DNA from: Phaeosaccion multiseriatum
Lineage: Eukaryota; Protista; Ochrophyta, other classes
Length of the DNA stretch: 64,000 bases
Assembly: GCA_965112735.1 (NCBI GenBank)
Contig: OZ218953.1
Span: forward strand, 1,302,001 to 1,366,000
Reading direction: 5' to 3'
The notes under the pieces were generated by a model that worked only from the letters and a program-made list of their open reading frames with translations, was not told the DNA's origin and ran no database searches. The translations under genes and the position numbers were made by a program. How positions within the stretch are numbered: position 1 is the stretch's first letter; the number at the start of each line of letters is the position of its first letter. Below are positions 1 through 64,000 of this stretch, in pieces.

Positions 1-247
1 CTGAAGCGCGTGATGATCGTGTCCAGGGCCTGGACCACCTGTTGTGATGGAGGAGCAGGAGCAGCACGTGGTGTGTGTGCGTGTTGGGAATCCACGGACG
101 GCATGGATAGGAAGGATATGATGCGGACGCAAAGTCAAGGGAAGGGTGGATATATGCCAGTTGTTGTTGTTGTTGTTGTTGTTGTCAATGCTATAGCTCT
201 TGTTGTTGTTGCTGGTGGTGTTGTTCTTGTTCTTGTTGTTGTTTTTG

Positions 248-279
<32 letters not shown>

Positions 280-896
280 GGTGGTGGGTGTTGTTGTTGT
301 TGTTGCTCGCTGTTGTTGTTGTTGCTGCTGCTGCTGTCGTTGATTGCCAAATACACACTCTCTTCTCTACACTTACTCACTCGCTCGCCTCTCCAGGGTC
401 AAAACATCACGTGCACACGCACACGTACGTACCATGTCGTTGCCAATCTCATGCATGATCTGAAAGTAAGCATTGAGGATGGCCTCGAGATGGGGCAGCA
501 ACGCTCCCTCCGCTCCGTCCACAATAAGCAGCGACTGAATGGCACTGGCGGCTTTGATCTTCACTGGGAGAGCGGGGTCGCCCAGGGCCTTGGGGGGAGG
601 GGGGGGGGGGTGGCAGTGGATGGGGAGGGGTAGGAGGGGATGGCAGTGGATGGGAAGGATCGTCAAGACAGGTGTGATGACAGTGGATGGTGGGGTCAGG
701 GAGGGAGGAAAAGGCACAGATGCAGACACACACACAAAGGACACGCACACACGCACACACACACACACATGCACGCACACACGCGTACACACACACGGGC
801 GCGCACACACACACACATACACATACACACACACACGCACACACACACACATGCACGCACACACGCGTACACACACACACGGGCGCGCACACACAC

Positions 897-932
<36 letters not shown>

Positions 933-1989
933 CTGCAGACAGGCGTGCAGCAGCCTTAGCATATTCTCGGGATTGGAGAAGCGCACAGTGGAGAAGTTGG
1001 TCATCATCCAGCACGCTCTGTTGGGGGGGGGGGGGGGGGGTACAGAGGCGAGGGACGGAGGGGAGAGACAGGCAAGCACAAAATGTTGTGGAAGAGAAGA
1101 CGAGGATGCGGGTAGAGTGTGATTAGAAACCCGAAAGAAGAACCGCTCGTCCCTTCCAAACCGCATGTAAATGGATGGGTCGTGAAGGCACCCACCCATC
1201 CCCCCCCCCCGCCCACCCACCTGCTTCGCATAAAGCCGAAGGGGGAGTCGAACTCGGGCAAGACGTGCTCCACGAGAAGGCCCTCTAGAGAGGCTGCGTA
1301 CCCCGGGCCGGTCTTCTTCCCGGGGGGGCGCCTCAGTAGGTCCGAAAGGGTTCCTAGGGCCACTAGGGCTCCGTCCTTCCTCCGACATTCCTCCAAGGTA
1401 GGCATGAGTGTACGACCCAAGTGGGGAGGTCGGTGGTAGCCGGGGAAGGCCTGCAGCAGCACAGGGAGCACAAGCGACGTTGAGCAAGGAAGAGATAAAA
1501 GGAATCAGGAGGGAGGGAAGGAAGGAAGGAAGGAGGGAAGGAAGGAAGGAAGGAAGGAAGGGAGGGAGGAAGGAAGGAAGGAATGAAGGAAGGAAGGAAG
1601 GAAGGAAGGAAGGAAGGAAGGAAAGAAGAAAGGAAGGAAGGAAAGAAGGAAGGAAGGAAGGAAGGAAGGAAGGAAGGAAGGAAGGGAGGGAGGGAGGGAG
1701 GGAGGGAGGGCGGGAGGGAGGGAGGGATGAAGGAAGGGAGGGATGAAGGAAGAGAGAAAGGAAGGAGGGGAGAAAGGAAGGAGGGGGGGGGAGGGGGGAA
1801 GGGGGGAAAGGAACATGCCACAACACGTACAGGCACCATTAATATCCACAACACGTACAGCCACCATTAATATCGTCGCACGTCACACTGGACAATGATA
1901 TACATGTACTGTAACGTAAGCTCTACGCTCTACTTGACAAGCTCAAACACACACAAAAAAAAATGCGCACACACACGCACAAACGCGCG

Positions 1990-2060
<71 letters not shown>

Positions 2061-5000
2061 CTCCTCACCCACCTGCAGCACTTGTGTGAGGAAGGTGAGG
2101 AGGGCAGGGAGGGCTCCAGCGCTGTGCTCTGCAAGCGTGGTCATGACCTCAGTTGCAGGCATACGGGCAGAGGTAAAGTCCTCCATGGGGTCGATTGCCT
2201 TATGGATGAACTCGTGCGGATCAGAGTCGAACATCTGTTGGTGTGAAGAGGAGAGGAGGAGAGAGGGAGGGGAGTTCGAGCGGCGTCAGCTTCGAACAGC
2301 CCCCCAAAGCCCCACACTTCGCAGCGGACACAGCCCGCCGCCTCGCCTAAGGGCCTTTGCTTCCTCCCTCCCCTCCCCTCCCCTCCCCTCCCCTCCCCTC
2401 CCCTCCCTCACCCACCCACGCACCGAGACGTCATCTTCGGACAGACACAGAAGCGGAAACACAACTTGGATGAGCAGGAAGGGCACATGAGGCAGCAGCA
2501 GCCTGTGCGTCACGGCAAGGTCAATGGCGGCCCCCACAAAGACCAGGCAGGAGTGGACCACACGCTCCGGGCAGTAACGCCAAGAGGGCCGCAGTGCAAG
2601 AAGGTTCATCACCTAATCAATCGTATGTGTGTGTGTGTCAGAGAGAGAGAGGGATATGGGTAGGGATATGGAGGGGGATGGCAGTGGATGGGTAGGATGG
2701 GGAGGGGAGAGGAGGAGAGAGGAGAGAGGAGAGGAGACGAGAGGAGAGGAGAGGAGAGGAGAGGGAATATGAGGAGCGGGGAGGAGAGGAGAGGAGAGGG
2801 AATATGAGAGAGAAGAGAGGAGAGGAGAGGAGAGGAGGGGAGGGGAGAAGAGGGGAGAGTAGAAGAGGAGAGGAGAGGAGAGGAGAGGAGAGGAGAGAAG
2901 AGAAGAAAGGACGTGACAGGACAAGGAGAAGACAGGGCACGACAAGCGAGGAGGAGGACAGGAGAGACAAGTTTGTTGGGGGCTGAGATGTGGCCTTATT
3001 CCTTCACCACTTTCCTTCGCTCCCCTCCCTCCGTCCCCCCATCCCCCCATCCCTCCCCCAAATCCCTCCTTCCCTCCCTCCATCCCTGTTCCCTCCCTTC
3101 CCTCCCTCCCTCTCTCTCCTCCCCTTCCCTCCCCCCCCCCGCTTCCCCTTCCCTCACCTGCTCCAGCAGCGCCGGCGCATATCTCTGACTGAAAGTGTCG
3201 GCAAAGTGCCTATGCGAAGCGTTTCCCGTCTCCACGTAGTGCGGGTTTCCGAATCTCTGAAACAGTTTGGCGACGATTTTGCAGCACCACTTGCTCACCT
3301 TCCACTTGACAGCCGTCAGCGGACTTTCCACTCGATTCTCCCCGCCGCCCTCCCCTCCTCTACCCAAGGGCACCAGACCCCCCCCTCCTCCTCCTCCTCC
3401 TCCTCCTCCTCCTCCTCCTGCCCCTCCTCCTCCTCCTGCCCCTCCTCCTGCCCCTGCCGCCGCTGCCGCCGCTGCCGCTGCCCCTGCCTCATCATCCGGA
3501 GGGCAAGCTTTGCACTCGGCCACTTGCTTGTCGAGGACACGCACAGCTAGCGCCATCCACCCGTCCACGTCCAAGCTGCTGGACAAGGTTGGGAGCTGCA
3601 CACATGCACGGGTACACCACAGGAGAAGAGGGGAGGGGCCGCCCAGGACCACACACATTGGCACCACCAATTGGTTCATCAGCAGCTGCTTTGCTATGAT
3701 TGGGGTCAGAGCACTGAAGAGCCATGAAATGCATTACAAGCTAAGCTCCACGCAAGCTTCTCTTCTCACCGCTCGTTACCACAACTAACTTCTTACCGTA
3801 ACTTCTTACCTGGTAGTGCGTACACGTCCAAAACACCTTCAACGCGAGCCTCACGACGTTGGCCGCCTCCTCTGTGTCCTGATCAGCCAGGCTGTTGCAC
3901 AGCTGCAGCAGCAGGGGGAAGGTGGCGTCTATGATTGTGTCGAGCGGGGCTCGCACGTCCTTTGTCTTGTACTCGAACCTGCAGCAGCAACAGCATCATC
4001 ATCATCATCATCATCATCAGAAACAGCAACAAGAAGAGGAGGAAGACAAAGAGGAAGACGAAGAGAAGAGGAAGAGGAAGAGGAAGAAGAGGAGGAGGAA
4101 GAGAATCGGCTTAGTGAGGGGGCGAGTCAGCAGATCAAGGAGCAGAGGAGTGCACTGAGCCTGCCTACTCTACATCTGGCCTCTACGTAAAGTCCAACAT
4201 ACTCACGTGCAAGTGTGGTTTACACACACACACATTATCTATACATATTATATATATATATATTTATATTACAGAGTTTGCATCGCATCTCCAAGGAGGA
4301 GGAAGGGAAGGGAAGGGCTCATTCACTCACTCATTCACTCACTCACTCACTCACTCACTCACTCACTCACCATTTGACGAGCTTGCGCAGGGCGAGCAGC
4401 GCGTTCGCAGTGCGGAGGGGCTCCCCAGTCTGAAGATGATGCACCAAGGTGGGCAGTAGGTCTTCCCAACTGCAAGCAAGGCATTGATTGAGCAAGGGGA
4501 AGGGGGAAAGAGGACAGCAGCGGGGGGGAGGGAAGTTCGGATTTTTACGTAAGGCAGGCCAACCAACGCCAGGAAAGAGGAGGGAAAGAGGAGAGACTGC
4601 TGGACTGACCACACTCTAGTCCCCACACCTACGCTACACAGCAGACCACAGCCCAGAAAGAAAGGAACAGGCGTGAAGAGACAAACTGTTGCTAGGGTAT
4701 CCCCCGTACCTCTTGGGAAAGTCGCGACACAGCTCCCTCACACATTCCCCCAGTTGCTCACGGATGCTATTGTCTTGCTCTCTGTTCAAGAAGCAGAACA
4801 AGGGGGGGTGACCGGGTCAGTGCGAAGCAGCAGTGTGCGATTGGACAGGAGGCAGGGTCTCCATTTTCAAGTGGAAGGTCAGTCTGACATTTCAAGTCTC
4901 CCCTCCCCCCTCTCCTCGCTCTCATAGCTTACCTCATCATGACCTCCAGCAAGAGGCCCCGCACGTGTGCCTTGTCCGCCTCAGGCAAGCTCGCCCACGG

Positions 5001-5336
5001 GTGTGGCGTCTCTTGCGCCGCGTAGAATATACTTTTCCGGACCGTGTTTTTCATGGTGATGGCGGCGGCTTGCCGCACACCTCTGCTCACGGTGGGCTGG
5101 GTGAGCATATGCAGGAGCGAAGGTACGCATGATGTTTGGGTCTGGAGGTCTTTGAGCTGATCCTCCGCAAGCTGGCGCTGGCTCGGGTCGCTGCTGAAGG
5201 TGTTTTCGAGGATGTAATAGAGCTGCTCCGGAGTGAGCTGCTGCGGCTGCTGTTGCTGTTGCTGCTGTTGCTGCTGTTGCAGCAGCAGCTGCTGCTGCTG
5301 CTGCTGCTGTTGTTGTTGTATCTCCCATGTGTTCAT
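1..5336 (-). CDS. IPO7: Importin-7/8-like (SAD2/Nmd5-type) karyopherin-beta; at least 11 exons; 3' end runs off the left edge
   Basis: Approximate exons: 5336-4933, 4781-4710, 4470-4370, 3978-3810, 3595-3138, 2612-2424, 2235-2073, 1450-1221, 1017-933, 589-433, 37-1. The N-terminus has an IBN_N-like segment ([19 protein letters not shown]...[11 protein letters not shown]). Later motifs include [58 protein letters not shown] and MHEIGND. Confidence 0.9.
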
Positions 5337-5961
5337 TGCTGGCGGTGGTTCTCTCCGTGGGCGCTCTCCCTGGATGATGGATCGGAAGGGGATACGGAAG
5401 GTCTAGAGGAGGAGCGATTTAAAGAAAATCGATGCATCCAATTTAAATGTCGACATAATGGATCCCCTCTTGAAACCGTGAAGCTCTCTTCCCTACTTCG
5501 TCAACCTAGCAGTCGGTCCCTCGGGGTTGTGGCTGGCTGGCCGATAGCCATGACAAGTACATCGAATGAAAGGCCCGCCCCGTTGCTTCTTGATTGGGCG
5601 AGACATTCTTGATTGGGTGTCCAATGAAACTGGAACTGAAACTGAAACTGAGAGTCGTAACGGCACGTTGTTGGAGACACAGAGAAAGCGAGAAATCTTG
5701 AAGAAGAACTGAGGGTGCTTTGGTCATGGACGCAACATGAATCACGTCGGGGCCCTAACACGCCAGATACGAAATTATCCTATGTAGGGAGTCCAGCTCC
5801 CCAGCGGAGGCGAGAACAGGAACTGTGATAATGCAATAGACGGGGGAGGAGAGCGGCGAGGCAGCAGGGAGGAGAGGCCGCGGCACCTCAGCCCAGCTTC
5901 TAGCAGCATCACCGAGGAGGAGCCGCAGTAGCAGGCGCCTAGTGTAGCCCGATTGTTCAGT
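5337..5961. promoter_or_regulatory. Probable bidirectional promoter between the importin and CFAP57 genes
   Basis: Head-to-head start codons ~625 bp apart. CCAAT/ATTGG boxes at ~5593, 5612 and 5621, and a GAAACT repeat at 5626-5653. Confidence 0.55.
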
Positions 5962-7096
5962 ATGAGTAACGGATTGTCGCAGCGCAGTGTGTTTGGGGTG
6001 AGCAGCCACATCGCCAACAACATCGCCTTCTGTGACCAGACCACAGTACTCTACAGCGCGGTAAGTAATTGAGCTGGACTTGACCCTTTTCTACCACGCT
6101 TGCTCCCTCACGGGTGCCAAGGGGGGGTGGCATGCGCGAAGCTAACGGATGCGCATGTGACTGGGTGTGCACGCTCTTGATGATCTGCTCTGCCCCCCCC
6201 CCTCCCTTCTTCAGGGCCACAATTTGGTCGTGTACAGTATTCTGGAGAAGAAACAGCGCTTTATCCAGGGCGACGAGAAGGGTGAAGGTGAGGCGAACAA
6301 GCCAACTACTCATCACTACTCTCTTGTCGGTCGTCCATTAGTAGCTGTGTCCCTTCTCTTCTCTCCCGTTGGGTGGTATTTATTTCCCTTCACCCCTCTC
6401 CCCCCTCCAACTTCCCTCTCCCAGGCATCACTGCCATAGCTCTATGTCCGAGCACTCGGTTCGTTGCCATAGCGGAGTGTGCCGACCAACCATTTGTCCT
6501 CATTTATGATGTGCGCACACTCCGGAAGCGCAAGAGCCTGCACTTGGCGGAGAAGACTCAGCAGAGTAGAGAGTACACAAGCATGTGCTTCAGCCACGAC
6601 AGGTACAGAACAAGGAGGAGGAGGAGGAGGAGGAGGAGGAGGAGGAGGAGGAGGAGGAGGAGGAGGAGGAGGAGGAGGAGGAGGAGGAGGAGGAGGAGGA
6701 GGAGGAGGAGGAGGAGGAGGAGGAGGAGGAGGAGGAGGAGGAGGAGAGAGGGGGGGAGGTTGTACAGCGCAGCCAGCTGAAGGTCGTTGGGTGCCATCCC
6801 ATCTGGGCCGAGTGGTGTGTGGGGTTCATGTTGTGCTACATCAGTTGGCCTTGATTGATTGATTGATGCGCCGGCTAGGTGTAGGCAGGCCGATAACGTC
6901 AGCTCTTCGAGCGTGCTGCCCGCATACCCTCCTCCTTGGCTCCCATGCGTTGTCTCATTCCCCACTCCCCGCAATTACCTCTTCACGCTCCCCTCCTCCT
7001 CTGCCTTCCCCCCCCCCCCCACCCACCCACCCACCCACCCACCTCTCTTAACCCTCTCCTCTGTCTCCTTTCTCCCTGCCCACCCCTCTCTCTCTC

Positions 7097-7136
<40 letters not shown>

Positions 7137-10100
7137 TATATCATCAACACCCAACAGTGCCCTCCTCATTACCCAGGGCGGCGCCCCTGACTGGACCTTG
7201 CGGCTCTGGAGCTGGTCCAAAGCCAGACAAGTTGCAACTTTCCAAGGCACACCCGCCCTGCCTGTTCACAGTTTGAGTTTCAGTCCAATAGACGCGAGTC
7301 TGGCCTGCGCCAACGGGACGCAGTTTGTGCAGTTTTTAAGGATTAAGGATGAGAAAATCACCCTTGTGGCCCCTCCGAGACTCAAGGGTCATACATACAC
7401 GACGCACACATGGGTGAGGGAGGGAGGGAGGGAGGGAGGGAGGGAGGGAGGGAGGGAGGGAGGGAGGGAGGGAGGGAGGGAGGGAGGGAGGGAGGGAGGG
7501 AGGGAGGGAAGGAGGGAGGGAGGGAGGGAAGGAGGGAGGGAGGGGGGGAGGGAGGGAGGGAGGGAGGGAGGGAGGGAGGGAAGGGGGGGCACTACGGCCT
7601 TTTTGGCCCTTCATCCTACCTCACCGTGTCCTGCCTTACTCTTCCCCTTTGCCTTCCTTGTGATGCATCCTTTATCACTTACACATTACAATCATCAAAA
7701 TCACAATTGTCAACAGCTGAAGCAGCCGGAGGACCACCTGGTGGTGGGCACGGAGTCGGGAGAGCTGCTGTTGTTTCAGGCGGGCGAGTACACGGCCACT
7801 TTAGAGAGCAGCCAAGGGGAAGGGCAGGGCCTCAAAATCACGGCCCTGCTCAGCTTCAGTCAGGGCTTTGTGGCGGGCTTAGTCGACGGGAACTTTCGGT
7901 AAGTTACGATGGGAGCATATAATTGCATATACATATACAAACACATACGTATATATGTGTTTGTTATATGTGTCTATATATTCTGCAGTGTAGCGTAGGG
8001 TAGTGCACTGTAGTGCAGCGTGGTAGGAGTGACGGGGGCACATGAGCACCCCTTCCCCTTCCCCTTCCCCGCCCTCGCCCTCGCCACCGCCACCACCACC
8101 GCCCCACACGACATCACGCCAAGCGACCACTTCAACCAACTGACCTTCCAACCAACCAACCAACCAACCAACCAACCAACCAACCAACCAACCAACCAAC
8201 TGACCTAAGAACCAACCAAACCAACCAAACCAACCAACCAACCGACCCAACCAATCCATCAGGCTGTACGTGCTTCAGAACAACCCTCCGTCGCCCGCCC
8301 AGCTCCTCACACTGAGCCAAAGCTGGAAGATTGACACTGTCGCCCAAGTCACCAGCCTCGCGCTGTGTCCTTCGGAAGATCGACTCTGCGCCATCACCGC
8401 AGACCGACAGCTCCACTCCGTTTCTATTTCAAGTCAGATCATCAAGGGAGATGACGTGAAACCGTTGCTGGCACCGTTTCACGCCCCAGGCACACCGGGA
8501 GGCTCAGGAGGCACGCCGGGAGGCATCACGGGCCTGGACGCTTGTATTCGCAAGCCGCTTGTGGTGACATGTGGCGTCGATCGCACTGTGCGCATATGGG
8601 ACTACGCGACTTCCACTCTGGAGGTGGGTTGACGGGTGGGTGGGTGGGTAGAAGTGGGTGTGTGGGTGGGTGTGGGTGGGTGAATGCGTGGGTGTGTGCG
8701 TGTGCGTGTGCGTGTGCGTGTGCGTGTACACGGGGGTGAGGGTGGGTGCAGGAGGAGTGGGTACAGCGGGTTGGCGCGCGTGTGTGTGGGTTATGTGCGC
8801 GCTCTCAAGTACCAACTAAAGCTGTGTATCTGTAAACTGAATGACCAACAGGTGTGGAAGACCTTCGCGGAGGAGGCGTACAGCGCGGCGTTCCACCCCT
8901 CGGGGCTGCACGTGGCTGTGGGCTTTGCCGACAAGCTCCGCCTCATGAACATACTCATGGGTAAGAGGGAGGGAGGGAGGGAGGGAGGGAGGAGGGAGGG
9001 AGGGAGGGAGGGAGGGAGGGAGGGAGGGAGGGAGGGAGGGAGGGAGGGAGGGAGGGAGGGAGGGAGGGAGGGAGGGAGGGAGGGAGGGAGGGAGGGAGGG
9101 AGGGAGGGAGGGAGGGAGGGAGGGAGGGAGGGAGGGAGGGAGGGAGGGAGGGAGGGAGGGAGGGGGGAGGGAGGGAGGGAGGGAGGGAGGGAGGGAAGGA
9201 AGAGAGGAAGGAAGGAAGAGAGGAAGGGAGGAAGGAAGGAAAGAAGGAAGGAACGAAGGAAGGAAGGAAGGGAGGAAGGACACTCCATTCTCATCAATCA
9301 CAACACACACCCCACCCCCCTCCACCGCCACCCAACGCACATCACAAGATGACATCCGAACGTTCTTCGAGCTTCCCATCAAGGCCTGCCGGGAGGTCAA
9401 GTTCAGCAACGGAGGGCACATTCTCGCTGCCGTAAACGGCAACGTCATCTCTCTTTACGACTTCCTTACTCGCACCAAACTCGCTGACTTAAGAGGGCAC
9501 AACTCTAAAGTGCGCTACATTTACTGGGGAGAGCACGACTACACGCTCATCAGCTGCGGGCAGGTGTGTGTGCGTGTATGTGCGTGTGTGTGTGTATGTG
9601 TGTGTGTGTGTATGTGCGCGTGTGTGTGTGTGTATGTGCGTGTGTGTGCATGGGAGTGTTTGGGGGGGGGCGGGGTGCGTGTGCGTGTGTGTGTTTGGGT
9701 GGGTGGATGAGGTGCGTGTCGTGTAAGTGTTTGTGCAGGTGTAAGTGCATGGCTATGGTGTCCTTGCCTTGTGGCGCCGCGTTACTCCTGTCCCTGGCGC
9801 CCCTCCCATCTATCCGCCCTCACTCATCTCCTCGGCCTTATATTGTCTACTTTTCGCTGTCCTGTGCCCGCCATTCACGTATTCACTCCGCCCCTGCCTA
9901 CTTCATGTACATACCAAACTCTTTTAAAGTTGATTCCTGTTAAGTCAATACTTCCGCTCCTGCCTACCTCTACCCACTCCCCACCCACCTCTCCCTCCCT
10001 TCCTCCCTCCCTCCCTCCCTCCCTCCCTCCCTCCCTCCCTCCCCCCCCCCTTCCTTCCGTCGTCGCCAACCCACAGGACGGAGCGGTGTATCAATGGGAG

Positions 10101-10623
10101 GTGGACGACTGTAAGCGCACCGGAGAGTTCGTGCAGAAGGGCACCATCTTCACATGCGCTCTCAGCACCGGAGACAGCATCTTCGCTGTGGGCAGTGACC
10201 ATATGCTTAAGGTGGGTGCGTGTGTGCGTGTGTGCGTGGGTGCGTGGGTGCGTGGGTGCGTGTGTGGGTGCGTGGGTGTGCGGATGCGTGTGTGGCATAT
10301 GAGAGAGCTACGTGCGTATGCCCCACGCTCACGTACACCCCCACGCCCCCCCCAAGCGGCCTCCCTCGCTCCTCCCTCCCTTGTGTCTCCCTCCCCTGCC
10401 CCTCCCTCCCTGCCTCCCCCTCTTGCCCGTTCCTCTCTTTACCTCCCTCTTGTCATCATCATCATCATCATCGCCATCATCATCTTCATCATCATCATCA
10501 TCATCGTCATCACCATCACCATCATCATCATCATCATCCATCCATCCATCCATCCATCCATAATCATCATCACTATCATCATCATCACCATCATCATCAC
10601 CATCCATCCATCATCACCATCAC

Positions 10624-10655
<32 letters not shown>

Positions 10656-13600
10656 CCATCGCCACCACCACCATCACCACCATCACCACCATCACCACCA
10701 TCACCACCATCACCACCATCACCACCACCATACCACCACCACCACCATCACCATCACCACCATCCTCCTCACCTTCACGACTGCGCCCCACCCCACAGGA
10801 GCTGGAGATGCCCGATCTGCAGGTGGTGAAGGAGCTTGACTGCGGGGTGGGCCTGGGCCTGCTTGCCGTCGGCAGTGGGGAGCACCTCATGTTCGTCGGC
10901 ACCGCAGAGGTATGGATGGCTGGTGTCAGGACTCTGTCTGACCGATCTAGTTGGTGTCAGGACTATGTCTGACCGATCTAGTTGGTGTCAGGACTTATGT
11001 CTGACCGATCTAGTTGGTATCAGGACTATGTCTGACCGATCTAGTTGGTGTCAGGACTATGTCTGACCGATCTAGTTGGTGTCAGGACTATGTCTGACCG
11101 ATCTAGTTGGTGTCAGGACTATGTCTGACCGATCTAGTTGGTGTCAGGACTATGTCTGACCGATCTAGTTGGTGTCAGGACTATGTCTGACCGATCTAGT
11201 TGGTGTCAGGACCTGGTGGTAGGACGTGGTGTTAGGTGCCATTGTCAGTGATCTCACGTTCTTGCCCCCTCCCCCCCTCCCTCTCCCTCCCCTCCCTCCC
11301 CCCCCCTCCCACACTCCCACCCCTTCCCTCCCTACCCTCCCCTCCCTCCCCTCCCCTCCCTCCCTCCCTCCCTCCCCTCCCCCCTTCCTTCCTCCTTTCC
11401 CGCCCTCCCTCCCTCCCTCCCTCCCCTCCCTCCCCTCCCCTCCCTCCCTTCCTCCCTCTCCAGCCCGGTAAGCCTGCCTCTGTCCGTGCCTACACCTTCC
11501 CTCTGACGGGCGAATTCCTCGAATACCCTTGCATGGGCGCCCCTGTGAGCCGCATGTGCGTGACCAATGACGATCACTTCCTCTTGGTGAGCGATGAGGC
11601 CGGCTGCCTCTTCACCTTTGATGTAAGGGGGAGGCAGGAGAAGGAGAGGTCTGTGACCATGACGAGTACGAATGCCAAGCTCATGACTGGGGAGATGGCA
11701 CCGCTACCCTACAGGTTAGTCATGTGCGGTTTGTGTGCTTTGTGTGTTTGTTTGTTAGTTTGTTTGTTTGTTCGTTTGTGTGATTGTTTTGCCTATTTGT
11801 GTTTGTTCGTTTGTGTGATTGTTTTGCCTATTTGTGTTTGTTTGTTTGTTTGGTTGGTTGGTTCGTTGGTTGATTGGTTGGTTTGTTGGGTGTTTGTTTG
11901 TTTGTGTGTTTGTGTGTTTGTTTGTCTATTTGTCTTTGTTTGTTTGTTTGTGTGCGTGGTTTGGTGTTTGTGTTGTTTGTGTTTTTGTTTGTGTGATTGT
12001 GTATTTTTGTTTCTTTGGTTGTTAGTTGTTAGTGAGCACACCAAAAGAAGGAGGGTTTGGGTTATCAATAGATGTTTTGGTATTCAGATCAAAATGTGAT
12101 TTCTGATCGATAATACATTATATGGCTCCTGTTTGCAGCCCCCCTGTTCCTAACATTGAGGAGGCGCCCCGCCATTGGTTTGGCTCTGTACTGTATCTGA
12201 AAGTGAAACTGAACTGACAACCCTTGCTTCTTCCTTGACTTATGGTGCAGTGAGGAGATTCTCGTGACACGGACTGACCTGGAGGAGAAGAACACGCTTC
12301 GATTGGAGCTCAAGAACAAAGTGGACGAGTTGGCTCTCCACAATGAATACCAGCTGAGACTCAAGGATATGAACTACAGTGAGAGCATCAAGGTAAGTAA
12401 GGGAGGGGAGGGGGAGGGAGAAGGGGGTGGGGGAAGTGGAATGGGGAGGGGAAGGTTAGGGAGGAGTTAGAGAGACATAGAAAACTCGGGGAGAGAGTCA
12501 GAGAGAGAAAGAGAGAAAGAGAGATAGAGAGGAGAGAGAGGAGAGAGAGGAGAGAGAGAGAGACTCAGTGCAAGGGCTGTCTGCTTAACTCCCCCACCTG
12601 CCCACCTACCTATTGACGTGTGTACGTACCCATCCATTGACTTATGTACGCGCCGCAGGAGATGACGGAGAAGTTCACATTGGAGCTCGAGAAAAGCAAG
12701 CACAAGTTCGAGATGGTCAGGCAGGAGAAGAACGATTCAGAGGTGGAGTACGAGGAGAGACTCCGGAACATGGACGAGAAGCAGCAGGTGAGTCAGTCAG
12801 TCAGTCAGTCAGTCAGTCAGTCAGTCAGTCAGTCAGTCAGTCAGTCAGTCAGTCAGTCAGTCAGACAGTCAGACAGTCAGACAGTCAGTCAGACACGTCA
12901 GTGAGTCAGTCAATCAGTCAGTCAGTCAGTCAGTGAGAGGGTAGGGGGGGGTGTTGATGAATGGGTGGGTGGGTGGGTGGTGGTGGGTGTGGATGCGTGG
13001 ATATGCGTGTGTGTGGTTGGACTCTCCTCGCGTGGGATGGGTCCACGGTCTCACTACCCGCCCCCCTCTCATCCACTGCCATTCCATCCCAACCCATCCC
13101 CTCGCCCATCCGCTGCCATCCCCACCCCTCCTCTGTCATCTCATCCCACCTCCTCCTCAGCACGAGCTCCAAGAGCTCGAGGGCGCCTATCAGCAAAAGA
13201 TCGTGGCGGAGGTGGAGCGTTTCCAACAACTTGTGCAGGAGCGCAACATTCAGCAGGAGAGGTGGGACGAGCAGCAGCAGCTCTTGCAGTCCACACACGA
13301 CCGTTACGTGGTGGAGCTGACGGCCGACTTTGAGCAGAAGCTCGAGGAGGATAGGCAGCTCAGGCAACAGCTCATGGAGGAGAAGGTCAGTGTCGATGGT
13401 ACACATCGCTCTTCATCACCGCCATCCCTCCTTATTCCTCTCTTTCCCTCACCCCCAACTCCCTCACCTCCTTCACCACCTCCCTCACCCCCCTCCTCCC
13501 CCTCACCCCCTCCCTCACCCCCGTCCTTCCCCCCTTTACACGTTGGTGATACACCCCCCTCCTCCTCCCACCCCTAGGAGGAGCTCGAGAAGGAGTTCGA

Positions 13601-16600
13601 CGAAACGAAGCGTCAACTCGAAGACGACATTGACACCGAAATAGAGAACCTTCGATCCAAGTTCGAGGCCCAGCTCAGTGCAGAGAGGGAGGCCACCCTG
13701 AGGTTCAAGGGAGAGAACGGCATCATGCGCAAGAAATTCACAGGTAGGTGCATGTATTCAATGTGTGGATGGGGGGACCATGAGTGGAAGGCAGTGGAAG
13801 GCAGTTGAAGGCAGTGGAAGGCAGTGGAAGGCAGTGGAAGGCAGTGGAAGGCAGTGCAAGGCAGTTGAAGGCAGTGGAAGGCAGTGGAAGGCTGTAGAAG
13901 GCAGTGGAAGGCAGTGGAAGGCAGTGGAAGGCTGTAGAAGGCAGTGGAAGGCAGTGGAAGGCAGTGGAAGGCTGGCCACCAATGGAACGATCCTTATCTG
14001 TATCCCTCCCTGCCTCCCTCCGTCCTCTCCTCCCTCCCTCCCCCCCTCCCTCCCCCCCTCCCTCCCTCTCCCTCCCCTCCTCCCCTCCCTCTCTCCCCCC
14101 TCCTCCCCTCCCCTCCTGCCCCTCCCCTCCCTCCCTGCCTGCCCTCCCCCTCTGCCCCTTATAGTGCTGAAGAAGGACATTGAGGATCAAGCAGAGGAAA
14201 TCCGAGCCCTGCACGAGAAGGAGAAGGGCATGAAGACCATGATCAAGGGGTTGCAGGCAGAAATTGCCGTACACAAAAGAGAGATTAAGGCCCGAGACGA
14301 CACCATCGGGGAGAAGGAGAAGAAAATGTACGAGCTCAAGAAGAAGAATCAGGTCAGTCAGGGAGTACAACAGTTGGTGATACAAAGTAGAGCAGTTGGT
14401 GATACAGTAGTAGTGAGGGGAGCAGTGTGAAATGGTGGGGGTGGGATTTCATAGATACTTACAGGTTGATTTGTTGGCCTTGGCTTACTTTGCCCTCCCT
14501 TCTGACCACTCATTCTCTCTCCCGGCTCTTCTCTCCTCTCCTCTCCTCTCCTCTCCTCTTCTCTCCTCCTCCGCCCCCTCCTCTTCCCAACTCCTCTCCC
14601 CTCCCCTCCCCTCTCCCCTCCTCTCCTCCCCTTCCCCTCCCTCCCCTACCCCCTCCTCCCCTCCTCCCCTCCTCCCCGCCCCCCCTTCTCCCCCATCCGC
14701 TGCCATCCATCCATCCATCCATCCATCCATCCACAGGAGCTCGAAAAGTTCAAGTTCGTTCTTGACTATAAAATCAAGGAGCTCAAGAGGCAGATTGAGC
14801 CCAGGGAGACCAAGATCGCCCGCATGAAGGAGCAGGTAAAAGGTGTAGTTTCAGTTTCAGCTTCAGTGTCCGTTTCAGTTTCAGTTTATGGGCCCTGCAC
14901 TGTCCCTACTGTATCGATGTGGGCCCAGAGTTCTTTTTCCTTTCCCATGCACGCTCCGAAGAGGGGGGGTGCGTAAGAAAGTGCGTTGGTGATTCGTTCG
15001 CCTTGCCAGCCAAGCTGTGACCACACAACTCAGGGCCGAGTATAACCTGGTCTCCAAAGGAAGGTGGCTAGCTCTCGCTCTCGTTTCTACTCTCTCATTT
15101 CTTCCCTACTATACCCAATATTACCCCATACCCTATACGCTTTTAACCCATACCCCATACCCTATACCCTACCTTGTTATCCTCGACCTCCTCCCCATCC
15201 ACTACCATCCAATGTCATCCATTGCCATCCCCTAACTCTACCTCTACCCTCACAGATCAAGGACATGGACCGCGAGCTCGAGCAGTTCCATAACTCCAAC
15301 GCGCAGCTCGACATTCTCATTGGAGAGCTTCGAGAGAAAATCGACTCTCTGCAGGTGAGGGCATGCGTGTGTGTGTGTGTGGTGCGTGTGTATCATTCGT
15401 GGGTGGGTGACAGGTTGGGTCGGTTAGGCCTTTCCCATACCTTACCCATACGCTTGTTTGGCTTTGCTAACTGCCTCCCCCTCCCCCTCCCCCTCCCCTC
15501 CCCCCCCCCTTAACCACACACCCACACCCACGCCCACACCCTCACAGGCCGAGATCCGTCGCCAACGCCGGCAAATCGCCGATCAGGAGCGAGTGTCCCG
15601 CCGCTTCAAGAAGGATCTCTATACCTCGGTGCAGCAGATTCAAAACCCCAAGCAGCTCGTGGAGCATGTCAAGGCGCTTTACCAAGAGCACGTCAACCTC
15701 GAGCTGCCCAAGAATGAGGTGAGGAAGACTCAATGGGTGTGTGTGGGGGGGTGAGTGAGTGGGTGTGTGTGGGGGGGTGAGTGAGTGAGTGAGTGCGTGC
15801 GTGCGTGCGTGTGTGCAGCGTGGTGTGGTGTGGTGTGGCCGCGGAGAGGACATTCTCTTCTCTGTGCTTCTTTCCCTCACGCATCTCTCCGTCCCTTCCC
15901 GTCCCCTCCCATCTCAATTCTGACGTCATCCCACCCCTCTCGGATCCCCCCCTCCCTCTCCCCTCCCCCTCGTCACAGATGGATGCGAATGTGCAACACG
16001 AGTATGTGCGCCACAAGGAATATTTAGAGCGCAGCCTTTCCTTCCTCAAGGAGAAGTTCAACACCGATATGGGCAAGCACAGGGCAGACAACCTCAACGT
16101 CATGCAGGTATATGGGTGTGGGTGTGGGTGCATGTGTGCGTGTGCGTGTGTGCGTGTGTGCGTGTGGGTGTGGGTGTGGGTGGGTGTGGGTGTGGGTGTG
16201 TGCGTGGGTGTGGGTGTGTGGGGCGGGGGGGGGGGGGGGGGGGGGTGAGTGAGTGTGTGCTTGTGAGTATGTGTGTGTGTGCGTGTGCGTGTCTTGTATC
16301 TGTATGCCACACAGCCCTCACCGCACGGACATGCTAAACGCATCTCTACTCCCCTCTCCCACCCCCCCCCCTCCCTTCTCTCTGCAGGACAACATGCTGT
16401 TGATAAAGGAGATCAACATGCAGAGGGAGCAGAACAAGGGCTCCAAGCGTGTTTTGCAGGCTCAGATTAATGTCTTGAAGCGCTTCGGAGTCAAGCGTCT
16501 TGAGGCTCAGAGCCTGGAGAACAAGCTCAAGGTCAGTACCTGGTGTCAGTGAGGTTGTGAGACAGTCAGTAACACTGGTGTCAGGCAGTACTCACTCACT

Positions 16601-16710
16601 CACTCACTCACTCACTCACTCACTCATGCCCCCGCCTCACACACACACGCACACACAACAACACGAACGCACACTTACGCACGCACACACACACACACAC
16701 ACAATTACAA

Positions 16711-16741
<31 letters not shown>

Positions 16742-16958
16742 ATTACAAACACACTCACAGCTTGAGGAGAGGCCCGAGACACTCGGAGAAGACCCCATCA
16801 AGGTGATGGAGTACAACAGAGCGAAGATCAAGGAGTTGAGGGAGCTCATCGCCCAGCTTGAGGCCTCCATGATGGTGGCTAATCGCACTTACTCGGCCTC
16901 CATGCTGCCTCCGTTGGATGGGGTTGATCCACAGGGGTCTGTGGCGGTGGGTCCGTGA
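5962..16958 (+). CDS. CFAP57: Cilia- and flagella-associated protein 57 (WDR65): WD40 repeats plus coiled coil, 22 exons
   Basis: Begins [25 protein letters not shown]. Recognisable motifs: [115 protein letters not shown]. All 21 introns are GT-AG with consistent phases. Confidence 0.95.
6614..6746 (+). repeat. (GAG)n trinucleotide microsatellite, intronic
   Basis: Directly visible. Representative of many (GAG), (CA), (GGAA), (CAT) and (CAGT) tracts across the window. Confidence 0.95.
10921..11212 (+). repeat. Intronic 31-bp minisatellite, ~9.4 copies
   Basis: Unit tggtgtcaggactatgtctgaccgatctagt, head-to-tail with no spacers, in CFAP57 intron 10. Confidence 0.95.
13783..13970 (+). repeat. 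10-bp tandem repeat (GGCAGTGGAA)n, ~19 copies, intronic
   Basis: Directly visible in CFAP57 intron 15. Confidence 0.95.
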
Positions 16959-17381
16959 GTGAGTGAGTGAGAGAGGTAGGGAAGGGAGGGGGGGAGGGAG
17001 GGACCGAGTGGTCGGCGTGGCGAGGACTGGGGGGAGCTGAGGGACCGGAAGGGTGGCAGTTACACGAGTGAGTGAAGCGATGTGACGATGTGCGAAAGGG
17101 GAGTGATGGAGGTGGGGACGGGAAGGGGCGGGGTGGGGCTGGGCGATGGCCTTGCTTTGCCTTGCTTTGCCTTGCCTTGCCTTGCTTTGCTGAAGTCTGG
17201 GGAGAGAGAGGGAAGGAGGAGGTGCAGGCAGTCGCCTTCAGTACACAGGCGGAAGGAAGGAAGGAAGGAAGGAAGGAAGGAAGGAAGGAAGGAAGGAAGG
17301 AAGGAAGGAAGGAAGGAAGGAAGGAAAGAAGGAAGGTCTTCCTCTGACCTTCCCGTACAGTACAGCAGGAATAGTGCACCG

Positions 17382-17419
<38 letters not shown>

Positions 17420-17637
17420 GCAACACATTTGTCGTAACGGTCGTAATGGTCACATGATGTAGTTTCTTCGTATGAAGTATAAAACATTAAAGTAACTGAC
17501 AGCTTCTTATTACGTGTACTCTACCAATGCGGCTCTACGAGGTACTGCTGGGTGGCTGCCATCTATATATATAACATTAGCTACTGTGATTAAGTAGTAG
17601 TGAAAGGGTCTAGCAAAAAGAAGTTTCCCCTCTTCTT

Positions 17638-20600
17638 CTATTGCTGCGTGACGAAGAACGTCGGCGCGGAGGGAGAGGAGGGAGAGGAGGAGGAGCACTG
17701 CTTGGCCTTCAACAAGTCCCTCTTACCAAGGCCGCCCTCTAACCCGAGATCGAGCCGGGTGGGGCACACAAGCGTCACCTTGACCATCGCAAGCTCCTTC
17801 CAGTCTTCGTCCTCCTCCTCCTCGTCCTCCTCCTCCTCCGCCTCATCCTCCTCCTCGAATCGGAAACCGCCGTAACTGCCATCAGAGCGCTTCTTCTGTC
17901 GGTCCCCCCTCCCTGATCTCCTGGTCGGTCTTACCGCGCCTTCCCCGCGTATGTCCGTTGTGAGCTGTTCGAGGAGCGACAGCACTACATGGCACCTATT
18001 GGGCGTGTTGGTGCTCCGAGCCGATTGCAGGGCGGCGACGGCTTTGGGTCCGAGTGCATTGCCACTAATGTCCACCTTACGAAGGCAGCAGTGGGGCTGG
18101 GCGAGGAGGGAGGACAGAGTGATGGCGGCGGCGTCGACGGCAGCGCTTGCTCCGGCATCACAGCCCCTGTGTTTTTTAAGGATGGAGCGATAGGCGACGA
18201 AGGAGGGGGAGGGAGGGAGGGAGGGAGGGAGGGAGGGAGGGAGGGAGGGAGGGAGGGAGGGAGGGAGGGAGGGAGGGAGGGAGGGAGGGAGGGAGGGAGG
18301 GAGGGAGGGAGGGAGGGAGGGAGGGAGGGAGGGAGGGAGGGAGGGAGGGAGGGAGGGAGGGAGGGAGGGAGGGAGGGAGGGAGGGAGGGAGGGAGGGAGG
18401 GAGGGAGGGAGGGAGGGAGGGAGGGAGGGAGGGAGGGAGGGAGGGAGGGAGGGAGGGAGGGAGGGAGGGAGGGAGGGAGGGAGGGAGGGAGGGAGGGAGG
18501 GAGGGAGGGAGGGAGGGAGGGAGGGAGGGAGGGAGGGAGGGAGGGAGGGAGGGAGGGAGGGAGGGAGGGAGGGAGGGAGGGAGGGAGGGAGGGAGGGAGG
18601 GAGGGAGGGAGGGAGGGAGGGAGGGAGGGAGGGAGGGAGGGAGGGAGGGAGGGAGGGAGGGAGGGAGGGAGGGAGGGAGGGAGAACGGCGGGGGGTGGGG
18701 GAGGGCAAGCCGATGAAGAGTGAGTCAGTCACACAGTCAAACCTAGTATCCATACATTCACTCAGCCAGCCAGTCAGCCAGTCAGCTAGTCAGCTAGTCA
18801 GCCAGTCAGCCAATCAGTCAGTCGGTCAGTCAGCTAGTCAGCCAGTCAGCCAGTCGGCCAGTCGGCCCGTCAGCCAGTCAGCCAGTCAGACAGTCAGCCA
18901 CCCAACGGCCAAGCCGCCCGGCCACGCAGCCACACAGCCACACAGCCACACAGCCACACAGCCAACCAAACAAACCAAAAGCAAACGCACGCACGCACGC
19001 ACCTGCAGCGGAGCTCCCGCAGTGTGTCATTCCCCTCCACCAACCGCACGAGCTCCACGAATCCGTCTTCGGAGAGGCTGTTGTACGAAACGTCCAAACA
19101 AGTCAGCACGTCATGAAGCCTTAGCGCTTGCAACACTTGCGCCGCGTGGCACCTCAGCTGCTGCTGCTGCTGCTGCCTCGATCCCGCCCCCCTCATTGGA
19201 CTCTTCTTGCCTCCACTCCGTCGGTTACCGCCGTTGCTATTGCTGTTGCTGCTGCTGCTGCTACTCAGCACGCTGCCTCCTCCTGCAAGCCCGCCCCCTC
19301 CTCCTCCTCCTCCTCCTCCTCCTCCTCCTCCTCGAGTTTGTTCTCCTAGGCCGAACCCCTTGATGGAGTTCCAAGCGAGGTCTAACGTGCGCAGGCGGAT
19401 ATTGTGCAGAGACATCTCGGAGAGCCCTTTCACGCACTCCTCTTTGCCTTCGATGCCGTTGCGCGCTTCGGGCGGGGTGGGAGGGGGAGGGGAAGGTGGA
19501 GGGGGGGGAGGAGGAGCAGGAGGAGGAGGAGGAGGAGGAGGAGGAGGAGCAGCAGGAGGAGCAGGAGTCTGTGAGGAACCCAGTAACGGGAGCCGAAGAA
19601 GGGCGGCTCAAGTGCGGACTACACTCTTTAGTGCCTCACTCCACTGGGGCTCATCCTGCCTACTAGGTCCTACTCTTAGCCAGTGAGCACATGCAAGGTT
19701 GACGGACCTCCTGCCCCCCGTACCTTGCCCTCGAAGATTGGCTAAGGTTCTAAGGTCTACAAGAACGCGACTCAGCTTCCTAAGGCGACCTACCTGCCAA
19801 CAAGGTCACTAACGACTTGGCGGCCCCCGCAGGCCCTGAGAGAGTGTGGAAAACTGCACCGATGCCCTGTTGGTTTGTTGTGTTCGAGTGTGGTAAGAGT
19901 TGCAGCAGAAGTAGCAGCGGCAGTAAGTCGCAGCAGCAGGTAACAGGGAGAGGGAGAGAGGAAGAGGGGGGGGAGGGGGGGGGGGGAGCGTGAGCAAGTG
20001 AAGTAGACTTAATTTAGTGTGGGCTAGGGAACATTGACTGAGGGGGTAGAAGGCACACTAAGCTACTCTTGATACAGTGATGACGAGCACGCACACTTCG
20101 AGCATCGCTGGGAAACACCCTCCACCCCCCCCCCTTCGCCCCCATGCCTTCCCCTCCTCCCTCCCCCCTCTCCCACCCTCCGCCTTTCCCCTTGCCTCCC
20201 CCTCCTCCTGCTCCTCCCTCCCCCCTCCCCCCTCGCCCCACCCTCCGCCTTTCCCCTTGCCTCCCCCTCCTCCTGCTCCTCCCTCCCCCCTCTCCCCTCG
20301 CCCCACCCTCTCCCTTTCCCCCTGCACGCGCACTTCCCTACCTTGTCACCAAGACTGTTCCCATTGGTGCTCAGCCACACAAGCCGGCAGGCCTTGATGC
20401 TCAGGTATGAGCACAGAGCAAGAGCCCCCTTCGGCCCCATGTTGTTGTTCGAGAGATCGAGCTTGAGAAGGGTGGAGGGGCCTCCGCCGCCACTGAGGAG
20501 GCCGTGGGTGGGACTCTGAGGGACTGCACATGACGACGGCTTTGTTTGTGAGACATAGGACGATGTCGCGGAGGAGGAGGACGAGAAGGGCAAGACTGGG

Positions 20601-21433
20601 TCTCCTCCACCTCCTCCTCCACCTCCTCCTCCACCTCCTCCTCCACCTCCTCCTCCACCTCCTCCTCTTCCTCCTCCTCCTCCTCCTCCTGATCTCGCAG
20701 CGGCTGTCTTGGCCGCTGTCCGGGCGGCGGCAGCGGCCGTGGCGCTGGCGATGAGCGCAGGAACGATGCCCTCAATAGTGTCGGGACCCAATGCATTGCC
20801 CTGTAGAGAGATGGCCCGCACACAGCCCCTGGACAGCACCTGCCCAAACTCGGTGCTGATGGCGTTGAAATTCACGTCCCCGAGACTCCGACCGGCCAAC
20901 GCGAGGGTGGAGCGAGGCGACATCTCATGACTTCCCCCACCCCCTCCTCCTCCCCCTCCTCCTCCTCCTCCTCCTCCTCCTCCTCCTCCTCCTCCTCCTC
21001 CTCCTCCCCCTCCTCCTTCTCCTCCTCCTCCTCCTCCTCCTTCTCCTCCTCGCTCTCCCATCGAACCCTGCTCGTCCGGGAGGAACGAAGAGCGTTCACT
21101 GAGTAGACTGACAGCCCCAACGCTGCTGTCGTCACCCCTGCCGGCAGCCGCTCCACCCCCGCGGGTTCCTGGGCCCCCCCCGTGGAGCCGATCCAGAGGC
21201 TTGTGTGTGGGCAAGTTGACCATGCTCCGGTCGATGTTCCCCTCCGCATCGAAGCCTCGCCCTGACCTCTTGCCCCGCAAACTGAAACTCAAACCGGGCA
21301 TGGCACTATCCACACCCAACCCCATGCTTGCTGACAGAGAGGAGGAGGAGGGGGTGATGGAGAGGAGAGAAGCCGAGCAAGAGGAAGAGCCCTGCCCATA
21401 TGCCTGCCCCTGCCCATATGCCTGCCCCTGCCT

Positions 21434-21474
<41 letters not shown>

Positions 21475-22338
21475 GTCGGTCCTCCTCCTGGTCTGTGGTG
21501 GTGGTTGTGGTGGTGGTGGCGGTGGTGGTGGTGGTGGTGGTGGTGGTGGTGGTGGTGGTGGTGGTGGTGGTGGTGAGCGAAGCGTCGAGACCCAAGGCGC
21601 CCCACTCCCAATCCCCGTCCCACGGCCATCGCCCCTTCCAGTCCCAGCGTTTGGTCTCAATGTTGTCGACAATGGCCTGCAGAGTGCTGTGCAGCTGCTG
21701 ATCCTCGTATGCGAGCAGATGCGCCGGCAGCAAAGTGACCGATTTGGTGTTGTGCTTGTTGGTCTGCCCCTGCTCCCCCTCCTCCTCCAACCCACCGCTT
21801 GGCCCTGATAGCCTGCTCTTGTCCTTGTTGTCGCCTCCTCCGCCCCGCCCTCCTCGACCTTCCCCTCCCAAAGGTGAGCTGCCGCCGACGCCGCCCCCCG
21901 CCCCCCCCGCCCCCTCTTGTTGTGGTTCCACCCTGCTCGGATCGCGCTGACCGTCCCCCCCACCCCCTCCTCCTCCTCCTCCTCCTCCTCCTCCTCCTCC
22001 TCCTGCTGCTGCTGCCGCTGCTGCTACTGCTGCTACTGCTGCTGCTGCTGCTGTATCACCAACTGCTGCTGCTGCGATCTCCGACTCGTGTCCGCCTACA
22101 GCAGTCAACCCATCCGCGCCCCCTTGCTGCTGCGTTGCCCCCAGCCCCACCCGCCCGATAACGTGCTCCAGGGGACAAGAGGAGGACTCTCCAACACCCG
22201 CACCACTAGCACTAGGGCCACTAGCACTAGGGCCACTGCTACTACCATCTCTCTCGACCGTGCCGCTTCCACTGCTCGCACGCAGCATCTCCTCCTCTTC
22301 CAACTGTTGCTGCGGCTGCTGTTGCTGCTGTATCACCA

Positions 22339-22405
<67 letters not shown>

Positions 22406-25400
22406 CTTCTTCCTGTCCACGCCCGTCATCCTCTCCCTCCTCCTATTCCTCTCCTCCCTCTCCTCCTGCTCCTCCTTCTCCATCTTGGTCATTAACCGTC
22501 TCCTCTTCTCAATCTCCGCTGCCCGCGCCTCCAAATCGGCTACCGAAGCCTGCCTCAGCTCGGGCCAGCTCACCACAATCTCCTTCTCCCAATCCTCTCC
22601 GTCCTCCCACCCACCTTGGTCCAAATCCCACCCCGTCGCGCTACTGCTACTGTCTGCATCCTCCTCCCCCTCCTCCTCCCTACCACCACCAGCCTCCTCC
22701 CCCTTCTCCTGCTCCTCCACCTCCTCCTCCACTCCTTCTGCCCAAGCTCTATCCCTAGCCTTCGCCTTCTCCCTTCTCCTCCTCCTCCTCCTCCTCCGTC
22801 TCCTCCGCCTCGCATCTCTGGTCGCCTCTTGATGTATGCGCAGGAGCAGGGCTCGGTCCTGCAGCGACACATCCAGCGGCCGAAAGCTCGAGGCCAGGCT
22901 GTTCGGCAGCTCTCGACACCGCTCTTGCTCGGCCGCCCATTCGATGCTCAGCCTCAGCGCATGCCGCACACGCTTCTCCTCCCGCACCCACGCCCTTGCT
23001 ACGAGGAAGAGCAGCCCGTCAATGTCAACTATGGCCGATTCCTTGTTGGACGAAGGGAGCTCCAGTCGCCGGCCAGTCTGTGTGGCTGACGTTGCCCGGG
23101 TGGCGCCTCCTCCCACCCGGCTGGGTCGCCCTCCTCCTCCTCCCCGCCCCCCTCCCCCTCCTCCTACTGCTCCTGCTCCTGGTCCTCCTCCTGCGCCTCC
23201 TCCTGCCCCCGCCCCCTCGGGACCCTCTCCTCCCTCGTCTTCCTCTCCTTGGACTGGAAGGCCATCCTCGACCTCCAGCGTGTCTGCCACAGACCCATCC
23301 GGAGCCGTCCACACTTGTTCAAGCCCCAGAAGGCAGAGCCTCTTTCCTTGCTCTTGTGTGCGAGGCATGGTTCGCCCCCCCTTGTTTCTCCCCCCTTCTT
23401 CCCACCCCCTCTCCACCGCACCTTCTCCTCCACTGTCGCTGTCACCTCCTCCTCCTCCTCCTCCTCCTCCTCCTCCTCCTCCTCCTCCTCCTCTTCCACC
23501 CCCTCCTCCTGCTCCTCCTCTTCGGTCTATTACCGGAGTCTGTGGGGTCGTTCGACGATGGCGGTGGGTGCGTGCTCCCTCGGAGGACCGACGGGCAGTC
23601 GAGCTTCCCCTCCCTCGCCCCCCCGCTCGCTGCTGCTGCTGACGAGTGCCACCGCTTGGGCGAGTGGACGGGGGAAGAAGAGTGCTGCCTCTGCTGCTGC
23701 TACTGTTGTTGAGGTTGCTGTTGCTGTTGTTATTGTTCCCGCTCGCTGCGGCGGTGGAGGTCGCACCAGCAGCTGTCCGCACGGTCGCCGTACCAGACGT
23801 ATTCGCTGCCGCAGCCGTATGCATACGGGCCGCCGTCGTTGTCTTGCAAGCCAGCTGCATCAACTCTCCCTCCAGCACCAGCTGCTGCTTCCGCGGCCAC
23901 GGAGGCTCGATGCCAATCTGCGCACAGGCCGGTCGGTACGAGGCCAACGCCCAGCCTCGAGAACAACGCGCCCCGTGAAACAGATGGGAGATGACCGCTC
24001 GGGCGGTGGTGAGCGAAACGGTCCGTCCGGTGCCTAGACGGGAGGCATCGAGCTTTCGTCGCACCTGGAAGCCTTTCACTGCATGCCATCCGCCCCCGGC
24101 AAGCAAGACCAACATCTCTAATACGACGGACTCAATCACGTCGCACCCCGCCACCATCACCTCTGCGTGCAGGCCCAAAATGAGGGCGAAGACGTCGATG
24201 CGCGGTTTGCCAGAGTAGCGCAAGACGCCCCCGAGGAGAGAGTTCATGTGGCGCTCACCTAACACAGTGACACAGGCACGCTTTTGCAGCTGCTGCATTA
24301 CCACCTCCTCAAACGTGAAGGGAAGCACGACAGGTGATGATGGTCCCACCCCCCCTGCCGTGACCCCTACCCCTGCCCCTACTCCGTTCGTGTTCGTCGC
24401 GCCCGGCCCAGTGACACCACCAACCCCCTCAGTGGTCGCACTGCTGCCTCCTCCTCTTCCTCCTCCTCCTCCTCCCCCTCCTCCTCCTTCTCCTCCTCCT
24501 TCTCCTCCTTGTGCTGCTGCTCCTCTTCCGATTCCTCCCTCTTCTCCTCCTTGTCCTCCTCCTTCTCCTGTGCTTCCGCCATCTCCTCCTACCTCTCCTC
24601 CTCCTCCTGCTGCTGCTGCTGCTGCTCCTGCTCCCCCCCCTCCTAGTCCCCACATGGCACCAACGCTTATCGCAGTCACAGTTGGCTGTGGATCCGGCTC
24701 GGCAGCTCGGCGGACGAGAATGTCAATCTTCCGAGCGAAGCATTCCGCGATGAAGGAATACAGCACCGCTGACGTCATCTTGTTGTCCCGCCCGTACGCC
24801 AGCCCCGAGAAGGCTGCGACACCTCCGATGCCGTTCGCTGTGGGACCCATGCCTCCTCCCCCTCCTCCTCCTTCTCCTCCCCCTCCTCCCCCGGCCGCCC
24901 CACCATTGCTGGTGGTCGCCTGTTTGATGAGGGCCTGCAAAACGTCCGGAGGCGGCGGCCACTGAGGCAACGGCCAATAGGGCAGGAGCGACCGAAAGAG
25001 CTTTCGCATCTGCTGGCGGTTGCGATGCGGAGGCGGACACGCCGGGGCTGGAGCCAAGCGTCCGCTGCCATCCTCTCCCTCTCTGGCTATACCAACCCTC
25101 TCCCTCTCTGCTGTTGCTTCTGCTCTCTCCACGCCTCCCTCCTTGGCCTCGCCGCCTTCTTTCGCCTCTCTTGCGCCCTTTTCCGCCGCTCCTCCTCCCT
25201 CTTTTTCTCCTCCTCTACGGCTTCCCACGCTTCCTGTGCTCTCTGCCACCTGCTCGCCAGCTGGGCCCTTGGTACTGTCGTCGCTTGGTTGTTGATCCGA
25301 CCGTCCAGACCCCATTCCTCCCTCCTCCTCATGGCCGGGGACAGCTACTGCACTTCCTTCCTGTGCGCTTTGAGGGCCGACACTAGAGGAAGCTGTCGTA

Positions 25401-26488
25401 TCCTCCTTCTCCTTCTTCTCCTCCTCCCTTCTCTCTTGGTGCTGCCGCCTCTCCGTCTCGCCCTGATGCTGATGCTGGTGTTGGTGCTTCGCATGCTGGG
25501 GGGGCTGGCCCTTCCCCTGCTCCTGCCCTCGCATTTGCTCGTAGTACAGCCTCCTCTCGTCGGCGTAACCCTTCTCCTCCTCCTCCTCCTCAAAGACCTC
25601 CAGCAGGTCCAGTGTTGTATCCGGGTAAGGAAGGGCGTACCCCACGCCGAGTTTGGCGATGAGAGAAGCTTTGGTGCGGCCCGCATCTCCCCCGTGCACC
25701 TTTTTAATGTCGTTCAGGGAGCCGCCGCAGATGGGGCAGCGACCTCCGCTGGCACCCGTCTGCGCTGCAATCAGGAAGAGGCGCTGCACTTCCTTGCTGA
25801 AAGTGCACTGCGCGCAAATCAAGCAGGCCATTGTGCACACAGGCTCCAGGGAGGTGGGGCCGAGGACGCTGGCGCTGCCCACATTGGCAGCGCAGATGGC
25901 ACAACTTGAGTCTTTGGCCGTGAGGTTGCGGTGAATCTGCTTGTATAAGAGCGCCGCTCGGAGAGTCGATGCAAAGTGGTCGTCTTCGTCTCCGTCTCCC
26001 TCCATCAAGTGTTTGGCCCGCCGCTCCATCTCCTCTGAGGTCCCCCCTCCCATCTTCTTTCCCACACGCTGACGGAGGTGATCTCCAGCGCCCTCTTCTC
26101 CCTTGAGCATGACTTGCTTCTGGAGCGTGTTCAGCGACATTACTAGCCTCCCCACAGTGAAGAGTTTGCTCGCATTGTGGAGCTTCTTGGTGACGCCGCC
26201 ACCGCGTCCACTCCCACCCTCTCCAGGAGTGCTCGCACTGCTCGCACTGCTGCCTGTACTTCGATCGTTCAACGAAAGAGCCGGAATTTCGTGCTGCCTC
26301 TGCGAATGGGGACTGTTGCAGCTGCTGTTGCTTGCTTCTGGAGCTTGGACCAGAAGGTCGAACATGCTTCGGTTTTCTTTTGTCAGCGCTTCGGGTACTC
26401 GCGACACGGAAGGCCTGCGCTTCTCATCTCCTCTATTCTCCGCTGCGCATACATTGACGACGAAAGCGGACCCCTTCCTTGCCTGCAT
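17638..26488 (-). CDS. ~2400-aa protein: N-terminal RING-like Cys cluster, long low-complexity middle, C-terminal RI-like leucine-rich repeats
   Basis: Exon 1 spans 26488-~20343. Exons 19866-19794, 19465-19003 and 18166-17638 splice in frame. LRR motifs: VRAISLQGNALG, LLKLDLSNNNMGPKGA, LVWLSTNGNSLGDKG, LRTLDLAWNSI, LTCLDVSYNSL, LRKVDISGNALGPKA. Cys cluster: CAIC...C..CLICAQC...CPIC. Confidence 0.8.
18208..18683 (+). repeat. Long perfect (GGGA)n microsatellite (~470 bp)
   Basis: Directly visible in the last intron of the LRR gene, where it reads (TCCC)n on the sense strand. Similar tracts lie at ~7416-7580 and ~8966-9195. Confidence 0.97.
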
Positions 26489-26755
26489 CGCTTTATTGCG
26501 TGCAAGAGAGTGAGTGAGGGCGCTTTCACAGTTTCGTGTAATATCAAGTTTCTATTGGAAATTGATTAGAAACTGAAACTGAGAACTGATGAGGGAGGGA
26601 GGAGGACGACTTTCCTCGACAAAAAGCACTCCCCCAGTGCCGGGTTTTCATTGCCCCGCGCTTGTGCGGGCCTCTCATCGCTCGCGACTCCCTGCTTACG
26701 CGAGTCCCACGGCGGAAGATTCCTAAGAAGAGGAGATTTCCCTCTTTCGTGGAGA
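26489..26755. promoter_or_regulatory. Probable bidirectional promoter between the LRR and DUF760 genes
   Basis: Divergent start codons ~270 bp apart. ATTGG at ~26554 and GAAACTGAAACTGAGA at 26569-26584. Confidence 0.5.
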
Positions 26756-29313
26756 ATGGAGGGAGCTCTGGCGGCCTATCTCTGCCCCAATGCAAGAGCC
26801 AAGCGCTCCTTCGTGGCCTTCCTTCGTCTTGCTGGACTTTTCACCGTGGCCCAGAGCTTCCAGCAGGTGCGGTGTGGCTGGGTCTTTGTGTGTGCGCTGA
26901 CATATTTTGAAATTCGCGAGAGGAGGGTTCCCGAGGCGAACTTCTTTCCCCTTCCCCTCACTCACTCACTCACTCACACACTCACTCTCTCATGCCATAC
27001 CCCACGCACCCTCTGCCGTTTGATCCCTCGCTCTTTACCCACGTGGGGTCCAGCAGGGTCTGCATGTAGGCTCCGCTCCTGCTGCCGGGGCCTCTGCACG
27101 GGCCTCCACGTCGACCAACCCTACCACCCCCACAACAGCATACAGGAGATGGACACATGCGGGTCGGGGTACATCTTCTCTTCCTGCCGGGGCTCACTCC
27201 TGTCCGTTCCCTTCCTGTGCGCCTTTTTCAAGCGGCAGAAGGAGGCGGCGAGTGGCCGGAGTGGTAAGAGCGGCGGAGGGGGCGCGTACGGGAGGGGGAA
27301 GAGTGAGTCGGGGTGTTCGCTTGTTCGGCTTGTTCGACGCGAGGAGGGGTAAAGACAGTGAAGGAGGCGATGATGAAGTCTGGAAGGACAAAGGTGAAGG
27401 CAACGAGGAGGTGGTGCAGGAGGAGGAAATGGAGGAGGAAGTCTGGGAGGACCACGAGGAGGTGATGAAGCAGGATGGAGAGGAGAAGGAGGATGAAGCC
27501 TGGGAGGACTATGAGGAGGAAGAAGAGGACGATGAAGGGGGTGTAATCTGGGAGGACACTGAAGAAGGCACTGAGGAGGAGGAAGACGAGGAGGAGGAGC
27601 AGGAGGAGGAGGAGGAGGAGGTTAGAGAGTCGCCAGTCATTCGTGAGAAACGTGGGAGGAGGGGGGGGAAGAGAAACCGGGACGACGACGGCATTGACCC
27701 CTTCGCACCAGCAGCGGAATACGCCTTCCCGGTGATGGGTGGCTTCGGGTCCATGGCAGACGCATGGGGGGCTGCTCAGGCGGAGGTGGAGGCCGACACT
27801 CGTGGGGAGAGGGAGAGGAAGAAGCGCTCGGAAACCTGGGCCAGAAGGCTGGGGGGGCTTGGGAACATTAATGCTGCTGCGGCGGCCAAAGCGGCAGGCT
27901 GGACCACAGGGGGTGACGGTGACATTTACGACGAGAGTGATGGTGGTGGTTTTGGCGACGATGCGTATGAGGAACATGCATATCATGATGATGATCATGA
28001 TCATGATGATGAAGATGATGATGATGATGAAGATGATCACCTTGACGTGGATCGGCCCTTTACGGCGGAGGAGCACGAGTTCTTCATTGAGGCGTGGCGG
28101 GGGCAGCAGAGCCGAGAGACGAACGAGTACTTTGAAGTCGTCAAGCATCTGTCCCCCTCGGAGCTCATCGGCCGTTTCATGCGCACGGCTCCGGCGAGGG
28201 TGCAAGAAGCCGTTCGTTCCACGGTGTTGGGGCTGTTGGGGACTCTGCCCCGGCACGCCTTTGAGACCACCGCCATCGGCACGGGAGACGCGTTGGCCAA
28301 CCTCATGTTCCACTTGCAGGTAAATGTCTTAAGTGCCGGGCCGTTAGTTTGGTGTGTCCAAGGGGGGGGGGAGGGGGGGGAGAGGGAGGGAGGGAGGGAA
28401 GGGGGGAGGGAGGGGAGGAAGGAAGGAAGGAAGGAAGGAAGGAAGGAAGTCGGTCCATTCGTCGGTCGGTCAGTCACCCGTTCAACCCGTCAGTCATGGA
28501 GGGGGTGCGAAGATTGGGTCGTGGCTCTTTCTTCCCTTCAGCCACACCACACACCACTCATTCGAGGTGGGGCGCCGCGGCCAGCGCAGAAGATTTTCCT
28601 TCCTCCCTTCCTTCCTTCCTTGCTTTAACAACTAACATTTCTTTTCCGTCTTGTTGCTGCTTGCACACCCTTCCACCAACCAAATCCGTTTTCTCTGGCC
28701 ATCTGTGAAAATTCACAGATGACGGGCTACATGTTCAAGAATGCCGAGTATCGCCTGAGCCTTCAATCGGCCCTCAGAGAGCCCTATGGTACGCCATTGG
28801 TGCCGGCATGTGTAGACATGGCATGTGCTTTATCGAATAGGTACCTGGCTGGTACCTTTTCACTCACACCCTATCTCTCGCTCTCTCTCTCTTCCTCCTC
28901 CTGCCCCCCCCCCCTTCTCCTTGCTGTGTCCTGCCTGCCCTCCTGCCCACCTTCCTGTGTTGTTGTCGAAGGCCTCCCCCCCGGCCGCAGCACCATGACC
29001 GAGTTTGAGGAGAAGATGATGGGCGAGATGCTGGGGCCCAATGGAAGCTTGGGGAATGATGCCAAGCAGAGAACGAGACCAAAGATATCGGGCAGGATCA
29101 AGCTCACGTATGAAGACAACAAGGTTAGTCAATGACGGAGGGAAGGAGGGAGGGGAGGGAAAGGAGGGAGCGGGGGAGTGGAGGGAGGGAGGGAGGGAGG
29201 GAGAACCGAAGATGGAGTGGGTAGCGTGCAATTCTGCTCATCTCTCCCTTGTGCCTCTGTGTGTGTGTCAGTGACAACGGATGCGCACGATTTCCCTCGT
29301 TCCTTATACTACG

Positions 29314-29367
<54 letters not shown>

Positions 29368-29721
29368 ATATATACCCACCTTATCTATCTATGTATATAC
29401 CCCCTGCACCCTACCTAACACAGGAGCTGGAAGTGGATGCAGAGGCGTACATGGGAGAGCTGTACGGCAAGGTGGTGCAGCTGGAGGCTCGCATCGAGAG
29501 TTCCAAGAGACTCGAGCAAGAAGCGGCGGAGAGGGACCTGCTGGCCTACGTTAAGAGCATGCCCGAGGAGAAACTCAAGGTAGTGGGAGACTGGTCAGCA
29601 CGGGGGGGGGGATGGCAGTGGATGGGGGCTTGTCTTGAGAATTGAACCTACACGAACGCCTTGGACGTCCGACGTCCCTCCGTTCCCCCCGCCCCTCACA
29701 CCCTGTCTCTTGTCGTCGTCG

Positions 29722-29760
<39 letters not shown>

Positions 29761-30059
29761 CACAGGCGCTGACCTTCAGCATCGGCGAAGACGTGATTGA
29801 GTCCATGCGGCTGCTTGTGGATACGGTACTGGGAGGCATGGGAGACGACCCCATAAGCTCAGGCTCTCTGACCCAGCAGACAGGCGCGGGGATGGCGCAG
29901 CTGTGCATGTGGCAACTGGTGGTGGGGTACAATTTGAGGTCGATGGAGGCGCGGAATGAGTTGCAGCAGCGCTTTGAGGAGGGAGGGTTGGATTTGGGGG
30001 GAGTGGAGGGAGAGGTGGAGCAAGAGGAGGACGGTGTGGATGATATCTTTTTTTCGTGA
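26756..30059 (+). CDS. DUF760-family protein (UV-B-induced At3g17800-like), probably plastid-targeted; 6 exons
   Basis: Signal-peptide-like N-terminus ending AQS-F, then an S/T/R-rich transit-like segment. Two DUF760-type repeats: 'NEYFEVVKHLSP...VQEAVRSTVLGLLGTLP...LANLMFHLQMTGYMFKNAEYRLSL' and 'DLLAYVKSMPEE...MAQLCMWQLVVGYNLRSMEAR'. Confidence 0.85.
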
Positions 30060-30866
30060 GTTAAAAGGGAAGGGCCCGATATTTCGATAGGGTAGTAGGG
30101 TAATAGGGTTTAAACGTGTCGCGTCACACAAGTTGATGAGCCATATCGAGTGTGCTTCTGCTGGCTCTTCCACTCTTCAGTACTTCTTTCCCAAGCAGAA
30201 GAGGAGGGAGGTGAGGTGAGGTGGGGGGGGGGGGGGGGGCGGTTAAGAGAGAGATACATAACGAGATGCGGACATTGATTAGCGCTGCTCGAGGACAAAG
30301 GCAGCAGGCCGGGCTGTCGGCAGAGGCGGCGCGAGAGAGAGATGTCATGGGACATTGTACATATACATAAGGCAGGGAGAGGGAAGGAGTAGAGCATGTC
30401 AGAGCGCTGGGCGGGGGAGGAAACCGCGGGGTTGGGGGGGGGGGGTACAATGCGAAAAGTGTAGTATATATAGATAGACCCCCCCCCCCCGTTTGTCCTG
30501 CCCAAGGGATGGAGGGGCCTTTGGTTTCGAGGGTGCACTCACTCTCTCGTTCCAACAAAATTTCAAGTATCAGCACCACCGCAAGAACATCTTTAGCTCT
30601 TTCTCCTCTCTGCGGCTGGGGTCGGTCCTGGCCCTGCTCCTGCTGCTCCTCCTGCTGCCCAACCCCTGGACTCCCGTCACGACCGCAGAATATGAAGAGA
30701 TGGCGAACGAGGGAGCGAGAGGGAGAGAGAGGGAGGAGGGGGGGAGGGGAACCCAACCACCAACCCAACCATCCACCACACCCTTCCCCACCCCCCCCCG
30801 CCTCCTCAGAGTAGAGGGAGATACCCCACCAACGGAGAGAGGGATCACCTTTTCCTCCCCTCTCAC

Positions 30867-31299
30867 TCACGACCACAGCTCTTGCACGTACCGGCCGCCC
30901 TTCTGTAACGCCGCCACATAGGCCACGGCCTCCTTCTCACTCATATCCCCCTCCCTCTGCGCCATGCCCACAAAGGCCCGGTGTACATCTTGTCCCATGG
31001 CGGTCCCTCCACACACGTACACGCACGCGCCCTCGTTTTGAAGTTGGGACCACAGGGTGGAGGACTGGGCCGTTGCCAAATGCTGAACGTACACCTTCTT
31101 CTGCTCGGCCCCCTCTCCTCCTCCTCCTCCTGCTGCTGCTGCTGCTGCTCCTTGGCGACTAAATGCCAAGTGGAGCGCATCCAGTGTGCCATCCTGTTGC
31201 CACGCCTCCAACTCCTCTCTATAAATGTAGTCCTCATCCTCCCTCCGGCAGCCAAAGAAGAGCGTATTTCGACCCCCCCCTCCTCCCCCTCCCCCTCCC

Positions 31300-31335
<36 letters not shown>

Positions 31336-33644
31336 TCTGCTGCCCGTCGGTACTGCCGCTCCTGCAGCAGCGCCCTCATCGGGGCAATACCCGTCCCTGG
31401 TCCCACCATGATGATTGGGGTGGAGGGCTCTGCCGGTAGGCGGAAGGTCGACGCCTTGACAAAGATCCGACACGTGTGGTCTGCTGCTTCTTGTTGTTCA
31501 GCTGCCGGCCCTACGCCCTCCAACCCCGCTAGGAAATTAGTGCAAATGCCTCGAAACTCTCGACCTTGGCTGTGGCTTCTCGCCAAGACGGCGACGGTGA
31601 TGGCGGCCTGTTGCGGGTGCACGCTACTGCTGCTGCTAATGGTGTAGTAGCGAGGGTGCAGCCTGGGCAGGGTGTGCAGCAGTGTGTCTAGGGGGATGTG
31701 TAGCGAGGAGAGGTCCCCCAGCAGCAGCTCCAGCAAGGTGCGCTGCTCGTCCTCCACGTGGTGCCTGGGGGAGTGAAGAGGAATGAAGACGAGAGAAGGG
31801 GGGAATAGGAGGGTGGAGAGGATTAAAGGGGAGGGGGAGGAGGGGGAAGGAATGAAATAAGTGAAGAGAAGGGGTTTTACTGAAGGTTAAAGGATGGGGA
31901 AGGATTAAATGAATGAATGAATGAATGAATAGAGAGAGGATAGGTCCGCCCGCACCACTGAGACCTCAATAGACGTACTCACGTCTCCACTCCGCACCCG
32001 CAAAGGAAAATACTCGCTTGAGGTGAGAGAGGGAGAGAGAGAGAGAAATGAACTCATAAGTCAGCAAACTCTCCTCACCTGAACAGTTCCTTTGCCTGCG
32101 GTTCTCTGCTCACTATGTGTTCCAGCCACCGCCGCTGAGCCTTGTCCTTGACGAGCGGACGGAGTCTCTCCAGCAGCGACCGGTGGGGTACGCTGTTGAA
32201 GTCCACATAGGACGTTAGCGCCTCCTGGACAGAGCAGGGAGTGGGGAACAGGGCCTTGCCGTTACTCTCGGAGCTGTAGTCCAGTGTGAAGGAGGCCTGC
32301 GTGGAGAGAGGGAGGTGGGGAGGGAGGGAGGGAGGGAGGGAGGGAGGGAGCGAGAGAGAGACGGGGGGGCGGAGAAGGAGAAAGAGAGAAGGAGAGACAG
32401 AGAGACGGAGGGAGGGGGAGGGAAGTGAGAACAAGGCCAATTGGACAGCACGGCATCGCCCCGCCCGTCCCCGCCCCAGCGAAGCTTCCGAAACCGTCCC
32501 TCGGCGCCCTTGCTCTTTACCCCCCCCCCCCCCGCCGCTCCCTCCCTTCACCACGCCGCACCTGCAGCTCGTAGCCCATATGCCTGGCGAGGCTCTCCAC
32601 GCTACCGGGGCTGTTCTGGGGCATGACAGCGAGGTTGTCGGCCGTTTCGTAGGTAACACCTGTTCCCCGGAGGTCGATCTCCACGTGGCGGGTGCTGCCC
32701 GTGCCCTCCTTGTCGCTGTTTCGCAGCTCCCTGTTGACCGCCACCCTGGCCTCCGTGCTCTCCCAGTAGAAGCGCGTGGACGAGGCCGCCTGGCTCGCCG
32801 GCGTTCGAGTCTCTCTGGCGGCGGCTTTGGCACTCAGGTAGCGGATGCTGAAGGGGGCGGCCAAAGCCTCCACTTCGGCTGCCTCATCCGCTGCCGCGCT
32901 GCTGCCTTGACGGTTGCCCTCCTCGTCTGCAGCGGTCAGCCCTATGAACCTCTCGACCAAGGCGGGCCAGAGCTTTTCCTTCCAAGCCTCAAAGTCCTCA
33001 TCTAGGTCCGCGTCGTCGTCTCCCTCCCCATACTCGAACATCCTCTCCCCTCCCAGCACTTCCATCTGCTTGTCGGTGGCCTTTCCCATTCGATTGTAGT
33101 GCTCGTACTGCTTGTTCCCCAGACCAAAGACGGCAAAGTGAAGACCGACCATCGGCCGATCCGCTTCCGTCGCCTCCGCCGCGTTTTCCTTCTCCTCCAG
33201 CGCTTCCGCAGCCTTGGACACGTATTTCTCAAAGCCCACTGCGTTATCGGTAGGGTCCCCCTCCCCATACGTAGCCATGAGGAAGATGACCTTGTCTGCG
33301 CCCGTCAGTGCCTCCACCGTAAAGTCTTCCAGGTCGAGGACGGTGGTGCGAAAGCCGTGTCGCTTCCCCTCGGCCTTGAGCGAGTTTGCAAAGCCCTCTG
33401 CCGTCCCCGTCTGGCTCCCGAAACATACCACGAGGTCTCCTCCCGGGGTGCTGCTGCTACTACTGCTGCCATTCCGCCCATCTCGACCACTAGACGCCTC
33501 AATACCGTTGCCGCTGGCGATGGCAGCCCTGCTTTTGTTGCTGCCGTCCGTCTCCTTGTCCCGGCGAAGCAGCAGAGCAGCGGCGCTGGCCAGCACCACC
33601 GCCCCTAGCGCCACCCCTGCGTAGAGCATAGCGTCGGCGTCCAT
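30867..33644 (-). CDS. CPR: NADPH-cytochrome P450 reductase; 3 exons (~33644-32562, 32296-32079, 31764-30867)
   Basis: N-terminal membrane anchor. FMN motifs FGSQTGTAEGFA, MATYGEGDPTDNA, FAVFGLGNKQYEHYN. FAD/NADPH motifs PRYYTISSS, MVGPGTGIAPMRALLQER, LFFGCR, VYVCG. C-terminus RYVQELWS. Confidence 0.97.
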
Positions 33645-33960
33645 GTCCTCCTCCTGTGCGGGGAGGGGGGGTGTATTTACCAAAGACGGTTCGTCGCGTG
33701 GCGGGGCCCTGGCCTAAGCAAGAGCGCAATGAATTGCACTGTTTGGGATTGGGGCAAAGCTTCTTCGGCATTTGGACGCCACCGCTGCTTCCCGCTCTTG
33801 TCTTTCTTCTGCTCTTGTTTCTCCTCCTCCTTGAAGCGGATGGTCCTGCTTGTGCTGCCGTTTGTTGCACGTAGTGTAAGCAGTCTTTAGAAGAGGGCGA
33901 AGTGCCTTTCCTCAGGGGGAGGGCCGTCGAGAGGAAGGCCCCCTTTTTGAGTTGGCAACC

Positions 33961-36900
33961 ATGATGCTTTGGCCGAGTACGAGGGAGGGAACTGGTATGG
34001 GCCCCGAAGCAGCAGCGGGGGCGGCAACAAGCACAGCAATAGCGGCGACCACTGCTCGAGTGGACCCCGAGCGCGCCTTGGAGTTCATGTCGGTGGATGC
34101 CGCCCGTGAGCTCCTGGAGCAGACCCACACCCAAGTGGTTGGCAAGCAAACCGAGCTTCAGACCATGGTGGGATCGCGATACCATGAGATTATAGAGTCG
34201 GCCGACAGCATCCTATCCATGAGGGACTCTGCTGCCAATGTCATGCACTTGCTGGTAAGTAAAGTAAGAGGTTTGCTGTCTTCCGCTTTGCACAGATGTG
34301 GCTTTCTCACTTGCCAACACGAGCAGCTTCCTCGTTTGGCTGACCCGTCTGGCTGCTGCTGCTGCATTTCGCAAGGCTCGAAGATGGAAGTTTGGCCCTC
34401 TCTCACCCGTTCGTTCTTCTGCACCTCCTCTTGCTGCCACTGGTGCTGCTGCGCTGTTTTGGCTCCACCGGGACAGGCGGAGCTACCGCCAGAGTGTGCA
34501 TCCGTGTTTGACACGCTGCAGAGGGATATCGAGTCGGGCTGGATATTAAACCACTCCCAGCAGGGAAGGGGCGGCACGAAGAGGAGCAGGGAGAGCAAGG
34601 GAGGGCCGGAAAGCGAGGAGGGGGGGCAGGGGGGCACAACGGCAGGAGTAGTAGCAGAGGGACAGGAGGACATAGATGAGGACAGAAAGAAGGAGGAGGA
34701 CGAGGCCGCAACCTCCCGCTCGTCCATGATGCTGATCCTCAACGCCCCCTCCGCCATCTGGGCCGCCCTGGACGACAGCCGCTTCCTGGAGGCCGCTCGG
34801 CTGCTGGTGCACTGCCAGTTGGAACTCGCCATGAAGACCCAACCGCTGCAGCTCGACCCGGGTGGGCCCAACGCAGCCTTTATCCGCAGCCAACGCACTT
34901 CTCTGGAGCATTTCCCCCATCGCATCCTGTCGGGGGCGAAGGCCGCGCTCGATGTAGGGAGACCCTCTCCCGGCAGCCTCACCACCGCTGGAAGAAGAAC
35001 GAGGAGCAGTGGCGGCGGTGGTGGTGGTGGTGGTGGTAGGGGAGGAGGAGGGGGGGACTCGGAATGCGCCGGGGCACTGGCGGCGATTTTGCTTTTGGAG
35101 GCGGCCAACACTAGAACCTCTCGCAGCAGTAGCAGTGAGAAGGGCAGTGAGAAGAGCAGCGGGAGTGTGAGTGTCAGTGTGCTGCGGAGCGTGTTGGAGG
35201 TGCTGCTCCGCCACAGAGGGCGTGCCGTGGCCCTTCTGCTACGGAGGGGCATGCGGGGCAGCAGCGGCACGAGGGGCGGACAGCAGGAGCAACAGGTGGT
35301 GATACAGCAGCAGCAAGAGCGGTGGAAGGGTATGGAGGCGGCTCTGCGTGTGGCTGTGCGCTGCGTCCAACAAACGATTTTGGATGTAGCCGCTCTCTTT
35401 GGCCCCGCCCCGCCGTCACCAGCCGCAGCAGCGGTAGCAGCAGCAGCAGCAGCAGAAGTTGGTGATACAGGAGCTGTTGGTGATACAGGAGCAACAGCAT
35501 CTTCGTGCCGCTTGACCAACATCGTGCTTGAGGTGTGTGTGGCTGCGTCCTCCTCCTTACAGTTATAGCCCCACTTACCTCTCCCTTCGTCCCACTTCAC
35601 AGCCCACTTCCTTACCTCTCCCTCCTTCTCGCTGGTGGTGCTGTGAAGCCTTGCTTTTCCTTCTCTTTGTTCCTCTTCCATCTTCCATGCACACAACTTT
35701 TTGCATCTTCCTCCTAACCACCCTTGCTCCACGCTCCCTCTTCCCTCCTTCCCGCCCCTCCCTCCCTTCCTTCCTTCCTTCCTTCCTGCCGCCCTCCCTT
35801 CCCTCCCTCCCACCGTCCAGACGGCGGCAGGAGGAGGCGCACCTCCCCTCTTCCTGGAGGGGCAGTTCCGCCTCAGCGATGACGTCATCAAGGAGCGCCT
35901 CACCGTGTGGCTGGGCCTCGTGGTGCCTCGAGTGCGTAAAGCAGCGACCCTACTGCTAAGAGGAGTCAGCGACGCTCCCTCTCTGGCCATGTTTCGTCAG
36001 TCTCTGTGGAGGGCGTCCGCAGCCCCGACCATTGTTGCTACCACCGAGACGAAGGCGGCGACTGCGGGGTCAGCAGCAGTTGGTGGTACGGCAGGAGCAT
36101 ACCTGGGGCTGCTGCGTACGGAGTGGGCGGAGGCTTGTGCCTTTGGGCTGGATGCGAGGGCCCTAGCGAAGGCGCTGTTGGGTGGGGGTGGGAAGGAAGA
36201 AGGTGGTGGTGCGGCGTGGGGCGGGACGGTTAGCGTCACCAAAGGCGAGGGATTGCAACTGTGGCCTTTGCTCTTTGCAGATATTTTCGCACATTTGACG
36301 GAGCAGCTTCTGCGAGACAACTTGCGAAAGGTGAGTGGGTGGGGTGGACGGGTGCTTGTGGGTCAGTGAGTGGGTGGGTGGGTCAGTGAGTGAGTGAGTG
36401 AATGAGTGAGTGAGTGAGTGAGTGAGTGAGTGAGTGAGTGAGTGAGTGAGTGGGTGGGGTGAACGGGTGCTTGTGGGTCAGTGAGTGAGTGAGTGAGTGA
36501 GTGAGTGAGTGAGTGAGTGAGTGAATGAGTGGGTGGGGTGGACGGGTGCTTGTGGGTCAGTGAGTGGGTGGGTGGGTCAGTGAGTGAGTGAGTGAATGAG
36601 TGAGTGAGTGGGTGGGTCAGTGAGTGAGTGAATGAATGAGTGAGTGAGTGAGTGAGTGAGTGAGTGAGTGAGTGAGTGGGTGAGTGAGTGAGTGGGTGGG
36701 GTGGACGGGTGCTTGTGGGTCAGTGAGTGAGTGAGTGAGTGAGTGAGTGAGTGAGTGAGTGAGGGAGTGAGCGAGTGAGGGTGGGTGAGTGAGTGAGTGA
36801 GTGAGTGAGTGAGTGAGTGAATGAGTGGGTGGGGTGGACGGGTGCTTGTGGGTCAGTGAGTGGGTGGGTGGGTCAGTGAGTGAGTGAGTGAATGAGTGAG

Positions 36901-39900
36901 TGAGTGGGTGGGTCAGTGAGTGAGTGAGTGAATGAGTGAGTGAGTGAGTGAGTGAGTGAGTGGGTGAGTGAGTGAGTGGGTGGGGTGGACGGGTGCTTGT
37001 GGGTCAGTGAGTGAGTGAGTGAGTGAGTGAGTGAATGAGTGAGTGAGTGAGTGAGTGAGTGAGTGAGTGAGTGGGTGGGGTGGACGGATGCTTGTGGGTC
37101 AGTGAGTGAGTGAGTGAGTGAGTGGGTGGGGTGGACGGGTGCTTGTGGGTCAGTGAGTGGGTGGGTGGGTCAGTCAGTGAGTGAGTGAATGAGTGAGTGA
37201 GTGGGTGGGTCAGTGAGTGAGTGAGTGAATGAGTGAGTGAATGAGTGAGTGAGTGAGTGAGTGAGTGAGTGAGTGAGTGGGTGAGTGAGTGAGTGGGTGG
37301 GGTGGACGGGTGCTTGTGGGTCAGTGAGTGAGTGAGTGAGTGAGTGAGTGAGTGAGTGAGTGAGTGAATGAGTGAGTGCGTGAGTGAGTGAGTGAGTGAG
37401 TGGGTGGGGTGGACGGATGCTTGTGGGTCAGTGAGTGGGTGGGTGGGTCAGTGAGTGAGTGAGTGAATGAGTGAGTGAGTGAGTGAGTGGGTGGGTGGGT
37501 GGGTGGGTGAATGAGTGGGTGGGGTGGACGGGTGCTTGTGGGTCAGTGAGTCGGTGGGTGAGTGAGTGAGTGAGTGAATGGGTGGGTGGGTGGGTGGGTT
37601 GGTGGGTGGTCATTGGGTGAGCGAGAGAAAGCAAGTAGCCCTGAATCTCCCGCCCCCGCTCTCTTCTCTGCTGGGTATGAATCTCTCTGTGCTGTGTGTC
37701 GCTTCCTCCCCTTTTCTTACTCTTCCCGTGTCACCCCACCCATGAATCGAGTTTGGTACTAGCGATTCCACGCACGCACACTTAACTCCCTCACTTTGAC
37801 GTGCCTCTGTTGGACTTATCAGGTGCGACTTCGGGTTGAGGAGCGGCTGGATGAGGTCTTGGAGTCGCTTACCACGCCAACCGCAGAGACGACGAACTTG
37901 AGCCCTTCTGGCACCACCACCACTACCACTACCAGTAGGAGGAGTAGTAACGGTGGGCTGTCACCCTCCGACTTGATCGAAGGCGCAGACAGCGTGGCGT
38001 CGCTCCTCTCCAAGGGACTGCGAACCGTGGTGAAGGATGCATGGAGGGTGGTACGCCAGCAGCAACAGCAGTTGGTGATACAGCAGCGGGCCAACGCAGG
38101 CAGCACGGGTGATGGTGGCGGCAGGAGCAGCGAAGTTAGCGACTCCGCTGTCGCCTCGGCAGCCGCAGCGCTCGAAGTAGCGCTCTTTTTTGGCTGCACG
38201 GCAATGCTCACCACACTCGTCAACCACCTCCGCTGCCGCCTCGAGGACCTCGCTGAGAGGATGCGCCAGCTGCAACGCGGCCGGAAAGAGGCACAGTCTT
38301 CATCACAGCAGCTAGGAGGAGGAAGAAAGAGTAGTAGCAGCGTGCGTGGAGGAGTTGATGTTGGTGGTGGAGGTGGAACTGGGGGTGTTGGTGCTTCGGA
38401 GGACGCGGGCCTGACCTCAGCAGCCCTCCTGGTGGGGCGTGTGGCGTGGCTGCTGGCGGGGCGGCGCTCCAAGGTTATTGCCAGAGTGCTGAAGGTGCCT
38501 CATGCCGTGGAGCTCTCTCCGAAGGACAGAATCGATAACGATCAGCTCCAGGCCGCCTTTGAGATTGCAGGTGCGTGAGTGCGTGCGTGCGTGTGTGCGT
38601 GTGTGTGTGCGTGTGTTCGCCTCTTGCCAGCCCCTGACCGACTTTTTTAACCGAAGTAACCATCACAAGCCCCTCAACCCTCCTCGTCTCCTCCCACCCC
38701 CGTCCGAACACACACGAAAATAGACACAAACGGCGACGGCGTGATGGATGCAGAAGAGTCCGAGGAGGCCCTCCAGGCCATCAGCGTGGTGGTCTCCAAC
38801 TATACCTACCATACCACCAACTCCTCCACCTCCTCCACCAGCAACAGCAATCAGGAGGCCCTCCGCATCGACCCCGCTCTCCACCGCTCCTTCACTCTAC
38901 CCGAGTTCACTCTCTTTACCACCTCTCTCCTCAACGACCAACGGCCCCTGCGCTCCTTCCTCCTGTGCCTGTCTGGGGTGCTAAAGGGGGCGGTGACACT
39001 GTGGAGCGAGCACGTGTTTGCAGTGCCGAGCGCCTTGCTGGAGGCGGGAGTTGATAGAGTCGCTGCCAGCTGTGAAGCCAAGCATATGGTGAGAGAGGGA
39101 GTGAGGGAGGGAGTGGGGCGTATGCATGAGTCACAGCATAGATCGATCTTTCGTGGTAGGTCGGAAGTAGGGTCGATGGTGATGGTGGTGGTGGTGGTGA
39201 TGGTGGTGGTGGTGGTGATGGTGATGGTGTTGTGGTGGTATGTCCTGAAATCCCATCTTCAATTTATCCGTGCGTTGGCCTTTCTTCTTGCCTCCCACCT
39301 CCCCTCCCCTCCCCTCCCCTCGGCCAGAGCGACGCGCAGTGGAGGAGCAGACACGGCTTGTGGGAGCAGCAACTGCTCAGCATGGAAGGTGAAGACAAGG
39401 GCAAGGGTGAGAGCGAGGAGTCAAGTGAGGTGGGCCGGGAGAAGGACATGGACGGAGAGGAAGGGCAAGCAGGGGAGGCGGAGGAGGGAGGGGAAGGAGC
39501 AGCAGCAGCAGCAGCAGTGGAGGAGGAGGCGGTATGGGCGCCTGTGACGGTGAGCCCCTTCATCCTTACGTACCTCTCCCTGCTGGCCGCTGAGCTGAGC
39601 AAGCTGTGCTGTGCGGCCGATACCGTCTCCGAGCTGCTGCTCTCGAGGCAGTTTCAGAGGGCCGAAGGGGGCGGCGGGATGGCAGTGGATGGAGAGAGTG
39701 GGGGGGCACGGGATATGCTGGGGATGGCGAGGAGGCTCGTGCTGCGAAGGCTCACGGCGGAGCTTCAAGCCACTTATCAAGGTGTGTCTGTGTTTGTGTG
39801 GGAGTGTGTGTCTTGGGTGTGTTTGAGGGTGTGCATGTGAGGAGGAGAGAAGAGTGCAGGTGTGTGTGTGTGTGTGGAGGGGGGGGGGGGGGGGCCGGCG

Positions 39901-40826
39901 GGCAAGGGTTTGTTAACCCAGTTGGGACTCGCATGCCCGGAAAGAAGAGGTTCTTTTTCATTGTTGTTGTCTCTCTTTTTCATTTCTTCACTCTCTCACT
40001 CCCTCCCCCCCCCCGTCCCCCTCCCCCAGCGCTGTGTATCGGAGAGAAGGCTCCTGTCCGGAGGGCAGGCAGCTGCGAAGCGGCGCAGCTACAACTTCTC
40101 TTGGACACGCTCTTTCTCAGGCAGTTTCTGCCTGCATTAGATGCAGAGGCAGATTCGGGAGGAGGCGCCGGAGCAGATTCAGGGGGGGAGAGTGGCGGGT
40201 GTGGGGGTCAAGGAGGAGCCTCGTTTGAGGAAATGTACTCCGTCGTCAGCGACCTCATCGACCCCATCAACCTTCAGCTGCTATCAGGGCGGCTGCAGGC
40301 TGCCAGTCACAATTGCTGGAGGAGCAGCTCCTTACTACTCGCGCCTCTCTTCAACACCACCACCAGCAGCAGCAGCAGCAGCAGTATCGGTAGTAGCGGC
40401 AGCAGCGGCAGCAGCAGTGGCAGCAAGGCCAAGAACGAGGGCACAGGCGGCGGCGAGGTTTCCGGCTCGTCGTCCAACCTCATCGCCATTGCCCCTCGGG
40501 TGCCTCGTTTCGAACTTCTCCCTGTGCCTCTCCACTTGATGACTGCGAATGGAGCCGGGGGAGGAGGAGGAGGAGGAGGAGGAGGAGGAGGGGGGGGCAG
40601 AGGAGAGGCCAGCGGCGGCGGCAGAGGGCCGGGAGCAGGGGCAGGAGGAGGTGCCAAGGGAACCCGGGGCGGGGAAGCGGGACAGAAGGGGGGTGCTGCG
40701 GGTGCGGGCGTGGGGCAACAGCAGCAAGGGCAAGGGGTGGGGTTGGCGGGATTGATGGAGCGGACAGGACTGTTCGAGGGGGATCGAGCACCGCTGCCCA
40801 ACATCTTCGGCTTCCTCAAACGGTGA
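33961..40826 (+). CDS. COG1: Conserved oligomeric Golgi complex subunit 1 with an internal EF-hand; 7 exons
   Basis: Vps51/COG1 N-terminal motif KQTELQTMVGSRYHEIIESADSILSM and APSAIWAALD..FLEAARL. C-terminal motifs QLQLLLDTLFL, LIDPINL, NLIAIAPRVPRFELLP. Exons ~33961-34254, 34477-35532, 35821-36330, 37823-38570, 38724-39088, 39328-39781, 40031-40826. Confidence 0.88.
36331..37620 (+). repeat. Compound satellite: (GAGT)n interspersed with ~11 copies of a ~35-bp unit
   Basis: Unit gagtgggtggggtggacgggtgcttgtgggtcagt, starting at the donor of COG1 intron 3. Confidence 0.93.
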
Positions 40827-41160
40827 CGAGGCAAGGAGAAACCATATATACTCCATTTTCTTTCTTTTTTTGAACCAATGTACTAGGCGAGTGATAAGGC
40901 TAGAAGAGCGGTATCGATCTGCGCCTTACGGTCCAGTATACACCATCCTTGTCTAAAGCCCAAAGCTATTTGCGCCCCGGAGGGTGAAGGGAGGGAGAAG
41001 AGCGAAAGCAAAAAGCAAAGCAAAAATATCGTTGCTTTCCAACACACAACACGAACACACAAAACACACAAAACACAAAACACAACACAACTCACAGGTG
41101 CGTCAGTTGGTGATTCGACCCTCGCTACTAATCCTTCCACTCAATCCTTTCTCTTTCTTC

Positions 41161-42254
41161 ATGTCGTTCTCTAGGTTGTGCTCCCGCCGCATATGCGTAG
41201 GATTCAGGGGCAGCGGTAGCACCAGCATCAGCAGCGGCGGTAGCAGCAGCAGGAGACTCCCAGCGTCATGGGTAGGAAGTCACCAGGTGTGCGGGGCGGG
41301 GGTGAGGAGAGGTCTTAGTTCAGCAGCCAAGGAGGGAGCAACAAAGAGCAAGATGCCTCCTCCCCACCCAAAGAGCACCCTGTGGAGTAAATTCTGGACG
41401 TGGACGACCCAGGTGCGTTAGCCCTCTCAGGGGAAGTGGGGCCGGGAGGGCTTCGGGTAAAGAAAATCGGGAGAGGAGAGGGAACGGGCAGGACAGTGAG
41501 CGGAAGGGGATTCAGCCTGGCCCGAGATAGGTGCAGTGCAAAGGTGTGGTAGCATGCCATGGTCCTCCGCCGCGCGCGAAATGGCGCACACTCACCTTCT
41601 CTTCCGTATAACGAAACAGGAGCGGCCTGACCTTGAGCGGTGGTCGGCGCTTTGGTGGAGAGAACAGACGCTGCTCTGCACTGTGTTTGCCATCACAGGC
41701 AGCAGTTCTCTCGTAGTGGTGAGTCGAAGTGGTAGCTGCTCGGAGGGGGGCGAGGAGAAGGGGGGGTTGCTGAGGGCAGGGGGCACGTGAGCGCTTTGGA
41801 TGCCGATTTGGAACAGACAGAAACCTGAACTGGTTGTGCAAGGAGATAGTGGACATGCACACACACACACATACACACACACAAATCTCGAATTGATTGG
41901 ATCTCTTTGGCACGCTCTTTCATTGTCTTCTTGTCTCCTCTGTCTATCCCCAATGGCGCCATGGTGTGCTGGATACGGATACGAAGGTGCGGCCAGTGCT
42001 GAAAAAGGTGCTTGGCCTCGAGGGGAGCTTCAAGGAGGGCCCCTGGTCCTACCGCATAATCTCACTGGTAAGTGCTCACACACACACAAACACACACACA
42101 CACACATGCACACACACACACACACCCCAGGACGAATTGGGTTGTACTACGAAGTACTACTCTCATATCGATTGTGCGCACAGAATGATCGTAATTGATT
42201 TGACGACGCCCTCCCTCCTCATTAGTTAACCTTCTCCCCTTCTCCTCGTCGTCC

Positions 42255-42286
<32 letters not shown>

Positions 42287-42898
42287 TTCCTCCTCCTCCT
42301 CCTCCTCCTCCTCCTCCTCCTCCTCCTCCTCCTCCTCCTCCTCCTCCTCCTCCTCCCCCTCCTCCTCCTCCTCTTCCTCCTCCTCCTCCTCCTCCTCCTC
42401 CTCCTCCTCCTCCTCCTCCTCCTTCTCCTCCCTCCTCCTCCTCCACCCTTCCCCGCCTCCTCCTCCTCCTCCTCCTCCCATCCTCTTGGCTCTACCCACG
42501 CAGGTCCTCTGCAGCCCGGCCTACACGGCCCTCCTGCTCACCTTCGGGACCCTCGCGGGACGGCACAACAAGTTCGCAGGTGCGTGCGTGCGTGCGTGCG
42601 TTGCGTTTGTCTTCTCTTTCCAGAGAGAGGTGTTGTGCCATTGTTGGCTTTTGCAAGTTGGATGTGTAAGGTATTCGCATCCAGTTCGTGAGTGCTCAGT
42701 GCTTGTGTTGCAGTTGTAATCAATCACCCCCCCCCCCGGTTCCGTCTGTCTGTATGTCTGTCAGGTATGGCTCGGCAGATGTGGGGCCGTTTCTTACCGC
42801 GGAGTATGGCGAAGGACTTGGGCTGCGCTCCCGCCAAAATGAAGCAAAGTGTCAAGCAAAGTGTCCAGCAGCAGCAGGGCAGCAAGAAAGCTCCGTAA
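41161..42898 (+). CDS. Small membrane protein, DUF6787-like, with a possible mitochondrial presequence; 5 exons
   Basis: Spliced product: ...WSKFWTWTTQ|ERPDLERWSALWWREQTLLCTVFAITGSSSLVV|VRPVLKKVLGLEGSFKEGPWSYRIISL|VLCSPAYTALLLTFGTLAGRHNKFA|GMARQMWGRFLP. The N-terminus is R/S-rich. Family assigned from the recalled VFAITGS / P.Y..LL..FG motifs. Confidence 0.7.
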
Positions 42899-43510
42899 GC
42901 GGGCTTCTTGCACCTCGCCCCTCAGCGTTGGAAGGTTGGAAGGGGTGGACTCAACTTCAGCCGCCCAACTCTCTTTCAGCGCTGAGAGGAAGAGAGAGGG
43001 AGGGGAGAGAGAGAGAGAGGGAGAGAGAGAGAGAGAGAGAGAGATTAGCTGGCTGGCTTGCCTCCGTCAGCCATCGACGAAGGCGATACCATCGGGAGGC
43101 CCTTGTTGTTGCTGTTGCTGCGTTTGTTGACAGGTCTGTGTGCACAGAAGGAGACGGATCCAATTCAGCCACAATGGGGGCGATTGCCTACTACACAATC
43201 ATTCCGTGGTGTGACCGGAGCTGGATGGGTGGGCAGGTTCAAGGCCTCAACACGCCTGACGGAGACAGGACTGTTGTTCGAGCGTGAGTGCCACCCCTGG
43301 AGGATAGCGAGAGGCAGATGCGTGCGCCCCACCCCATAGCAGCAGCAGCGAAGCCGCGTCGCTGCCGACCCATTCGGTGGCGCCCTTGCCTCTTATGGGG
43401 CTTAGTCTCCTTCCCCCGCCCCCTCACGCTGCGCTTTGGGCTTGGCCGTTGTGCTCGGAACCGTCATCTCTCTCTCTCTTTTTACTACGAAGTACTTTGT
43501 AATAGTGTAA

Positions 43511-45614
43511 TCATTTTTGAATGCTTGGGGCGTGTACAGTGCGAAGTGAACTCTTTGAACCTCTCGAAGGAAGGACGTTCGCTGCAACGCCGCCACCAAC
43601 ACCAGCAGCAGCGCCAGCGGTAGCAGCAGCGCCAGCGGTAGCAGCAGCAGCAGCAGCAGCAGCAGTGCTCGATTGCTTGCTGCTCTTGGAGTTGTTGCAG
43701 GTCTCCTCCCGCATCCGACAAGCTTCGCACCAGTAACCCCCACCCTGCCGTCCGTGAGCAGCATCCTTCAGTCCCGCGGGTGGCTGCCTTTCTCCTTTCT
43801 GCCGTCGCCTCGCCTCTTCTCCGTCTCCAGCCTCCTTGTCCTCCTCCCCTCTCTTCTCCCCTTCCCCCTCCTCCTTCTCCTGCTGGCTCTGATGACTCAA
43901 CGCCAAGCACACATCGCACACCAAAAGCAACATTCGGCACCTCTGGCATCGGATCCGTGCGGCATAGTTATCCCAGGCCCCGCCGCACCCCACACACACG
44001 CCCACCACTACTCGACTGCGCCTTCTACTTTCGCCGTCGTGGTGGCAGACTCCTCCACAGCTTCCGCCTTCGCCTTCCCTTGCTCTACAGTCTTTCACGC
44101 CATCGCTTTGACCCCTACAACCAGCAGCAGCACTTGCAGCAGCAGCGACATCACAACCACCGCCCACTGCGACGCGCTCACTACCGCACAGCACAGCAAC
44201 GGATTAGTATAGGATAGATAAGACAGCATAGGATAGCACCAACAAAGCAAAGCAACGGATTAGTATAGGATAGATAAGACAGCATAGGATAGCACCAACA
44301 AAGCAAAGCAACGGATTAGTATAGGATAGATAAGACAGCATAGGATAGCACCAACAAAGCAAAGCAACGCAAAGCAATGCAACGCAAAGCGGGGGCACTT
44401 CTTTCGTTAGGTCGGTCGTATGGCAGGGTCAGCAGGTGGAGACGAGTGGGAAGAGGCGAGAGGTGGGCTGGTTCAGAAAGCTCTGTCGTGTCCCATTCAG
44501 GCAAAAGCGCTTCATCCACTTCCTTTCACCACCGCACAGCTCCTCGCCTTCATCCTGTGCAACTCAGCAAGTCGCCCGCCCCACCCATGCACTTCCTCAC
44601 TGACATACCCCACCACTGACGACTCATCACTCACTCCCTCACTCACTGACTCACTCACCAACTCACTCCCTCATTCACCCTCTCAGTCAGTCAGTCACTC
44701 CCTTCGTCCCTCACTGACATACACTATCACTGACTCCCTGACTCACACACTCACTCACTCACTCACACACGGCCTCAATCGTGCAAGCACACTCACTCGA
44801 AGACGAAGTTCTTCCCAGCGAAGAGGCCCTGTGATGGGAAGGCCTGCAGATAGCGCTCGATGCCACCGCTGAGCTGAAATACTTGAGAGAAGTCGCTGCC
44901 CTTGGACTTGATGTAGGCTGACGCCCTCTCGCACCTGACCTGTGGCGATATGAGCAGGCAGAGAGGTGAGCACATGGGCAGGCACACAGGCAGGCAGACA
45001 GGCAGGCAGACAGGCAGACAGGCAGGCAGACAGGCAGGCAGACAGGCAGGGTCACACTCTTTGGCTTGCTCTGTCTTGTCTTCTCCGCAAAATGAGAGAA
45101 GCCAAGTGGGTAGTCCGGGCTGGCATTTCTCGCCCAACACTGCGCCTGCTCGCTTGCTCAGTCACTCACCCCGCCTGTGCAGTACCTGAGACACCGAGCA
45201 GAGAAGCATGGGAGTGAGAGAGAGAGAGACAGATACAGAGACAGAGACAGGGACAGAGACAAAAGGAGGGGAGTGGGGGAGAGAGAGAGACAGAGACAGA
45301 AGGAGGGGAGTGGAGAGAGAGAGAGCAGTCATGGTTAGAGCGACGGCATACACATGAGTACGGTAGGTAGCAGAGCAGTGTTCTTGGAGCTTCTTGTTCC
45401 TCCGCGGAGCGAGGGTAGGATCACCGCGATGCTAGAGGGGATGAGAGGGGTAGCAGGGGCAGGTGCAGGTATACTCACATGAGTATTTTCTTGTCTCTGA
45501 GGACGGAGAGGTTGTTGTCTATCCAGGCGGGAAGGTCGCTGAACTGCCGAGTCCCTGGCTGGAGAACGGGGGCTTCCGGGGCAACAAAGTGTCCACTGCA
45601 GGAGTAATACAAGT

Positions 45615-45661
<47 letters not shown>

Positions 45662-46579
45662 CAGAGCAGGCAGGGAGGGTAAAACGTGGGAGAAAGGAAA
45701 GGAGTGACGCGGGAGGGGGACGAAGAGCGATGAAGACGAGGAAAAAGAAGAATCACCACCTTGTAAGCTCTCGCCCCCCCCCCCCACAACAGAGTGTAGA
45801 CGATAGCGCACACGGACACTGCATTCCCGCCCATCGGCTCTTCACCTCTCCCCGTTTTAATCTTACATGCGGCTTTCGTAGCTATTCCTTGCGTCGATGA
45901 CCACGGTATCCTGCTCCCCAGCTGCCTCCAAAGCCTGGTGGAAGCGCTGGGGACTCATGTGTTCTCCAGGGGGTGCATCTTGCTCAAGCCTCTTTCCCCT
46001 CTCCCCGAGACTCACTACCTCCTTCACGACCTTGACAGATAGAGAGAGAAAGCCGGACTCCCGTTTCGCAGCCTCGTTCAGAGGGCCCGAGGATAAGGAT
46101 AGTTTAAAGTCGATGGGAGGGCAGTGACAACGGCACTCGCAGCTCCCGGCAGATGATGATGATGATGCACTGATTGAGGAATGTGCGGACCCTCCAGTTC
46201 CAGCCGTCTTCTCATCCAGATCCGCTCCTCCCCTATCGCAGCAGCCCTTATTCTTACACCGGCCTCTCTCCCCCAAGATGGGATGGTGTCTACAAGCCTC
46301 AATGTGATCCTCCAGAGCAGCGAGAGGGCCACCGATGGTGGCGTTCACTCCGTCCAAGGCGACCCTTCCAGAGAGGAGGCAGAGGGTAAAATAACAACCG
46401 AGCACATGAGACACCGCCTCACATCGAAGGGTGTAAAATTTATGCTTTTTCTTTGCCTACCTGACTCTGCCGACCACTTCTGGCCCCAGTGTCGATTCAT
46501 ACCACAGCTTTACACTCTCTTGCTCATTTCCGATAGGAATGTATCGATAATAGAGGAGAATCGCCTGCTCCTCCCCCAT
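43511..46579 (-). CDS. Rhodanese-domain protein of the TSTD2/TrhO (UPF0176) family; 6 exons
   Basis: Motifs ILLYYRY, GRVRVALDGVNATIGG, VVIDARNSYESR, KILMYCTGGVRCERASAY, QLSGGIERYL, FAGKNFVFDERV, and a C-terminal Cys cluster (CVGC..RCQRCRMLLLVCDVC..CEAC). Confidence 0.92.
44196..44363 (+). repeat. 56-bp tandem repeat, 3 identical copies, intronic
   Basis: Unit gcaacggattagtataggatagataagacagcataggatagcaccaacaaagcaaa at 44196, 44252 and 44308, abutting the last acceptor of the rhodanese gene. Confidence 0.95.
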
Positions 46580-46883
46580 GCATGTATGTCTGAACCTCTA
46601 AGAAAGGAGAAGAGAATAAGCCGGGTAGCTTTCAAGCAAGGACAGAGGAGAGGGGGGAGAATAAAGAAGCTGAAAGAGCCAGAAAGAGAGAGAGAGAGTG
46701 CGTGTGTTATACATTCATCAATTGTCATTTGGAAGCAATCCCTTTCGATTTTGATCCGCCTTTTCCATCCTCCTTTTCCCTCCTCCTTCCCTCTTCCATC
46801 ATATCTGGTATCTTCATACGTTGTCCTTTCCGTGTATAGACAAGGCCTAGGTACTGTCTCCCTTTGGCGAGCAGGCCTAGAAG

Positions 46884-49800
46884 ATGCCCTCCCCCTTTCT
46901 CAAGTCTGTGCCAAAGGGCAAGGAGACACGTGCCAAAGAGTCGGAAAAGAGAAAGTTCAGGGAGCGCGTGAAGCAGCTGTGCCCCACCCTGAGCGATGAG
47001 CAGGCCGAATTGATCATTCCCTCGGCCAAGGTCAGTCGAAGAAAAAGGGGGCTTGCGCTTCCCCATGGGCTTTATACCCCTTCCCCGCCCTTTCTTCTCT
47101 CTCCCTCCCTCTCCTTCTCTTTCTTCCTCCCCACCCCACCCCCTCTTTCTCTCTATGCACACTCCTCACTTTGCTCTCTCGTTCTTTCGTCTCTCCAGTC
47201 CGAAGAGCTTCGCCTCTGCAAGTTGGGCAAGCACGACGCGCTCTATCGAGTGGGGCAGGAGGGGCAGCCCATGTTTATAGAGATGGACGGGGAGGGCGTT
47301 CACGAAGGGAAGCCGCAGCTCATCCCCAGCTGCTACAGCCTGCACATTGCTCCCCAGCTGCTCCGGGTGGTCACAGTGTACCCAGGGTAAGTCCCGCAGT
47401 GCCACACCACTACGTGTATGGCTTCCCTCCGTCGTTGCCTGTGTGCCTGTCGGACTATCAAAACGCCTATTGCCTACCTTGATTTCCGCCTTTCCGACCC
47501 CCCCCCCCCACCACCCCCTTCTCACCCTTTCTCACCCCTCCGCTGACCTGACCTTTCTCCGCTGCCCTGCCGCCCCGCCGCGTGTCTCCGCACACCCCAC
47601 AGAGTGGACAAGCGAGTATGCCAAGGCGCTGACCTCTTCCTCCCTGGAGTGGTACGACCCGACGATATGGAGACGGAGGCTCTCCAGCTCGGTGTGGAGT
47701 GGCCGAGCCTGGTCTTTGGAGAGGTGAGAAGGGAAAGTACGGTCAATTCGGGTAGTATAAGAGGAATGCTTCCTCTGGGGAGCGTGGAGAGAGCGTACGG
47801 GGAGGAGGAGGAGGAGGAGGAGGAAGAGGAGGAAGAAGAGGAGGAAGAGGGAGAGGGAAAGGAGGAGGAGGAGGAGGAGGAGAGGAGGAGGAGGAGGAGA
47901 GGAGGAGGAGGAGGAGGAGGAGGAGGAGGAGGAGGAGGAGGAAGAGGAAGAGGAGGGGAGAAGGGGAGGGGCATCGGAAGAATGCTGGCGTGAGATGCAC
48001 AGACGACTAACGCATTTGATGGGGCCATTGTTTAGTTCGACTCCACACATGTATGTGTATGTATGGGGGGGCTGCGGAAGTGTCTTCTTGAGCCGCTCTC
48101 CCTCCCCAACCCCTCCCCCTCTCCCTGCCCTCTTCCTCTCCACTTCCTCGCCCTCCCTCCCCTCACCCTACTCCCTCCCTCCTCTCCTCCCCTCTCCCCT
48201 CCCCCCCCCCCCCCAAACCCAAAATCCCAAACCCTCCCAAACAAACCAAACCCAAAACAGCCGTTTCAGAAAGGAGACTTGTGCTGTCTGGTGACGCAGG
48301 GCGGCTGGGCCCCCTTTGCGGTGGGGTACTTTGCCCTGCCCTCCTCCGACCTCCCCACTAGCGGCATGCAGGGCACTGGAGTCATGGTCATTCACCACTT
48401 GTTTGACGCCCTGTGGGACAGTGGGACCGGCCTCATGCCGTCCCTGGAGCCCCCGGCCTCGGCAGTGGAGGCCGTGGAGGCGTACGCCATCGCTCAGGAG
48501 GAGAACATGGAGAGGGCAAGAGTGCAAGAAGGTGCGTGAGTGTGTGTGTGTGCGTGTGTGGAGTGTGTATTTATGTGTGTGTGTGTACGTGCGTGTGGTG
48601 AATGTGAGTGGAGAAATAAGTTCCTTTTACCTGCCTGCCTCCCTCCCTCCCTCCACGCCTTGTGTTATTCTCCTCTTTCGCCACGAGGTTTGACCCTATG
48701 TCTTGCTTTCTTTGCTCTGATGAGTCCCCACCTCACCTCCATTTGGCGGTACTGTCTGTCTCTCTCCCCACCCGCTTTCTGTGCTTTGCTCTTTGCTGTC
48801 CTCCCCCCTCCCCCTTACTTTAGCACTCCGAGCGGAGAAGCAAGCGAGGCTCGACCGCGCAAACAGGCTGACGGAGTTGGTGCAGAGAAAGAGAAAGGTT
48901 GAGAAAGTGCTAAGGCAAATCACAGAAATGAAGGCTGCCTCTGCTGTCTCAGGGAAGGTCTTCGACGTAGACCAGCAGGCAAAGGTGGACAAGGAGGGCG
49001 AACTGATGGAGGAGATGAAGAGCATGGAGGAGGAGACGTTGAAACTGTCAATGCTGGAGCAGCAGCAGCAGCAGCAAGCGGGACCCGAAGGGGCGGGAGC
49101 AAGAGTGGAAGTAGGAGGAGGTGGAGACGCGGGGGTGCGAGTAGGAAGAGAGGAGAGTGGAGCGGACGATTGGGAGGATTTAGCGGCTGACCAAACACAA
49201 GAGTCTACATCTTCTTCGCGCTCACGTTCAGACTCCCCGGCCCTGAGGGTGGAGGCTGTTCAGCTTCACGACGCGGATGCAGTGGGGGCGGTGCTGGTGA
49301 GCAAGATGGAAGCTCGTTCGGTGGAGGGAGGGGAGAGAGAGGCCTCACCCGGATCCACAGCTGCTGATGCTGCTGCGGCTGCTGTTGGTGCTGATACCGC
49401 TGGGGGCGCAAGTGGTGGTGCCGGTTATGAAAAGGATGAGGACCGGGGAGAGGTGGAAGGCTGTGATGACAAAGAGGAGCAAGAAGAACAAGGAGTGGAG
49501 GGTGAGGAGGAAGCGAAGGGGGAAGAGGAAGGACAAAACGAAGAAGAACAAGAAGAAGACGCCGGAGAGAGCACAGAGGAGCGCCAAGCCCGGCTCGATG
49601 AAACGTTCATGCACGCCGCTTTCACTGTCCTGCTCGAGGAGGCGCTACCTTGCCTGTCCAATGTGGTGTTTGGCAAGGCGTCCAAGAGGGCGGGGGGGGT
49701 GGGCATTAAGGACACTCGGTGGAAGAAGGCCTCCAACTTCTTGGAGGATTTCCAAGAGCAAGGGGCTATTGTCACAAGGTAAGAGAGAGAGGGGGGGGGG

Positions 49801-50705
49801 GGCGGGGAGAGAGAGGGAGCGAGGGAGGGAGGGAGGGAGGGAGGGAGGGGGGAAGGGAGAGAGAGAAAGGGAGGGAGGGAGGGAGGGAGGGAGGGAGGGA
49901 GGGAGGGAGGGAGGGAGGGAAGGGGGAAGGGAGGGAGAGAGGGAGGGAGGGAGGGAGGGAGGGAGGGAGAGATGGAGAGAGAGAGAAGAGAAGTGGAATT
50001 GGAACCTCTCTGACTCTGCTGCTCCTTCTTCCTTTACTGCTACTGCTCTTGCTTTGCGCTCTGCTCCCTCCGGCCCCTTGTGGTCTGGACTGGACTCGAC
50101 GGGTCTTCACGGCGGATCGCGAAACAGGGAGGTGAAGGTCGGCGTGGTGGAAGTGTCTTCCTTTCACCGAGACGCGGTGCCGCCTTTTCAGCTCGTGACT
50201 GAGCCCCCCGAGGGAGGGGCCGGACAAGCGCAAGGCCTTCTCTATGCAAGGGGAAAGAGCAAGGCATTGGTCAAGAAGAAGGGGGGCGTGGTGCAAGTGT
50301 CCATGAGGAAGGTCAGGGGCAAGAACGTTACGTTTATTGACGGACTGGAGAGCTGGGGCTTGTCAAAGGACGACATGCAGGTATGGAAGTGTGAACGAGA
50401 GGGTTCAGGAAGAGAAAGGGGGGATCGAAGCCTACCACGTGTGCCCAAGTACCCCCTCACGCCCCCTCGTCTTTTCTTACGTACTTGTCGTCTTTTCTTA
50501 CGTACTTGCCGGCTCTGACTAACGTAGTATGCATAGATTGTATTGAAAAATCCCCGCCGCCCCCCCCATGCGGCTTTCTGTGTTTGGCCAATTGGCGGAG
50601 TGGCGAGTGGCCGTGACGGACAAGTCAATCCCTGTCTGTCTGCCCATCTCTCTCCTCACTCGTGCTCGCTCGCTCCCTCGCCGCCCTTGCCCCCTCTTGC
50701 CTTGG

Positions 50706-50760
<55 letters not shown>

Positions 50761-51068
50761 GTCTGATTGGCCCTGACGGACTCTGACTGTCTCTGACTTG
50801 TGACTCTGACTGTGACTCATTGATGGACGACCGATGCGAGTAGGACGTGGCCAAGGACTTCCGCAAGCGCTTCAGCGCGAGTGCCTCCGTGAGCGAGAGA
50901 GGAGGCACACAGGGCGGTCGCAGCGATGTGCGAGGCAAGCTGTGGAGTCTGCAGGTGCAGGGCAAGTATGCGGAGCAAGTAGGGGCGGCGCTGAGGGAGA
51001 AGGGGGTGACCAAGGTGGACGTCAGCACCAAGGGACTCAATAAGGCAGACCGGGCCGCCAATGTATGA
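46884..51068 (+). CDS. EIF2D: Eukaryotic translation initiation factor 2D (ligatin): pre-PUA/PUA, winged helix, SUI1
   Basis: Pre-PUA/PUA motifs KESEKRKFRE, GADLFLPGV, PFQKGDLC..APFAVG, GTGVMVIHHLFDALW. Winged-helix motif IKDTRWKKASNFL. SUI1 motifs KNVTFIDGLE, AKDFRKRFSASASV, LQVQG. Confidence 0.9.
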
Positions 51069-51327
51069 TGTGAGGGATCGATGGAGGAGGAGAGGAGAAG
51101 GGGGCGTGCTACCGGTGCCGAGGTAGAGAGAAGACGTGGACATATTACGTATATTATGTATATAACATTAGCTCCTATAAACCGTTCAGCGCTGAATCGG
51201 CAGCCTCTGCTAAGGCCGTCCTCTCATCATCTGTGAACATCTCTTCACGATGTGCATCCTTACCGATGGTTTCAGGCATGTGCAATCCGGGGATGAATAA
51301 ATACAAGAAGTCGGCCACTTCAAAGTA

Positions 51328-51852
51328 AGCGTTCGGCCCCGTGCACGCCTAGGGGCCTAGGCCTATTTTGGAAAATTGCCCGGCCTAGCGAGGGCCGTAG
51401 GCCCTCGGCCTATTTATAGGCCGCCTAGGCGGCGGCCTAGGTGGGGGCCGGAGGCCCGCGGCCTAGGGCAGACGCCAACAAGGCGCAGGTCCAGGGCGGG
51501 AATATGCTCATATGCCCCTGACCTGGCCCGGAACCCGCCCAAGTGTCGTCAGTTTTAAGCAAATGTATTGCATGGGATAAGTGAGGAGTAGACTTGGTTC
51601 GTGTTGTCTCTTTCCGCCTCGCTGGCCCTACGAGGAGTGCAGGCCTACAGGTGTGCTGCTACCCACTGGCTGGGCGGCACCACGCACGCGCCCACGGTCA
51701 CTGGGAGGCTGCCTAGAGGCGGGCTAAAGGCCGCCTAGGGCTGAAAAGTGAGCGGCCTAGCGGCCTAGAGCCTAGGCCGCTAGGCGTGCACAAGGGTACT
51801 TAAGAAAACGTCGTTTTCTTAAGTACCCTTGGCGTGCACGGGGCCGAAAGCT
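51328..51852. mobile_element. MITE-like non-autonomous element (~525 bp) with ~34-bp terminal inverted repeats; the right TIR is interrupted
   Basis: Left end gcgttcggccccgtgcacgcctaggggcctaggc (51329-51362) matches the reverse complement of 51770-51791 joined to 51840-51851, with 2 mismatches. Subterminal GGCCTAG motifs repeat near both ends. No coding capacity. No clear outer TSD. Confidence 0.7.
51792..51830. mobile_element. 39-bp perfect palindromic insertion flanked by a 9-bp direct repeat (ggcgtgcac)
   Basis: aagggtacttaagaaaacg-t-cgttttcttaagtaccctt, with direct repeats at 51783-51791 and 51831-51839. Confidence 0.75.
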
Positions 51853-51964
51853 CGAAAGCGTGTTGAAGGGAAAACAAAGTCAACAAATGTCGATACCGAT
51901 TTTCTTTGGCTCAGCGCCCCAGCCCCTCTCGGGGTATAATGATCGTATAATTGCCCTCTTCTCG

Positions 51965-54476
51965 ATGCCCAACATGCTCCTGCGGTTGCTCTTGCTGCTG
52001 CTGGCCGTGGTGGGGAGCTCCGCTGCGGTGACATGGAAAGACGGCCCCGGTGCTCGCTGCTCGGATCGGCAAAGCCTCACCTTGGAAGACGCAGTTGAAA
52101 AGCTCGGTGAGTGTGGTGGGACAGCAGACAGAGCACCTCGGGACAAGCGGATGATGAAGGCATGTGCGGGTTGTGTACGGCGTGGCGCACAGAGTGTTGA
52201 GGACACTCACTGCAGCAGCCGGTAGTTCAGTCGTTCATCCCTTTTTGCCTTTCCCCTTTGCTTGCGTCTCTAACCTCTCTCTCCCTTCCCTTACCTCTTG
52301 CTGCCTTCCGTTTTTGTATGTCCCAGCTGCCAAAGTGCCGACGCAAGGAACTGCGGGCCGGAAGCTCGCCGCCACCGCCCTGTCTGCCAACTTGTGAGTG
52401 CGCATTGCCCATCCATGCACGCTCTCCGCCCTCGCACGCTTGAGATGGATGTACGCTTCACCACCATGTAAACCAGTGCAGACTACCGTTACTCACTCAC
52501 TTCCAACCCCTGTTCCCTTGCAGGAGGCCCGATTCGCCGTCCGTGGTGGCCGTCTTTGGGGAGTCCGATGGCCCTGCCCTGGTGCAGGGGCTGGTGGAGG
52601 CGCTGTTCTTCGACGCCAACGACCCCACGCTCTGTGTCGACATGCGGCGCTACAGCAAGTCCCCGCTGAAGCTGAAGGAGAAAATCCACTCCCACATTGG
52701 GGCGTGTGGGGCGCAGAGCGTCATTGTCCTGGAGCACATGGAGGCGGTCCGAGGGAAGGACTTGCGCGTCATGGACTTGTTCCTGGAAATGTGGAACGGA
52801 GAGAGGTAACGAACGAACTACCTCATTCACACACCCATTGGCTGACTCACTCACGCATGTACGCGCGCATTCACTCACTCACTTACCCACTTACTCACAA
52901 ACACTCACTCACTCACTCACGCACTTCCTGACTTGACTGACTGACTAACCCACTCTATCTCCAAGGCTCAAGTCCGACCAATCCCTGTTGTGTGTGCTTT
53001 CGTTTTCTTGTCTATGCGTCATATCCTTGCCCCCCTCTCCTCTTCCCCCTGTTGCTCAATGTGTCGTAACACGCAACATCCGTACTACTCCTTCGCCCCT
53101 GCACTCACTGCTTCTTTTTAACTTGCCTCTTTGTCTGCTGTTTCTGCCTGCCTACCGCATACACGCGCCTCTCTCTTGTGGTCAGATCCTTCTCGGCAAG
53201 CGACAACGAGGTGCTCAGCGCACAAGGCGTACTGTTCGTCCTTCTCTTCGAGACCGCAGAGGTCCTAAAGGAGACAGAGGCAGAGGAAGGAGAAGAACGA
53301 GCAGCTGCAGCGGGCACAGGAGGTTCCGCGCCGGAGGGGAGGGATTGGAAGAAGAAGCTGCAGCAGTGGTGGGCCTTCGACGGAGAGGAGTTCACGGAAC
53401 AAGCGTTCGCGGGGCGTGTAGCGGATGCCGTCATCCTACGGGAGCCGGGACAGGGAGGGGGGGAGGGCGCGAAGGGAGCACGAGTTGAAAGGGTGTGCAA
53501 AGGTGAGGCACGAAGGCTGGGACGTGACTTGGCTCGGACGGACTTCCTCGAGAACATAGTAGTGATGGTGACCGGCGCATACGGCTAAAGAGTGGGCGAG
53601 CGGGTGGGTGGGTGGGTGGATGTCTGTGCGAGACACACGAGAACTCGTCTGTACTGTTCGGGCTGTAGTGGTGCCCCTCAAGTGTGCTTGCTTTGTCCTT
53701 TCCCCTCTTGCCTCTCTGTGCCTTTTGGTGCGTTGTCTCACGTCTCAGGGATGAGCGTCACAGCGTCTCCCTCCGCGGCCTCTTCCTCCCTGGGGCCGCT
53801 AAGGAAGGCGCTAGAGTCAGCGCTCGCAGGGCTCAAGCAGTGGCTCGAAGGGCCCCTTCCGGCGGTGGCGGCCCTGCTCTCGGCGAGCAGTGGTAGGCAG
53901 CAAGCGGGGCTGGCCACAATGGTTGTTGTACTTGTGCTGGCTTTGGCCATCCCCTCCATGGTGTTGAGCCATCCCCAGGGCGACGGTGGGGTAAAGAAGG
54001 GTACCGTCCAGCCCAACGACAGTAACGGTGTGGTTAGTCATCCAGGACGACGAGGAGGAGGAGGAGGAGGAGGAGGAGGAGGAGGAGGAGGAGGAGGAGG
54101 AGGAGGAGGAGGAGGAGGAGGAGGAGGAGGGACAACAGCAGTAGGAGGGAAGAAGGCGGGGGTGAGCAAGGAGGGGACGGCAACACCACAGGCTGCAGCT
54201 CCAAGGAAGGCCAAGCCTGCCATTCAAGGCCACCGTATTTACGGCGGCGTGGAGTACAACTTGACTGATACGTGGCGCGAAGAGGACGACACGAATAAGT
54301 ACCTAGAGGAGTGCGTCACGATTGCTCGGGCGGGGCAGGAGAGCATCGATGAGTACTGGGACGGCTTGTATGAGAAGCACAGGGGGAAGTTGGTCAACGC
54401 TATCAATAACCACACAAACCTGTTGGTAAAGCAGATGTGGCTTGCTGCGCAAGCGCGTAAAGCAAGCCGATCCTGA
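51965..54476 (+). CDS. Type I membrane protein: signal peptide, torsin/LAP1-like degenerate AAA+ domain, TM helix, C-terminal chromo-like domain; 5 exons
   Basis: Exons ~51965-52106, 52328-52394, 52524-52805, 53187-53502 and 53749-54476 splice in frame. Signal peptide [17 protein letters not shown]; TM helix LATMVVVLVLALAIPSMVL. Domain calls are by visual motif similarity. Confidence 0.7.
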
Positions 54477-54831
54477 ACAATTTGAGGAGCAGGAGCAGTG
54501 GCAGGAGCAGGAGCACGAGCAGATGTGGAGGAGGGGGGGCATTTCCCTCCCTGCTGCCTCCCAGCGAGGAAGGGGGCAATCTTTCCATGCGGAAGGAAGC
54601 CCTCTTTGAAGGAATGCCTCTTGAAACATCTCAAAGGAAGAAGGAAGCGGTGTGGCTCTGATCCGAGAGGCGCAGCGGGGCAGGAAGGGGTGAAGGAAGG
54701 AAGGGAACTCAGCAGGGCCGGCAGGACAATGGGAGCGCGAAGCAGCGGCGGAGCAGAGGAGCAAGGCAACAAAGCCCCCCCCCGGTGCATGCATTCTCAA
54801 TCATCCTTCGAGAGAGGGAGAGAGAGACACA

Positions 54832-54870
<39 letters not shown>

Positions 54871-55540
54871 TGATTGTGTTGCCGAACCCTGCGATGGCCC
54901 AGAGCGGGGGAGGAAGGACATGCCCACTGCACACTTTGGGTGTCGTCAGCCACTCAGTCACTCAGTCAGGCAGGCTGTGAAGCAGAGAGGCAGTGAGGCA
55001 AATCTCCCTGAAGCGCTCTCTGGACCTTGCGCCTCTGCACCGCTGGGGCTGTCTTTTAGGAGCCGATTGGGTGAGTGTGCGGCAGTCCTTCCCGTGGGTA
55101 CGCTCTCACTGCCTTCACTGAGGTTGGGGAGGCAGGGGGGGGGGGGAGTGCTTCCTCAGGACAGTGGGATGAGAGGCCTCCTTTGTTCATCGTCTGGTGG
55201 CGTGCTGACCTTCCTCTCTTACCACACGGGGGGGGGGGGCTTGTCGCCTGGGGTCTCCTGGGGTCGTGGCCGGAAGGGGGGGCTACAGGGGGCGGGTGCT
55301 GCTCCTTGCCTCGTCCGCGGCTGCTGCGGGAGTGCAGGTGTGGATGGGTGGGTATGGGCGGAGAGCGCTACCGGGGACCACCCCGAAGAAGAGAGAGAAT
55401 GAATGAAAAAATCGATCTCGAAATTAAAATCGAGAGGCTGACGCTTGCAACTTTTGAAATGCCCCACACCAAACGGCCTCCTTTCACCTTCTTCACAGGT
55501 CTCTTATCGACTGCCGCTGCTGCTCTCCCTCGGGCATCAA

Positions 55541-56218
55541 ATGAGTGAGTACGAAGAGTCTGTTGTCCAGCAGACAGAGCCTGTGGTAGCAGCAGTGGAG
55601 CCTACGGTCCGAGCTGCAATCAAAACAGTCACAGAGACAATGCCGGCACAAGCTGCCCTGCCCACTCCACTCGCTGACTTCGTCTCCCAGCTGGGGATTG
55701 ATGTGGGGGACATGGATGAGACGAAGCTGATGCAGGGCGTGGTAGGCGCGGTCGTGCTGGGTATTCTCTTGATAGTGTTCATATTCCTGTGCTACTCGGG
55801 AGGGAGGAGTGGCAAGAAGAGCACAGCAGGGTCCAAGAGAACGGAGGCGCCTGCGACCCCTTCCAAGCTGAGGAAGGCGGCACCGAACCCTGCGTCTGCC
55901 ACCAGATCAGCGACACGGGGATCACCGACCCGGAGTGGAGCGGCCACGGCGGGCAATGGTGCGGCCAAGGAGGAGCCAGAGAAGGTCTCGGGAGACGCCA
56001 TCGAGGACCACAAAATAACCGGCAGGTCCCTGTACTACTTGATTCGAGACACCGCGGAGTGGAAGAAGGAGCCTGAGACGATAGCGGAACTCGGTAGTGA
56101 AGTTGTGGATGCTTATTGGGAGGAACTGGTGGAAAAGCACGACACGGACGGGACCGTCATCAAGTGCCGCCGATCTGCAGCAGTAAAGGCGCGGGTTATC
56201 GGAGCAGGTGAGGGTTAA
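55541..56218 (+). CDS. Single-exon, single-pass membrane protein with a basic S/T-P linker and a C-terminal chromo-like domain
   Basis: 225-aa ORF from ATG at 55541. TM helix GVVGAVVLGILLIVFIFLC; TPSK and SPTR sites in the linker. The C-terminus aligns with that of the upstream gene. Confidence 0.75.
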   Translation: MSEYEESVVQQTEPVVAAVEPTVRAAIKTVTETMPAQAALPTPLADFVSQLGIDVGDMDETKLMQGVVGAVVLGILLIVFIFLCYSGGRSGKKSTAGSKRTEAPATPSKLRKAAPNPASATRSATRGSPTRSGAATAGNGAAKEEPEKVSGDAIEDHKITGRSLYYLIRDTAEWKKEPETIAELGSEVVDAYWEELVEKHDTDGTVIKCRRSAAVKARVIGAGEG

Positions 56219-57205
56219 GCTAGCGGGGCTCTTCCGCGTGTCTAGTTGGCCCAGTCGTGGTGGTACTGTGTTTGACCGGAGCCCACAAACTGGAGGGAAG
56301 GAAGCCTTCAGATGTGTTCCGTGAAAATCTTCCACAATGTTGACCTCTCTGCCTCTTTTTGTCTTGGCCTTATACTTTTCCTACTCCTCCTGCTGCTGCT
56401 GCTCCTGATGCTGCTGCTGTGTGTGATGCTGAGCAGAGGCGAGGTTGCCATACTGGGAGAAGGACGCAGCGGAGAGATTAGCCATGGAAGAGGAAAGCGA
56501 AGACTAAATTTTAAAGTTGACTTGGGTAGGAATGGAGCGGAGCTGGGGGGGGGGGGAATACATCCCGCGGCCTTGGCCTTTGGAATAGAACATAAACCTC
56601 CAATGGCTTAGTACGAGAGTACACGTTCTTGCTTCTCAAGAAAAGAGTGATGGCTGTATTAAACGTGAGGGCGGGGAAAAGAGAGAAGAGAGGACGTAGG
56701 GCGGGTGGCTTAACCACCACCCAAGGAGATTAAAGCGGCAGCAGCACAATTGGAGACAGCAGGAGGAGCCCAAGGATGGAGCGGCGGGGGGCACCGGTGC
56801 ACAGCGCATAGGAAGGCAAAGGCATACCTCCAACATGCATGCGTTCAATGCCGCGTAGAAGGGTGTTATTTCTTCTATGGGAATGTGTTTGCCTGTCTGC
56901 TTGCTTGTCGTGCACACACGCCATGCAGGGGCAAGTCGTAGTAACCATGGCAGCCGAGGAAGAGTCGTTACCAAACGACAAGGGGGAAGGGCGCCAAGAA
57001 ACTTTACCGGAGTCTAATCTTCTTCGTCAGCCTTTAAAACATTTACTACACCCGCCTTTGCCAGGCACACTCTAAAAGTACTGCCCATGGAAGGGGAAGA
57101 TGTGCATCAAGTATATCTACAATCCTACGTGACGTGTAAGAAATTTTCTAATATTGGTATCATGTTCACGCCCCCCAAATGCCTCCTGCCACCCATCAAC
57201 CACCA

Positions 57206-58803
57206 TCACCCAGTGATGCTGCCCAGCAAAGCCCCCCCGTACATAAACGTCCTTCCCGTCTCCTCCAGACACTCATCCTTCTCCTCTCGGCTCCACTCCT
57301 TGGCCTGGGCGTCAATCTGCTTGCGCACGCCATCCAGCAGCTCTTTCACGTCTCCGTCCCACTTGTAAAAGTCAAGCTGCGAGGGAGAGGGCATTGGAGG
57401 GGGCAGGCAGAGAGAGAGAGAGAGAGAGAAAGGCAGTCAGTGGCTTTGCATGGGGGAGCACATCACATCGGTCAGTAGGCAACACACAGAAAATGGGTGC
57501 CGTGAAGGTCGGCACCACCACAGAGTCAACTGTAGCCAAGCAAGCGACAGAGAGAGGGATAGGCACACACGCCCACTGAGCACACGGCACAGCATGACTT
57601 ACCGTAGTTCCGTCCAGACACGCCTCGGACACTTTGCGTCCAATCATCTGCCCTCCTGCGGTGTGCGCAAAGTAGTGATTGTAGTAGTGGCACATGAAGG
57701 CAGGAATGCTCTTCTGAACGGTTTCATCGATAAAGTCGGCATAGCCCTGACCCTTGTCCGAGGGACCTGGTGCGGTGAGGCTGTAAGTCTCCTCCATCCA
57801 CTTGATGTCTTTCTCAAGTACTTGCACCCGCTCCAGGCCTGTGGAGCGGAATTGTTCGAGCTTTGGAGAGGATTTCACTCCCTGCCGTAAGGTGGTGTGT
57901 TGTGTGGTGCATCAGAAAGAGTGCGGGTATGTGCACCAACACAATGTGGGTATGCGCATCAACACAACAAAGAAGAGAGGGCAGCCAACGGGGGGTGGGG
58001 CAATGGGGCACCAGAGCAGCGGTAGAACAACAATCGCAGCGAGGAGGGAGGGAGGAGGAGGAGGAGGAGGAGGAGGAGGAGGAGGAGGAGGAGGAGGAGG
58101 AGGAGGAGGAGGAGGAGGAGGACGGGGTTCAATATGTACATCTCTCAGTCGCGATCAAGCTCAATGCGCCGACCGATTTGGCCACTCGGTTCTTAGCGAG
58201 CTCGCACAGACAATCCATCAATAGGCTCGGGCGAAGAAACAAACGCTACAGCAAAGCTTTGGTAGGAAAAGTTGTAGACACAGGTCACTCAGCCAATGTA
58301 CATGTATGGAGGAGGCCAACTTACGCACCCACACGCACCTCTTCTAAAGCGGAGTATACCACCTTACTGTCCACCAAAAATTGCAGATACCCTTCTCTGG
58401 TCGGGCTCCACTCGCTAAACTTCTTTCCCTCATTCTTCTTCTCTCCTTCCTTCGGAGCCTATGGCACACAACACACGAGAAGAGAGGACAGCCGGGTAGG
58501 CAGCCAGGCAGGAAGAGGGCAGAAAATACGATGGGAGGTGTGAGATGGATCGGAAAGGAACAGACAGCTCCAGGCTCGGAGGTGGAAGGAGTTTACGATT
58601 GTCTTTGAGGCAGTAAAACGCCAGTACGATGACGTGCTGGCCTTGCTCCCAAGCAGCTAAGAGCCCCCTCTAGTCAAGCGGCAGGCCGAAGAAACGAATA
58701 TCCCCCCTCCCCTTCCAGATCCCGTACTGACGAACCGCTGGCCGTGTAACATGGACAGACACACGCACGACGCACGCACGCACAGACACCGAGAAAAAGA
58801 GAA

Positions 58804-58870
<67 letters not shown>

Positions 58871-59898
58871 GATCCCTGGTGTGCAGCTTCATGGCCGCCC
58901 TCCTCATCTCGGTCTGCACGAAGGAGTTGCGGTCGGCCTTACCCATCCCCCCGTGGCCGCGAGGAGGCTTCTTGGCCTTGGGTGCGTCTGCTGCTGTGTC
59001 CTTCGCAGTGTCGACCTCTGTGAGTGAAGTGAGTGAGTGAGCAGGTGAGTGATGAGTGAGTGAATGAGTGAGTTGAAAGAGTTGAGTGAGTGAGGGAGTG
59101 AGTGAACGACTGAGTGAGTGAACGAGTGAGTGACTAAGTGAGTGAGAACTCGAGGAGGAGAGGGTGGTGCAGATGGGTGCGGGAGCGAGATTTTGATTTC
59201 TCTACAGTGCATTGAGACGGAATGGGATGTGTGTGTCAAGGGAAAAGAAACAAGTAACGGAAGCACCGATCGCAAGAACACATTGCGTCAACGGGAGTGG
59301 AAGAGACTTTTACAATGCGAGTGAGGAAGGTCACAACTCGGAGGCGAGAGAATGGAGAGTAGTGATGGAAGGACAGAGAAGAAGTAATCAAGTGGAAAAG
59401 AAGAGGGATAAAAGCTCCACATACCTGTGGTAGTTTCTGTCTCCAACTCAGCAGCACGGAGGAGCGTAGGGAGGACGCCCCCCCCTCGGCTCCATGAAAA
59501 CACCGCCCTGTTAAGACTGTCAGTAGGGGGGGGGGGGGGCAGAGGGGACAAGAGCAAGAAGGGGCCAGGGACAAATAGTGAAAATTAGACATTTAACCAG
59601 AGAAGAGAGGGGGCGCAAGGAGAGAAGAGCTATTTAACATAGGTTTGATTCCGTCCAAGCCGGTCGAAGCTTTTCAATATCCCCCTCAGCCTGGCTGCAT
59701 GCCCTTCTCCGTTCCCTCTCTTCCAACGCACCTGTTTCTGCTGCTACTGCAGCTGCTGGCGCTCCTTCGTACACCCCTCTCAGCTCTGCTGGCCCCCGCC
59801 GACCCTCCGCTTGGAGACAAGACATTGCCGCTGATGTGGAAAGCTGATGCGGACGACGCCAAGAGCAGCAAGGACGCCGCGGTGAGCTGGAGAGCCAT
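57206..59898 (-). CDS. HO1: Plant-type (HY1-like) plastid heme oxygenase; 6 exons
   Basis: Bipartite presequence MALQLTAASLLLLASSASA-F. Conserved motifs FVQTEMRRAAMKLHTRDQAPKEGE, WSPTREGYLQFLVDSKVVY, FRSTGLER, AFMCHYYNHYFAHTAGGQMIGRKV, LDFYKWDG, WSREEKDECLEET. Confidence 0.95.
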
Positions 59899-60347
59899 GG
59901 CGGATGGGTGAGGCGCTGAAATGCTCTTGGTGCTCCTGTACCTCCTTCTGCTACGCTGCTGCTTGCTCCTGCCTTGCCACTCCTCTCCTTGCTTCCTTTT
60001 CCTGTCTTCCTCGCGATACTGTGGGGACTCAGCCCCTTTGATGGGCTAAGAAAAAGGAGAAATGAAGCGGGGTGAACTCTCTGGAAGCGATCTGCCTCAA
60101 ATGCCTCTCTGCTAACAATTCCGGCACCCTGTCAACTCCAGCAGTCGGCGACGTAGAGTTTAGGCGGCGTAACAAGCCCTCGTGCAGGCAACCAACAAAT
60201 AGCCGCTCTTCAAATAACGCTGTCTAAAATCGGCCCTAAAATCTCTGTCAGAAAGGTGGTTCCCCCGGGGGAGGGATCACAGATGGCGCTCCCTTAGGGA
60301 TTCCTGAAGTCAACGAGGAAGGGAAGCTTTTTTTTTTTTTTCAAAGC

Positions 60348-63300
60348 ATGAGAATTGCTGAGTCATTTTTGGTTTTTCTTGCGCTCGCGCCATTCACAGC
60401 GTCGCTGGTCATCAACAGCACACCCATCAGCGGGAACGGGTGCCGCAGTAGTTTCGGCCCTCGCGTTTCCTTGGGGATTGGGAAGCTCCAGCAGGCATGG
60501 GGTGGCAAGAAGTATGGCAGGCTTGGTGAGGAAGAGAGGCAGGGTGGGCAGCTCGGCTGCCCGGGGCTTCGACACATTGAGCAGAAACAGCAGTAGAAGT
60601 ATTAGCAGTGACGAGGGAAGCGAATCAGTACGTAGATCCGTAGCGCCTTTGTCTGCCCTTCCTCTCCCTGGTTTGGGGGGCTTAGCCACGACGATTGGAA
60701 GCAACACAAGCGCTTAGCCGTGACCTTCGGCGAGTAGTGAGCTTCAGGAATTTCGTTTCGTTGGGGGTGAAGCTTTTTGGCTGCTCTCACTGCATATATA
60801 ACACCTCCTGTTCTCCTTTCCTTGCTCGCTCGTGCTCTACCCACAGTCATTTTCTTTCACGAGTGTGGTCATTTCTTCGCTGCTCCGCTGCAGGGAATCA
60901 AAGTAGAAGGGTTCGGGGTTTGGCCCTGCCATCTTCGAGAGGGGGCCAGGAGCGGGCGACGACGCCGCAGCCGCCTTAGCAGCAGCGGAGGAGGCCAAAG
61001 CCAAGGAGGAAGAGGCGAGGAAGGCACAGGCCAAACGCAGAGGATGGGCAGGCGCATTGTTCACATCCATCTCTCAGTCAAGGGCATCAAAGGAGGAGGT
61101 TCCTGCACCAGTGACAGCAACCGCATTAGCGGTAACAACAACAACAACAACAGCAGCAGGTACGAGGCCGCTGTGGGCTCCTCTCTCTATCTTTCTCTCT
61201 CTCCAGTGCCTCTTCCAACACTTCTGTACGACTGTCCACTTCACACTTCCCACTTCCCACTCCCGTATCAAACACCGAAAAGAACGACTGCTCTGCTTGT
61301 CCTGCGGGAGCTAGCACTGACATTTCATCTCAACTGCAGCCCCTATACCCTCTGTGTGCTGATGTCTGTTGGTGCATCCTTGCTGAACGCAGGGGGACAG
61401 AGGCTGGGGAGCAGAATCGCTTCCTTGGGAGAGGGAGTCACGCGCAGTCTAAGGGCCATCCCCTTGGGCGGTTACGTGTCTTTCCCGCCCAACTTTCTGC
61501 CCACGGGGGAGAATGGAGAACCTGGGGAAGAGCTCACGGACCCTGACTTGCTGCAGAACCGGTCCATCGCTCAGCGAGCTGCAGTGATTGGGGCGGGGGT
61601 AGTGGCCAATCTAGTGCTCGCCTTCCTCTTGTTCAGCTGGACGATCCAGACCAACGGCTTGACTAAGCCCGAGTTTCAACCAGGGGTGAAGCTGACACAT
61701 ATCATGGACCGCTCGGGAGGCGCTGCCATGGCGGGGCTGCAGGAAGGGGACGTGTTTCTGGCCGCCGTGGACGGAGTGAAGCTTGAGAAAGGTGGGTGGA
61801 TGGGTGGGGTTATGGGTGCCGTGAGGAGCAAGGGAGCGAGGGGAAGAGGGTCGTGAGGGAGGCAAGGAGGGAGGCTGGGAGGCAGGCAGGGAGGGAGGGA
61901 GGGAGGGGAAGAAGGAAGGCAGACATGTAGGTAGAAAGGGAGACGGGCTCTATCTCACAGAGGCACATGATAGGCGCCTGGGTAAAAAGACGAGAGAGGG
62001 CGAGAGAGCGGTCTATCAAGCATCACCACAGCATACTTCATGTTGCCCTCCGGAGTGCTCCTCTTTCACCCCGCACCCCCGCCCCGTGTCGGTGCATTCA
62101 TCCGCCTCTGTAGCCTCTCACCCTCCCGAATGATCTTGTGCTCTGTCTCTATCTATCTCGCTCTATCTATCTATCTCTCTGCTCATATCTCTTTCCTTCC
62201 CCTCTCTCCATCTCTCTGCAGGTTGTGACTCCTTGGAGTACGCTGTCACCTCAATTTGAGGCTCGAACGGTTCCCCCGTCAAGGTCGACGTCTTGAGAGC
62301 TGGCACCAAATCCACAAAGGTGCACGCATGTGCATGCATACACGCACTGAGCTCCACACTCCTCCGCCTTGTCCTTTCTCTGCCTATCGAAACCTTGTCC
62401 TGTCTTTGCCTTTCTCTGCATCTTGCAGGTGTCTTGACTGTCCCTTGCTTGCCTTTTCCCACGTCTGTGTATGTCGGTGTCTCCCGTCCGTGCTCAGCCT
62501 CTTTCTCATATCAAAGCGTGAAGCCTCTACGGATCTGTCTGTGCGGCCGCCTCGGGTTCCCCTTCCTTCCTCCCTCCCTCCCTCCCTCCCTCCCTCACTC
62601 ACTTACTCACTCCCTTTGTCTCTCCGAACTTGAAACCAGTCTGCATCACACATACCTCCCTCCATCAATTTGCGGAGACCCTCAGACCCTCAGACACAGA
62701 CCCTCCCTCCCCTCCCTCGCCCGCCCTCCACCCCCTCTCTCCCTCTCTCTTTCCCTAGCCTTTGCGTTTCTGATAAGTAAGGTGGTGCAGCTGAAGAAGC
62801 TGGAGAGCAACCCCAGCTACTACAGCATGGGTGTGCAGCTGTCCGCCAACATGCATGGCGTGAAGCGTGTCATCCCCTCCAGCCCCGTTGAGACCGTTCA
62901 GTTGGCAGCGGCAGAGACTTCTACGGTCATCAGAGACACCACCAGGGGGCTCTCACAGGTGGGGTGGGCGGCCATGGTGTGGTGTGTTTTGCTTCCCCTT
63001 CAAATCAGTTCATGTCCTTTCCTTCTCCATCCAATAGCGCTCCGACCCCCCCCCCCCCCTGAATCGATGTATCTATCGATCCATGATGCCACACGCTGAT
63101 CATTTTGTGTGGGTGTGGTCAAAGAATGGTGGGGGTGTGGTCCCACGATTGTATTTCCGGTGCCTTACGATACCTGCCTCCTCGCCGCCGCTCCATCCCT
63201 CCCTCCCTCCCTCCCTCCCTCCCTCCCTCCCTGCTTCTCACGCAGCTTCTCAGAGGCTCCGGCGGTCTCGGACAAGTGCAAGGCCCTGTGGGCGTAGTGA

Positions 63301-63745
63301 AGACAGGAGGAGAAATGGCGAGGGATGGAGGCGCTCGGTCGCTGCTGCCCTTTGCGGCCGTCATCTCCATCAACTTGGCCGTGGTCAATGCACTGCCCTT
63401 CCCTGGGCTGGATGGGGGGCAAATGGCCTTCCTGCTACTCGAGCTCGTGCAGGTACGCGCGCGTGTGTGTGGGTGGGTGTGTGCCTGTGCGCGTGCGTGT
63501 GGGTGTGGGTGTGAGTGGGTGGATCGGTGGGTGGGCGGGTCGGTGGGTGAGCGTGTGTGTTCGGAGGAGTTGTCAGGTAAAGGCAGAGAGGTCATCGGTC
63601 GCTTGACATATTGCTGATTTGGCAGGGCGCAGCTCTCTTGATCGCGGAGTGGCGGCCACAATTAACGGCGTGGCCTTCCTGCTGCTGCTTGCCCTGGGCA
63701 TATATATTATATATATATAGTGGTGACATTCTGCTCCAAAAATAA
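60348..63745 (+). pseudogene. Disrupted plastid RseP/AraSP-like M50 intramembrane metalloprotease
   Basis: Motifs IFFHECGH, FGPAIF, SLRAIPLGGYV, QRAAVIGAGVVANL, a PDZ-like segment, GPVGVV and INLAVVNALPFPGLDGG are all present. They are broken by frameshifts (presequence, ~60712, ~60918, ~63630, ~63710) and an in-frame TGA at 62257-62259. Confidence 0.8.
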
Positions 63746-64000
63746 ATCCATCTTGTCAGTAGTAAAACAAACAAAAAGCCCTTGAAGGGTATCGCATAAA
63801 CTACACGTCCCGAACTCACGTTACCTTACGGGGGACAGCAATGTGGTGGGGGGGGGGGTGGAGGGAGAGGATCTCGCCACGGACACACACACAGAGACAC
63901 ACATATACACACACACACACACAGACACACACAAAAGAGAGAAAGAGGGCTTGCAGCAACCGAGGTGAGGGTGCCTCGGTCGATGTTGAGTTGAGACAAG

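Follow-up and report, generated by a model that had tools for sequence, protein, structure and literature searches.

Two neighbouring genes at positions 51965 to 56218 of the analysed window, a 64,000-nucleotide stretch of the genome of the ochrophyte Phaeosaccion multiseriatum, raise the question of whether this alga attaches its chromatin to the nuclear envelope by means of a protein pair that has not been described before. A sequence-only reading of the locus had proposed that both products are membrane proteins that share a C-terminal chromo-like domain, and that one of them is fused to a torsin-cofactor domain. Here we ask which parts of this proposal hold, and what the shared domain may be if it is not a chromodomain. 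All coordinates are positions in the window and all features are on the plus strand.

Gene models and domain layout

The two genes, here called A and B, are located on the same strand about 1 kb apart, and the spacing between genes elsewhere in the window is in the range of 0.9-1.1 kb. For gene A, a GT-AG model can be kept in frame throughout and yields a protein of 511 amino acids. Exon 1 (51965-52106) contains the start codon, a signal peptide predicted from hydropathy (residues 1-21, with a cleavage-like site SSA/AV) and the beginning of the luminal part. Exon 2 (52327-52393) is flanked by an acceptor ending in tcccag and the donor gtgagt, with the frame kept, and exons 3 (52524-52805) and 4 (53186-53502, donor AAAG/gtgagg) continue the luminal part, which in the fusion model comprises about 270 residues. 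Exon 5 (53749-54476) has an acceptor with a long pyrimidine tract, is in frame with exon 4 and contains 241 codons counted from the ATG at 53751. It encodes, in this order, a juxtamembrane segment, a membrane helix, a poly-Gly linker, the shared module and the stop codon, and its codon score is highest in the plus frame used here. The helix (residues 324-342; 53910-53966) reaches a Kyte-Doolittle mean over 19 residues of up to 2.66. The poly-Gly stretch is an unconstrained flexible linker of 28 glycines, encoded by an (AGG)29 microsatellite (54044-54130). Copy A of the module (54 residues, AIQGH...YEKH) covers positions 54219-54380 and is followed by a predicted helical tail that extends to 54473; the open reading frame with its core spans 53592-54476.

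Gene B is a single open reading frame with a coding sequence for 225 amino acids (55541-56218), and the codon score is best in this frame; the open reading frame with the core of copy B starts at 55445 and ends at 56218. A transmembrane helix was identified by hydropathy at residues 64-86 (55730-55798), followed by a linker of 64 residues (55799-55990) of which 13 are K/R and 22 are S/T/P, by copy B of the module (48 residues, AIEDH...VEKH; 55997-56140) and by a tail to 56215. A donor-like GCAG/gtgagg sits 7 nt before the stop codon, and a further exon is therefore possible. We also note that the window is rich in long spurious open reading frames.

The joining of exons 1-4 to exon 5 is a prediction. 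We infer a fusion because the donor (gtgagg) and the pyrimidine-rich acceptor are strong and join the exons in frame, and because two separate genes would be only 163 bp apart, compared to the 0.9-1.1 kb seen elsewhere in the window. However, exon 5 alone may be an independent gene of 241 residues, in which case A and B would be whole-gene tandem duplicates with no relation to the signal-peptide protein encoded upstream. In such a model exon 4 reads through to a stop codon at 53588, with a GC3 of about 0.68 in this segment (counted by eye), and an ATG lies 2 nt into exon 5. The two products would then share an initial MS and be alike in size (241 versus 225 amino acids) and in layout, with a short N-terminus followed by a helix, a linker and the module. 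Besides the splice signals and the short gap, what speaks against two whole-gene duplicates is that the similarity between A exon 5 and B ahead of the helix lacks significance, being reached in 175 of 3000 shuffles, for which reason we also rejected an extended homology upstream of the module. We consider a separate exon 5 gene to be a tentative possibility.

A module conserved in two diverged copies

Both peptides that had been quoted from the sequence are present as written, and the claim that a C-terminal module can be aligned between A and B is well founded. BLASTP reported 22 identical residues out of 54 (41%; 41.2 bits) with an E-value of 4e-9, which refers to this one pair of 241 x 225 residues and becomes about 5e-4 when scaled to an all-against-all comparison of the six-frame translation of the window (ca. 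1.1e5 residues). The Smith-Waterman score was 89, whereas shuffled sequences gave 26.5 +/- 5.3 and none of 5000 shuffles reached the observed value (Gumbel p 1.5e-7). A profile built from the two copies and run on the window matched these two copies only. By comparison, the regions before the module showed no significant similarity, in line with the description of the N-termini as unrelated.

A and B are paralogs in which the module has been under selection at the protein level. The nucleotide identity of the two copies is 46%, and the codons differ at 12 of 26 identical residues, which marks an old duplication that protein-level selection has maintained. The plus frame gave the highest similarity among the 36 frame pairs that were compared. 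The wobble-aligned antisense frame, the only other one to score high, reached 77. Such a score is an expected side effect of conservation in the sense frame, and the codon score here was poor; antisense coding was therefore rejected.

A helix pattern, V/I-V/I..YW..L(V/Y), is conserved in both copies and is predicted to be helical in both of the low-confidence structural models. As had been stated, each product also contains one strongly hydrophobic segment of 19-23 residues upstream of the module, and the linkers contain S/T-P motifs, namely TPSK and SPTR in B, both of which are full CDK-type consensus sites, and TPQ in A. The linkers are of low complexity, and the pLDDT drops below 50 at the edge of the module.

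Searches for relatives

The module has no recognizable relatives in the collections that were searched. No Pfam family was matched at an E-value of 10 by the whole products or by the isolated modules, a PDB sequence search with the module yielded no relative, and the same was true of the word-indexed searches and of the JGI metagenomes and IMG/VR. Among 1.84 billion (1.84e9) protein representatives there was no true homolog. The sole match in that set (P0001), a prokaryotic sigma-70 factor whose tandem repeats contain AEYWENH.GK, was dismissed as spurious since the match is limited to the helix motif and summed across five repeats. A metagenome match (L001) was also spurious, as it is from a phage-like bacterial contig in which only EVVDAYW matches. 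A WW domain was considered too, as copy B by eye echoes GR..YY....T..W...P, but the first tryptophan is absent, copy A does not have the pattern and the Pfam scan was empty.

Exact look-ups of the proteins in the window matched no record, and no Rfam families were found at positions 50000-58500. The DNA is not of human origin, and nothing in it raises a toxin, effector or animal-virus concern. The host is an ochrophyte stramenopile, in agreement with the sequence-only reading. The heme oxygenase gene that adjoins the pair has a best identity to any known protein of at most 60%, which indicates that the databases contain no close relative of the host. Synteny of the pair in related species found no support in the heme oxygenase neighborhoods of Tribonema, Chrysoparadoxa and two JGI contigs, which contained neither a relative of the module nor a shared gene order.

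Comparison with the chromodomain

The module resembles the chromodomain (PF00385; HP1, Polycomb/CBX, SUV39H1, cpSRP43) in its length of about 50 residues, in the order of three short strands and then an amphipathic helix that is predicted at low confidence for copy B, and in loose echoes of the motif, I.DH[KR]...G..Y.L ... W..E ... and then a helix with an aromatic residue. Homology to the chromodomain, as proposed in the sequence-only reading, was not borne out. PF00385 was not matched at an E-value of 10, whereas control chromodomains were recovered in the same scan at E-values of 1e-12 to 1e-17, and the PDB sequence search gave no match. With hhalign, the two-copy profile was aligned to seven Pfam-validated chromodomains with a probability of 0.6% and a score of 12.6, which was equalled by 18 of 200 column-shuffled queries (p about 0.09), these being thin profiles of 2 and 7 sequences with low power.

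Methyl-lysine binding in HP1 and Polycomb depends on an aromatic cage, built from one aromatic residue ahead of strand 1, from the W of KW and from the Y/F of GY. In a forced global alignment with hhalign the layout is colinear, and the only pre-helix tryptophan of B falls on the invariant TW tryptophan, but the cage residues are missing from this alignment: B is gapped across KWKGY, A aligns one W only in this segment, and the first cage position is occupied by G/D/P/A in both copies. Three columns are invariant in the validated set. Two of them are the W and K of the KW pair, which B is without, and the third is the TW position, where A has no tryptophan.

The AlphaFold models are both of low confidence. 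The module is modeled as strand-strand-strand-helix-helix in B (pLDDT 51) and as a coil plus helices in A (pLDDT 47), so that the two differ in its N-terminal half. Foldseek returned no matches at all for the A model and none that were significant for the B model (best E-value about 1). Ten of the top 50 listed non-significant matches of B are chromodomain chains (CBX7, CBX2, SUV39H1, cpSRP43), with probabilities of at most 0.11; TM-scores were at most 0.36 and the rmsd was about 10 Å. These chains are a hint, though not evidence, of a fold that is more specific than "unknown". Since only two sequences are at hand and the tests are low in power, the chromodomain idea is left unsupported yet not refuted, and we regard a chromo-like fold as doubtful. 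Furthermore, the module in A and B hangs on a membrane anchor, and we know of no membrane-anchored chromodomain; none surfaced in our literature search either.

Membrane topology and the nuclear envelope

Both products are bitopic with one transmembrane helix each, in agreement with their description as membrane proteins. Topology rules place the module on the cytosolic or nucleoplasmic side, so that the C-terminus is predicted not to be luminal. For A, this follows from the signal peptide in combination with a single helix, and the orientation thus depends on the predicted exon model. For B, it follows from the flanks of the helix, the N-terminal side being acidic with a net negative charge and the C-terminal side having five K/R within 16 residues. 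A helix with a C-terminus facing the cytosol or nucleoplasm is equally compatible with any ER-derived membrane or with the plasma membrane, and no canonical nuclear localization signal was seen by eye.

The torsin-cofactor domain that had been ascribed to A did not find support. Exon 3 has a P-loop-like layout without the Walker A lysine, and by eye the order of motifs in the luminal part is that of the torsins, with a dead Walker A. However, the exon pieces of A matched no Pfam family, and in the PDB neither torsin nor LAP1 chains were hit at E-values of up to 10. In the fused model, A is similar to LAP1/LULL1 in that it is a single-pass protein with a sizeable luminal domain that has no Walker A lysine, and with a second domain on the opposite, non-luminal side. 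The orientation is nevertheless reversed: the order in A is signal peptide, luminal domain, helix and C-terminal module, which makes it a type I protein with the luminal domain at the N-terminus, whereas LAP1 is presented in passages of PMC4812414 and PMC4358337 as a type II protein whose AAA+-like domain follows the helix on the C-terminal side. The features shared with LBR and the LEM/HeH proteins are a membrane anchor, a basic phosphorylatable linker and a small globular module that is not luminal, but A and B have no sequence relation to these proteins and no LEM/HeH motif. In a passage of PMC5617974, the N-terminal domain of LBR is described as hydrophilic, and eight hydrophobic segments are ascribed to the protein.

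Taken as a whole, a chromatin tether at the nuclear envelope, with a dead ATPase domain of the torsin/LAP1 type in the lumenal part of A, is unlikely. It draws on the strand and helix order of the B model, the chromodomain chains in the Foldseek list, the position of the B tryptophan, the predicted side of the C-terminus, the basic linker with CDK-type sites and the motif order in A. Set against these are the empty sequence and profile searches, Foldseek E-values of about 1 or above throughout, a KW..GY cage segment that is absent in B and partial in A, the inverse orientation relative to LAP1, and the lack of a visible nuclear localization signal. Quite improbable is the more specific scenario of a stramenopile-specific pair at the inner nuclear membrane, in which a cage-less fold resembling the chromo or chromo-shadow type, anchored in the membrane, would hold chromatin or a chromatin protein, with A being dead torsin/LAP1-like and B regulated by CDK.

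A reversed topology, in which the module would be luminal or face the outside of the cell and serve in binding on the extracytoplasmic side, is similarly improbable. It would agree with the soluble and acidic N-terminus of B, which has no signal peptide, and with the nearly neutral flanks of the helix in A, but it conflicts with the charge difference across the helix in B and with the combination of signal peptide and single helix in A; moreover, the module contains no cysteine pair, and no conserved N-glycosylation sequon was seen in the two copies. Finally, that the similarity is due to chance, or that the reading frames are non-coding in a GC-rich genome, may seem conceivable given the abundance of spurious reading frames, the failure to find homologs and the modest codon scores, but is effectively refuted by the shuffles, by the synonymous differences at conserved residues, by the plus frame ranking first in both similarity and codon score, and by the matching architecture of the two genes.

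Proposed function and implications

The best reading is that the module is an undescribed small domain in a lineage-restricted pair of adaptor proteins tethered to a membrane. More specifically, we hypothesize, with a probability of about 55%, that A and B are tandem paralogs restricted to an ochrophyte lineage and encode single-pass proteins of an ER-derived membrane system with a predicted protein-binding or dimerization module. The C-terminal module of 50-55 residues would be exposed to the cytosol or nucleoplasm on a disordered linker of about 65-85 residues, made of poly-Gly in A but basic and rich in S/T-P in B. It would start with a short strand or hairpin segment (I..H[KR]I.G...Y.L) and end with the conserved amphipathic helix (E.[VI]D.YW..L.EKH). 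As a membrane-tethered unit, the module would most likely recruit one shared soluble partner to the membrane surface, or pair A with B. In A, it would be coupled to the luminal domain of about 270 residues, and gating in B could come from the two CDK-type linker sites.

In several respects, the pair resembles the lineage-specific orphan genes of protists, which likewise have no relatives in very large databases, contain low-complexity linkers encoded by microsatellites and arise by local tandem duplication. It differs from these in that two diverged copies have kept a compact module under protein-level selection, which indicates that the module is a real domain rather than annotation noise. 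If the cage-less chromo-like reading at the nuclear envelope were true, the module would be the first membrane-anchored one of the chromodomain type known to us, and the pair a convergent and inverted counterpart of LAP1 in animals. It would also open an almost unknown question, namely how chromatin is anchored to the nuclear envelope in ochrophytes, where this envelope continues into the plastid ER. As orphan genes are common in protists, the value of the pair is mainly that of a clean candidate, in which two diverged copies define the boundaries and conserved residues of an orphan domain that is well supported but has no assigned function, from an unsampled alga of the brown lineage.

Homology of the shared module

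The adjacent genes A and B, both on the + strand, each encode a protein with one membrane helix, a linker and a C-terminal module of about 50 residues (54219-54380 (+) in A, 55997-56140 (+) in B). The two peptides quoted in the sequence-only reading were found in the window exactly as given, and the alignable module described there is confirmed: BLASTP gave 22/54 identities (E 4e-9), and a Smith-Waterman score of 89 was reached by none of 5000 shuffles, which scored 26.5 +/- 5.3. The + frame scored highest among all 36 frame pairs. Just one further score was high (77, in an antisense frame); it was dismissed as the expected by-product of a wobble that coincides with the sense wobble, and the codon score of that frame was poor. 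A and B are thus paralogs, and their low nucleotide identity in the module (46%), with different codons at 12 of the 26 identical residues, shows that an old duplication has been maintained by protein-level selection. The conserved core is predicted to comprise a short strand segment and an amphipathic helix, with Y-W, L and E-K-H invariant. No third copy was found by a two-module profile search of the six-frame translations of the window.

Gene structure and predicted topology

Gene B is a single open reading frame of 225 amino acids, with its ATG at 55541 and its stop at 56218. The first 63 residues are acidic, and residues 64-86 are a very hydrophobic helix. Next comes a linker of 64 residues, among them 13 K/R and 22 S/T/P, in which TPSK and SPTR occur; the module (residues 153-200) and a short tail complete the protein. 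Upstream, a 29-codon frame (55459-55548) begins with its own ATG, overlaps the start codon of B in another frame and ends 8 nt past it; it is a candidate regulatory uORF. At 55498, also ahead of the start codon, a pyrimidine tract with cag could be the acceptor of a 5' UTR intron. There is also a good donor-like site 7 nt before the stop codon (GCAG/gtgagg, 56201-56218), which could give B an extra or alternative exon at the 3' end.

Gene A was modeled with five exons (51965-52106, 52327-52393, 52524-52805, 53186-53502 and 53749-54476), giving 511 amino acids in frame, with GT-AG at every junction and pyrimidine-rich acceptors. In its product, a signal peptide leads into a luminal part (~270 residues); after these come a hydrophobic helix (residues 324-342), a linker in which an (AGG)29 microsatellite at 54044-54130 is read as 28 glycines, and the module. 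Exon 5 could instead be a separate gene of 241 residues with the same layout as B, and it does start 2 nt ahead of an ATG. However, the two genes would then lie only 163 bp apart, whereas the other gaps in the window are 0.9-1.1 kb, and the donor and acceptor of the exon 4/5 junction are strong and in frame, for which reasons we regard the five-exon fusion as the likelier structure. Immediately upstream of the start of A is a MITE-like element of ~525 bp (51328-51852) with terminal inverted repeats of 27 nt (93% complementary), a perfect internal 20-nt palindrome (51791-51831) and numerous GGCCTAGG-type palindromes. The core of its terminal repeats, GGCCCCGTGCACGCC, occurs in the window at these two sites only.

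The helix of B is preceded by a net negative flank and followed by five K/R within 16 residues, and in A a single helix follows a signal peptide; the module is therefore predicted to face the cytosol or nucleoplasm in both proteins, and not the lumen, a placement that would conflict with the chromatin tether proposed in the sequence-only reading. In ochrophyte plastid targeting, an aromatic residue typically follows the cleavage site. The residue after the likely cleavage site of A is an alanine, which points to entry into the ER/secretory system and away from the plastid.

The luminal motifs of A presumably follow an order like that of a torsin whose Walker A is dead, a likeness seen by eye that we take as a lead only. 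Searches with the exon pieces of the luminal part retrieved neither a Pfam family nor a torsin or LAP1 chain. LAP1 is a type II protein with an AAA+-like domain after the helix (PMC4812414, PMC4358337), whereas A, in the five-exon model, is reversed, the luminal part preceding the helix. The proposed fusion to a torsin-cofactor domain thus found no support.

Relation to chromodomains

Neither module matched a Pfam family of any kind at E 10, and a PDB sequence search gave no relevant match. As a reference, chromodomain ORFs were fetched from IMG/VR via two back-translated motifs; four were assigned to PF00385 in a Pfam scan (E 1e-12 to 1e-17), and seven were aligned. Compared with these, the two-sequence A/B profile reached an hhalign probability of 0.6% (score 12.6), a score reached by 18 of 200 column-shuffled queries. 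A forced global alignment was colinear with the proposed scheme and placed the B tryptophan on the invariant TW tryptophan; the KW..GY segment, which holds two cage residues, is missing from B, A has just part of it, and no aromatic residue lies ahead of strand 1. Canonical methyl-lysine reading is very unlikely.

AlphaFold models from the two-sequence input were of low confidence, with strands (11-14, 17-22, 27-30) and helices (40-54, 61-75) in B (pLDDT 51), and coil followed by helices in A (pLDDT 47). Foldseek gave no match in the PDB for A and a best E of only ~1 for B. Among the 50 weak matches listed for B, 10 were chromodomain chains (CBX7, CBX2, SUV39H1, cpSRP43 and a mouse chromo domain), each with probability <=0.11, TM <=0.36 and rmsd ~10 A from a poor model. 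We judge such chains to be probably much commoner in this listing than by chance, a hint that may point to a chromo-like fold, to which we give about one chance in four. The identification as a chromodomain, and with it the nuclear-envelope tether, is neither supported nor refuted.

Among the IMG/VR contigs with chromodomain ORFs, two are labeled giant-virus MAGs. The ORF at L010:206-406 (-) was confirmed as PF00385, and those at L018:3504-3692 (-) and L017:6377-6565 (-) are candidates, each a short protein beginning directly with the candidate chromodomain.

Genomic context and search for relatives

The window is eukaryotic, with ~58% GC, GT-AG introns of 130-380 nt and many microsatellites. 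Neighboring genes include a cytochrome-P450-reductase-like gene (30.1-33.7 kb, -), an eIF2D-like gene (~48.3-51.07 kb, +), a heme oxygenase (57.2-57.9 kb, minus strand), an M50 site-2 protease (60.8-63.6 kb), and genes for a DUF760 and a Vps51-like protein. The best relatives share 51-60% identity with the heme oxygenase exon, and those with names are ochrophyte stramenopiles (Ectocarpus, Vaucheria, Tribonema, Nannochloropsis, Chrysoparadoxa and diatoms); exact look-ups of window proteins found no record, which indicates an ochrophyte host with no close database relative. The sequence is not of human origin and raises no concern over toxins, effectors or animal viruses.

AGG/GAG arrays of 27-29 units recur (54044-54130, 58041-58122 and 47743-48000), and introns and spacers are filled with AC/AG dinucleotide and TCAC repeats (e.g., 52871-52925 and 54827-54870). 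A GGREGG-type tract in the eIF2D-like gene region (49719-50135), probably intronic, leaves several frames open and yields long spurious ORFs. An unbroken ORF of 2141 codons (20063-26488, -) had no record in an exact-protein look-up and only weak Pfam signals, namely a sub-threshold match to TFIIA and, close to the C-terminus, a single leucine-rich repeat.

Word-indexed searches gave no match with full-length B, nor with the A module at E up to 10. From 1.84 billion representatives, an exhaustive HMMER search retrieved a single protein (P0001). This prokaryotic sigma-70 factor was rejected as spurious, its tandem repeats echoing the helix motif by chance. The protein has 1023 residues and, at the N-terminus, an array of five or more ~42-residue repeats (...GEEALAEYWENH.GKTRGQLP...), for which no Pfam family exceeded the curated cut-off and one sub-threshold match was FlgA_HD-like (E 0.018). 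Since the HMMER search detects ~40 bits at E 4e-5, and a relative as diverged as A and B are from each other (41 bits) would be seen, no relative as close as A is to B exists among these representatives. The IMG/VR scan gave no match to the module, and the single match in a JGI metagenome scan was phage-like, a false positive. Around heme oxygenase in Tribonema, Chrysoparadoxa and two metagenome contigs, neither synteny nor the module was seen.

Possible function

The predicted strand-plus-helix core, carried by a long linker that is itself unconstrained, would suit a tethered unit for binding or dimerisation, and we infer that the module would capture a soluble partner close to the membrane or, alternatively, pair A with B. 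Two CDK-type sites in the linker of B suggest regulation. The module is a real but orphan domain from an unsampled lineage.

Follow-up and report, generated by a model that had tools for sequence, protein, structure and literature searches.

A five-exon gene for a putative single-pass secretory-pathway membrane protein in the alga Phaeosaccion multiseriatum, with a torsin-like motif pattern that scores at chance level

The window analysed here, the whole 64,000-nucleotide stretch of Phaeosaccion multiseriatum DNA, carries at 51965-54476 on its forward strand five GT..AG exons of compatible phases, which in a direct reading (splicing of 51500-55000) yield a protein of 511 residues without a stop. 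The protein is laid out as a signal peptide, a luminal domain of about 250 residues, a TM helix, a run of 26 glycines, and a tail. The initial annotation had described such a spliced membrane protein, and every peptide string that it quoted from the algal protein is present in our translation, i.e., by first residue, LAAKVPTQ (47), VVAVFGESDG (77), SVIVLEHMEA (135), VLFVLLFE (179), KKKLQQWW (219), and GRVADAVIL (240). The N-terminal signal peptide and the TM helix were likewise recovered by hydropathy, with residues 4-22 hydrophobic (KD 2.31) and residues 324-342 reaching a KD of 2.66; a lysine and an arginine follow the helix. The luminal domain alternates between hydrophobic strands and amphipathic helices, and the luminal cysteines lie at positions 32, 107, 131, and 268.

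All five exons are on the + strand. Exon 1 (51965..52106, GC3 0.77) provides the start codon, the signal-peptide-like residues 4-22 (51974-52030), and Cys32. Exon 2 (52327..52393, GC3 0.73) encodes residues 48-70, a putative helix a0 with the V..Q..A pattern as in the V.GQ..A of torsin and ClpB, and without it exons 1 and 3 would not join in frame. The strongest coding signal is that of exon 3 (52524..52805, residues 70-164, GC3 0.87), in which we located a strand with the degenerate P-loop position (52543-52572), a Walker-B-like hhhhEH (52717-52746), and a ClpB-like F.D...DM..Y stretch. Exon 4 (53186..53502, residues 164-270, GC3 0.65) contributes the very hydrophobic strand VLFVLLFE (53229-53252), an E/A/G-rich insert, the string GRVADAVIL (53412-53438) with R241 (Arg codon 53415-53417), and Cys268. 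Beyond putative intron 4 (53503..53748, donor GTGAGG, acceptor ..CTCAG), exon 5 (53749..54476) comprises a linker, the TM helix (53910-53966), the (GGA)n run encoding 26 Gly (54054-54131), and, within the tail, a module of about 53 residues (54222-54380) that is common to the next gene.

Canonical splice sites, matching phases, and coding-type GC periodicity establish the gene and its peptide as real features of the sequence. The GC1/2/3 values are.64/.38/.87 for exon 3 and.54/.40/.71 for the tail, compared with.66/.38/.74 for a Pfam-confirmed flavodoxin exon in the same window, and the GC content of the four introns is flat at.48-.60. The locus is held by 4 public runs, in all of which DNA contigs run unspliced through the introns.

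Several repeats lie in and around the gene. Just upstream, 51700-51840 is a very high-copy repeat (word depth in the DNA runs 250-440x single-copy) with a palindrome at 51783-51839 and, in one contig per run, an extra base inserted after 51818; it resembles an element of the MITE type. Intron 3 (52870-52985) and intron 4 (53590-53625) hold (CACT/GACT)n-like and (GGGT)n-like microsatellites, genome-wide simple repeats at 5-70x single-copy depth with many loose contig ends. At the (GGA)26 run of 54054-54131 all Logan contigs break on both sides (54037 / 54145), so that its length in the assembly is uncertain, and a similar (GGA/GAG)n run occurs at about 58080-58200.

Downstream on the same strand, at 55541..56218, lies a single-ORF gene for a protein of 225 aa, composed of a short N-terminal segment, a TM helix, and the tail module, which it shares with exon 5 at 40% identity over 53 aa (BLASTP, E = 1e-7). 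No homologues of this neighbouring protein were found elsewhere in a word-index search, and it received no family assignment. Other features of the window include an exon with a weak heme-oxygenase match at 57372-57878 on the minus strand (Pfam PF01126, E = 1.2e-4) and, also on the minus strand at 32517-33683, an ORF that combines Flavodoxin_1 (E = 1e-30) with the start of FAD_binding_1, which marks a diflavin reductase-type gene. An uninterrupted ORF of 2141 aa at 20063-26488 (-), with only a weak LRR_6 match, is an unusually long single exon for an intron-rich region, and on the plus strand we found ORFs with DUF760 (27252-28628, E = 2e-9) and with the Vps51/Exo84 N-terminal domain (33952-35568, E = 4e-5).

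The type I topology proposed at the outset stands in so far as a signal peptide is indeed followed by a downstream TM helix, and it depends on the five exons forming one predicted transcript, which we consider probable. Under a two-gene arrangement, possible although on balance doubtful, exons 1-4 would specify a soluble protein, secreted or resident in the ER lumen, with its stop at 53586-53588, exon 5 would be a separate gene from the ATG at 53752 and a tandem relative of the neighbouring gene, and the type I topology would be an artefact of the gene model. This arrangement draws on the in-frame ATG three bases past the exon 5 acceptor, on the exon 4 frame, which stays open for 28 codons into intron 4 (GC3 0.68) up to the stop at 53586-53588, and on the fact that exon 5 by itself reproduces the architecture of the neighbour, from the short N-segment through the TM helix to the shared tail module; retention of intron 4 would give a soluble protein without the TM helix. 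However, the gap between that stop and the next ATG would be just 164 bp, whereas the nearest same-strand ORF boundaries are about 1.0-1.4 kb apart (54476 to 55541; 50518 to 51965, the upstream ORF not being a confirmed gene), and the donor and acceptor of intron 4 are canonical with matching phases, a match that arises by chance in 1 of 3 cases. Whichever arrangement applies, this question is independent of that of the fold. It seems very improbable, on the other hand, that the locus is non-functional and made up of chance open frames and splice-like sites in GC-rich DNA: such a reading would accord with the finding of no homologue in the database searches and with public runs of the locus that include no RNA run, but five phase-matched exons, the contrast between exon 3 (GC3 up to 0.87, GC2 0.38) and the flat introns, the classic signal peptide and TM helix, and the paralogous tail module in the next gene all argue for a functional gene.

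The database searches were performed with individual exon pieces as queries. Pfam hmmscan (E <= 10) returned no family for exons 1, 3, and 4, and its sole match for exon 5 was an artefact of the Gly-rich sequence; with NCBIfam, exons 3 and 4 stayed without a match, and rows elsewhere were at chance level; comparing exons 3 and 4 by phmmer with the whole set of PDB chains, TorsinA, LAP1, and LULL1 included, gave nothing at E <= 10. No similarity to torsin, LAP1, or LULL1 emerged from these exon-level comparisons with Pfam, NCBIfam, and PDB. When exon 3 was run exhaustively by phmmer against 1.84 billion representative proteins, it produced 0 matches, missing even its own protein, which means that the proteins of this genome are absent from that library. 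The exon 5 ORF and the neighbouring gene likewise had no match in word-index searches of 5.8 billion entries, and with a length window admitting 511 aa the exon 5 query did not retrieve an annotated full-length protein, the Gly run having probably swamped the index. Since none of the Pfam, NCBIfam, PDB, phmmer, and word-index searches gave a match, the locus is, as far as such comparisons can tell, either lineage-restricted or from an unsampled lineage.

Searches based on language-model features and on structure prediction were also carried out. For exon 3, the nearest clusters in the ESM-Atlas feature search were all AAA, AAA_2, or AAA_5, with scores of 0.84-0.87; as these scores are below 0.9 and the 132-161 shared features compare with 170 typical of true members, the result serves as a lead only. 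Exon 4 and the tail, submitted to the same search, returned no usable result. AlphaFold modelled the exon 3 piece alone with a pLDDT of 43.9, too low for a fold search, and the tail module aligned with its paralog with a pLDDT of 47.6 and a mostly helical structure. A chromo-like reading of the tail module was considered and dropped, having support neither from Pfam nor from language-model features nor from the low-confidence, mostly helical model.

For a calibrated comparison with torsins, we scanned metagenome contigs for the motif HGW.GTGKN and used L017 as the sole seed, leaving out contigs that resemble exons of vertebrate torsins and may be of human origin (L002, L006, L007, L009, L010, L012, L013, and L016). 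This seed retrieved 110 torsins, from which the torsin profile was derived, and the torsin motifs quoted in the initial annotation agree with their consensus. The seed itself (L017:1861-3132) is an intronless mollusc-like torsin that shares 99% identity with P0001 and 68% with a torsin-2A-like protein of Mya arenaria; its N-terminal TM anchor marks it as membrane-anchored rather than soluble.

Against the spliced protein, the full torsin HMM scored 1.2 bits (E = 0.006 for one comparison) and aligned residues 115-161 only (52657-52797), before and through the Walker-B position, and no colinear partners were found when the other protein segments were compared with torsin. hhalign lengthened the match to include the hydrophobic strand b4 (P = 0.03, probability 1.6%). 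When every stop-to-stop stretch of 50 aa or more in the window, 805 in all, was scored with the AAA-core torsin HMM, exon 3 ranked first (5.2 vs 4.1 bits), yet its E of 7e-4 multiplied by 805 is about 0.6, the level expected of the best random segment. The best single torsin among the 110 reached E = 0.22, the ClpB-D2 HMM (80 genomes) E = 0.06, and a combined torsin/Clp/Lon HMM E = 0.019. The E values from the torsin, ClpB-D2, and combined profiles refer to single comparisons, and the gene had been picked for its torsin likeness in the first place; in none of the profile tests (torsin, ClpB-D2, combined) did the claimed torsin/AAA+ sequence likeness rise above chance.

A profile-global alignment to the torsin large subdomain gave 15.8 bits, a value reached by 0 of 150 complete shuffles and 0 of 100 block shuffles. 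The apparent significance of this colinear alignment (z = 5.4, 0/150) proved misleading once natural decoys were used: the E. coli non-AAA proteins Ffh (17.7) and PpiD (17.4) scored above the candidate, real AAA+ domains (Lon, ClpX, ClpB) obtained 41-82 on the same test, and among 256 length-matched natural windows the candidate fell in the top 1-6%, depending on gap costs. By analogy, weak sequence scores would have little power against a LAP1-like pseudo-ATPase, because the AAA+ fold of LAP1, which has no canonical nucleotide-binding motifs, was itself established from a crystal structure (PMC4358337).

Turning to the motifs, the degenerate Walker A and B pointed out initially are evident on direct reading: FGESDGPA stands where GxxGxGK[ST] would be expected, and VIVLEH where hhhhDE would, a description trivially true of any non-ATPase. 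The P-loop lysine, the Walker-B acid pair, and the sensor-1 Asn are all absent from the luminal domain on direct reading, and without them this domain, to judge from its residues, cannot be an ATPase. A three-way alignment of the protein with torsin and ClpB, made via the torsin profile, shows its motifs in colinear order between helix a0 and strand b5, with P..P, a hydrophobic strand, and G at the b1/P-loop position, a Cys and then S-hhhh-EH at the Walker B position, a very hydrophobic b4, F.D...DM..Y as in ClpB, and F..GRV.D.VIL near the Arg-finger position. The stretch best matched by the ClpB-D2 HMM is found where colinearity would place it, at a1-b2. In LAP1/LULL1, helix a5 ends in a strictly conserved Arg, at the arginine-finger position. 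In the algal protein, R241 falls one profile column after ClpB R756, which we take to be the arginine finger of NBD2, when gaps are optimised; the two coincide only in a hand-shifted register, and the underlying alignment is not significant.

Compared with known systems, the protein invites a comparison with LAP1/LULL1 (TOR1AIP1/2; PDB 4TVS, 5J1S; Pfam LAP1_C), which likewise present a membrane-anchored luminal domain, of about 230 residues, and like it have no small C-terminal AAA+ subdomain. As in LAP1, the Walker A lysine is missing and Walker B is degenerate, although hhhhEH stands here against hhhhHR there, and an Arg precedes by about 27 residues a Cys near the domain end, the LAP1 counterparts being R563 and C582 (PMC4358337). 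The differences are that sequence similarity to the algal exon pieces is not detectable, that the organism is not an animal, and that LAP1/LULL1 are type II with the TM helix N-terminal of the domain, whereas the algal protein has a signal peptide and a C-terminal TM helix (type I). In LAP1 the C424-C582 disulfide ties the C-terminus to helix a1; the algal protein has Cys268 at its domain end and a putative a1 (residues 87-98) without Cys. Torsins (Pfam PF06309 / PF21376) share with the algal protein the signal-peptide-targeted luminal placement and a best local stretch before and through Walker B, including a Cys before strand b3, at chance-level scores. GxxGxGKN, DE, the sensor-1 Asn, PFLPL, and the C-terminal subdomain with its sensor-2 Cys are missing here, a TM helix and a long tail take the place of that subdomain, and no significant match to the torsin family profile (PF06309) was found. 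The a1-b2 stretch F.D...DM..Y is closer to ClpB/Hsp104 NBD2 (Pfam AAA_2) than to torsin, and so is the surrounding of the candidate arginine finger, which resembles the F..xR(I/V).D..V.. of ClpB. Judged by sequence and predicted topology, the algal protein fails as a member of the LAP1/LULL1 family on both counts; a torsin identity is contradicted by the absence of every catalytic motif and of the C-terminal subdomain. That it works like LAP1 is unsupported.

We therefore come to the question of what the gene product may do. The reading that we prefer, at about even chances, is that of a lineage-restricted nuclear gene whose product, a single-pass membrane protein in the secretory pathway, acts as a non-catalytic adaptor. 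The cleavable signal peptide would put the domain of about 250 residues in the ER or perinuclear lumen, and beyond the C-terminal TM helix the Gly-rich tail, with its module of about 53 residues, would face the cytosol or the nucleoplasm. Most likely the protein would operate as a membrane-anchored, non-catalytic adaptor, its tail module binding a cytosolic or nuclear partner and its luminal domain a luminal one. An AAA+-derived fold of the luminal domain, decayed from a torsin/ClpB type, may be entertained as a somewhat unlikely origin, and a role as torsin cofactor is improbable. Against a pure orphan reading, both the colinear motif order and the AAA-family language-model neighbours would be coincidences.

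The initial annotation had gone further. Worked out in full, its reading, which we hold to be unlikely, would make the luminal domain a degenerate AAA+ large subdomain from the torsin/ClpB (HCLR) clade that is nucleotide-free and lacks the small C-terminal subdomain; held by the C-terminal TM anchor, it would pair in the lumen with a torsin-like ATPase of the alga, with R241 as arginine finger. Speaking for it are the colinear likeness from helix a0 to strand b5, R241 within one profile column of ClpB R756 and coinciding after a manual shift, the first rank of the exon 3 segment among the 805 window segments, the hhalign extension through b4, the colinear position of the best ClpB-D2 stretch, and the AAA families that make up all the exon 3 language-model neighbours. 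Furthermore, the signal peptide leads to the lumen, the compartment in which, according to a review, torsins are the only AAA+ proteins and occur with cofactors in all metazoans (PMC7175109), and LAP1 is likewise without Walker A, has hhhhHR at Walker B, and is without a small domain (PMC4358337). Yet single comparisons with the torsin, ClpB-D2, and combined profiles yield E values of 0.001-0.06, the level of a best random segment, the colinear alignment stays inside the range of natural non-AAA decoys, and the exon pieces match no torsin, LAP1, or LULL1 entry in Pfam, NCBIfam, or PDB. Its most specific form, in which a type-I-anchored, nucleotide-free AAA+ domain of torsin/ClpB-like ancestry would give R241 to a torsin-like ATPase of the alga in the lumen, must be regarded as a long shot.

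As it stands, the locus represents a lineage-specific membrane protein with a motif pattern that is persuasive by eye and at chance level against natural decoys. Published descriptions treat torsins, together with their catalytically dead activators, as a system of animals, and no mention of torsin together with stramenopiles was found in the literature searched. If the torsin-cofactor reading were true, the design of a torsin with an inactive partner would have an origin beyond the animals, be it ancient or convergent, with a topology opposite to that of LAP1/LULL1, and an inactive partner that donates an arginine finger would be known from a second, independent case. A bona fide algal activator-like pseudo-ATPase would, in that case, change the evolutionary picture of the AAA+ machinery of the nuclear envelope and the ER.
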